A stretch of 64,000 nucleotides of DNA from Trichoplax adhaerens. Its lineage: Eukaryota > Animalia > Placozoa. Numbering within the stretch: position 1 is the first letter of the stretch; every line of letters starts with the position of its first letter. The position numbers and the translations under genes were made by a program. Below the pieces are notes generated by a model, which had not been told where the DNA came from, did not search any database, and saw only the letters and a program-made list of their open reading frames with translations. Shown here one piece after another: positions 1-64,000 of the stretch. The DNA lies in assembly GCF_000150275.1 (NCBI RefSeq), contig NW_002060943.1, positions 6,096,008 through 6,160,007 on the forward strand, read 5' to 3'.

Positions 1-47
1 CAACAACCATAAACTACTAAAGTACTCAATTTCTGAAATTGTGTAGG

Positions 48-210
48 TCATGCAACAATACTGAGTCAGGAACTCTTCAAGAGAAAATTTATTTTCTCAA
101 CCAGTGCTCCATACAATCCCATTCTTGATACTAGACTTATGACGTTTTTGTATTTTGAAAGAAATCGTGGATTGAGAGTGTGGGAAATATCGAAAAAGTC
201 CATGGCAGTT
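48..210 (+). other. possible internal exon of a gene entering from the left edge
   Basis: TGTAG acceptor at ~43-47 is followed by a stop-free frame of more than 50 codons (HATILSQELFKRKFIFSTSAPYNPILDTRLM...). No recognisable homology. Confidence 0.2.
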
Positions 211-1893
211 ACGTACAGTAGTATCAAATTTTTTTTAAACTACTACACACAGTAGAGATTACAAACTTCCAGGTTTGCCAATGATTAGGCTGTTGCAATT
301 TGGCGTTAATGTTTACTCCGTAAATGAATGAAAAACGTAGACAAGGTTGGGGCTCAAAACCAGACTGCAACAGGCTAGTACCGTATAGAGAATTCTCTGC
401 ACCTAGATGTCTTTGAACTATGCACCGGAATCATTTAATATTGACTAAAGCTAATCTTATTAATTAAATGGCTGTGTTGATATTCGAATGGCTAGGGTGT
501 TAAAATAATAAGATAGTATACCTCCCCAATATGTTGTAGTGCAACTAGTCTTAACTTGCAGCGTGCATACTTTACAGGTATTTTGTCTAAATTGCTCTAG
601 TCATTACAATATTGGCCTAGTCAATTAAGTAATAAATAGCATGACTTTGGCTAATTTTGAATGATCTATTATGCATCATGTAGTATGCATCCCGTTCACA
701 ATTGTGCCTAATCGTATCTACTGCATGACAGTGCATGTTTTTAAATATTTAGAATAGTACATTAGTAGACAAAGTTAACGGAACTACTAGTACTCTGTAG
801 TATCTATAGTGTTAACGAACAATTGATGTGCAGAATTTACAAAAATCAACCCTGTAAAAATAGTCCTGCTCTATAGATCAGCTTTCCAATTTCACATGTA
901 CTATGGTGCACAAACGACAAATATTGTATCACTTAGCATTGTATATTATACCAATAATATAATAGTCTAATTAATAGAATTCAAGTAATTTATACCTATG
1001 CACACTTATCTACAGCATGACACAATATCATGCATTAAAATTTCTAACAGCAAACAGAAACTCTTTTACAACACTATGAAATTACATCACCAGTTTAGTA
1101 CAGTATTTCCATTCGTGCATGAATTACAATAGAACAAAAAGAAAAAGAATTTCAATAGTTTTAATAATTTCCAGTAAACCTTTTAATCTACAAAAGCGAT
1201 GACAAAACGCATACGGACATTGATGTTGTGTGGAATTTTATAGGATACCACTTAGGCAATTGACCACAATATAAATTAAACAATATCAGAAATTGCCTCA
1301 AACTGCGCTCTGTATTTTATGCGGAGTCTATTCATGAATAGGTGTGATATCCGCTGAACTGAATATTTATTATATAGCACTTGGCAAGTTTGATGTGTTA
1401 TTTTCAAACCTTCGTGCAATTCGTCAGCAAAAGTATTCATCACTACTGCATATCGTCAAACACCCGAAAAGGTATAGTATTTATTGGCCAATTAGTAAAG
1501 AAAGCGATGACGCACATTCTGTTCCAGTGCAAGAATAACTTTGGAATCCCCAAGTATATATTATTTAGGATATCTGCTTTTGAGAGTATAATTGCCTCTT
1601 ATTAATATCTGCATGATTCATAAGATCTAACCGAGCTAGCTCATTGTCCAAATTTGACCCATAATTTACACTAGCTAACTTTGCGGTAATTGTATTATTT
1701 TACTTATGCTGATCTACGCGTATTTTCACATATAGGCATTAGTGTTATCATATTACTGCAGGGTTATCGATATTAGCAGCTCAAGATATTGATTACTACT
1801 TATAATTAGTTATATAGTACATAACAGTGCATATACGTATATATACAGGCTCTATATCAGGTTGATTTCACTTTGAAATATTAAGCCACGATA

Positions 1894-2748
1894 ATGAAGA
1901 AAGCCTTGAAAAAGACTAAGAGAGCAGTTAGTAGGAAACTGCTTAAGAAATCTGACAAGCATACCCTGGAAGCAGCTACGGATGCACAAGATGATGAACG
2001 AGCAAGAGCCCTTGAAGCGAGTGATGCTAGTATCGTTAATGATGAACTTAAGGTCAACTTGAACAAAATTCAAGACGAGAAAACTAGACAATCGATGGTG
2101 CCCGAATTTGCCGAGGTGATATGTGAATTTCGCGAATCGTATAACACATACAATCCGTTTGAAAGCTATAGCCCAATCAAGATATTTCAAACAGTTGAAG
2201 ATGAAGCAGAAAATGATATAGTTGGTCAAGAGGGGATAACTGACTTCAGCAATGATATGATCGAGAGTTTAAATAATAGATCTGTCTTGAACACAATGGA
2301 AGGAGACGCTTTTGCAGGTAGGTAAAACGATATACTTTTTATTATCATAAAAAAAATCTAAAAATTGATTCTTGTACATTTATTTTCGTTAGCTCAAATT
2401 CCAGAAATTACAGAGGAGACAAGTGAACACCTAAAAGATGAAGATCCTGACGGTCATCAACTACCGATTTGTGAAACAGCTGATGTCATGTTTGAACATG
2501 AAGAGGTTGCAAGCGTAGCCCCTGATTCCTTTAAAAACGAGCAAGGATTAAGACAGGAAGACCAATGTCACTTAGATAAAAATCATAAGCGAGAGAAGTC
2601 TAGTGATGAGCTTCTGGAATGTAGTCAAGAAGTAATCAAGGAAAATCCTCTAAATAATACTACATCGCCAATTTATGAACCTCATGAAAATCCAAAGAGA
2701 ACTTTTACCTCGGTTTGGTGGAGAATTTTTTTAAGGTGCTGCTACTAA
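1894..2748 (+). CDS. uncharacterised acidic/disordered protein, 2 exons, ~259 aa
   Basis: ORFs 1894..2325 and 2365..2748 join in frame through a GT-AG intron at 2318..2392 (GCAG|GTAGGT ... CGTTAG|CTCAAA). Basic N-terminus, Glu/Asp-rich body, C-terminus WWRIFLRCCY. Confidence 0.65.
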
Positions 2749-4606
2749 AAGCACAAAATCGTTAACAGCGAATGAATATATCAAATAAACGAACTCTGTA
2801 GAAGTTATCGGTTTTCATCACCACTTTTTTTTGTTACTTATAGGTTTAGCTACCTCAATATAACTTAAATCACAGTGTATCACCTTCGAAATTTAAAGTT
2901 GGAATTTACTTCAGTGAATAAACTTTGGTCATTGCTAAAACACAGTTTAGTCTCTAATTTAAATTATGCTAAGCCAAGAAACATAGAAATAAGATATGGA
3001 ACTGTTCTTAATCGAAATCGTTGATATTTAGCTGATTTACACATGAAATAATTGAAAATTTTTCCGTATCATTCTATTTGCAGCTGTTGTAAACTTGACA
3101 TATCACCTGAAGAAGGGCTTTATTGAACTTATCTGTTTAATATTTATACGGAGTATTCTGCCATTACAACAGACTACGTAATAGAATATTAATTATTTGC
3201 TTAATTATACTTAGCTGATATAACTTCAAAACTTTTAAGCTAAATGTTCGACATCCAAATTCAAAGACGGCAATAAATTTCTGTAGACAATGATGAAATT
3301 TCTATAAAGTACAGTTATTGATTATATTTAGATACGCTTAAAATTTAAAATGCTAGCGATAGTTGCCTTTTAACATATCCTTTATGTAAATATCGCTGTA
3401 GTATTGCTATGTACTTGTAAATCTGCAATCTTTGGAACGATCAGTAAGTGAACCCTAATATTTAATATTCTGCTTTATCTTGATGTAATTACTGCAAGAG
3501 ATCGACTATGATAAACGAATGGACTGTAACTTGCAATGATAGTTCTATTCAAATCAATATCCACGTAAGTTTATGTGTATACTGTGGATCATATTCTTAG
3601 TCGATATAAATGCTAATGCCAATTGGTCTTGCTCTCTTTTGAGGTTCGGTTGCGATGCCTCTCTTAAATAGACATTATATCACTATAGTAAAAGTAATAT
3701 AATCGCCGAAAATATAGAAAAAAAGGGTGTGTAACTTACACGGAGTCATTTACGAACTTCGATATGAAATTTATTTATAGTGGATAAGCTAAACCGCCAT
3801 TAAGCTATTTATTGCTAATTGTAATTATAACCAGTAGCTTTTGCAACTATTTCACTCGCGAGTCAACGTGATCTGCAATTTTGTGGACTTTGAACAAGTT
3901 AGATTGGTCAAGTCAAAATCCATAAATGGGTAGATATCATTGCCTAATACATGTGTTACCGTGTTAGTCCATTTGTGCTATGCTACCGCCTATATAATAT
4001 ATCACCAATAATTTAGTCAATAAATAATCATGCACTGATGATACAACAGTTGTTATAGGTAATTACCTAGGTCGACTACATCATTAATCCATATAGATTA
4101 GTAAAAAACATATGTATCGTCTGCTTTTAATTCTAGATTTGATAATAGCGAATAAATCGTTTGACCTATAAATCTACAGAACCAGCATGCAAAGACTTTA
4201 AGTAAAAGCTGTAACATAAATCATCATAGGTTTAAATCCTACTGTGTTTGCATTTTAGAGAAAATATCGTCAGCCACTCCCCAATGATATTAAATTCACG
4301 AATAAAAATCCAATTTTAAACGCAATTTAATCTGACAATGCAGAGCATTTTTATTCAAATACTTATTTCTAAATTAAACCATCAAAAAGATACATGACGG
4401 ATTATTGTTTAAAATATACGCAGGATAAAAGACTTCAATCTAACCAGTAAATCTAACTGGTTACAACACAAGATAGTAACGGATAGATTGTTAATGCATT
4501 CAGATTGTGCTAACTATTAACCAATTCAAACTATTTCAAAGTCACAATATTACTAAAACATCATACGAGTTTTACTGACAATTCTGATGATAACTTGAAA
4601 TTTAGC

Positions 4607-4903
4607 TTATAGAACTTGTTTAGCTACAATCCGCTTGAACTTGAGCTTGTCCCCAAATTGACCTAGATCCCCCTTCAATTTAGAAGCTGATGCTTCGATG
4701 AAACCTTTGACACTCTCTACGCTATCAGCGGTCGCCACAATGACGAAATGTGTGCTATCCCCAGTATCACCCACATCTTGATAAAGGTTTAGAGTTTTGA
4801 AGCCAGGTGAGCTGGAAATATCTCCTGCATTTGTTTTGAACCAATCTACAGCCACGCTAGATACGCTGTTATCGACCGTAACATCTACGTGATAAAGAGC
4901 CAT
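4607..4903 (-). CDS. small intronless dimeric alpha-beta barrel protein, DUF4286/ABM-like (98 aa)
   Basis: ATG at 4903 in AAAATGG context; GC is higher than the flanks. MALYHVDVTVDNSV...DWFK...SPGF...FVIVATADSVESVKGFIEASASKLKGDLGQFGDKLKFKRIV follows the DUF4286 pattern as I recall it (Y-x-V-x-x-x-V, W, PGF, xFGDK...R). Confidence 0.7.
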   Translation of the reverse strand: MALYHVDVTVDNSVSSVAVDWFKTNAGDISSSPGFKTLNLYQDVGDTGDSTHFVIVATADSVESVKGFIEASASKLKGDLGQFGDKLKFKRIVAKQVL

Positions 4904-7900
4904 TTTATTGTAGTGTGTTAAGATGTTGAATGTCAAGACGATTGCAGAATTGGATACCAGGAATGGACACAGATTCACCTAGGGCTAGCCGAGAGAATGT
5001 AACAAATTGAGGGCAGAACTGACCTTTAAATCTTACAGCGACAAATCAATGCATATGCGCAATAATTTCAACTTGCTGGGAGTCTTATTTGTTTATACTA
5101 TTTCATATGACTTTATTTACATTACTAATTAGATACTGTGCTAGTATACTTTGACCAACGACCCTGAACATCAAGATGTATATGTACAGTAATAATAAAT
5201 AAGCCATGAACACTGATCTAGATGGCACGTAAAATCATTTTGAAGAAATCATTGGCATTGTCATTTTATTAGCATTAGAGGACAACAATTATGCTATTCA
5301 AATCGCTTGCCAAAAACTAATATTAGCGAAGTCTTTGTATGCAATATTGCGAAAGGGTTACGTACCGCGGTATCCAATTTAATTCAAATATTGATAAGAG
5401 GAATAGTCTAGATTTAGTTTTGATCACGGGTTAGAAGTCTGCCCCCTCTATCCCGTTCATAGTTTAGTATAAATAAAATGTACTTTGCTCACTGTAAAAG
5501 AAATACCATGTGGAAGCAACCTACTTCCATCAGATTGACGGTTCAATTGTAACGCTATTTATTATTATACAATAAAGCAAAAACTGCAAATCTGCCATTA
5601 AAATGAAGTACCTATGTCAGCTTTAATGCTTGCGTTGCTTTGCAATGTTAGATAAGTCTAATGTTGATGTCTAGCTAAAAAATCTGCAACATATCGAAAA
5701 AATTCATATGCTGTAGACTTATTTTGCAATGTCATGGGTTAATGGATTAATTATTTTTCTATTCTCAGGGTAGCAATCATCGTATCTACTGTTGATTTTA
5801 TCTTTTTTTCATCAAATAGCATCTATCATTAGCATATCGATGTTATTCTTAATTGTTTACATTATCGATATTTTCTTAAACTTTTTCTGGAGTTTCAAGG
5901 TGAAGAAGATATATTTCTTTGCGAACCATCTATAAACATTAAAAACTGCTAACATCGCCCGCTCACAAAAGAGCTGCCAAAGTATATGCTAATATGACAT
6001 TATATATAGCATCTTTGTAGCATTACCATTAATGTACAAGCTAATAGATCTCTTAATTCTTATAAGTCACTCCTATAAAATACCTGACTTAATATATTTG
6101 CATATAATTAAATAAAGTCCCGTAATTAAGTAACACCACAAAGTGCTATCCGCGTATACGAAGTGAGCTTTGTGATCCTTAACTTCATTACTGTGTTACT
6201 ACTATATGGCATCAAATAATAGTCGTTTACGTTCAACTATATCTAGTCCTTCCTGATTAGACTATCAGGCTTCTGGTCATAGTTTAAGATTATACAATAA
6301 ACAGGTTCCGTTCATAAGACTAACAGCCTATTCTGCAGCTTTTATCAAAGGTAAAATTCTTCAAGCGATTCAGCGCCTAAAGAATTGAGATACCATTGCA
6401 TGCATTAAAAAATTTTATGCTAGTCGTTTAATCCTGATTTTTGATCTCAAATATTTCAATTCTTGATTCAGGATGTGCATATTTTAAGCAATATTGTATT
6501 GTGTTCGTAGCAATTTGCTAACAATATATAGTACATAATTATCTTTAGTGTTAAGTTTCGCAATATAAATTTAAAAGTGCGATCGATAAGCATTTCTGCT
6601 CAAAAAACTGACATTTCCACTGAAATGACCTCAGGTAATTGCAGTGGCACAGTATGTGGCTAATAGATGAAATGGTGCAGTTGTACTGCTTCTAGTATGA
6701 GACTAGCAATAGCATGAGACTATAGTATTACACGCTCATTACATCCACGTACCCATACGTAGCGAGAATAAAAATTATTAACAGATTCTCGGTGTTTTAA
6801 AATTGAAGAAATATTGCTAGAAGAGTTTCTAAATTTCATTTGTTCCTATGTAAAATTTAAAAGCCACTGAAAGAGGGCAAATATAAAAATTTAATTAATA
6901 CAAAAAATCGTGTGCTAATCAGCTGAGTTGATTACATTATTGTTATGTCTGAAGATTATACACGTTCTAGGCATTTTTTGTATCACTTTATGTGCATTTA
7001 TGAAAAGATTACGTGGTATTAGTTAAAATAATCAGACTACAATTGTTAACGATTATCAATTTTTGATAATTACGAAAGATTAATCGGAGTTAGAAACCCC
7101 ATCGACAAAATAATAAATATCATTATGGTTTGATAGTATAACTACATATGATTGCAGGTAACTATTACTGGAACTGGTGCAAATTTTAAATAAAAGCTAT
7201 GCTGGTATTAACTAATTATTTTATTAATCATGCCCAGTAATACCATAGTAAGACTGACAATGAAACAATTGCGAAGTATTTATTAATCAGGGTTAGAATC
7301 CTGGAGACTGTATAGTAAATATTATCATTTACGAGACAGTTGTTCGTGGTTTAAGACATCAAACAGAGGACATAATGTAAACCTTTCAGAAATACTTAGT
7401 CGACCGTCTGTACGATTATTTATATGAAGCAAATTAGTATAAAATAATAATTTTATTGCAGATGCATACTGCATAGTGTGGCATTGACATCTTCCCAAAA
7501 GTGATAATTGCTGAGAATGTTCCCTCGAGAGATTCAGAGAATTTTAATTCTGAATTTACCGCTATGTTAAATACAAATACTAGAGTGAAGTTTATTTGCA
7601 TATTCAGGACTCTATTACAAAGTTATGAAGCTTAAGAAAGTCTGCATTGAATAATGCATTAACTTCTAATCTTTTAAATTCGATTCTTTTAATATTATCT
7701 CAACTATAAGTAGTTATTTTGCTGTACGGCATTTTAATTACATTAATCTTTGTTAAAAAGATGATTTAGCTGTTATCATATGCACTTTTATAAAATTTCT
7801 TCGTTTAAATTAAGTGCTACTCATTCACGAACTAGTGGTATATTGAAAGCTAGGCGTTAAGCATTCATGTGTATCTGGATTAAACAATCAAAAACATATC

Positions 7901-8784
7901 AGAAATAATCTGAGTTTGTTTCCTAGAAATGAAATACCGGACTAAATATAATCAAGAAAGGTAATCAGTTTGATGGCAAAGAAAAAGTAACACTTATCAC
8001 CTTAATACTACTAAAAAATGTTGCATTCGGTCTCCTTTTTAGACATTCGTATCTTATGTTACTAGATCTTGTGCAGGTGATTACCTGCACATTAGTGTAT
8101 GTTTTCAATGAGTTAAATCAGTAATTCTAGATCACATACATAAAATTCTAGCTGCTACTCGTAAAATTCGAATTATAACATTCATCAGCTTAAAATTTGA
8201 CCAAAAGCACTATTGTTCGATTTATTATGATGCTGTAACGACGAGGATCTTATTTGAGTAAGATATTATTAGCAAAAACATACAGACAGTTTAAGTAAAT
8301 TATTCTAATTAGTTAAAATTTATTTACGCTTTAAAAATCTTGTAAAATTTACTATAAATGTTTCAGACAATAAAGCAACCAAATGGGAATATATACACCG
8401 ACGCTCCAAAATTCATGATGGCAAATTTACCATCTATAGATTTGGATTAAATCATAAGTATCTACATTTCCAAAGACAAACATTGAGAACATGTTTCTTC
8501 TACAAAATCGTAAAATTCTATATCTAATTATAGCTTATTAAGCGACATACTTATATTAATATTAATATTTCATTCGATTATTGATATCAAACGTATCTAA
8601 CTATTGTAACTCCGAGAAATGGTTCTATTGATCAATTTTCACAGCGAATAATTTATGGTAGTTTTTGATGCATATCAAATAAATTATCATAAATTGCACA
8701 GCATTTAGTACCGATACTGTTAGGAGTAAAACGATTACAATAGGGTAAATTTATTTTATTTATTTCTACTCCATCAGTATAAAG

Positions 8785-10185
8785 TTATTTTGCATATAGC
8801 CTTTTAAAAGATTCTATGCAATCCACAATAACATGATCCAGTTTAATACTAAACGTACCCGCAAATAAGAAACCAGCATGTTTCTCATCATAAATCCATT
8901 TTAAATCACCAGAGCCATAGGTGCAGATGTTGTTAATGTTCCAACTTCCATGACAGGCAATATTATCTGAGCGCTTTTTTACTAAGCGAATATTATAATC
9001 ATAAGTCTTGCTAGATTCTTTGTGACCATAGCCTCCAGGTATATCAGATATCCTTTGTAAAGTCGCCCAATAATAAATCTCCGGCTTACGAACATTCTTT
9101 AAGTAATTTTGTAGTTCACTAGCTATTGAGTTTTGAATAACAAAATTGCAAAATGACGACGTAGCTATAAAAATGTCATCGCCTACGTAGAGTTTTCCAC
9201 CAGTGGCTTGTTTCAGCTTCTCAACATTAACAGCTGGAACATTACTTGGCGTTTTTGAATTCGATTCAGTAGCAGGCGTTTTTTTACTGATTATTTCTTT
9301 ACTTGCTCTTGAATTGATAGCATTGTATCCATTTAAAGACTTTAAATACTGTACTAACTTCAGATTAGTTACCAATGGATAGTCGTTATCTTGGATATTA
9401 ATGTAATATTTCCATTTGTAATTTCGCAATTTTTTTATACACTGAAGATCTGAATCTATCTTCTTATGCTCGTCATGAACCACATCGGGCAATTTAACAA
9501 CATGGACATTTTTTAAACAGTTTGCTATATTAACCATAGCCTGGTGAAATGGCTTTGATAATTGACTGGATAATTTCAAGCAGTAGTAATTATACGGTCG
9601 ATATATCCTGTGTAAGAATTGTTCAGTCTGCTCTCCTCCTTCATTAATATATACTCCGAAGGATATAGGATATTCTTCCTCTTCGCGCTGATTTTTTGTC
9701 GCTTCGTGAGCGTAGGAATCATAAAGTTTGTTGTCACATACTTCAGTTAGCTCTCGTAAGACTAGATCATTCAAATATGTACGGTTACTTGCTAGTGATA
9801 GAGTTTTTTTAATAAATTGCACTTCTTCTGGAATTCCATGACGTATTGCTTGACATTTAGGCTTTCTTTGGCCAAATCGATCGAAAGTTTTGCTGTAATA
9901 CCATTTATTTGGAACAACAGAATATAATGGTGGGGGGAAAGAGAAAGTTTTCTTTTTTTTAGTCGGTTTAGGTTGAGTTTTAGTGGCGCGATCGTCGCGC
10001 TTCAATTTTTTTGTAGACGATATCGAAAGCGTATCATTAAGAGAAGGCTTTTTTTTCTCGGTAGTCATAGAATTAATAAAGTTATTTATAGTCCAGGGAG
10101 TTTGTTTCGGATGGGTTAGCCAAGAAAATATAACTAAAGCGATAGTTCCGATAATTATTAAGATAAAAAAATTGCGAGTTTTCAT
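8785..10185 (-). CDS. GCNT: core-2/I-branching beta-1,6-N-acetylglucosaminyltransferase-like (GT14), single coding exon, 466 aa
   Basis: Type II membrane topology (MKTRNFFILIIIGTIALVIFSWL). GCNT motifs EEEEYPISF, IYRPYNYYC, CLKNV, DLQCIKKL, WKYYIN...DYPLVTN, WATLQRI..IPGG, CHG....ICTYGSGDL. Real start is probably the ATG at 10185 rather than the ORF-track start at 10248. Confidence 0.88.
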   Translation of the reverse strand: MKTRNFFILIIIGTIALVIFSWLTHPKQTPWTINNFINSMTTEKKKPSLNDTLSISSTKKLKRDDRATKTQPKPTKKKKTFSFPPPLYSVVPNKWYYSKTFDRFGQRKPKCQAIRHGIPEEVQFIKKTLSLASNRTYLNDLVLRELTEVCDNKLYDSYAHEATKNQREEEEYPISFGVYINEGGEQTEQFLHRIYRPYNYYCLKLSSQLSKPFHQAMVNIANCLKNVHVVKLPDVVHDEHKKIDSDLQCIKKLRNYKWKYYINIQDNDYPLVTNLKLVQYLKSLNGYNAINSRASKEIISKKTPATESNSKTPSNVPAVNVEKLKQATGGKLYVGDDIFIATSSFCNFVIQNSIASELQNYLKNVRKPEIYYWATLQRISDIPGGYGHKESSKTYDYNIRLVKKRSDNIACHGSWNINNICTYGSGDLKWIYDEKHAGFLFAGTFSIKLDHVIVDCIESFKRLYAK

Positions 10186-12036
10186 ATTTATAATGTATAG
10201 ATAACGACACCAATATCCAACTATCTGTACGCAGAAATAAATTCTCAATTGCTGCTTTACAATCCTATATAGCGTACTTTTATTTGTCGCAGATTTAGAA
10301 TGTAAGTATCAATAAATGCTATTATTTCAGAGTCAATAGAATCCAGATGTTGATAGCTGAAAAATAAGTTACTTTATCTCGACTTGCAACAGATTTCAAG
10401 TGCTGTTCAGCCCTATAATTTAATTGATATTATAATGAATCGAAAAAATTAACTCAGAAATTTTGTAAAGGATTCGTTACTATAAGTTGTGCTTTACCGA
10501 TAGATATAGCATATTACATCAATCTTATATTTCAATGATTCAAGCGATAAACTTTTAGACTCACTTTAAAATATCAAAAATACTTTTTATATTAGTTCCT
10601 GAAATGTCAGCCGATCTACATAATGCGGAATCTACAAAACAATAATTAATTCAATTCTGTAAAAATATGTTACTCTACAGACTATACATTATTAGGTCGT
10701 GCCTACTAGCCGTATACGACGGTCGATCAGGTAGTATATCGTAATTTCCAATCAATATTTTAAATTAAAGTGATTTTTATTATTGGATTAAAGTTAATCC
10801 AGTTTTAACATACTGTATCTTCATGGCCATACCTTGAATAAGTCAATCCTACAAGTATTTGATTGCATATGCTGCGATAGATGCAGCTGTTGCCAAAATA
10901 TTATATTTTCGTATGCTTTGTTCTAAACTTAGCCTTAGATTGGTAGCGTAATTTCATCCTTGGTAAAAAATTAGTGTATAGAAGTACCGTATGTTTATCA
11001 ATTTTGGGCATGTTTAAAATTAAGCGAGCATGATTTCAGCAGAGAACAACATCCTCATTGTCATTTTAGAATAGGTCGACGAGACATTATTCAGGCGTAA
11101 TCTACTGATCATACCTTGTCTTCTGATTCACTATACTAACAATATAATTTTTGAGTAAAAAGTACGAAAAATTTATTTGTGGTAATCATTTCCAATTTGC
11201 ATGCAGTTTCGTATTTTAAAATAGAATTTATTTTGTCTGATCTAGTTTAGTCTGTCAACTTGACTGAAGTACTCCATCGAATCCTACCCTATCTTATCTG
11301 TCTTCTATCATGTCCATAACCAATATACAGTGCTGTATGAAGCTAATATCTGTCAAAATTCGAGTTTCACGTCGTCCATCTAGGATAAATTTCGATTATT
11401 GTACTTTTACAAGGCGAAGGACAGGTTATGAATACTGTAGTACAGGCAGGATATGTTAGCTGAATCAATAGCCGCGTATCTACACCAAATGTGATGATTG
11501 CAGTTTGATAAAGTACGAGAAAAGTACTACACATTAAAAAGTACGGTAAGAATGGCTGGTATACAGTACTATAATGCATACTAGAGGCTAACATCTATAC
11601 TTACTCTATCAAGTTCTAGATTGAATTTGTTCACTATAAATTCATTTAGTTAGGTACAGACTTTATGCCACAGTAAAGTACATTCGTTCTTATCCTAAAC
11701 TGCTGCTGACGTCTTCACGGCAGTCTACTAGTATAATATAATTGAAGGACTGGCAGAATCCACTCCATACGCTATATTCCGCGTCATGGACCGTGCTGGT
11801 ATTGATAGCTATAGCAAGTTCTCTGTGGCAGTGATTCCGTGGTATCTCCTTCCACTGTTAAATCATTTATTGTGACAGAAATTTGTCAACTTAATTCATC
11901 GAGTTTAACATTTGATTCTTGAACTTTTTTCAACTTTGCGACAGTTATATTGCCAGACATGATCATGGCTAAACTAATTTTAACAATAGATTGTCATGTC
12001 TCTCTCTCGAAGGGTCTCTAGGCTACACGATCGTGA

Positions 12037-12292
12037 AATGTGGTGAAATCGGCTACTGCAATAATTATAATTACATTCAGTCGTGATGTGTTAACCTTAA
12101 TAAAGTGAAATCGGCTACTGTAATTATTACAATTACATTCAGTCGTGATGTGTTAACCTTAATGTGGTGAAATCCGCTACTGTAGTTATTATAATTACAT
12201 TCAGTCGTGATGGTTTAACCTTAATAAAGTGAAATCGGCTACTGTAATTATTATAACTACATTCAGTCGTGATGTGTTAACCTTAATAAAGT
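12037..12292. repeat. minisatellite, 4 x 62-bp tandem units
   Basis: Unit GTGAAATCGGCTACTGTAATTATTATAATTACATTCAGTCGTGATGTGTTAACCTTAATAAA starts at 12043, 12105, 12167 and 12229, with few substitutions. Confidence 0.95.
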
Positions 12293-12349
12293 AAAGGTTA
12301 ATTACCCATACACACCAAGAGTGGGTAGTATGAATCTGCACGTGCGCTG

Positions 12350-12552
12350 CTACAGTACATAACTGTCCGCTCAGCTTCCTGTACTGTACAGTGTACAGTA
12401 TGAATTCAGAAAGTCAAAGTCGAACAAGTACTGTACACTGTACACTGTAGAGTACTGTTATAACGATCTCTGTGCTGTACCGTACAGTGTACAGTGTACA
12501 GTATACAGCGCTGTACTGTACATTCTGTACTGTATCTAGAGGTACAGTACAG
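12350..12552. promoter_or_regulatory. cluster of TACAGTA/CTGTACA motifs with palindromes just upstream of KRR1
   Basis: Dense run of (C)TGTAC(A)/TACAG elements. 19-bp palindrome at 12382..12400; 21-bp perfect inverted repeat at 12429..12449 / 12483..12503. Lies ~120-320 bp before the KRR1 ATG. Confidence 0.45.
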
Positions 12553-12672
12553 CACCAAAACTGAATCTTGAATTGGAGGCTTGAAGATCTCCAGAAATTT
12601 TCGCTCTTCTAATGCTATCTGCTATCCGCCATTTCAATCAATTGATTGTTTAAAAGTAAATTGCACGTTAGT

Positions 12673-15425
<2,753 letters not shown>

Positions 15426-15783
15426 GATTTTACCAAATGTAAATTACCTTTGGAAGCTAGTAATTACAGATATTATGTTGCTAGATAAGTAAACAATACT
15501 GTAAACAGTAAAAACCGAGAATTGTCTACATAGGCAATGTCACCAAATTGTCTTTAGCAATTGCTGTATTCTTTTATTGCTGTTTACATTACGTTTAATA
15601 TATGATAAAGCAAAGAAAGTTTATGTATACTAGGTACACTTGAAAATTGCAAATTTTCATAGCATTGATATTGTTTTTGTCGTATATATATCGTCTACAA
15701 TGGTGCACACGTTACGACACATTGTATATAAATGATATAACAATAAACAAGCTTATAACGTTCTAGCGGAAGGTACGATTCCA

Positions 15784-18700
15784 TTATGTCCTGGATTGTG
15801 TATTTAACTTTCTCACTAGATCCCAATCAATGTCTGCACCAGAGACTCCAACATGACGCCTAAGGACAAATGTTGCAATTTTATCGATAGTCGTCTTTTC
15901 GATACCCAAATCTTCCAGGCCAGGTAATTCAGGAGTGACTCGATCTGATAGATTTTGCTATTAAACGAAATATATCAGCTATTAATTTATGATAAACTAA
16001 TTAAAACAATCAATGATAAAGACATTATCAGAACTGTAATTGAAATCAAAGAAATATCACAACATGCTGACCCGTATGAGCTTGTCTCGTGTTAACCATG
16101 GAATGTAGCCAACAGTTTCCATTACACTTAGAAAAGCACTACCGTAAAGAAGTATATTATTTTAATATACTGTGCAAACAATGATCGCAACAGTATCAAG
16201 CAAATTGAAGCGATGTAAAAACAAGCCAACATACTTGAACATCCATTGAGGTAGGGTAATGGTTTGGAATCGCCTTGCACTATACCTGAAAATAGTTCCC
16301 ACCAAATCGTATAATAGATATTCATGAGGCCTACAACAGAGCATGTAATCAGTCAATATTCTTTATAGTCATGATCAATCATGATTAGCTATTAATATCA
16401 TAGCAATATTGGTTAGCATACCCGTACAACTCATAAATTCTTCCAGCGGTTGTATCGTCTACGGTCATTTTGGCAATAGCTTTAGCAAAGTCAGCAACCT
16501 TAAAATTATTCATTTATTAGTAAGGTTTAAGATAGAAACTACATCTATCAAGAGCATTACGAGAGATTATCAATGTATGCTAGTGCACATACTATTGCTT
16601 ACATATAAAGGTATTTTAGTAGCTTTTAGACCTCCATCTAGCAATGGCACTCCAAACGGCAGCATTCTTAACTCTTTCAAAATTGATAATATTCGAAATG
16701 ATATTCTTTAGAGCGTTATTTAAAAACTTAAACTTGAGATCATTTTCTAGAAGCAACTTACCGGCATAGTAATTAAAAAATCTATCCTCCTGGCCATATA
16801 TATCAGAGGGCCTAACTATAGTAGCATCAGGAAACTCTTCCAATACAGCTTCCTCACCGGCAGCCTAAGATAAGACAATGATAAACTGATAAGATTTTTA
16901 CACAGTAGTAGTTGCTTACCAATGGATCGTTATTAACGTATATAAACATATTAATTTTTAACCTTTGATCTGAGCCAATGTGATTTAGAGTTCTTATCAA
17001 CATTTAAAGCTGAAACATGTATTAAACGCTCAACACCATGATCTCGACATGCACGGGCAATCGCACGAGCTCCTTCCACATTTGCGTCCTCATATGTATA
17101 ATTCCTGTCATAAACACATAGTTTTCTATTAAGTGTATCTAGACACGACAGGGCAGAAATGACTGATTAATTAAAACGAATTCGGAGTTATTAATTCTAC
17201 CTTGTTTCCCAGTCTTGTCCAATTAGGTTAATCACGACATTAGAATGCTTCACTAATTCAGAAACTGCATCGGTGTCTCTCAAACTGAAAGGCTACGTGA
17301 TATACAGTGAAATTAGAATACATTAAGATCACTTGGATAGGCACTATAATACGTTTTAAAGCATACACACTTGTTAGTTAAGCTATTCTACCAAGCACAC
17401 AGCTTAGGTCTAATGAAATATTGTATGATATGCTATTATGCTTTGTCTTATGATATACTAATTAAAGGAATAGCAACATCTTCACTGCTAATATTGTAAG
17501 AGATGCTGTGTACACTTTCAAGTATTATACACGAAGTAAAAAGGTATCAGTTGCTTGTCGCAAAGGTTTCCATAATGTGACCTAATGAGTTTGCTATTAT
17601 GCTTATCTTACCCGAAACATAATTTGGCCCAAATCACCCATCAGTCTTATATGCCTAATATCGTGTTCATCACAACGGTAAGGAACCATAATTTGAGTTC
17701 CAACTCGTCCTAAACATGAGAGAAAAAACTAGTGTTAAACTTTGTTGAAGATAGTAAATGTTGCCATATTCTTAAGTACTACCATGAAGTTGAATATAGG
17801 TATTTGTTGAATGATCAACAAATAGTGACTAAAAAGTTGTATTTTTCTCTGATTGTTATAAATACAGTACTGTAGAGTTGCTAATCAAATTCTTAACTAT
17901 AAATTCTATTGGAACAACCCTGTGGTAATATATTCAATAAAACTTCATCTAATGAACAAAATGTCTAGTATAAGTCAATTATTAATGACAATAAGTCCAA
18001 GTTGTGTTGTTGCAGAGAGAAGGCGTGAAATTGTAATTAATGTTACCTAATCTGTTAATAACATATCGTCCTGTAAATCCAGTGCCACCAAATACAGTAG
18101 CTAGAATACCAGAGTAGGAAGAGCGGCCACCACGACCACTCTTGACCAACTGATGTAGTTTTCTCTACGATTATAAAAGCCAATCACTGTGGGTTAGTCA
18201 TGTGTATCAGATGCATAAGAAGATTTATAGGACGTATACTGACATTATCGATTTATGCACAATTGCACAGTGGTAGAATCATGGGAAGAAACACGAACTC
18301 GACGTTGCTAACAGGTAGTTTATGGCTACAAATGCACTTGTCGAACTTAATATCTCAAGTCAATGTAAAGACAGCAACGTAGCCATATTTACACGTCCAT
18401 ACCTATCTACGGTATAGTAACGGCATAATGTACTACTTTCTCTATGTCAATATAGTATTCTACAAACTTTGCCATCGAGCAACAGCAATACACTTCTCAA
18501 TTTAGTAAGGACGTGATCACTATAACCTCGTTATGGAATAGCATAACCTGGTTGTTAAGCTAACAGGAAGAATTAGGCAAAATGAAATGAAGAAGCAAGC
18601 AAGTGCTGGCTATCTCAGCTACATCCATGTCTATACAGAAGATAAAAATGATGTAGAAACTGCTCGGTAGCTCTTTAAATAAAAGTACAGATAGGCAAAC

Positions 18701-18942
18701 AACATTGTTGGCCAGGTCGACATGAAAAGAGTTTACATTAAGTAAAAACAACTTACATCGTTGATAGAGGAACCGCATATTACCGTTCTTACCGACGATA
18801 CTATAGAATATAAGTCAACATTAAGAATAGAATAACAACATAGAATAGCATAGCATGGATAGAAATTGAAATTAGTATTATTGCTATTAGTTTTACCCGT
18901 TAATGTTTGAGGTAATCGTCTTCGGGATAAGTTTAACATCAT
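15784..18942 (-). CDS. NDUFA9: NADH:ubiquinone oxidoreductase 39-kDa subunit (atypical SDR), multi-exon
   Basis: Arg-rich mitochondrial presequence [14 protein letters not shown] (exon 18897-18942). [31 protein letters not shown] (18047-18164), [59 protein letters not shown]. Last exon ...LPGLEDLGI... with stop TAA at 15784-15786. Confidence 0.95.
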
Positions 18943-19240
18943 GGCGGATCAACGTTTTGGCACGACTGGAAGTACGCCAGTACTGCAGCTGTTCAACCTG
19001 ATTGTCGCAGTCAGTATGTTAGTATTATATCGCAAACAATGGCGAGAAATCAAGGCTACAGTAGGCAGACTTGGTCGAGTTACTCTTGGCAGACCAACGC
19101 AACGCACATACGGTAAAAACGCTTCACCACAAAATCCCAAATTCACTCAACGTCTAGAAATGTGCACAAATCATACTGCAAAGTATACGATACCGTATAG
19201 TATACGCTGATAGAATTCATACTACTAAATAATACTGCAG

Positions 19241-20118
19241 CTGCGCAGTTCAGTCTGGCCTTATTTCCTGGATTTTCGCTGCCATGGACTAGTGACATTG
19301 TTTTTGCTCGTGATTGAAGCTTAGTGTAATGTGAAAAGTATACATTGTATCAGTACCGTAAGCCAGTAATGTACAGTACACAGCCAACCTTGCAGATAAT
19401 GATGTCACCTATGGCGGTGATTTATTACTGGATTTATCGGACGGACAGTACCTCTATGGGCGTATAGTTACTGCACAAATGACTAGCAAAACTAATGTCC
19501 ACAAGATGAGTCTATAGTAATAGGTTTACAGTAAGAAAAAGGGCCTTCATACAGGTGACATTATTTGTTCGCATGAAGTCCACAATGAGCACTTCAATCT
19601 ACAGACTACAGTACATCAAAGGTGGACTGTAGCAGACGGAGCGGACGCTGCTACCTTACCTACTGCGCAGTTCAGTCTTGCCTTATTTCCAGGATTTTCG
19701 CTGCCATGGACTAGTGACATTGCTTTTGCTCGTGATTGATGCTTAGTGCCATGTGAAAAGTATACATTGTATCTGTACCGTAAGCCAGTAATGTACAGTA
19801 CACTGCCAACTTTACGGACGATGATGTCACCTACGGCGATTGATTACTGGATTTATCGGACGGAAAGTATCTCTATGGGAGTATCATGCACAAATGACTA
19901 GCAAAACTAATGTCCACATAATGAGTCTAAAGCAATAAGTTAACAATAAGGAAAAGGGCCTTCATGCAGGTGACATTTTTTGTTCGCATGACGTACACAA
20001 TAAGCACTACAGTCTACAGTACTTTTAGAGAAACATAGCACTGTCGAAATGTACTGTACAGTATCGTACTCTTTAGCAAAGGTGGATGCTAGCAGACGGA
20101 GAGGACGCTGCTACCTTA
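19241..20118. repeat. tandem duplication of a ~420-bp unit (2 copies) in the NDUFA9/GALK2 divergent intergenic region
   Basis: Copy 1 is 19241..19658 and copy 2 is 19663..20118. Both start CTGCGCAGTTCAGTCT(G/T)GCCTTATTTCC and end GGACGCTGCTACCTTA; roughly 90% identical by eye. Copy 2 has an extra ~50 bp near 20022-20077. Confidence 0.93.
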
Positions 20119-20181
20119 GGGCCTACGCCCATCCGACAACAAAGTCTCCCACTGCAGCTACTCTCGACTGGACATAACAAG

Positions 20182-23100
20182 ATGGAAGGCGAAGGCGAAA
20201 GCAGTTTAATTGTCCATAGTTTAGCAGATATCTATCCTGGCAGTTCACAAGCTGCCAATGAGAGGTAAAAACTATACAGTAGCAGTACACGAAACCATGA
20301 TGTTTCGTAACTATTTACGGTAAAGTAGATTCCTATTTGATGTCATGGCTATACTAGACTGATTAATGTATTTACGAGCATAAACTTAAACTTAATTATA
20401 TGTGCCTCGTTTATTTATGAATGACTGGTGATAGTCATATTGAACATCAATGCGAGTACGGTCTAGTGATTAGTAAGCTAGTAAATTCTAGCTAAAAATG
20501 ATTTGTTTACAGAATTACAGTACAATTAATATAGAATGACAGTCTTGATCAAGATACTACTACCATTGATAATACAGAAGTAATACGATATTATGCTGCA
20601 ATCTCGATCAGTTTTGTCGCAACTTAAGCTGTAATCTTTTTTCAAACTGATGCTTTAATAAATGCCGTCTTTCATCATAAGCGTGTAATTAAGATCAGTA
20701 TCGGACTTTGAGTCATTTTGCTACAATGGTGGATTGAGTATTAATGATTGAATGAAATGGAAATTATCATGGCATAAAGATCTACATTTTTATAAATTTA
20801 TAGGTATAGGATGATGAACAAGATGTTTACGGAAAAATTGAACGTAAAGCCTCAGTATTTTGCTCGTGCTCCAGGACGTGTGAACATCATCGGTAAGAAT
20901 AACAAATGATACTGACGTCAATCAAGAATGCATAGAATACGGACACAACAGACCTTAGACGATATCGAGATTTCTTTATACCTCTATGCCTAGCTAGCAA
21001 GCAGATAGTAGAATACAGTACATGCCCCCATACACATAACTTCAATTCGATATTTCATCATGATATCCAACTGTCTGTGATAAACTACTGTGAATTGATC
21101 ACCAATGAATTCACTCACTCACGTTTTCAGCAACTGAGACAGGACTAACTTCAATGATGGTTACAATTATTCTCTAGGTGAACATATTGACTATTGTGGT
21201 TACGGCGTATTTCCTATGGCTTTGGAACAAGATATCGTCATAGCAGTGGCCGTCAATCAAGATCAAAAATTAAGAATCTTCAACACCAATGAACAATTTA
21301 AGTAAGATATAAAAAACGGATTTAGTAAATTATTTGTTCCAGAGCTAAAATTTTATCCTTCTTGCTTTTAAAGTTCAATTATAACTTAAATTACATCACA
21401 GATCATTCGAATGCGATTGTAATGATGTCAAAATTGACGGCATAAATTGGTATCATTACTTTCTTTGCGGCTACAAAGTATGTATAAATACAATGGCCAG
21501 TTGACATTGTCGGTTTCACAGCTGTGAAACCGACCCATTGTCCGATGATATTCTTGATGCAGTATTGTTTTTGTAAATTTACTACATAGGGTATCTGTGA
21601 AGCACTAAACTTATCAACAACTGTTGGTATGGATGTATTAGTAGATGGCACTATACCAAAGGTAACTAAAATACTCCATCTGATATCATATACCATCATT
21701 TCAAAACAACGTCGGAAATATTTCTTTTTGCGAATAGAGTGCAGGACTATCAAGTTCATCTGCTTTGGTATGCTGCGCTGGTTTAGCTACATTACGTGCA
21801 AATAATGGATCGCTAAGCCGTGTAAGAAATATTTTAATCAGATAGCGTACAAATTTATCGACTAAACATAAGTGATCGTTTATATCATTGATGTTATGTA
21901 TACTAGGTTGAATTAGCTGAAGTCTGTGCTGCCTGTGAAAGATATATTGGCACGCAAGGCGGAGGGTTAGTAAGAAACGTAAAATTTTCGTTGATAAAGT
22001 TCTGAAATCTTCTGTTGCGTATAACAGACAATGTACACGATATCAAGTTAAATATATTTATAATATTTACCGTATACACGTGTATTATAGGATGGATCAA
22101 TCAATCTCATTCCTAGCTGAAGGAGGAAAGGTATCGATGTTTAACCAGTTAACTCTTGAATGCTTAAATGATATCTTGTAAAACTCAAACTGATTTTTAT
22201 CACAGGCAAAATTGATCGAATTTAATCCACTTCGAGCAACAAATGTAAATCTACCCGCTGACAGTGCGTTTGTCATTTCGAATTGCATGGTAAGCGATCC
22301 TGAATTTGCGTTCAAAAATTACATCGATGAAAATAGCAATTAGCAATCATAAATGATATGAATCATATCGTTGAATTCGGAGAATAGGTGGAAATGAAAA
22401 AATCGGAAACAGCTTCTACTCATTTTAATGTTCGTGTTGCTGAATGTGTGATATCGGCCAAGGTAGAGTTCACTTTCCCTCCAATTTAATTCCATGTGCA
22501 ATTCTAATAATTACACTCTAATAAAGATTCTAGCGCAATGTAATAATTTGAAGTGGAAAGATATAAAAACATTGGGAGAACTCCAAAAGACGTTAGATAA
22601 AGATCTAAATCAAATGCTACAATTGATAGAGAAGAATTTACATAAAGATCCTTATACTCGTCAGGAAATTTGCTCTATTCTTAAAATTGAAGTGAGTCAA
22701 GTGTGGCTTTTCTTTTTTAGTTATTTCATGTGTCATTAAATGTATTTAACATATAGTATTGGGTTTTCAAGATTTTCGTTGTATTTATGGATCTTAGGAT
22801 TCTGATTTTGAGAAACATGTTGTTTCATCAGCTGCAAAAGATGCTGCGTTATTTAAATTATATGATCGATCCCTGCATGTGTATTCGGAAGCTAATCGAG
22901 TGTTAACATCGAAAAAAATTTGTGACGAAGCGAGTTCTGAAGCCAGCGAAGTAAATCTTTTTCATTTTAAAAATAAACCATCTGGAATAGGTTATTGTTA
23001 GATGCCACATGATTGATACGGTTGTTGTTAAACACTTATTTTAGCTTCTTGGACGATTAATGTCTGAAAGTCATTCTAGCTGTAGCAGCAAGTACGAGTG

Positions 23101-23423
23101 TAGTTGTCCGGAATTAGATAAACTGGTGGAAGCATGCATGTCAGTACTAATCATTTCATTACTTAGATTCCGCTCTATCCGAGTTTTAGACTAACTGTAT
23201 TATTCATCTGCAAAGGTCCTGCGGGTCTTTAGGAAGTCGATTAACTGGAGCAGGCTGGGGTGGATGTGCAGTTTCAATTGTACGCAAAACCGATGCGAAA
23301 AACTTTGTTCGTAGTCTTTTTGAAGAATACTACGCATGCAAAGGTTACAAATGGGAAGATGCTGATCAAATTCTATTTAGCACAGAGCCAGGAACTGGTG
23401 CTGCGTTGTACTTACCAAATTAG
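20182..23423 (+). CDS. GALK2: N-acetylgalactosamine kinase / galactokinase 2 (GHMP kinase), ~14 exons
   Basis: [114 protein letters not shown]. Stop TAG at 23421-23423. Confidence 0.94.
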
Positions 23424-26389
23424 ATTTATAAAATTGGGATGTGTTCAATTGTGAATGAAAAAAGTACACTCCTAAAAATCTAGTTTAATTGATTTTTAAT
23501 AATCATAATCTATATTGACTAACATTTATGGATAGCTAGTACAATGAAAAGTTAGTAACGTAAAATTAAATCAACTAGTGAAATCTAGAATACAATCTGC
23601 CGAAAGGTATGTTTTGACTACATCTCAAAAATATAGGTGAGAGTCCATTAGTCCAAAACTCAGTTATTATCGTTCAAAGATCACGAAAGATATTAGATTT
23701 TTATTGCTCCCATAAATCAATAACTTCTAGCATTCAATTGTAACATTCAATCGTACCGGAAATCACTGTGTAACACTTATTTGTTTTATATTACAATTAG
23801 TATTGTAACGATTCTTTTATTTTTTCATATATGACTGATGAGAAATTTTATTTTGACTTTATTAAAGATATGAACTTGCGATAAAACTAAGTCAAAATGT
23901 TCACTTTGGTACACCGAGATTAAAGATTATCTCGATCTACCCTGTTATTCGTTGTCATAATTTTTTTTTTTTAGGCGCAGTAAGACTTCAATAAAGACCA
24001 ATAAACGATATTTTTCCTTGTTTAGGATTGTTGTAAGATGTAGATTTTAACAAATACTTTTTAAATAGTACATTTGTAAGCTGTATGATCAGAAACTACA
24101 TTTAATACTACAAGAACGATTATGATTACATATCATAGTCTATAATCACATATATATATTTAACTAAAGCGATTATGAGTGACTTAAGTAGTTTTTTTTG
24201 CAACAACTGATCTACTGAAGCTATGATTAGATTATGAAAAGCACAAAAATAACAATTATTGGATATTAACAGTAGGATTTAGGCATAATTTGTAGGTTAC
24301 AATTATTGCTTTCAATAATTTATTCTAGCTATTGCACAGTTTACAACGGAAACAGATGAGGAAACAATCCGATCAATACAGCACCTGCAACTTCTAATAT
24401 CGATAAATGTTTAGATAAGTTGGAGGCTCAATTTTGTATATCGACAATTTCACCCCTCTTTCGTGGATATCTTAATATATACAGCTAATTTTCATTGTTC
24501 CACTCGACTGCATTAAGGTGTACAAATCTATAAGTAACTATCAATTTTGATCGAAAATAATCTGGCTCTAACAGTATATCAATCCATCATATAATGCTCA
24601 ATATCCAATTTGATTGATTACATTGTGAATATCAAGTACATATCGACTAGAAAATGATACCGTTGTATTTTTTGTTGCCAAAGGATACACTACTGTACCT
24701 AAGTTGGGAACAAGCGAGCTACAATATCGTCTTTTCAGAAAATAAATTTAACTTTCGCCTGTGCACAAATCTGGTGAATGTTCTCATACGACATGATTAG
24801 TTACTAAGATACAGTATTAAAAGTATTAAGATATTGCTCTCATATTTTACTATATTGGTTATTACGCAGACTTTAGATCAAAGTAACCTATTTAATTATT
24901 TTGATGAGGAAATGAGATTATAAATTGCGTATAGGTAATACTAATCATCAAGATTCCTCCAAAACAATGTAATACTAAGTTTCGTGGCAGAAACGATATA
25001 CTGTAAACCTTCTCCTTACGCATAAACGATAAAATAACGAACTCTCTTTATTGTGAAAGGTGACTCGCTTTTAAACCTCCAATCTATATTCGCGAGCAGT
25101 TGTAGAGTATATATCAAAATTTATGACACTTTATGCTCGATTTTAAAATACATTGGAACATGCATATAACATGAGACAGTCATGATTAGAACACAATTTG
25201 ACCTTAAGCTCTCCTTTAAATTACGTATCTAAATAATTCACTCGTTCTTACCGGAAAATGAATTAGTAATACAATCTATAGCCTAACCATGTAACGATCA
25301 AATACAATGCCTCAATACTTAACGGTGGCCTTTAACACCATGATACTAATTGATTAAAATTAATAAGATGAAAGATATTGAAATATAAAGAGATAATTAG
25401 ATTTAATCATAAGCAGATGAAGTTAAAGTACCAGAAATATATCCCTCAATAATACCAGACTAAGAAGATATGCAATAAAATCATGATTAGATCCATCTGT
25501 CCAATATCAAGGCAACTTTTATGCGAATTTTAATTTGATAACCAGGAATGCATTACAATAGCCTGATACTATATCCTAAAAAAAGGATGTTTAGCATAAT
25601 TTTGGACTGATGATAAGAGAAGCAGAAATACTTCTATTCTTATGATTTCACTTCCTAGTCTAATAGATCTACATCATAATTCAATGATAGTTTTCATTAT
25701 TTAATTAAGTACAATTATTATTTTATATCAATTACAGCTAACAATTTACTTTAATCACCCTTTTGTAGATATCTGTAAATATTCTTGAAGAAATTGAATA
25801 CTATAGACACCATAATAAAGGAGAATAAAATTATAGCCATTGAAAGTAGAAACAGTAGATAATGAATTCCTACATTAATCATCATAAATTATTGATATTT
25901 CTTTACATTTACGAGAACGTCATTCTATCGTGCATTGGCATAACAGGTCATAAATTAATCATAATTGCATTAAGTATGATTAGAAACGAAAGAGCGTAAA
26001 TAACATTCAATGCTCTTTTACATCAAAGTCCTAGATAGCGTCGTCATTATTATCTAACAATTGATGATCTATTGCCATATGATTTATTCACTAATATCAT
26101 TCAGTTAACTTGGTTAGACCATTTTCTTTTTTTCCCTGCAATGAAAGCCTACTGAGCGGTTATGAAGTTATAGCTAGCAACTTAGCCCTCTGTCTTCGCG
26201 AAATTCCTTAATATTCTTCATATTATCCAGCTACCATACTTTTTAACTAACTTTATCTACTTGCAAATCATTTACTGAATATAATAGAGATCATTTACTA
26301 CTTATAGAACTATTACATGCTAAAAAAAATTAAATCATTGGTTAACCAGCTAGCAAGCTAAAGATCTATCACTCTTCATCATTTTAACA

Positions 26390-29300
26390 ATGAAATGGAC
26401 ACTAAACCTTTTCATCTTGACGGGTGAATTGATACTATATATGGTAGCATCCGAAAAGGTACAAGAAAAAAGAAACCTTTACCTTGGTGGATTTTTTGCA
26501 GTCAATTTAACTAAAGAAAACTGGAATGGCGCTGGCATTATTCCTAGCGTTCAAATGGCAATTGAAGATATAAATAATCGAAATGATATCTTGAATGATT
26601 ACAACTTAATTCTACTATGGAATGACACACAGGTAAGTTTAACGATTCGTCATTGCTTTATGATATATATGCGTATTTATCACATAATAGTCGAATACGA
26701 CATATCTTTATCGATACATACGATTACAGGTTATTACTTCATCACTTTCAGTTTGATTGTATAATATTCTTTGCGAAGTTTTAAGAAATATGTAAAATTT
26801 ATAAAGAGAAGTATTATGAAGTAAACGTAATACGGCACTGTTGTCATCCTCCTAGCTGCGATAAACTCAATAATTCTCGAATAATTCTATCTTGAATATA
26901 ATTTTTCGTAGACTGTATTATGTAAAAAGATCATAAATTTGAAGTACACAAAAATGGGATAAGAAATAGTAGTGATAAAAATTCTACATTTGGATATGTC
27001 TTAGAAATTTTAATTGAAATATTAATACATGTTTTTGCAAAATTATTCACTTTTTCCCGTAACACGGTCTACATTTTCTGATTTTTAAACTGAAATTTCT
27101 ATATCGACTAGTACAGCATTTATTCCATAACATTTCCGCGGTAAGAGTAAGTTAATAATAATATAATTAGCGCTTACAACCAAGTCCATAGTAAAGAATA
27201 ATTATCATATCAGTAAATCACATTTCGAAGTGGAGTTAGAAAGTCTATTGCAGTTTATCAATAGCATTGAACTAATTATATCTCATGTGTTTTTATCATA
27301 ACTAAAAATAGAAATATGTTACTATCATTTCTAAACAAGCAGTAGGGCATAAAAATTTTAGATTTAAGAAAGTAACTTATATGTCGTATTTCATTATTAT
27401 AACTTTATCTATCATCAATGCAAAGTCTACCTACTGAATGTTCGAATATATGAACGAAATTGTCTAATTTCTTAATTCGTACAACGTACAGTATAGCTGC
27501 TACTTCCTATGCTTCCGAGTTTCTCAGAGTTCATAAGTTCGTTAACTACTGTATAAGCCGTTTCTAAGTGATCTTGATGAGTTCATACAATTTTAGGTAT
27601 ACGCGTAAATGTACAAAGAACTGGTTCTAGTCGTACCGTAATTATAGCAAACAAAATTATCTTATTTGTATACAATATGTAAGGTAATTGCAAATTAGTA
27701 TAAGTATTGGTAGCTAATTTATGAATTACGGACACATACAATAAATTGAATTTTAAGTATACATTTGCAATCTGACATTGTAATTAATATTCGAACGGTG
27801 AATAAAATCAGTATACATAAACTCCTACGCTAAACAGTCAACTCAATGTTTTAAAAATGCTTTTAGATTTTATTGATACGTTTTGAAAAAAATTGACTTA
27901 TCCACTGATATTTAATATTTACGGTCATTCTTAAGTTCTATATAATAACATACCATAAATATAATTCGTTCTGTATATATTTCATAAAAAGCATTATTAC
28001 CCATCATTTTCGAAAATATGCGCACCTTAATCTGACTGTACAAGACGCTTTCTGGTAGTTTAGTCAGCTCTAAATTCATACATGAAATATTGTAAGTCAC
28101 TGCCAAACCATATTATGAAATGGCCGGACTGTTAATTTTTCACTCTTTAATTAAGATTATAGAACAAAAAATGGATATATTTAATAGTTTTGGTAATTTA
28201 TTTTGCCCCCGAAATTTGCAATTGATATTAAATTCATTGCAAATAAAACTTCTGATAATATGCTAAGAACTATCTTAATTGATATCGTTAGTCATCTTCT
28301 AATTTAAATTATGTAAAATAGATTGCTAAAGTATTTGACAATTTACTTTATCGATAATCTTGCTCTTTACGAAATATTCCATATTTCCTAAGTTATTTTT
28401 TCAATGTAAATAGCCTTTAGCTTTTATTCAGTAATTTTCTGACTTTTTAATTTTAAAGGATAAGAAATAAATTATGTTATGATTAGATAATAGCCAAATT
28501 AGGACTCAGTTTACGCAAAAATACATACGGTAGATCTTAAGCTAGTTTATCTTTTGGAAAGTAAACATCCAAAGCCAATATAACCCATAATAGATGAGAG
28601 ATACACGTCAAGAGCGCTTAGCTAGAAGGTTTACTTACCCTAGCTTTACAAACTGTCAACACTTAGCTTGTTAAGAATCTATATGTTCTATATAGTTGGC
28701 CGATTTTTTAACAATCTCGTAAATAGTAAATGACATCATTCTATCACAATTTATTACCATACTTATTAAATGTAACCATAAAAATGAGATAAATAGCCTC
28801 TATAAGAATTAGGATTAGCTTTGCTGATCTAATGTACCAACATAAGGTAGTACATAGCCAATTCTAAGACCTTAACAGTATTGCCTGATTCTACTCCAAT
28901 GTCAACAAGTACACAATGATATCTTGAACCTTGAACTTTTTATCTACTTTACTATATTATAATAAAAAATTATATCCTAAACAAATTAACGGTAATAAAA
29001 TTAGTTAAAGCCGCACGTCTTATTGATATGATAGCCAATTTCTTGAAATATAACACATTTGATTTGATGTTGCAATACGAAGTTTAAACTATTTTCGCTC
29101 TGCAAGACTAATAAACCTTACATCTGACTGAATTAGAGATATTAAGTTAAGATTCTAAATAGATTAGGTAATTTAAAATCTCATTGTTATTTTCTCTTTC
29201 ATTTTAACAGGGATCTCCGGGATTGGCTAACAAAATACTTTTCGATATGGTTTCTAGTAAACCAACTAAAATTGCATTACTAGGACCTGGCTATTCGGTT

Positions 29301-32300
29301 ACAGCACGATCAGTAGCATTAGTATCCTATTTCTATGGTTTGAATGTAGTAAGTAAAGTAAAATATTCAAATTAAATTTTGCTATGCACTAATTACTGAC
29401 TGTTTATAGTCCTATAATAAGAAATTTTTAAATGAAACGATAGAGGTTTGATATGTACTTATTTTATTTAAAATCTAAACAAGCTTCTTCCGTTATTGAT
29501 GATAATGATAGTTTAGCAATAGCTGCTATAGCGATAGCTATTACCTGAAGATTGCTGTAGATATTGCGATGTAAACTTTCAGCCCACTCAATCCTCAAAA
29601 AAGTGTAATTCTTGTTTAATATCATCGCTAAACTAAATTCGGAATGACAGGTGTTAAGCTAAAATATCAATCATTACCTATATCTTTACGGTATCACTTT
29701 CCAACTCAGTAACTAACTATCCTCTAACTCATTTGACAAGCCAAATAATTCTTTATTCGAAAATGGTAAATGTAATTTTTACTTAATATTCTATTTTAAC
29801 TCGGCAATAATACCAAACGAGTTAATCTAGTGTATTATCAATTATTTATTGCTACGCTTAATAAAACAAAAATTGTAATTTCCTATCAACTCATTTCATA
29901 TTGTTTCTTCTGACAGGTATCGTATTCTGCCCAAGCCAATCTTCTAGCTGATCGTAGCACTTTTAAGTATTTTTATCGGACTTGCGCATCGGATTATGAT
30001 TATAACATGCCAAGAATATCGACGTGCAAATATTTCAATTGGACAAAAGTGGCTATTATCTATGAAAATGATCAATTATTTGTCACGGTAATTATTTCAA
30101 CTGAATTATAAACAATCTTAACGGAATTGGTTAATTCTAGGCAAGCGCTACGTTAACAATACTCTATGATAGCTTAATGTTAAGAAAATCTTATAGTATG
30201 ACTTTCAAATTGGACTAGGTTAAGAAGTGCTTTACAGAAATGTAGTTGTATTTCTTCTTAACTATTCGTATTATTCGGTGTCAAGATTCGCATATTATTC
30301 GTAACTAATTTCGAGCTGACACATTGCTCCTTAAGAATCAGTAACATAACTGAATTGGTTGTGGTTATTTGTTCTTAATTACGATTTCTAATTGGTGAAT
30401 TTACGGCCCTAACACAAATTGTAGTGTAATATGGCTTTCATGTTATGGGGAATCAATTACGTAACACACCTATTTTATGAAGTCTGCCTTTTATCACGTA
30501 ATTAATATAGTATTCTGAGCCATATATAGATATTAGAACTATTTTTAGGATACAACAGCTTTCATAACATAAATAATGCTGTTAAGTACGATATCGATTA
30601 GTAGTAGCTTCTAGCTTAGAAGAAATATAAATGGTAAGATAATATTAGTAGATACAAAGCAAAATTTCATGTAATATGTGCCTATAGCATTACAAATATT
30701 ACGAAATTCCATCTGATAAACGCAGGCTATCAACGCCCATCAGATAATTCAAGTTCTCATTATCAATTCTAATCATTTATTTACGTAATATAGGGCATAA
30801 ACCAATTTAAAGCAATTTTAGAAGAGCACAAAATCGAAGTTATTACAGTTGAAAATTTTGAACAAGGAGGCGATATGACAGATCAAATGAGATCATTGAA
30901 GGTATACCAGCAATATTTTATCTTTTTAACTCACTAGATGTAGAATTACGATCGATTATACTTAGTAAAGCTTCAATAAAAATCTTACAAAATAATATGA
31001 TTAATTAGTAATATCATAGTTAATAAAAAACAAGTGCATTAATCATTTTAATAGAAAAACTTTTTTATATTATAGAATAAAGGAGCCCGAATTATCTTCG
31101 GGTTCTTCTACGAAGACAACGCTCGTCGAGCTATGTGCACAGTAAGTCCTACAATTCCTGCAATTATGCGATATCTAATAGATTCTATTTACATCTTATT
31201 GATAGTAGATTACTATACTTATGTTCTTATAGCTTAAGTATTCGTTCTTTAATAGCATTGAGAAGGGTCAAGATATACTATAGTAAAATTGGTGTATCCT
31301 AATACTTATTTACACATTGTAAATCTAGCTATCATCAAGAGCAACACCATAAATGTTCTGTAAAAATCCTAGGATTTCCAATATTAAAATGTACTACTTC
31401 ATCAAATGATAACAGCATCTCATATCAGATAGTTGTAATTACCAAAGCGATGTAAGCTATTGAAGTTCAGTCAAAAATTTTAATTTTTATATTAAATACC
31501 ATCAGTTTATTAAACATTATCCTACATTCGACAACTCTTGTTCGTTGTTTTAGTTGTTGATAGAAACTGCTATTGCTTATTCAGATTTTCATAATTACTA
31601 TCAAATACTGTAACATATCAGACAATCACAGCCCATTTATTTCGTTGAAGCTGGAACTTTCTTTTATTTCGTGTTGATAAGTGGGCGATTCTATTACTCA
31701 TCCAAAGTTTAATCATATAACCGGCCTGAAACTATGTTGTTCTCTTATTTAACATAGTAAGATATTCCTTACTTTCATAGTCGGTTCGCATGTTACATAT
31801 GCTATAAGCCTGAAAAATTTTTGCGAATATGAATATTCATCAGACATTAGCCTGGCTTCAATTAGCTAGACAGGCGATTCTTTGTCGCTAAGGTTAATCC
31901 GTAATCATAACTGCAACTATTGATTAACACAATGGACTTCTAAAGTTAACATAAAGTCCTCACCCAATTACATTCCCATTAGCAAAACGAGAGTTGTTAT
32001 CTTCTTCTGCATTTTATACGTACATATGTAGTTAACATCAGGCTATTTAAGCTATAGCTAAACCTGAGGTAGCTATAGCAAAATAGAACTATTATAGCTT
32101 TTACATTATAAAATATCTATCTGCAATAACAGCCTGTAATAATAGAAGCTTGTATTGCATCTGGTCTTTTGCATTTCTTGAATCTTTACCTTTTTCTCAG
32201 GCATATCATTTCGGGTTAACAGACAAGTTACATCAGTGGTTCCTTCCATCGTGGTATCCTAGTTCTTGGTGGGCTAAAGGCGATAATAATATTAACTGTA

Positions 32301-35300
32301 CCATAGCGCAAATGCATCAAGCAGTTCAATATTATCTTGCCGTTAACGATAATTCCATCAATTCTGATAAAGAAGGAATATCAGGAATGGTAATAATGCT
32401 TTCAGTAATCGCACACAGAATATATACGCGTACTTACCCTACGTGCATAGCGATATGTCTAACAATGTAATATAATTCTTTTTAGGGTTGATTTAATAAG
32501 ATATCGCATGGATTTTTTATTAGTTATTAATATATCGCGTACTTTTATTTCCACTAGACTCCATTCGAATTCGACCAGCGCTATCGTAATCATAGCTCTA
32601 TCATCAATAACGTTTATCATCGCAATAACTTTGCAGCCTCAGGTTATGATGCTGTCTGGGCCATCGCTTTAGCATTAAATCGATCTCAAGAGCAATTTAA
32701 ATCTATGAATCGAACATTAGATCAATTCCATTATAATAATGCAGAAATGGGAAGAATTATAGCCAATCAACTTGATCAGGTCAAATTTGAAGGTATTTCG
32801 GTAAGTAAAGAGAAATTGTGCTAACTTAATTTATATTAATCTTACCTTATAAAGACAAGATTTAATGTACTATATTGCTTAATCAACGTAAAATAATTTG
32901 CGGGATAATGTATTATTGTTCATGAATATGAACTTATGCAATATGTATATTCTGAATTATTACAAGTATAAACGAAGGTATAAAATAATACAGGGACAAG
33001 AATTTTTACCTCTGTACTCATCAAAAATTATACGGAACTGTTAACTTGAGTTGCTTATCTTGTTTTTCGTATGTTTATTTTATAGAATTATATTAAATTT
33101 GACACCAAGGGTAATTTAAAAATCGATAAAGTTGATATCTTTCAACAACAAGGTAATATTCCTATTCTGATATCAGATTATACGCCAGCATTGGGCATAC
33201 TTGTGTATTTTAATATAAAAAAATGAGTCTAATTACTTCTATTAATTCAACTGACCTGGAACATATCTGAAATTATCAGTGTTACTGTACAGATTCTCAA
33301 ACTGATTTTCTGTAAATTATGTAATAGTCTGACTAATCAAAAGTCTGTTTTCAATATTATTTTCTAAATCAATCATTTATTAGACGGAAAAATTGTTCGA
33401 ATCGGATTAGCTTACCCATCAAATCGCTCGAGTAATTTCAAAATTGGCCGCAAAGTATTATGGAAAGGTACACTTCTCCATAAGATTGCTACTACAGCAT
33501 TTACAGACGGTACCCATTTCATAGCTTAGAAGTATTAAATGACTTCTAGTTGATTTAAAGCTGCCTTCAACCCGGAGTATAAATAAGCTATCATTACTGA
33601 TTTCTTCATTTTCATCATTATCCAGTATTGACTTATGTAAAGTAGTTACAAAAATTTAAGAGTATTTACTAGTTGCCCTATTCTAAGATCACTTACGTTG
33701 GTTTAGTCAATAATTACAAATCAATCAGTATACCTTATTCCTTTTTCTCGCTGATAACATACGTTGATTCGTGTATGGTAGCCGTAGTGGCAAGTGTTTG
33801 CTAACTTATAGCGCAACCTTATTCCCCTTCTTAAAATCAGGATTACATCTGCAGTATAATACGGCCTGATTGCTTTTGACTCTATCTTTTATCTATTATC
33901 ATTCTCTAGTCAATATTAATGAATAGATTATAATGTCAAGCGACATACACATATCTTATTATCATTATAAGTAAATAACGACTAAACTAGTTTAATTCCA
34001 TAACTTACTCGCTGCTATTCCCCGGTCAAAAACAAAAATAAATAAATGGTATTGGCAATATGTAGACGTACATCTTATTATAAAAAGACAATAATAATCT
34101 GATTCGTAATATTTCATAATTATATGCCGTTATTTTCCGATTGCTATTAATAGATAAATTATATGATCAAGCTGAATACGCTTACCACTATCTTACAAAC
34201 AAACCCTGACTAAATCCATTCCCATTTTAGAATTACAGACAAATTGTAGCTTGATTTATTTTATTCCGTAGTCTAAATTCTTCTGTCTTTCCATCTGTTG
34301 TTTTTGACCGATTTGGATTGTATGTTGAATTAAATTACATATTATGACTTGAATTTATATCATAGCACTATAATGAGGTAATAGCATAAGTAATAGAGCT
34401 TTGAAAACATTGATTAAATGAGAATAGTAAAAAATTCGTATGATAAAATTTAATTAGTATAAAGGATAATTTCTAAATTTTATTTTGTTAGGCAATAAGA
34501 TTCCCTATGATGGACCTATTCGGCGAACGATAACCTTAACCATTACACCGTCTCTTTTCATAACCATGGCTATCATATCCTCAATGGGCATTGCATTATC
34601 ATTAATTATGCTGGGATTGAATATAAAATATAGAAATCATAAGTAATTAAGCACTTTGTGAATGATTCAATGCCAAACTACAATTTCATGGATCGTAATA
34701 CATGTTATATTGCCAGTGTTTATACGTTAATACTGAAGCAGTAGAATATGTCTATTGTAGAGTAATAAAAGTGAAATTCCAATTTGTTTTTCTGCTGGAT
34801 TTAAAAATACGAAAGTTGATACAAATTATGTCGCGAGACATCTGTGGTTATATTTGCTTATACCATATAAAAATTATATTTCTTTATTACAGAATACATA
34901 ATGCTGACCGAAACTTAATTTTAATCTCTCAATATGCTATATGATTTAACCTAGACTGGCTAAAATATCAAATCCGCTCTTAAATACGTTTATCCTTTGT
35001 GGATTTATTCTTCTGTACTGCTCGATCATAGTTTTAGGCCTGGATGGTCGACTTCTTGATGATAAAATAGTCGATGTGTTTTGCAAGGTATAGTGCATAA
35101 TGGTTTATCGTAAAAGTAGGAATAAAGATTCAGTATTTATATGCAATTCTCCGTAATTAATGATCCTGACTTTAAACGAATACTTATCGAAAATATTACT
35201 ATAATCACTGCCGTTTTTCGCAATCCTTTTCAAATTAAAACGATAACGATACTAAAGATAAATTTTCCTTTGAAAGATTACTCCTTGGTTGTTAGTATAC

Positions 35301-37376
35301 GGTTTCTTACTCAGCTTTGGCACTCTTTTTTGCAAGATATACCGAGTTTATAGAGCATTTGCTCTTCTTAAGCCATGCAAAACGGTAACTAATGTTGGAT
35401 ACATACGTGTAAAATAGAAATTGATAACTTATAGACTTATACAAGTTTTCTTGTTGCCTTTACTTGCTTACTAGGGATTGAAAGACCCTCGTTTTAGATT
35501 GCTTATGATTGTATTATTTGCATTCAATACTATTATTTTGACATTATGGACTCTAATCGATTCGCCAACCCTGAAGAAAGTACTTTATGCCACAACAGTA
35601 AGAAAATATATCTGAGCCATTTAAATGCTGTACTTTTTCCTCTTAACATTGATAGCTCAGTAATATTCTAAACTTTGCACAATTTCTAGTCAGATATTAA
35701 CAATTACTTACAAATAAGGCTAATCAATTAACTACATATAAATCGAAAGAGTGTCTACATCTATACTTACAAGATCTCAATAATACAGAATTATTAGTCT
35801 CCTACCGTTTTAACGTGAGTTAATCTTGTCAATCTGGAAAGCATAACGGAAATTCGAGATATAAAATGAGTTTGATCGGTAGCAAATTTGGCCATATATC
35901 CTATGCATTAAACAGTCCTTCATACTGGATAGTAAGAGGATATAAATTTAGTTTTACCTTAATTCATTATAAGATAATCTAGTTACCTTTTAGAAATAAT
36001 TTATATAACATGTTCTAGATATTAGATAACAGTGAGAGATAAAGCAGCAAATATTATATTAACTCCTTACAAGTGCCAAATAATAAGAGAAATGACCGTC
36101 AATACATTCAGTTACACATTCAAGTACAATTTATATTTATGTTTTTGCACACTTCAGATTGGTTGCGTATCCAATTTCTAACAAATTTACAATAGTTACC
36201 ACTTTTATTGTATTTGCTTACATTGTGAGAATAATTATTAAGAAGTTAGTAATTTTTAATTACAAATTATTTCGATTTCAAATGTAATACTGGTTTCGAA
36301 ATATATTAAAACATCGCAGTATCATGGTACCATATAACTATAAATTCTCGTCTAAACTCTACAAACAAATATCCTTTAGCAAATCTACTTTCATCGATTT
36401 ATCTAACTGATCAAGCTAGTTATCTTTAGCATAATACCTAAATTTATATCTACATTTCAGGTACCATCCGTCTTTTTAATAGTACTTCTACCTGATTAAT
36501 TAAAGAATCTACATTTCATATAAGTTGCAACTTAAGACTAATTTTAAAATAATTTGATTTTTTGTAATTTTAACCAGATTATCAGCCCAGATTATCCTGA
36601 TACCATTATAACACCAGCTAAAGATTTGTGTGTTTCGAAATACACGAACTTATGGGTTGCTATTTTAACTAGCAGCAATGGTTTGCTAATAATTCTGGCT
36701 GCTTTTCTGGCATATGAAACACGTCAAGTCAAAGTACAAGGCCTTAATGATAGCAAGTACATTGCCATATGCATGTATAATCTTGTTTTATTGAGTGGCA
36801 TTGCTGTTCCCGTGGCTTTTGCCCTCCAACTTCATCAAGATTACCCCTACCTTGCGATTGCAAGTTTAATAATTTACTGCACATCATTATCGCTATGCTT
36901 ATTTTTTATCATTCGTGTAAGTAAGATTTTACTTATATCTTCTAGCTAAAAATATTTAAAATATACTGCTATAATTATCTCTGTGTTACTCAACTGTGGG
37001 TATCTTTAAATCTTTCAGTTTAGAATTATCTGTAAATATCCGGTGGAAGAGAGACCTATTAAGGTCTTAAAAAAGGATACATCGCTTATTTTATCGACAC
37101 AATGTGAATGCCAGTGCTCGTATACACAAAGTGAAGGCAAGCTCATAACTGCTCTAACCGTAAAGCTGCAAGAGGTACAGTAATATCAGATGTGAATCCT
37201 TAACCATTTTTAGACTAATGAGTATTATATTACTGTAGTCTAATAGAAGCATAGCTAATTATAGTAGCAGCAACTTGATGACTTTATTGCCAGTGTACTT
37301 AACTTTCTGTTTATATGACTTCTTCTATGCAGAAAAACGCCGAACTAGCAGCTTTGAAAAAAAATTTGCAATATTA
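26390..37376 (+). CDS. GABA-B receptor-like class C GPCR (Venus flytrap + 7TM + short coiled coil), ~16 exons
   Basis: Signal peptide, LYLGGFF...GAGIIPSVQMAIEDINNRNDILNDYNL (26390-26632), GPGYS (exon 29211-29348), YFYRT, GARIIFGFFYE, GYDAVWAIALALN, PYDG, LNIKYRNHK..KISNPLLN, FGTLFCKIYRVY, FLAYETRQVKVQGLNDSKYIAICMYN (36578-36916). Ends KLQEKNAELAALKKNLQY*. There is no cysteine-rich domain, as in GABA-B receptors. Confidence 0.9.
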
Positions 37377-37430
37377 AAAACTTTGGGAAAATTTTTTTAA
37401 TCAGAATTCAACTTGCAAATAATGTTATCA

Positions 37431-37540
37431 TACCGCCATAGGAATTTGCAAGCAATAGAGATAAACCTAAAATAACAATAATCTTATTCTACCGCTATAG
37501 GAATTTGCAAGCAATAGAGATAAACTTAAAATAACAATAA
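37431..37540 (+). repeat. 2-copy tandem repeat (period 59 bp) in the GPCR 3' region
   Basis: TACCGC(C/T)ATAGGAATTTGCAAGCAATAGAGATAAAC(C/T)TAAAATAACAATAA at 37431 and 37490. Confidence 0.9.
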
Positions 37541-39280
37541 CTAAATATCAGTTGTGGAATATAATGATTGACAAGCAGTAAATATACGAATTTTAAAGCT
37601 GGATGGAACTCTTATTCTCAAAGTAGAATTTTTATTTATTTACATTAACTTTTTCCAAATCTAACTGATTATACATATTCTGCTGTATAAGTTCGTGTTT
37701 ACCTCATTTACAATTAGCTTGAAATTTGCCTTCAATTTAAGGTTCAATAATTTAAGCGAATTAATATATTACTTCCTTTATTATAAAAGGTCTTTAAGTG
37801 TTAGTAGTCATTAAAATTCGCATATGCATATCATCCATCTATAAAGAATTATTTAATAGTTACTAATTAAGCTATAATTTACTGTTAGAATTAAAGTGCA
37901 TTTCACATAATGGATATGCCCCTATAAATAATTCTATGTTTTTCAATAATTATTAGCCGACCTAATGTAGTGCAAGACCTAGAAGTAGTGATTACAAAAT
38001 ATCGACTTTTACTTATTAAAGAGAACAATAATCCGTGTATTCAGATATATCCTATATTGTAAGCATTGATAGACTAAGAAAATGCGAATTCATAGTCTTA
38101 TCATACGTAATAGATAGCTTATAATAAGCTCAATAAATTGTATAGTCTATATCGATGATGTACAAATAGAATGCTTAAAAACGATATCTCTATTGCAACG
38201 GATTCCTATCCTGCCTATTACAGCATGTAATAATGTGTTACCCTCCTAGCCACCGATTTAGATGCATTTATACATCAAACAAGAAAAAATTCGAATTTGA
38301 GTGAACTGATTGCTTTAATAGTTTTATAGCTTCATCTAGTGCTTCATGAAGCATATAGGCATATAAAACTCTTCAATCTTACGTTTACATCAGTTGATTG
38401 CAAGCGTTTTATAATCTATTGTGGCCTAAATTTATTTTTTCAAGATCTGTAGAATCGTGCCGTAAAATTAATTACCTAATATTTCTCAGAAACAGGATTT
38501 ATATCCAGGTTACTGTAGCAATGTTGAAGTATATAAAAAGTTCTATAGTACTTCTCACACTTATTCACCTTATTTTAAAACAATGTGATGAAAAAAAATA
38601 GTAAATTTTTAACTCTTAAAACTAACAATTTCATAGTATAGCGTCAGATAATCTCAGCTTTAATACCGTATTAGGCTCCTATTATCAAATCATCAAAACA
38701 GCAATAGTAACTCAAACTTAATAAGTTCCAGAATAGGGAGCCAAAAAATGTCCATCTTCGGCTAAACCATACATTCCTAGCTCAGTTGTAAACACACGGT
38801 AAGTTTGTATTACAATTCAAAATAGGAAATTCAGTCGCCGAGATAGATTGTCATACAAACGAAGTACAAAACCGCGTTATTAGGTCAACTACAGTATATA
38901 ATTGTACACAATTTACTGAAAATAATCTAATTCGTTTTTGATGATCAAACAGAATCTAATTTACTTCACGTGATCGACTCAAAAAGTCAATGTCTAAAGA
39001 CACTTCGTAAAAAGCTGAAAACTAAATTCATGACATTCAAGTCATCCTTAACCTTACAAAACAAATTTTAAGAGCTTAACTACATCGCACATAATTTCAT
39101 GATTGATACATCTAGATCGTTTTTCTTACAGAATTAAAACACTGTATGCGATACATGTAAGTTTAATAATATGACGGCAATACTAGCGCAGTTTATTACT
39201 TTTTGATAAAGTTGATTCGCATAATAACATTGCAAGATTCTTTAATCTTCTTAATTTCAAACATAAGTACTGTAGACTCT

Positions 39281-42200
39281 TTAGGCATCATTACTACTCT
39301 TAGATTGAAGTTTCGATTTATTTCTATGGTAACATTGATCACAAACGCGTTGTAATCCTCGGTAGCCCAAATGGGACAAGTGCATTTTATGCCGGGTGCA
39401 CATCCTGCAAAAAACTTGTCCACATGACCTATGCATTTTCAAATTGGTCAAATCATTTATTTCATTACGTCGTTTTCAGAAAGTATATCAGTATTTGTAT
39501 CAAAAGTGTTTACTAAACTTACCTGCAATGATGCTGCAGACCATTTTGTAGACGTACGAGTAGTAATAAATGTACAAATATGAAAAAGGTTGTGTTAGTA
39601 ATTAGTTTTATATTTAACTTACATAAAGCTCTATCGATAGTTGCAAATGTTATAAGAAGATAATCAGTGCGTTTTTGATACCTTTCTCCTTATAGCAGTA
39701 AATCTTTGTTTACAGTCATAGCATTCAGTCGCTCGAACATCGGGAACCCATACAATACTATTAGATATATCTTCTTCGTCATCATTTACTACAGGTTCCT
39801 ATCATTGGAGTAGTTAATGAATAGGCAAAGAACTAATCTTAATATTACTAGCTTGTAAAGATGATATTAAAGGAAACAGTTAACTACAACACTAGCGAAT
39901 AACATATGAATTGTGTTAATAATATATACGTATACAGTACTTCTGGTTCTTCATTTTCAAGGACTTCTGATGAATTACGAAATGACGGTGATGCTTCACT
40001 GTAGCGTAAATAATAGTCGTCCCATAAATGTATCCTTTTCAAGCTGCAGCACGGTAGTATCACCTTACAGTAAATATTGGTAAGAGATTTTCCTTACAAA
40101 CTTAGCTACATTTTTAATTATCATACGAGTGTATCGCATTTCTCACACCTCCGTTGTTCCAAGATATTTCACATTCAAAAAATTCTCTTGATCTGCTATG
40201 ATATGTGCCCATAATGAAGGGGTATTTTCTTGTAGATTAGCCTCTTTTCTCTCTCTTTCACAGTTAAACATAAAATTTCCAAACCTACGGAATTTATAGG
40301 TAAGCAATGTTAGCATCAGTCTTAACTGTCTAATAAGGTACAATTTAAACTACTGTAGTCCATAATATTCAGCACTTTCAAATTAGCAATCTAAAGCAAT
40401 GTTTCTACAACTATACCAATAGCATATAGGATATTATTTACCATCCGCTTCCAAAATAATCAGCAATTCGTAACAAGAAATCCGAGTTGAATTCGAATGC
40501 TCTCGGAAACTGCTGCAACATCTTTATTATAAGATTATAACAAAAAAATTTTAGCCAAAATTTTTAAACTAGAATTTAGATGAACTTTACAGTAATTGCT
40601 CAAAGATTCAAGCTTTACCTGCCAAGCACAGTCAAGAAATTGTAAAAACACAGGTGATCGCTGGTTGGTTAGAACAGGATTGTTAATTCTATCTCCAAAT
40701 TTATGACCAAATGACAGCCATTCCTTTTCTATTAATACCTTAATAACCATAAGCCATACGTTACCGAGATTACAAGGCAACACATAAATGTGGAATTCTG
40801 TATATACCCTATACACTGTCAAGTGAAATGCTAAGACTTACTATAAATCCATCAATGGTTCTATAATAGCTATCTAACATTAATTGGGCCAAAGAAGTTA
40901 ACTGAGCGGTTCTATCCCATCCATCGCTACAATGAACTAAAGCACATATATGTCTTTGACTAATCCGCTGTGCAATCATAGTCGCACCCTATATTGTAAA
41001 GAAAGAATTTTAATCTAAATCTCACGTTTTAATCAATTGCCAATCCGTTAGTAGCAGAGAAAGCATATTATTGGTGAAATGTTACCACATCAAGCAATAT
41101 GTATAAACAAAGAAAGAGAACATTTATCAAAACATAGCAATATCTTTGGTACATCATAATACAGTACTGGAATAAGCTAAACACTGTACTATAATTAAGG
41201 TAATACGACACAGGATCTTCTCTGGCATGAGCCACATAGAGAAACAGAATAGTAGAGATTACTAGCAGACAATCGCTTATTAAGGTATTAAGTATTAATT
41301 ATCGGCCGATATATCAGTACATTACAGAACTGATTCTTAATTGCGAGAACAATTACCTTTAATATACTCTTTAGATATTGTAGCCATTGGGTTGATTCTA
41401 GTTGTGATAACCATTTCTTATCCGTTGTAGATTCACATATGGCAAGTAACTTATCAAAGCTTTCGCGCATAGCATGGATGTTAGCGATGTTCAAGTAAAT
41501 TAAGCGACATCCAATATAGCGATTGGTAATATCTTCAGTCCCTTTGCCCTATATCAAATAAAAGGCCCTTAAAAATTACTATTTACAATTTGATTTTGAG
41601 TTAATTATACTGTAGATGTTTAACTATCGTTCTAACCTTCAACTTATTACCACTAGCTGCCATTGCAGATCGTGCATCGAATATTACCAGTTCTTTCGAA
41701 TTCGGATTACAAAGACGTGCTTCTTCAACTAACAGTTCATCGTCTACTGAATACTAACAAAGATGAATGAAAATGACCAGCAAATCTAAAGATCTCACAT
41801 CCGAACTGAAATTACGGCGCTGTTATCGCCCATTTCTTTTACTCTACACTTATATCTGCATTATCCACGTCGCAACATAAACTGCTATCGAGACTATTTA
41901 CCTTTCCCATTGGGCCTACACTTGGTTGAGCAGATCTCATAATAAAGCTGCCATGACTTGCGTCATACCAGCTTAAACAAGGTATCCGACCCTAAATTAA
42001 ATAAAACACATAATATGCTAGATAAATCTAAATTATATATAAAGAAAACAATAAAATCGTTGAAATCTACATTTAATCTTCAGCCTATCATATATAAAAT
42101 TATCAGAAGTATTTAGTACCACTTACTCTAGATCGAAACTGAGCACATCTTTTTATAACTTCATCCTAACGGCATTGTAAAATTTGTAAACATGGTGTAA

Positions 42201-45200
42201 ATTTATGTAGTGAATATGCGTTCGAGGAAGAATCTCATAATACTTTTTTATAAGTTCAAGTCAACTAGATACATCTGATAAATATTTCATTAGATTACTT
42301 GTCTAATATTAATGACAAGCTAAGCTACGTAATGTAAATATTCTATATTTAATAAACATCAAGTATAATTATGCACGATATCAGTCAGTAAATAGTGAAG
42401 TTGTCATATAAGATCTGCGCCCCGTAATGTTATTTTGCCCTATCTACGCGAACTAGAAAGATAAATTTATTTAAGAATCTGAGAATGGTGTTGGTGCACC
42501 TAAGTTATTACAAGAAAAGCGACTTTATCTATATAAAATTTACGATATCTTTAGCGAAAAATCGAAATAACCCTCAAATGAAGGTATGTAATTGTTGCCT
42601 TGGAAGCTCTATCAATTGATGTCTACAATTACTATATATAAGACAATATTTTCTTCTTATTCGCAAAACTGATCAGCAAGAAGCCTTATTCGTAGTAATC
42701 GTTAGGAAAATGTTATCTAAGATATTATAAGTTAGCTGCGTAATGAAAAATTAGATTACTATGTGAGATTTATATACTGTGTGAAGTGATCGAAGGTACG
42801 CTAGATACCGTCATAATACATATTAATAGGCAATACATACCCCAACTGTTATTGGAACATAAATATGGGAAGGGTAAGTATCGCATAAGGAATAGTTGTA
42901 ATTTAAAGCGCTTAACCACCATTTATTGCTAAGAAGTAGCTAAATAATGGGTAAATTAATAAAGGATTAACGGTTAGCTGCGTCCACCATTTCTATTGCT
43001 ATGTCGAAATCACTATTCCAGACTTACTTTCTGCCGTTCAACTTCCTTCATGGTGTCATAACAGTTCCAATGGCTTAAAGTTAACTCTTTCTTTTTTAAT
43101 TCATAATAACTGAAACATCATCATTATGAGAACATTCAGTTATTTATTTATATATACCGTGTTGGCTAACTATACTGATAGCAAGAAAAATGCACCCAAT
43201 TCCAATTACTAACGATAGCAGCCTAATGAGAATTGTTGTACTCACCTTAGAAAGGATAGTGTAGGCGGCATGAAAATTGAATTGCTAATATGATAACACA
43301 ATCGTTCATAAAGTACACAAAAGTAAAAGTGTTGAGCGCTAGTAAAGAGATTGCAAAAAGAAATTCGATATTGAATTAGGATTTTAATACCAATTTATGT
43401 ATGCGGTAAAGAAAATACAATATAATTGAATTATTCTAACACTAAATACAGAAACTATAAATATAGAAAAAATATTAACAAACTTCGAAAATGTCCTTGA
43501 AGTAAATTCGTTGACTTTAGCATTAGCATACGCTAAGGCATCATTTGCTCGGTTGCGAATAATATCCATAAAGCCTGCCACTGAACGAGACTGCTTAACT
43601 GGTGCAGCTGTAGGGGCGTTACCTTTATTCGACCTAATTTGAACGAAATCTGAATTAAGATCCATCTTAACATTGAACTGGTCTGTTTCATGCTTTTTTG
43701 GATCAATAGTATTAGTTAATGGTGCGTTATCTTGGCAATCTCCATCATCACTTTCCTTAGATGTAAGGTCTTTACGGTCTCCATCAAGGTCCGATTCATC
43801 ATTTGCGTTACTATGAATAACTTGGCAGGCCTCAGTGATAGAACTATCTTCAACAATTACCTCAGGTGCTGTTTTAGCTTGGCTATTAACCGGAACTTCT
43901 TTTTCATTTTCATTAACATCATTACTGATAATCGGTAAAGACTTACTGTTTTCCGATACCTCAAATGCAATGCCATCACTAGCATCATCACCTTGATCAA
44001 TAGAATCTTGATGGTAATCATCAATTTTGTCGCCATCAATCGATTCCTCCTCATCACTTCCAGCTCTTGATTCATCACCATACCTAAGCTCATCATTTTC
44101 GCTAATGTCAAAATAAATACTGCTACTAGATCCCGATTTTGATAGGTTGGAAACGGCTAGATGATTTCGTTTCTTTTTCGATTTGCCACTTAAAAATGAA
44201 AATCTCACAGCCCGAAAATCAGCGCAACGGATATATAACGATTTAGCTTCTGAGTGAGCGATACTACCAGATAATGATCTCTCATAGACCTAGATAATTG
44301 ACATAGGAATATCGATATTAAATAGTTTATAAATTGGTAAAATAATTTTATTATCTAAATATCTAAGCATACAGGTATCTAAAAGCTTATAACTGACCTT
44401 TTCGTCGTCTCCTTTTTCAACGGAAGTAATCATGTTAATTGGAATAAACATCGACAAATCCTTATAGGAATATATAACATTAATCAGCAGCTAATTTTCA
44501 CTATACGCTATTTCCTCATTTGTTTTGCATAAATATCAGTGGGGTGCAGAAAATTATTGTAATTTATAGGCTATTCGTACAATACTTACTGTCCCTTCAG
44601 AAGATTTTTGAGATGCCGCTGCCGCTTGCCAAATAAAAATTAGCCTAAAATTATACGTACTATATTAAATAAATTGTTTCAATACAAGGGTAATATTACT
44701 AGATATGCCCTTCAAATTACCTTACAACTGAATGAAGCTTAGAAATTCGTAATATTAAATGCAATCTCTTACCAAATTGATTTAAAAATATTACCTAAAA
44801 TTAGTCAAAAATAATTGACCAATTCCGCGTTGTTTAGCAACTTCAATTACAACGTTATTGAACATCATTTCTATCTGTTCAGCATCTCCTACAGTTGTAA
44901 AAGTACTAATTTACTTCGATTGAAAAATTTATAAGCAGGCGAAATATTCCATGAAAATAAAATTTAAGTCAATACCTGGAAAGTCAATAATGTTATCTCC
45001 ACATAGAAACGGTAACTCGAACTGAGGAATTCTTTTGCAGATATTGTGTAATTCTTCATTTAGATACCAGTCTTCAACAGGCTATTCAGATAGGTATTCA
45101 AAGTAAATTTGATTAATACGGTAATATAAAATCATCAATCCCTTAATTATAACTGAGAATATTGCAATCTAGACGAACCTTCACATCAGTAATTGACAAT

Positions 45201-47840
45201 TCCAGATGAATTTCGCCGCTTACAATATCTTTCGGATTTATTCGGCCCAAAGTAAACCATGCATTCAATGGCTTACTTGTTATAAATGCTAATGGAATCA
45301 TTACTCGCCCCATAAAGTCATCATAATTTAAGCGATCCTGAGTACATTATTAAACAAGTAGATAAAAAAATAAGCTAATGCAACATATTTGATATCAAAG
45401 CAACAACCATACGTATCGAAACTAGTCGTACAGAAAATAAATTATTTTTAAAGATCGATCAATAGCAGATTTATTGAAATTTTTTACATAGTCGTCGATG
45501 GTTGAAGATATACGTATAAACTACTGTACAATGCTAGCATGAATAACATAATAAAAAATAAAATTTTTTAGCATTACCTTATCCCAAATATCCAGTTGAA
45601 CATAGTGAACCATAAACGATGAGTTTTTATTACCAGACAGAGCTGTTTGATCTCGATCGATATGTGGTAAATGAACAATTTCAAATTTCATGGCTTGAAG
45701 CCATTTAGGATTTAAGGTGTTGCTTTCAGTTTTTGTTCTCTCCTCATTATTACCAACTGTTACGATGCAGTATGGATCTGCTTTCCCATTGGAGTCTTTT
45801 GGTTGTAGATTTCGACATTCAATAACTATAATAGAACCAACACGGTAAAATTAACTTCGAAAATTCTCAAAACCTACAGTAGTATCGCTATCCAATTGTA
45901 TAGACTTCACATCATCATCGTAATATGCAGTATTAACCTACTATAACACTAGTATAAGCATTTTATTTGTAAGCCGATCAATAGTAATCTTATCTATTGT
46001 CACCGCTCTTACTTAGAATTTTGATAATTAATTTCAAAAGATATCATATAAAACTTAAAATAATCCTCAATTAAAAGAACATAGATCTTCACACCATTCC
46101 GCTAAGTTATAGTGAGAATAATTAGACACTGCTATCTCGTAAATTAATCAGCCACAGCTAAGCGTGCGACACTAACGCTATGACCATCTGTTTGGCCAAT
46201 ATGGCAATAATATATATGAAGTATAAGTTTGTAATCCTGGAGGCTGTTAATATCAATCGTAACTGTAGAGAAGAAAATGTCAAACTGATCTTAGTACAGA
46301 ATGATAACTGAAGGCCTAATCCTAACTATACATTTGTTGATGTCACTAAATTAGTAGAGTATAAGTTCGTAATGAGTAATGTAGTCATTCTCTAAATTAT
46401 ATGTAAAGATACAACAGAACTATGGCTAGATAATAACTGCTATTCCTGTTAGAAAATAGTAAAAAATGACCATTACGAGTCATCTTAACAATACCAAGCG
46501 TTAATATATTAGTATAGCTATATATCCTGGTTATTTTTACCATTCACTGTTAGCATGGACGCATTGCTGCCAGATCTCTTGGTAAATGCCAACAGACCGC
46601 TTTGGAGATCAGAACAATCTTCAGTTGCAGATACTTTTCGAGGAGATGGCTTACGTTTAACACCTTTCATATCTAGACCAATGCTACTTATGTTTCTAAA
46701 GCATTACAGTAAAAGAATTATTAATTATCAATATCTGGTAGCCATTGTCTAACTGTAGCGGACGGTAGTATTAAATTAATTATCTTCAATCAGTTGATTT
46801 CACGAAAATGATTTTTAAGGATTGAAGCATGAATTTTATAGCGACAAATGAGAAATGCTTGAAGTTATACCTACGGGTAAGTACGTAAAAGAGAATGATA
46901 CCGTAAATAAATCTTGTTAAATGTAAATTAATTTTCATGAATGGGGTATTGTGCGTACAATACAGTATAAAGTACAGACGTATTTTGTACAGTATATTCG
47001 GCATTTGCACACTATACATGAATTCTATATCGTACCGTATCATGACTTTCTGCTTACGAACGTTGCTATTAATATCCGGTAGACATTCGACAGATAGGGC
47101 ATATACCAGATAGACTTAGTTAAGGTTAGAGCTAGTATTAGTGCTAGGGTTAGAGCTAGAGTTAGGGTTCGTGCTACGGTTAGAGCTGGAGTTAGGGTTA
47201 AATACGAACTTCAAGAATGCATTTTATTATTTGGCTTTAGAGAAATTTGTAATCAATTACTATAATTTTGTATTGTTTACAATTAAATTTTGTATCCTAT
47301 ACGTATTTAATTACCTAGATTGTTATTTATTATTAAGAAAGCTACTGATTACTGCAATCTGTCACATTCAAGAATCTAAATTACCATAAATACAGTAACT
47401 AGTATTAAGGTACTGAGGTTTCACTTATTATATGGGTAGTATAATTGGGGTGGTGCAATTATTCTCTTATATTGTGCCATAGTATATGAATTTAAATGTA
47501 ATACAGCTTTATATCCACCTAATGGGAAAACTGCTACATGCAGGACCCTATCAGACATCTTCAGTATAATATAGATCAGCATGGCTGTCTAATGAATTCG
47601 AAATTAACGTACTGTACAATGTACATTATAGTCTGTAATACAGCTAATATTGTCAAGACAATAATCGGAATGACCGGTTGTATAATATTATATTATGAAA
47701 CGTTTCACATAAGTAAATGAATGACTTTGATAGCCTAATAATAGGAATGCAGATGATTTCAACTATCTATTTATATATCATTTTACGTATACTTACAGAG
47801 CTTTACCCAAAGCAGCGTGAATATTCTTCTTTGAAGCCAT
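39281..47840 (-). CDS. myotubularin-related phosphoinositide 3-phosphatase with N-terminal C2 domain, PH-GRAM, active PTP domain and C-terminal FYVE
   Basis: Probable first coding exon [15 protein letters not shown] (ATG 47840) splices in frame to exon 46542-46697. C2 exons 45578-45826 and 45178-45337; GRAM exons ~44200-45080 ([12 protein letters not shown]). PTP domain: [59 protein letters not shown] (~40860-40940), [40 protein letters not shown]...[18 protein letters not shown]...RVCDQC; stop TAA at 39281-39283. Confidence 0.92.
47120..47200 (+). repeat. degenerate telomere-like (TTAGGG-related) hexamer array, 13 units
   Basis: TTAAGG TTAGAG CTAGTA TTAGTG CTAGGG TTAGAG CTAGAG TTAGGG TTCGTG CTACGG TTAGAG CTGGAG TTAGGG; located in an intron of the myotubularin gene. 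Confidence 0.8.
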
Positions 47841-49054
47841 TCCGTATGTGACAATCTGTTAACAGAGTCACATGATATTAAATACGAGTACTGTTATATA
47901 AAATGCGAATCTCCAGTAATTTAATTATGTTCATCACTACGTCGTAGCACTCAGGTTAAATATCTCAATCATGCTTAAAGTATGAAAATATCAATTCATT
48001 GAAACTGTTCTGTAATCTTAGAATTATGACTGTACTGTACATTCGTAAACATGAGAGATATAAATTGTGTAAACTTATCCATTTGATACCGTTGCATCAA
48101 TAAATTCGCTCTCTCCTGGGGATAATCAAAAGTATTCAAGGTCATAAATAAATTTTATGCAAAGAAAGCGATAAAGTGATTCATAGTAAAGCCTATGATA
48201 GAAGTCGTATTTACATATTCATACCGTGATTAATGGAATTAACCAATTAACAGTAAATATTCTAAGTCTGCAGATATTGTAATATAACAATCCACAAATA
48301 GTGACCCTGAGAGATTCAACGATCTCCTCTATAATATCCTATGTGCTGTATAGCTCAAGAACATGACTTCCGTTCAAGAATAGTACAGGTATGTGGTAAG
48401 TAAAACAAAACATACGTATTGCGCATAATTTGATCTTCGATCAAAGGATGGATCAAAATTATTCATGTAACAACATTTTCGAACCATTTAGACTATTACG
48501 TTAATGAAACTTTCTGCAGTCATTTTAACCATTGTTGGATGAAATATATCATTATTAAATGAGACAAGTTAGACAAGTCAAAGATCAAATGCATAACAAG
48601 ATAACGTTTAGGTCTAGGTGTAGCTCTAATCGTGGATATTAATGTTGTAAAAGAGAAATTAAATGCTACATCATGAATGATTCCCTTGTAGTTCCGGCGA
48701 TAGCTGGTGAAAATGCATACGTATGCAACGTGCCTGTCAGGCTGCGACTGTACATTTACTTTTTCGAGCATGCACTTGTTGCATAGCTAATTGTATAAAT
48801 GCAGCTATCGATAGCAAACTGCTGCTTTGTAAACAAACATGGAGCCTACCTGCTCGAAGCCCACGAATTATCTGGTATATGGCTAGAAATGCCTGAGCTA
48901 ACCATCCAATGGTTATTCAATGAAAGATGAAACTTTCTGACTCAAGCAGGAACTTCTCAAGTCCCTCATTGCATCGTGTCACTTTTACCGTATTACAGTA
49001 ATAAGAAAGCATCAAAACAACAAATCTTGATGAATAAATAAAGAACTCTCCAAA

Positions 49055-49184
49055 CCTATTGAATTTACCGATTATATTATACTGCACTAATCCTATTGAA
49101 TTTACCGATTATACTGTATTATACTGTACTTTAGCTCCTAGTACTGTACCGTACTTGGACAGTTAGCGGTCAGTTAGCGGTCAG
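49055..49184. promoter_or_regulatory. short direct repeats and TACTGTA motifs in the myotubularin/choline-kinase divergent promoter region
   Basis: CCTATTGAATTTACCGATTAT x2 (~49055, ~49092), TACTGTA x3, CAGTTAGCGGT x2 (~49160-49181). Confidence 0.45.
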
Positions 49185-49582
49185 CCTTATCCCACTGGTT
49201 TAAAATGTGTCATTTACTATGCAAATTGCCAAATGCCATGCTGTATGGACTGAGTCTGTGCAGTATCGAGTAGTATAGTGTTTCTTTTTACATTTTAGAG
49301 CTTGATAGTTTTGTATGTAGGGAAAGTGCAATCATGACGACGTAAATATTCAAGCCGTACAGCACACACACACGACACCGGATTTAGCTGAATGAACAAG
49401 CTAAGAGCGGAGTAAGCAGGATGCTACAGTAGATTTACAGAAACCAAGGTTGATTTCCTGGCACAAATTTGGTCATAATTTTATGTTCATTACTTCTAAT
49501 ACACGCCAGCGGCAATATTACCCTTTAGGTAGCAATATAGAAGGAGTTGTGAGATATAAGTTACTATCATTGTACTCGCGCT

Positions 49583-52268
49583 ATGGCGGAAACCAATGAT
49601 GCTTTAGTCGCTGTAGGCAAGGAAAATGTTCTTAACTACTGTAAACAAGTTATTGGAGGTATTTGGGAAAAAGCTGATTTAACTAACGTACAATTTGAGA
49701 CGGTCAGGTAAGCATATACAATTATACAATAAATAAGAGTGACTAAAATGAAAGCATATGCACTGTGTAATATAGATAACAGCCATGCTATTTTGAATTA
49801 GTTGTAACCATTAAAGAAACAGTTCATTCCCACCCTATAATTCAGCAGACAATACCATACAGTATAGCAATGAATTAACCGATGTACAATACCAAGTTGC
49901 TAAGATAGCGGTTTGTGATAATTTTGAATGCCTTTAAATCTATACAGTATTTGCAAAATTAATTCTGCTAAGCATGTAACTTAAACTTGTATATGCTTCG
50001 ATAAACTGAGTGATACAGTCGGAACTCAAACTCATTGAATCCTCTAGAAGATTACACTATATGAAGACGCAGAATATTATATTCGTATTCATAGTACCAT
50101 TATGGTACTGTATTGGATTGTCATTCAAACTTTGTACACCCGGTAAACACAAAAAAACTTCCAATAACTTGACTGTTTGAAAATTAAATCACTTTACTGT
50201 AGTGGAGGACTATCAAATTATCTCTACGTGTGCAGACTATCAGAAAATTTGCAATCGACCAATAATAATGAACCTGAAAAGGTACTGATTAGAGTCTATG
50301 GAGAAACAGCCGCCAAGGGCCAACTTTTACTGCAAGAGTCAGTAATAGTTTCGTTACTGGGTGAAATAAAACTAGCTCCGAAGATATATGGATTCTTTCC
50401 TGGTGGTCGATTTGAAGAATTTCTTAATGTAACGACAAGACTTAAATTTGTAAATTTTTTAACTTAGTAATGTCAGTATGGGATGCATAACACATGCCAC
50501 AGTGTATTTGCCGCAAACCCATGTATTTTACAATATATTTGTACATTGTGTTAACTTGCTTGAATGGAATCATTTCAGGTTCATTTTTAGTTTACTGTAT
50601 GACATTATATTATGTATACTCACATAATCTTGTTGCTCATCAATAATACTTACCTGTAATAAAGGGAAGAACGTTAAAGACTAGCGAACTACAACTTCAG
50701 AATGTTTCAGAGAAAATGGCGGTCTGTTTCGCAAATTTGCATCAGGCATGCATGCCAATTTCTAAGAAACCAACCTGGTCCTCTGATTTTATAGACCGGT
50801 ATGACGGAAAATAATTTGTTTACTATAATGACGTACCAGGCAAAGCATGATACCCTAATACCGTTTAAATATCATATTTAAATCGTATTTTACTTGTTCC
50901 AAATATAATTTGACATTAAATTGTGTCCATTTTAGTCTATTTGATTCTGCAACTACCATAACATTTAATGACAAAAATAAACAAGCTAGATATGAAGAAA
51001 TTTTATCCTATGACCTTGCTGCCCGGAGAGACGAAATTCGGTTAGGATTTTATTACTTTATGAATTTGAATGTGTAAAATTATCCTGTTTGTAGACAGCT
51101 CGTTCTGATCATATATTGATCATACTCTTACATTTTAGGGATATTCTACAAGCGTGCAATTCGGAGGCATGCTTCTGCCATAATGACCTGCAAGAAAGTG
51201 TGTATAGTATAATTATGGTCTCTGATATTAAAGGCTAAAATCTAAGAATGATTTGAATCAAATACATATTTTCTAATAGATAATATCATCGTGTGTGGAG
51301 ATCCAACATCAGCTGATGCTTCGTTTCATTGCATAGACTTTGAATATGGCGGCTATAACTACAGGTGCTAGTCAACCTACATTTTCCATAATAAATCAAA
51401 AAATAATCTTGTTCAATAAAGTGTAAGCTATAAGATTCAAAATTTACTAATTTGAAACTATGTATGACTTAAAACACTACTTTATTCTGAATTAATTCAG
51501 TGCTTTCGATCTTGCAAATTACTTTTGCGAATGGTGCTACGATTACAATTGCGATAAGCCTCCTTACTTCACATATTGCTTGGACGACTATCCTTCAGAC
51601 AAGCAACAGGTAGGAGATTGTGGCTTTATCCCAGCTTCTGTAAACCAATTTCCTATTAAAATTATATCAGATACCCTTACATGGTACTATTGCATTTCTT
51701 TAGATACATTTTCTTTCATGCTACCTAAAAAAGCAATATCAGTTAAAGAAAGTTCTAGTAGACGAAAAGACCCTATCTTCGGAGCTAAGAAAATTACAAT
51801 TGGAAGTTAACAGGTTAACAAGATCTCGATCTTGGTTCTAGAATATTCTTGTATTATTCATTTCAAATACGAAATCTTTCATATAATAATTGAAAAATGC
51901 AATTGATCTTACTAGGTTAGCCCTAGCTTCTCATCTTCTTTGGACTATCTGGGCCTGTGTTCAAGCAAAAATGTCAAACATAGAGTTTGGATATTTGGTA
52001 AGTGTGACGGTCTTGCGGTCGACCAGACGATTGTAGCTATTTTTGTAATTTTTTACTATTGTCGCTGCTTGAAATAAATTGAATGAATCGTTGCTTGTGT
52101 GCGTCATCACTAATAACTTTTACATGATTCTAGCTATAAATGGTGATCAACAAACATCAATATTTATATTATAAATATATTTTATTGTTGGTTGCAAATA
52201 TATAGGAATATTCTCTTGCCCGTTTAAAGGGTTATATGAGACAGAAAAATAGACCAAATCTGTGGTAA
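49583..52268 (+). CDS. CHK: choline/ethanolamine kinase (CHKA/CHKB family), ~11 exons
   Basis: SGGLSNYLYVC, EPEKVLIRVYG, LAPKIYGFFPGGRFEEF, Brenner motif CFCHNDLQENNII, choline kinase motif IDFEYGGYNYSAFDLANYFCEW, LASHLLWTIWA..Q..MSNIEFGYLEYSLAR. Stop TAA at 52266-52268. Confidence 0.93.
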
Positions 52269-52720
52269 CGGAATTACAATAACTTTAATCTATGGGCTCG
52301 TTTATTTAGAGGAAGACATTTGAAGTCTCAAGTTCTAATTTCATGGATAGTTCGGCTATAAAATTATGACTATAGGCGATCTTATGATTGAATACTAACT
52401 ATAAATAACATCAATTGCGCTCTCACAATAGATTTTTAATCAGTGTTTCTAATAATGCTCTAAAATAACATTCATAACTGTTAACGGATTTTAAATTGTT
52501 GTAATAACTAATTAATATCTTTTATATGTTACGTATGAATTTAATTTTTTGTTAATGACTTATAGCGATCACCTTTCATAAATAGAAACTAACAAATCTT
52601 TTCAGTCATTACTATTTACCATTCTAAAATTTTTTATCTGCTTTTACAACAAAGTGCATCTTTCTGTATATATTTTTAAAGGGACAGATGGTTATTACAA
52701 ACAATCGGTGGAAATTATTC

Positions 52721-55700
52721 TTATTTCAAAGGGTTCGAGTGCGATAATAAAGTTTTTATTGAGTTACTGTAATCGTCTTTAAGGTATTGCAAATATACTT
52801 TCAAGCTTGCTTCGTCGAGCTTGCTGTTATGAGCCGTTTGTATTAAAAGAGCACCCAATCTAAAGGTAGCTTTTTCCTCGTAGCTTTTTCTATCGATCTT
52901 ATCACACTGAAATGAAATAAAAAGAAAAATAGCCATGTAATATTTTTGTGTAATTTTTCTGCCACTATTTCTGCGAGACGTGTTATTCTACAATTGCTTA
53001 CCTTCTCCTTTTTATCTGCTAATACTTTGCATATTTCTCTTGCCCTATTTACTACTTTCGGTGGCAGTGATGATAACTCTGCCAAGTTAATACCTGCTCG
53101 AATTAACAATAATAATTATATTATAAATCAATATCTGATCAGAATGTATAAATATCATGCATTTAGTTTGTCTATAATATGATAATAATTTATAACGAAA
53201 TCAATTATAAATTCTTTGATCAAATTCGATTACACCCAGGATGATATAAACCTATTCCAGAACACGCATCAAATCACAAGCATACAAAAAGAATGTATGT
53301 CTAATACGATATTGTACTGTAAATCTGACATCATAGACATGTTCTTTCTAAGTATTTAGCGCAGTATTACATCTTGGTACAGCTGCTGAGTAAAAAGTCT
53401 TACCGTAATATTTTTCTACGGTTCTATCGGGGGCTAAAATATGAGTATATTGCAACTTATAAGCATTGAGATTGTCCTTTATATGCTATCAAACAATTCA
53501 TAGAATTTAAGAATTGTTTTGATCCCTTTAGCATAATATGAATTTAGAAACAAAAGGCACCAATTTAATAGATTCATTTATTTATAAAGGTCACCTGTAC
53601 TTCTAAATGATAGCTGGAAGGCATCCAAGTTGTTTCATTAGTGGTGCAATAAACATATCTTAAAATTATAAGTCACATTGATCCGAGCACGAACAAATAG
53701 ATTAAAGCATTACTTATCAACATTTGGATAGAGATCTTCTAATTGACAGATTTCAAGGAAATGTGTTGATGTAACTGTAAATGCCTGTCGCGAAATACTA
53801 ATAATTAAATTACAGAAGCAAAAAAATAGGCTGATAGCTTCAAACTGCAGGTATTACTGTTTCGAGTTCATAAATCTATAAGAATTACTAACCTTTAATT
53901 GAAGGAAATATTCACATATTGCAAAACAAATGCCAATGCCATCCTCTGAAGCAGTTCCTTGACAAGAAATTTTTTAGTACTTTGATGTGATCATTTTATC
54001 AGTATGACCGGTGAAACTTAAATCATACCTTTACCAAGTTCATCAATTATAATAAGAGAGTGATTTGTAGCATTCTAGATGTAATTGAATGCATATTTAA
54101 CAACATGAATACATATGTACGCGTATATAATGAAAGTATTTACAACTTCTATATCCTTTAACCCATGGTGATTGAAGTAATAACTGATAATAAAAATAAC
54201 ATAAAATTTTAAAAGATATAGCGCAAATATGTGATTCACCTGCATGATGTAATTTACTTCCTTCATCTATATAAATATTGAAGATATCAAAATACAGTAC
54301 ATTTTGGAAACATTACACAACTTACATATCATACCGTACTCTCCAAAATCACAATACAAATATTAAGGTACTCATTATCAAGGCTAGTATAAGTTTAGAT
54401 GATTTAGAATGCATTGCATTCTACCTCTGCTGTAAAGGATGAACAATTCTCCTCCATACTACCGTCAACGGCAATTTTTGTAAAGATTTGATCAACTATG
54501 CGAAAAGTTGCACACGTAGCAGGAACATAAGCTCCTATTTGTGCCATAACTTGTAGAAGAGCCATTTGCTTTAGATAGACTGTTTTACCACTCTTCGGTC
54601 GTAGAAACATCGTTATTGATTTCAATAGTAACGATGATGTTTACAGAACGTAGAAAAATTGTGTACTGGTAGTATTGTAACAAGTGTCTTACAAATGAAA
54701 TTACTAAGAAAATTTAGCATATAAAACTTTGCTTACCATATTTGGTCCAGTAATTATAGCGAAATTATTTTCGTGAGACATATACTAGAAAATGAATAAC
54801 TACCGTTTAAGTAGGATACCAGTCATTAAGCATCTTCGTCATATTCTTACTATGTCATTGGCTACAGGTGGCACTACGGAAATAACATCTAGAATCGGGT
54901 GGCGACCATCTTTGATCGCAGTGGTATCGGAAAATGTCGGCCGAACTATTTAGGATCAAATTGTAGCTCTTAGGGAACAGAACTAAGGATTGTTCTTTAT
55001 TGGAATGGTAAGTTATTACAATGATAAAACAGTTACGCGAGTAAATTTTGGTTTATTCAGTCTTATTCTAACCGTTTCGACCATTTATAGCAGCAGAATA
55101 ACCAAGGCATAAAAGGAAGTCGAGCATAGCTATATTTTCGCTGAGATTATAAAGACTACTAACGTAGCTTTTCAAATTTGTGTAAAGTTGTGCTACGGAA
55201 CTAATTTGACAAAAATTCGCATAAAATTTTAAGCACTATTCACAGTAAATGAAGTAATTTACTGTGATCAAAATAATCTTGTACAATGGATCATCAGGTA
55301 CTATTCGCTGCTTACATGTTAGATAAAATGTAGATATCTTTTAACGTTTCATTGAGTCTTTCTATTAAAAAGAATAAGTAGAGTATATAGATCTGAAAAA
55401 GATGTTCATGGTGTACTCATAAAAACGTAAGTAGACAGCACATTTAGGTCTATCTAAGTAAGCAGTTATCCTATCTTCATAAAGTTGAAAAGCATCTGAC
55501 CGTTCATGTTTATCTAAAGGCAGCAGTTACAGAATTAGTAAAGCAGAAAAATTTTACATTAACATAATTATGAACACTAACATGATTAAAGGATCAAAGC
55601 AATGAAGATAACAGTCATAAATCAATATGGATTACGTAAGTACCAATTTTAAAGTTGAAAAAAAGTAAGTCTTCTTTTTCCTTGTAATTTTAATAAATTC

Positions 55701-58700
55701 ACTGGAAATTTCACCAGGCGATAAATCACTCTCTAATTGTAAATGGAAACCTCTGCCTTTATTATACACAATTTCTACGGGAATATTATACTTTTCATGG
55801 AGGAAATTTTTTAGTGCTAAAAAAGAAATTTTATTGCATTTTTCTAGTAATTGCTTTTTATCACTAAACAAATCAATGAAGAAACTTACAAGCCAAATCA
55901 TCAATACTTTCCTCATAAACTTTACGAATTACATTTAAATGTCCTATTATGATATTAAAAATAAAAAAAGCGGTCAATAACGATCGAATAGAAAATATTT
56001 AATTTTATTTGATTTCTTGATAAGGCTAAATGATTTACCATTAATTTCTGGCTACAGGTATAAAGAGAGCAGCTATTAATTTAGTATCATAATAAAAGCT
56101 CCAAAACGAAAACAAGTATTTAATTCAATATCCAAACTATTTATGATAATAAGATCTTACTCTCACTGCAAAACAAATCTGTGCCCTAAAATTTAAAGTT
56201 CCCTTTTCTAATGTTGCGTTCTCGTCTATAACTTTGTTAATTTCGTTGATCATAGTTTGGAAGTGACAATCATCTAAAGACTAAAATTACCCATGGCCTA
56301 TCAATACTGAAGAATTGTGATACATTGAGTATATTTGGCTTACTACCTGATAAATACTTTGCAACAGCGTAGATTTAACTCCATGTAGTCTAACAATTAA
56401 GGATTTAACAGCTTCCAATGAATTTCTTAAACGAATAATGTCTGCAATTCTAGCTTCAGCATTTTTGAAACTCTCAATTTTCGGTATTTGCACGCAAGCT
56501 CGCAGCATATTGCTAATATCACAAAACTTGTCTATAGCTATTAAAAATTTAATGATAGCTTTATCAATTTATACTGTACAGCAGTAATAATTAATTAATA
56601 CAAAGACGGTAAACATCTTAATGCTATGTGTGGTACGGTACCCCACCCATTGGTAAAGATTTCAATCAAACGATACCGTATTACATTTTTAAATTATGGT
56701 ATAGAATTACCTGATCTCAATGGACCATAAATTTCCTGTATATATGCATGATTTTGATTGTAAGAAATCAGAGTAAAAATTTCGGCAGTAACAAATACCA
56801 CCCTTAATCGATATCTTTAAATACGCTTATATGTATACCGGTACCTGTTTCATGGCCAATTCTAGAAAGATACCAGGTACAAATATCAGTAAAAATGGCC
56901 CGATTGTATGGTTATGATACAAACTAAGATTTGGGAATAATACATATACATTGTACAACCTTCAACACTATCGAGTCTTTCTTCCAATTTTTTCTTATCT
57001 ATATAAGATAAAAAGAGAAAACTATACTTTAATTTGATTATTAACTCAAACTTTAAAAACCTAATTATTTATGCTTTATATTATAAGCACATGTTTCGAA
57101 GGGTTTATCTTACCGCTACACGGTTGGAGAATACTAGATCTTAGGAGTCGAGCTAACAAAGAATAGATAACTGGTGAGATTATATGTGACCATAAGTCTG
57201 CATGAAAGCGATTTAATGCACCTTATAGCAGTATTAATATTGATATATTCTTTAAAATTTAATTAAACTAACAATATCAGTTAACTAGATAGATATTCGC
57301 CTGTGGCTCGAATGAGATTTACTATTTTGTGGCCTTACTACATGGCTTACCTCCCACCTTCGTTCTTGTATGATCTAAAACCCTAAATAAGCAATCTTTA
57401 CTTGATCTACTGGTTACATTATAAATAAGCTCCAAATTCCTAACGGAATTAGCGTCAATTGTTGTGACAGCATAACCTCTGGAGTACTCAGTTTTAAGCG
57501 ATGATGGCGCATAACAAAAATCTTGCTTAAATTCTATATATTTCAGGAGAGCCTTAATATACAAACAATATATATTTTACGAGTTAAGCCTTAATTAGAG
57601 TAAAAAATACATTTAATGATCAATAAAACATAATTATCTGCCACAGACTGCCTCTTACAGATACTGCTGACAAACAGAAATTCCTGAAAGAAAAGGAAAA
57701 TAGTTACAGTGCACGGTAACGATGAACGAACAGCTACAAGAATTGTAAGGAATGATTTCTGTAATATATGATACGGTACTTGGATAAAATTTCTTCTGCA
57801 TTGGCTGCTTGGTATTCAGGCAAGCAAACATTCATTAATAACCGATAGCCTAAAGGGGAATCATATTATTTTGTACTGGTGAGATTACCACGACTCCAAA
57901 TTTTTGAAGATAGTATCAGTAGTAGTATGTAACTCTAGCAGGAAATATCATTTCAGTTCACCTTCCTTCCAATTATAATATTTTTGAGGAAATGATAGTA
58001 TCTCAATATTAGGAAAGCGCTGTCTTAAAACCGCTTGCAATTTCGATTTTTTGAGGTTTTTTTCGTTGATCTCTTTCGGTATCAATATCTGTAATATTCG
58101 ATGCCAATAGATATGCTCAAATAACATACATCGTTGTATTATTATTTATAGTTTATTTATCACTAGTCATGAAGTCATTCGTAGAGCGGCGCTACCTTTA
58201 TTAAATCAATTTTGCGTTAGTTGTTACTGTATTACCTGCATTGGATCCAGAATTTGCAGTTCAGTGATGGTTTTTATATATTTTTGACGATCTGTATACT
58301 TTTCGAGTAAAAATATAGCAGATTGAAGTATATTTTTGTGAATTAAATAAAGCTCCTAAATGATAGCCTCACAATATGAATTCATGCTATTGAGCTATAA
58401 ATGTTTCTTACACAAATTAGGCCATTAAATCCATGCGAAACAAGTAGTATTTATTATACCTGCAACAGTACTAATTCAGGATGTTTCAAGTCGATACTAG
58501 CGATTCCAATCTCATAACCATTCAAAGTATTCCCTTCTGTAATTGCTGTTATTGAAATTATGCAATCATGGCCATACCGATTGATCTCATGTTAGATAGT
58601 GATTTCTTGTAGATCAAGTAGATTATAACAAGCGCAACTGACACTATACCCTAGTGGCCATTAAACGTCAAGCTATTTAGTAAAAGAACTAATAACATCT

Positions 58701-60223
58701 GCTAACGAAACCTGGTACCTACCGGTAACCACTTGTGTGATAGCTGTTTGTTGATTTACTGTGCTTTGACAGGAATATGACGTCTGCCGTTTAAGGATGG
58801 AATTGGCCTTTGGTGTAGTAAATGGCGTTGCCATGGCTGAATGACTAACATTTTCAGGCAAGACTGATAACGGAGTACTATTTATATCCGTGGTTGAAGT
58901 TTGATCGTACAAAAATATTACACATGCATTAAATTTAGCTAGGTTTTAAGAGCTCATATTTGTAAATCAGAAGCTTGTATTGAAATCGTAGCTATTTTGG
59001 AACGTACTGTTGTATGAAAGATATAAATGAGCTATTTATTACATAGTAAAATACTACTGTTTACTATTGCCACCCGCTTGTATCCTTACATTTTGGAAAT
59101 TTCCTGATCGATTAGTTTATTAGAGCATTTACTTTTCTTTATAGCGTTTGATTTTGGCATGATTGAAGATTTGGAGCTCAAAAAATCTGTACGAAAATAT
59201 CTTCTAGCTAATGTTTGAATGAAAGTTCAAGCTGATGTCAATTACGAATGAAGTGAAATGATATATTCTAAATTACAATTGTACAAGAACTAGAAAACAT
59301 GTGATGCAGTTTATAATTGTTTGATGTTACATTCTGGTTATTATAGCTACTATGTTTTAGCTTTCTATTAAAAAGAATGTAACTACTTCTTTATAGTCTT
59401 GTATTCGTTACTATCGTAGAGGTAATGCTAAGCAAGCTACAGAATGCATTTATCCATATTACAAAGCTAGTATTATTTTATACAGAATCAAGTTCAGCAT
59501 ATGTTTGAGTTATCGTACTTACACAAGTATTCATCTCATTTTGGGTCATGCATATATAGTACGCAATAAGTACTTATCAAGAGTAGTTTATGTCATATTT
59601 AGACTGATTTATTTATTTTATGCTTAATTTAATTGATAACTGTTTTCATTTGTATATATAACTATCTTATTCTATGAAGATTCAACTCACTATAGACGTC
59701 ATGAGCGCCCGATATACATATAGTCCAAGCCTACAGTATACCCCTATCATACAGTTACAAATACCGTACTCCCTTATAAATTAATAGGGAATCTCTAACA
59801 CAGTTGTAGTTTGATACTACGTATACTCGTATTTTCAAATAATTTATACTAGATAAGAGTACTTATCCTATTAGGTGAGAACTTCAATGGCCATAGGCAA
59901 AAAAATAAGTATTTTATCAGAATTTAAACCTAAGTATATAGGTAAATCACATGCATTCCTTGGTACTACTCCGGTTTAATAATGATTAAGCGATTACATT
60001 ATGTATCATTGCATTTTCTTTAAAATTTTATCTGTGGACCCATATTCACTGTAGATTTAATTTACGGTGAAGAAAATTCCAATGCAAAAACAATTTCTAA
60101 CCGTATACAATCCATTAGATAGCTTGATACTAGTCCACAATTTAATAATTAGAATAACATGCTGTAGCTCCTCTAATTAAATTCAATTCTTCCAATGTAC
60201 TTACAGTTACCGTGAGCCTCCAT
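52721..60223 (-). CDS. MSH4: MutS homolog 4 (meiotic MutS-gamma subunit), many small exons; 5' end uncertain
   Basis: AITEG...EIGIASIDLKHPELVLLQ (58461-58547), FCLSAVSALLKYIEFKQ..YAPSSL, IDANSVRNLEL, IKDGRHPIL, Walker A [29 protein letters not shown], Walker B IIIDELGKGT, THF, YGINLAELSSLP. No mismatch-binding domain I is evident. The start codon (candidate ATG 60223, MEAH) is not secure. Confidence 0.92.
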
Positions 60224-62872
60224 TGCTGGCGTATTTATTCCTAGAAAAAAAATGTCAGCTTTGCAATTTCGACAAGAACGTACTGTATACCAATTTTTTT
60301 CACAGAAAATGATATAGACAGCATACATATCGGGCTTAAGAAGTTGACAACTTGACTTGAGAATCACTGCAACGTGTGAAGAATAATAGAATAATGGATA
60401 TCTATTGTCATTTCTTATCATCATTGAGTCAGTCACCCGAGTAAAAACGTACTTTTCGCGTCCTACTAACCAATCACAATCCAATTTTGAGGTATATCTC
60501 AAGTAGGTATCGCTGCATGTGTGTCAACCGCATCGAGCGATTCATCTATCTACAATTGTCTACGTAAACAGTCAGTTTTTAGTCTATTGTTGATCATTAT
60601 TTTAAGGATTAATACGTATGAAGCATCCCATGCGGTCAAAGTACAAATGTCGCTTGCTCTTGCTAAAGTTTATAGCAATACTTTTGAAGGGTAATCTAGG
60701 CGATGCCTTGCTCACGATACACTATGTATCTGTGCAATTTCTAATTTATGGATCTATGCCTATAGCATAGAAGACGTACTTATGCTGTCTATGATTGAAC
60801 TATAACTTAATGATAACCCTTAATAAATAGCAAACAGTTCCCAGAACTAGTGGCATACGTTATAATTATGCCCTTTTATGAGTAAAGCCGAAGATCAAAT
60901 GAATAGTGTACGACACTGTAATATTTACATTCTATATTAAGAAGAGTTTAACCCATGTAGTTGAGAAGAACACCATGGGTCTAAAATACTCATTTCCTAG
61001 TATGTTACGACATATTCTCTTCATTGCGGCATTGATAATAAGGTAGAGAATGGGTAAATTCTAACGAGGGTTCAAAGATTTTATTGAGTTCATACGAATA
61101 GTTTTAATAGCCAACATGTGGAGAGTATAGACTTAGTATAATACCGTATACACGTACTTAATGACAATGTTATGAGGTAATCCATTTGGATACGCGTGCA
61201 ACTATTATGCGCTCATACTTATGTTATCTAGCTGCAAGATTTAAGATACACATGTGCAATGGAATCAACCGATATTTTTTCTAAAGGTTACGAAAACTAA
61301 AATTTTATGTTGACAAACACTTGCTTTCATCCTTCATCTGTCGGTTATCTGTCTCTTCCATCTAATATTATATGATAATAGTGTTTTAAAGCGCCGCGAA
61401 AAAAATACTGAAAATCTATTGAACTATAATACTGGAAAGGTGTTTCCAGAGCAACACTTCAATAATAAATATGAAGCTGTAGTTAAATAGCCGTTGGCTA
61501 GGTAGATTTATTTATCTTGTAAACCATTAATTATTCATTATCTGACAATCCGTATGATCATATCTAATTTTAATGTACCTAGAATTATATTAATTAATCA
61601 GATATTTTTCATCACAACCTAAAAGACTTATGTGATAAGAACTGGAAAGATCACCGGCTAGAAATACAAGTAACAGAATAAGACATTTTTACGTTCAGCA
61701 AATTTTATCTACTGCTTATGTTACATCTGAATTAATTATTAATATGTTAAATTGAAAAGATTTACCCGAGGTATTATCGTAAAGGAATAAAAGAATTAAC
61801 AATATGAACCGAGCGAAATGATATCGCCATTCTAGGATTAATTCATACGCAAGACATAAGCACGATTTTACTAATATAGAGTTTAACGCTAGTAGTATTC
61901 ACAAAGTTACAATTAACTTTTAAAAATTATTTTCTGTAGTAATTATACATTATTTCAAAGTCGTTGCACCTTTGAAGTTAAGATAAAGGTTCAATATAAA
62001 ATTTATAAGCGTATTAGATTAAGTTTGCTAATTAATGTAGAAGGTATCACCAAGTGTGCTGTAGAATTCAATAAAATGGAATTTACATTAAAAAAATCAA
62101 AATGCATTCGTTTCTGTAAATGTTAGAGAATGCATAGTCCATGTGTAATAACGTAAGCTTTGCAAAATGTAAAATAAGCACACAGTACCAAAATATTCAC
62201 ATACTGTTGAAATAATACTATTGTAACCTAAAACTTATATATCAATGATGCCTAGTTGATTACTAGATAAGCAAATATGCTACATCAACACAGTTACATG
62301 ATTATTATCCCTCCGTATTTCCTTTCTTACTATGTACGTCAAGGTTACGCAAATATTTAAACACACCTTCATGATTGCTAATACCTGTATACTGTTCTGT
62401 TAGCTAATTTTGTACCAGCTCAACAAGCCAGTTGTTACTTACGTAGATATAGCACCCATAAGTTTCAAATAATAATCATAGTACCGATTTATATTGATAT
62501 AATGTAGACCATTTATGTGATTTTTATGCGTATGATCAAGCGCAGGCACGACGCTTAAAGTTAAATATGAAGTCAACAAACTCAGAATCATCGATTCCAG
62601 GAGAGCTCTCACAAGTTATACCATGCTGTAAGTAAAGGGTAAAGAATAAAGTTAATACGACATGAGCTATAAAAAGGAATTTGCTCCTTGTGAATTTTAG
62701 TACAGCATAAAATAAATGGAAGACGAGCCGCCATGATTGTAAGTACCTTGGTACTTGAAAAAGCGCGAATCGTATAACAGCCGCTTAAAAAGAAAGGAGC
62801 TGGCACTTTAATAGTTTGAACGTTATTCTATTAAGTAAACAAAAAGATGGTCCTTAATTTAGTAAAACAATT

Positions 62873-63936
62873 CTATGCTGATTTCTCTGAGGTTATCAGA
62901 CATACAGCGCGAAAGAAACGATATTCATGTGCATCATATCTTGGTGGTGTAATAGAAGTTCCACAACAGGTAGTTTCAGATTCGATAATGCCACAAAATA
63001 GTAGTTCCATTTTTTTGGCAAAACTAACATGGAAATATCGAAATTATTTAAGTTTTTACTTTTGATTAATAGAAATTGATAAGAATTTTTTAAATTACCT
63101 TAAGTTGATAGTAATCGGCACCAACGCAGTTGTCGAATTGATTGGTATAGAATATGAATAATTACTCGGCCTGTAGAAGTGTATTTGAACATATGCGATT
63201 AATACAAATAGTAAAAAATAATGGCGAAGCTTCTATGAGTTTACACGCCAAGACAATAGTTACGGTAATGTGTACTCACCCACACGATAGACAGTTAACT
63301 TGATTTTGTATAACATAATTGCCTTCAAAGATCTGAGTGCGAGGTAACTCAGTTGGATCAGGTATAGTAACATGTCCATCGTCTTTAAGAGTAGTTAGAA
63401 ACAACGTTTAACATAAAACGAAATGAAAAATTATACTGTAGAATAATTAAAACAATAAATTGCAATTACTATTTGTCATTGGACGCATATTGTTCGAAGT
63501 ATCCATCTGCTCAGGGCTGGGTTTAGGGGTGGTCGAGATATTTATTGTAGACGCTGACGCATCAGCACCACTAGGACAGCATTTTATTGTATATATATTC
63601 TTTCCAGGATTAGGCGGCTTTACGGTAGGGTTTTTAGGCCAAGTTCCCATATTTTCAGCAGTGGGAACAAGCACTGGCTTTTCTGTAGAAGCTGATACTA
63701 TTACTGAGTCGGTGGGCTTATCTAAAGTACCAGGTAAATTCCCATCTGGAGTATCACGTTGCAAATGCAATACGTAGAGAGTGACAATTGCTCCAATACT
63801 AAATGCACAAAAAGGTACAAAACTTTAATTAGTAAATTTCAAATTTTTATGACGATTTAGGTCTCCTATTACTACTTCTACAAGTCATGAAAACTAACCA
63901 CAATAACATGACCAGGATAAATATTGCCATAATCAT
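62873..63936 (-). CDS. putative secreted/membrane Pro/Thr-rich protein of unknown function; 3' end uncertain
   Basis: Hydrophobic leader MIMAIFILVMLLWLVFMTCRS (ATG 63936), then in-frame exons ~63470-63746 (P/T-rich), 63281-63384 and 63099-63171 with canonical GT-AG sites. Cys pairs KCCP, CLSC, TCCG. May continue to the ORF at 62609-62806. Confidence 0.45.
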
Positions 63937-64000
63937 ATGAAGGTAAGAATGGGTGAAGAAAAATCCAGAATTTCTAGGTGGTGTCTAATTTTACAGTACA

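What the first reader, a model, noticed from the sequence alone, without database searches (positions are those of the whole stretch)
39281..47840. Myotubularin with a complete Ca2+-type C2 domain plus FYVE: candidate calcium-switched PI3P/PI(3,5)P2 phosphatase
Seen in sequence: one spliced reading frame links a C2 domain ([25 protein letters not shown]...NTLNPKW...QLDIWDK|[12 protein letters not shown]) to PH-GRAM, an intact CSDGWDR catalytic loop and a full FYVE. The C2 domain keeps all five canonical Ca2+-ligating Asp positions (KD, AD-PY, WD, KD, DDF). Established: human active MTMRs have no C2 domain, and FYVE is typical of MTMR3/4. Inference: a coincidence-detecting enzyme recruited by Ca2+/anionic lipid (C2) and PI3P (FYVE) could couple calcium signals to endosomal phosphoinositide turnover in an early-branching animal. 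I cannot check offline whether this architecture is already catalogued.
Basis: partly seen in the sequence, partly recalled or inferred. Interest (0 to 1): 0.8.

Follow-up and report, generated by a model that had tools for sequence, protein, structure and literature searches.

The report
Trichoplax C2–myotubularin–FYVE phosphatase gene
The stretch is one real 24-exon Trichoplax gene for a lipid phosphatase that carries a calcium-type C2 domain and a FYVE finger. This gene and its C2 domain were described in 2010, and the same architecture is annotated in cnidarians, sponges and unicellular relatives of animals, so only the calcium-switch idea remains open.

Summary
On the minus strand, 47840 (ATG) to 39281 (stop), 24 GT-AG exons with consistent phases encode 1107 aa. 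The order is C2 (Pfam E 1.6e-14 on one exon), PH-GRAM, an active myotubularin phosphatase (loop CSDGWDR) and a canonical FYVE finger. The FYVE HHCR motif lies on an 11-nt micro-exon.

All five Ca2+-ligand Asp positions of the C2 are present: D77, D83, D148, D150 and D156.

The C2 exons belong to the same gene as the phosphatase:
- The intron between them is 97 nt and the phases match.
- Two public gene models join them.
- Relatives carry the whole architecture in uninterrupted ORFs on transcript-sized contigs.

It is not new. The gene is Trichoplax adhaerens TRIADDRAFT_51955. Kerk and Moorhead (2010, PMC2927912) reported "Tad51955" and a Monosiga sequence as a new myotubularin clade with an N-terminal C2 domain. 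C2+myotubularin+FYVE is annotated in Trichoplax sp. H2, at least seven cnidarians, sponges, Capsaspora and Salpingoeca. No bilaterian member appeared among the best 120 hits.

The phosphatase domain forms its own clade. It is closer in sequence to MTM1/MTMR1/MTMR2 than to the one MTMR3/4-like sequence retrieved.

Ca2+-dependent recruitment is plausible, because the five Asp are kept in all animals sampled and in Capsaspora. It is untested. Verdict: real and already known, with low to moderate interest.

The parts
47797..47840 (-). Exon 0: start codon ATG at 47840, 14 codons plus 2 bases, donor GTAAGT
   Evidence: tblastn of P0151; sequence read; present in public models P0007 and P0151
46541..46695 (-). 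Exon 1: basic/Ser-rich N-terminus and first beta strand of the C2 domain (…MLTVN|V…); phase-1 donor
   Evidence: an in-frame internal ATG at 46670 is an alternative start
45578..45825 (-). Exon 2: C2 core with Ca2+ loop 1 (D77, D83 in DPY), NTLNPKW, an animal-specific insertion, and D148 (WD)
   Evidence: Pfam C2 E 1.6e-14; 100% match to P0007; PDB sequence hits to ferlin, Munc13-1 C2B, Syt and PKC-alpha C2 domains
45179..45337 (-). Exon 3: C2 Ca2+ loop 3 (D150, D155/D156) and last C2 strands; phase-0 donor
   Evidence: (Munc13-1 C2B E 0.0056)
44976..45081 (-). Exon 4: linker helix and start of PH-GRAM, joined to the C2 exon across a 97-nt intron; acceptor in phase 0
   Evidence: AF2 helix 208-219 then strands
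44795..44888 (-). Exon 5: PH-GRAM strands (…[10 protein letters not shown])
   Evidence: hhalign to the MTMR2 group starts here
44590..44644 (-). Exon 6: PH-GRAM (RLIFIW…)
44398..44460 (-). Exon 7: PH-GRAM (…MITSVEKG…)
43484..44289 (-). Exon 8: last PH-GRAM strands, then an acidic/Ser-rich insertion of about 210 aa predicted disordered, then the start of the long helix
   Evidence: insert is unaligned to MTMR2; pLDDT below 50 for residues 345-556
43246..43338 (-). Exon 9: 31 codons, helix/linker before the phosphatase domain; missing from JGI model P0007
   Evidence: tblastn of P0151; splice sites AG/GT
43028..43109 (-). Exon 10: start of the phosphatase domain (…HWNCYD…ERQ)
42841..42939 (-). 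Exon 11: phosphatase domain (…[11 protein letters not shown]…)
   Evidence: Pfam Myotub-related E 6.6e-06
42127..42165 (-). Exon 12: 13 codons (…CAQFRSR)
41902..41991 (-). Exon 13: phosphatase domain (GRIPCLSW…)
   Evidence: Pfam E 1.4e-06
41637..41753 (-). Exon 14: phosphatase domain (…VIFDARS…); missing from JGI model P0007
   Evidence: Pfam E 0.017; P0151 100%; aligned to MTMR2
41357..41548 (-). Exon 15: phosphatase domain (…NIHAMRES…)
   Evidence: Pfam E 1.4e-16
40842..40988 (-). Exon 16: catalytic P-loop, [12 protein letters not shown]
   Evidence: Pfam E 2.7e-21; H-C-S-D-G-W-D-R invariant in 30 clade members
40619..40738 (-). Exon 17: phosphatase domain (…[11 protein letters not shown]…)
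   Evidence: Pfam E 6.9e-15
40442..40521 (-). Exon 18: phosphatase domain
   Evidence: Pfam E 8.8e-05
40149..40284 (-). Exon 19: phosphatase domain, C-terminal part
39941..40063 (-). Exon 20: end of the phosphatase domain (…LWDDYYLRY) and acidic linker; missing from JGI model P0007
39682..39798 (-). Exon 21: FYVE part 1 (WVPD, C-x2-C, RRK)
   Evidence: Pfam FYVE E 1.6e-4
39523..39533 (-). Exon 22: 11-nt micro-exon encoding H-H-C and two bases of the Arg codon of the FYVE RRKHHCR motif; skipped in JGI model P0007, which then frameshifts
   Evidence: sequence with AG and GTAAGT flanks; required by P0151 (residues 1056-1058)
39281..39428 (-). Exon 23: FYVE part 2 (SCG…C-x2-C…RVC-x2-C) and the TAA stop at 39281-39283
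   Evidence: Pfam FYVE E 2.3e-08, 34.4 bits against a cutoff of 27.8

Best explanation
This is the Trichoplax gene TRIADDRAFT_51955. It is one 24-exon minus-strand transcription unit encoding a 1107-aa, catalytically competent myotubularin-family phosphoinositide 3-phosphatase. The expected substrates are PI3P and PI(3,5)P2.

The domain order is N-terminal C2, PH-GRAM (with a long disordered acidic insertion in one loop), phosphatase, C-terminal FYVE. It belongs to an old holozoan paralogue clade, 'C2-myotubularin-FYVE', found in placozoans, cnidarians, sponges, Capsaspora and choanoflagellates. That clade is distinct from the six bilaterian myotubularin groups.

Likely mechanism (inferred, not shown):
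- The FYVE finger holds the enzyme on PI3P-rich endosomal membrane.
- The C2 domain adds Ca2+-dependent binding to anionic phospholipid.
- A Ca2+ rise would then increase residence on the membrane and PI3P/PI(3,5)P2 removal.
- Because the FYVE ligand is also the substrate, the action would be self-limiting.
For: Gene structure:
- All junctions are GT-AG with consistent phases. The total is 3324 nt, or 1107 codons plus stop.
- The C2-to-PH-GRAM intron is only 97 nt.
- The PH-GRAM/phosphatase part has no in-frame ATG of its own before the PH-GRAM fold.
- Public models XP_002108720.1 (P0007) and Trichoplax sp. H2 RDD41788.1 (P0151) both join the C2 to the phosphatase.

Domains:
- Pfam on P0007: C2 E 1.8e-20, Myotub-related E 8.2e-109.
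- FYVE exons.
- hhalign to the MTMR2 group: probability 100, covering PH-GRAM from residue 259 and the phosphatase domain.
- AF2 model: pLDDT of 90 or more across the C2 and phosphatase domains.
- Foldseek: TM 0.86 to MTMR2 (1lw3, 1zvr) and TM 0.81 to Ca2+-bound Munc13-1 C2B (6nyt).

Conservation:
- HCSDGWDR is invariant. FYVE Cys, WxxD and RRHHCR are 90% or more conserved in 30 clade members.
- All five C2 Asp are kept in 24 of 30 members, including every animal and Capsaspora.

Distribution, transcripts and literature:
- The same Pfam triple appears in Nematostella, Actinia, Orbicella, Dendronephthya, Oopsacas, Dysidea, Capsaspora and Salpingoeca.
- One Logan contig of 3383 nt carries an uninterrupted 1002-aa ORF with all three domains.
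- In the tree the clade has SH-aLRT 99.
- Kerk and Moorhead 2010 describe Tad51955 as a 'new clade' with an N-terminal C2 domain.
Against:
- Ca2+ binding, lipid specificity and catalysis are all inferred from sequence.
- The five Asp are lost in Salpingoeca rosetta and in several unnamed protist members, so Ca2+ control is not universal in the clade.
- The FYVE part of the AF2 model has only moderate confidence, pLDDT about 57-75.
- Pfam's GRAM model does not score the PH-GRAM region.
- The tree is a quick search with only two distant outgroups. It cannot place the clade relative to MTMR3/4 and MTMR6-8.
Confidence: 0.85

Rival explanations
1. Same gene and same enzyme, but the C2 domain is a constitutive, Ca2+-independent lipid- or protein-binding module. 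On this reading there is no calcium switch, and the extra domains only refine which membrane the enzyme sits on.
For: Several clade members have lost one to three of the five Asp: Salpingoeca rosetta and P0201, P0193, P0203 and P0271. Their domain architecture is otherwise intact, so the C2 has a role that does not need Ca2+. An intact Asp set is necessary for Ca2+-triggered membrane binding but not sufficient (established knowledge of C2 domains). The nearest folds include both Ca2+-dependent and Ca2+-independent C2 domains: intersectin 2, PKC-epsilon and Itch.
Against: All five Asp, with exact canonical spacing, are retained in every placozoan, cnidarian, sponge and Capsaspora sequence aligned. 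The one change is a D-to-E at the fifth position in Oopsacas. That is hard to explain without selection on metal binding. The best single-domain structural match is the Ca2+-bound Munc13-1 C2B.
Confidence: 0.3
2. The C2 exons (47840-45179) are a separate small C2-only gene, and the myotubularin-FYVE gene starts downstream. On this reading the fusion is an annotation artefact.
For: Reading through the donor after 45179 meets a stop 12 codons later, so a C2-only product is formally possible. Some sponge and unnamed relatives are listed with FYVE+Myotub but no C2, for example Corticium isoform X2 and Ephydatia.
Against: - The intron is 97 nt with matching phase 0 on both sides.
- No in-frame ATG lies upstream of the PH-GRAM fold in the downstream exons.
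- Two independent annotations join the two parts.
- More than 20 relatives have the fused architecture. They include complete ORFs on Trinity/TransDecoder and MMETSP transcripts and an uninterrupted ORF on a 3.4-kb contig.
- No other gene lies between the two parts.
Confidence: 0.03
3. The gene is an MTMR3/MTMR4 orthologue that picked up a C2 domain in Placozoa.
For: A C-terminal FYVE is the hallmark of the MTMR3/4 group (Kerk and Moorhead). One Latimeria FYVE-bearing myotubularin was hit at 43% identity over 25% of the query.
Against: - Kerk and Moorhead place another Trichoplax gene (Tad64213) in the R3 group and Tad51955 in a separate clade, with posterior 0.998 and bootstrap 97.5.
- The best non-clade hits are MTM1/MTMR1/MTMR2 sequences at 45-48% identity.
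- The architecture predates Placozoa, since Capsaspora and choanoflagellates have it.
Confidence: 0.05

Closest known systems
Tad51955 / Monosiga M01745983C 'new clade' of C2-bearing myotubularins (Kerk and Moorhead 2010, BMC Evol Biol 10:196, PMC2927912)
   Same: It is the same gene, TRIADDRAFT_51955, with an N-terminal C2, PH-GRAM and an active phosphatase.
   Different: The 2010 paper used the JGI model. That model lacks four exons and has only half a FYVE, so the FYVE finger was not reported. The five Ca2+ ligands and the spread to Cnidaria, Porifera and Filasterea were not described there either.
Trichoplax sp. H2 'Myotubularin' RDD41788.1 and cnidarian/sponge/Capsaspora/Salpingoeca proteins annotated PF00168+PF06602+PF01363
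   Same: The exon structure is identical to the H2 model (1107 aa), and the H2 locus is 99.4-99.5% identical in DNA. Relatives have the same three Pfam domains in the same order and are 45-55% identical in the phosphatase domain.
   Different: Trichoplax has a longer disordered acidic insertion in the PH-GRAM loop. Choanoflagellate and some protist members lack part of the Asp set.
MTM1/MTMR1/MTMR2 (for example MTMR2, PDB 1lw3, 1zsq, 1zvr)
   Same: PH-GRAM plus phosphatase fold (TM 0.86). The CSDGWDR loop is identical. Identity is 42% over 483 aligned profile columns.
   Different: These proteins have no C2 and no FYVE. They carry a coiled-coil/PDZ-binding tail instead. They form a separate clade in the tree.
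MTMR3/MTMR4
   Same: An active myotubularin with a C-terminal FYVE finger.
   Different: They have no C2. The phosphatase domain here is not closest to them, and Trichoplax has its own R3-group gene (Tad64213, per Kerk and Moorhead).
Munc13-1 C2B, PKC-alpha C2 and synaptotagmin C2 (Ca2+/phospholipid-binding C2 domains)
   Same: Eight-stranded C2 sandwich. Five Asp with the same spacing in loops 1 and 3. Foldseek TM 0.81 to Ca2+-bound Munc13-1 C2B.
   Different: Sequence identity is only about 26-28%. An insertion of about 20 residues lies between strands 4 and 5 and is specific to animal members. Ca2+ binding is unmeasured.

Membership tests
Myotubularin family (active members) | Pfam PF06602 Myotub-related phosphatase domain | tested here: met
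   Nine exon segments hit PF06602. Public product P0007 scores E 8.2e-109.
Myotubularin family (active members) | Catalytic C-x5-R loop with the sequence CSDGWDR | tested here: met
   [12 protein letters not shown] is encoded in exon 40842-40988. It is invariant in 30 clade members.
Myotubularin family (active members) | PH-GRAM domain N-terminal to the phosphatase domain | tested here: met
   hhalign aligns residues 259-345 to the MTMR2 PH-GRAM. AF2 predicts strands at 225-341. Foldseek matches to MTMR2 span both domains. Pfam's GRAM model itself does not score.
Myotubularin family (active members) | 3-phosphatase activity on PI3P and PI(3,5)P2 | not testable with these tools
   Needs an enzyme assay.
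Ca2+-binding C2 domains | Pfam PF00168 and an eight-stranded beta sandwich | tested here: met
   E 1.6e-14 on one exon and E 1.8e-20 over profile positions 2-104 of 104 in P0007. AF2 predicts eight strands at 61-199 with pLDDT about 90 or more. Structural matches to C2 domains.
Ca2+-binding C2 domains | Five acidic Ca2+ ligands: two in loop 1 (D-x5-D-P-Y) and three in loop 3 (D-x-D-x5-D) | tested here: met
   D77, D83, D148, D150 and D156 are present. They are conserved in 24 of 30 clade members. Mapping onto Syt1/PKC-alpha ligand positions rests on established knowledge, not on an alignment made here.
Ca2+-binding C2 domains | Measured Ca2+-dependent phospholipid binding | not testable with these tools
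   Needs liposome binding with and without Ca2+.
FYVE zinc fingers (PI3P-binding) | WxxD, (R/K)(R/K)HHCR and RVC motifs plus eight zinc-binding Cys | tested here: met
   WVPD, RRKHHCR (across the micro-exon), RVC, and four C-x2-C or C-x-x-C pairs can be read in exons 21-23. Pfam FYVE scores 34.4 bits against a cutoff of 27.8 on the last exon. The motifs are 90% or more conserved in the clade.
MTMR3/MTMR4 subgroup | Phosphatase domain groups with MTMR3/4 in phylogeny | tested here: inconclusive
   The quick tree has one R3/4-like outgroup on a long branch with a weak node. Best non-clade hits are MTM1/MTMR1/MTMR2. The published analysis places the gene outside R3.
C2-myotubularin 'new clade' (Kerk and Moorhead 2010) | Identity with, or clustering with, Tad51955, and an N-terminal C2 domain | tested here: met
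   The C2 exon is 100% identical to TRIADDRAFT_51955. The clade of 23 C2- and/or FYVE-bearing sequences has SH-aLRT 99.

The most novel reading that the evidence does not exclude
The C2-myotubularin-FYVE clade is a genuinely Ca2+-gated PI3P/PI(3,5)P2 phosphatase. On this reading it is an ancestral holozoan link between calcium signals and endosomal or autophagic phosphoinositide turnover. It was kept in placozoans, cnidarians, sponges and filastereans and lost in bilaterians.
Probability: 0.35. Interest if true: 0.5.

Novelty: already known. Interest (0 to 1): 0.25.

Why it matters
Myotubularins control PI3P and PI(3,5)P2 on endosomes and autophagic membranes, and human family members cause myopathy and neuropathy when mutated. 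No direct Ca2+ sensor domain has been described in the bilaterian enzymes. A clade that fuses a Ca2+-type C2 and a PI3P-binding FYVE to an active myotubularin would be a natural example of calcium-coupled PI3P removal, and a lineage-specific loss in bilaterians.

The architecture itself has been in the literature since 2010 and is in the public databases.
- A corrected 24-exon model for T. adhaerens with a complete FYVE.
- The observation that the five Ca2+ ligands are conserved across animal and Capsaspora members.
- A wider taxonomic distribution than the 2010 paper could see.

Tried and rejected
- My first 22-exon model started at the ATG at 46670 and gave 1053 aa. It missed exon 0 and the exon at 43246-43338. 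Mapping P0151 onto the window corrected it.
- The open frame that seems to extend the C2 exon upstream (FYRVGSII…) has no usable acceptor and is separated from the next open stretch by TAA. I considered a stop-codon-reassigned organism and dropped the idea once the phase-1 donor at 46541 was found to fit the acceptor at 45825.
- The representative search with the C2 exon returned mostly multi-C2 proteins. Apart from the gene's own product, it could not show orthologues.
- The first word search with whole P0007 scored only 4 hits among the 8000 candidates that were scored. Restricting it to the phosphatase region worked.
- Exon-versus-intron conservation against the Trichoplax sp. H2 locus was uninformative. 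Exons are 99.5% and introns 99.4% identical.
- The careful maximum-likelihood tree did not finish in the time limit, so only the quick tree is reported.
- Three literature searches found no functional study of a C2-bearing myotubularin in the held library.
The window was searched exon by exon by reference. The public proteins P0007 and P0151 stood in for the spliced product.

Full report
**What is in the window**

The window is AT-rich (about 32% G+C) and intron-rich. On the minus strand between 47840 and 39281, stop-free segments encode in colinear order a C2 domain, PH-GRAM-like strands, the myotubularin phosphatase domain and a FYVE finger.

Exon-by-exon Pfam scans by reference gave these results:
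- C2: E 1.6e-14 for 45524-45850.
- Myotub-related: nine segments, including E 2.7e-21 for the catalytic exon carrying [12 protein letters not shown].
- FYVE: E 1.6e-4 and E 2.3e-08 for the last two large exons.

**Gene model**

I read the splice sites directly and checked them by script. This gives 24 exons, all flanked by AG and GT, with consistent phases. They total 3324 nt, which is 1107 codons plus a TAA stop at 39281-39283.

- The ATG at 47840 opens a 44-nt exon 0.
- Exon 1 (46695-46541) ends in phase 1 after …MLTVN.
- It joins the acceptor at 45825 to give …MLTVN-V-IECRNL…, a typical first C2 strand.
- The open frame that seems to continue upstream of 45825 is therefore intron.
- The second C2 exon ends at WDK (45578) and the third runs 45337-45179.
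- A 97-nt intron then leads, in phase 0 on both sides, to the exon at 45081 that starts the linker and PH-GRAM.
- The FYVE motif RRK-HHCR-SCG is assembled from exon 21, an 11-nt micro-exon (39533-39523, CAT CAT TGC AG) and exon 23.

The window was searched exon by exon by reference. Public protein ids served as the spliced product.

**Identity of the gene**

A search of 1.84 billion representative proteins with the C2 exon found a 957-aa protein that is 100% identical over all 82 residues (P0007). The other top hits were multi-C2 proteins.

P0007 is XP_002108720.1 / TRIADDRAFT_51955 / UniProt B3RLC2 of Trichoplax adhaerens. Its sequence follows my junctions from the C2 into PH-GRAM and the phosphatase.

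It differs from my model in these ways:
- It omits exons 43338-43246, 41753-41637 and 40063-39941.
- It omits the micro-exon and so ends in a frameshifted tail with only half a FYVE (Pfam FYVE E 0.0091).

The Trichoplax sp. H2 protein RDD41788.1 (P0151, 1107 aa) carries PF00168, PF06602 and PF01363. It maps onto the window exon for exon, including exon 0 at 47840-47796. Its genomic locus (L002) has AG/GT at every one of my junctions. That locus is 99.5% identical in exons and 99.4% in introns, so conservation cannot discriminate exons from introns.

**Is the C2 on the same transcript?**

The evidence is indirect for T. adhaerens but strong.
- The connecting intron is short and phase-matched.
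- No in-frame start codon lies upstream of the PH-GRAM fold in the downstream exons.
- Two independent public annotations join the parts.
- No other gene lies between them.
- The architecture recurs in many relatives. Some are named as complete ORFs on Trinity/TransDecoder or MMETSP transcripts.
- A 3383-nt Logan contig (L001) carries an uninterrupted 1002-aa ORF with C2, Myotub-related and FYVE. A contig that is 89% coding, for a gene that is multi-exonic here in Trichoplax, is best explained as mRNA-derived. That last step is an inference.

**Domains and residues**

- Profile-profile comparison of 30 clade members (A1) with 15 MTM1/MTMR1/MTMR2 sequences (A2) gives probability 100. It aligns 483 columns at 42% identity, from [12 protein letters not shown] (residue 259, PH-GRAM) to residue 1001.
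- An insertion of about 210-240 aa, acidic and Ser-rich, sits in a PH-GRAM loop and is unaligned.
- The AlphaFold2 model of P0151 with A1 has mean pLDDT 70.6 and pTM 0.69.
  - Residues 61-199 form an eight-stranded sandwich, with pLDDT mostly 86-98 and a dip in the inserted loop at about residues 121-140.
  - PH-GRAM strands occupy 225-341.
  - Residues 345-556 are disordered.
  - The phosphatase domain is modelled with high confidence.
  - The FYVE region has moderate confidence, pLDDT about 57-75.
- Foldseek matches MTMR2 structures (1lw3, 1zsq, 1zvr; TM 0.86 by target). For the N-terminal domain it matches Ca2+-bound Munc13-1 C2B (6nyt, TM 0.81), intersectin 2 C2 and E-Syt2.
- PDB sequence hits for the C2 exons are ferlins, Munc13-1 C2B, synaptotagmins, MCTP2 and PKC-alpha.
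Their spacing is D-x5-D in loop 1 and D-x-D-x5-D in loop 3. By established knowledge this is the pattern of the Ca2+ ligands of synaptotagmin-1 C2A and PKC-alpha C2.
- In A1 all five Asp are present in 24 of 30 sequences. That includes every placozoan, cnidarian and Capsaspora sequence. The sponge Oopsacas has D-to-E at the fifth position. Salpingoeca rosetta and four unnamed protist sequences have lost one to three.
- HCSDGWDR is invariant. The FYVE WxxD, RRHHCR, Cys and RVC positions are invariant or 90% or more conserved.

**Distribution and phylogeny**

A word search restricted to the phosphatase region of P0151 listed the PF00168+PF01363+PF06602 combination in these named taxa:
- Cnidaria: Actinia, Nematostella (LOC5520963), Orbicella and Dendronephthya. 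Acropora, Paramuricea and Clytia are listed with C2 plus phosphatase only.
- Sponges: Oopsacas and Dysidea.
- Unicellular holozoans: Capsaspora owczarzaki and Salpingoeca rosetta.
- Many unnamed transcript-sized contigs also carry it.

These hits are 45-55% identical to the query. No named bilaterian protein with a C2 appears among the best 120 hits. The next-best hits are bilaterian MTM1/MTMR1/MTMR2 at 45-48%.

A quick maximum-likelihood tree of 35 phosphatase domains puts the 23 C2- and/or FYVE-bearing sequences on one side of a long branch (SH-aLRT 99). The ten bilaterian MTM1/R1/R2 sequences fall on the other side (SH-aLRT 90). FYVE-only sequences are interspersed in the clade. This fits truncated models or isoforms rather than a separate family. 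The careful search did not finish, and the two outgroups sit on long, weakly placed branches. The relation to MTMR3/4 and MTMR6-8 is therefore not resolved here.

**Prior knowledge**

Kerk and Moorhead (BMC Evol Biol 2010, PMC2927912) state three things about Tad51955 and Monosiga M01745983C:
[quoted passage not shown] They also place other Trichoplax genes in each of the six usual groups, including Tad64213 in the FYVE-bearing R3 group. Three further literature searches found no functional study of this clade in the held library.

**Mechanism**

- Shown: an intact catalytic loop, an MTMR2-like fold, canonical FYVE motifs and a full set of C2 Ca2+ ligands that is conserved across animals.
- Inferred: the protein dephosphorylates PI3P and PI(3,5)P2, is held on PI3P membranes by the FYVE, and gains Ca2+-dependent affinity for anionic membranes through the C2. 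This would couple Ca2+ rises to PI3P removal, self-limited because the FYVE ligand is the substrate.
- Main rival: the C2 is a Ca2+-independent targeting module. The loss of the Asp set in choanoflagellate and other protist members favours this. The strict retention of the Asp set in animals and Capsaspora argues against it.

**Surroundings**

- Downstream, tail to tail on the plus strand, lies a class C GPCR (ANF_receptor and 7tm_3 exons at 32.5-37 kb).
- Upstream, divergent on the plus strand, lies a choline/ethanolamine kinase at 50.2-51.8 kb.
- Further on is a MutS-family gene on the minus strand, around 54.4-54.6 kb.

**Verdict**

The architecture is already published for this very gene and widely annotated. 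Interest is low to moderate.

Noticed in passing
window 39523-39533 (-): An 11-nt micro-exon (CAT CAT TGC AG) encodes the HHC(R) core of the FYVE motif. The public T. adhaerens model XP_002108720.1 skips it and ends in a frameshifted tail (…[16 protein letters not shown]). The Trichoplax sp. H2 model includes it.
   Followed up: yes
window 43246-43338, 41637-41753, 39941-40063 (-): Three further coding exons are absent from XP_002108720.1 (957 aa) but present in the H2 model (1107 aa). The T. adhaerens database entry is therefore an incomplete model.
   Followed up: yes
window about 43560-44190 (-), residues about 345-556: An acidic/Ser-rich insertion of about 210 aa lies inside a PH-GRAM loop. 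It is predicted disordered (pLDDT about 25-31) and is unaligned to MTMR2.
   Followed up: partly
window 45600-45670 (-), residues about 115-140: Animal members of the clade share an insertion of about 20 residues between C2 strands 4 and 5 (…vPQ…). Capsaspora and the choanoflagellate-type members lack it.
   Followed up: partly
window 47118-47200: A short degenerate tandem repeat in intron 1 (periods 12, 18 and 30) contains telomere-like GGTTAG/TTAGGG units.
   Followed up: no
L002 (Trichoplax sp. H2, NOWV01000067.1) against window 37781-49340: The H2 locus is 99.4-99.5% identical to the window in exons and introns alike. At this locus the two named placozoan lineages are nearly indistinguishable.
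   Followed up: partly
window 26354-36946 (+): A class C GPCR gene, with an ANF_receptor exon at 32558-32821 and a 7tm_3 exon at 36548-36946, lies tail to tail with the myotubularin gene.
   Followed up: partly
window 50168-51807 (+); 54407-54640 (-); 8788-10308 (-); 4610-4978 (-): Other genes in the window: choline/ethanolamine kinase exons; a MutS domain V exon; a 507-aa single-exon Core-2/I-branching enzyme ORF; and an open frame matching DUF4286 (E 7.6e-07), already noted by the scan as an HGT candidate.
   Followed up: partly
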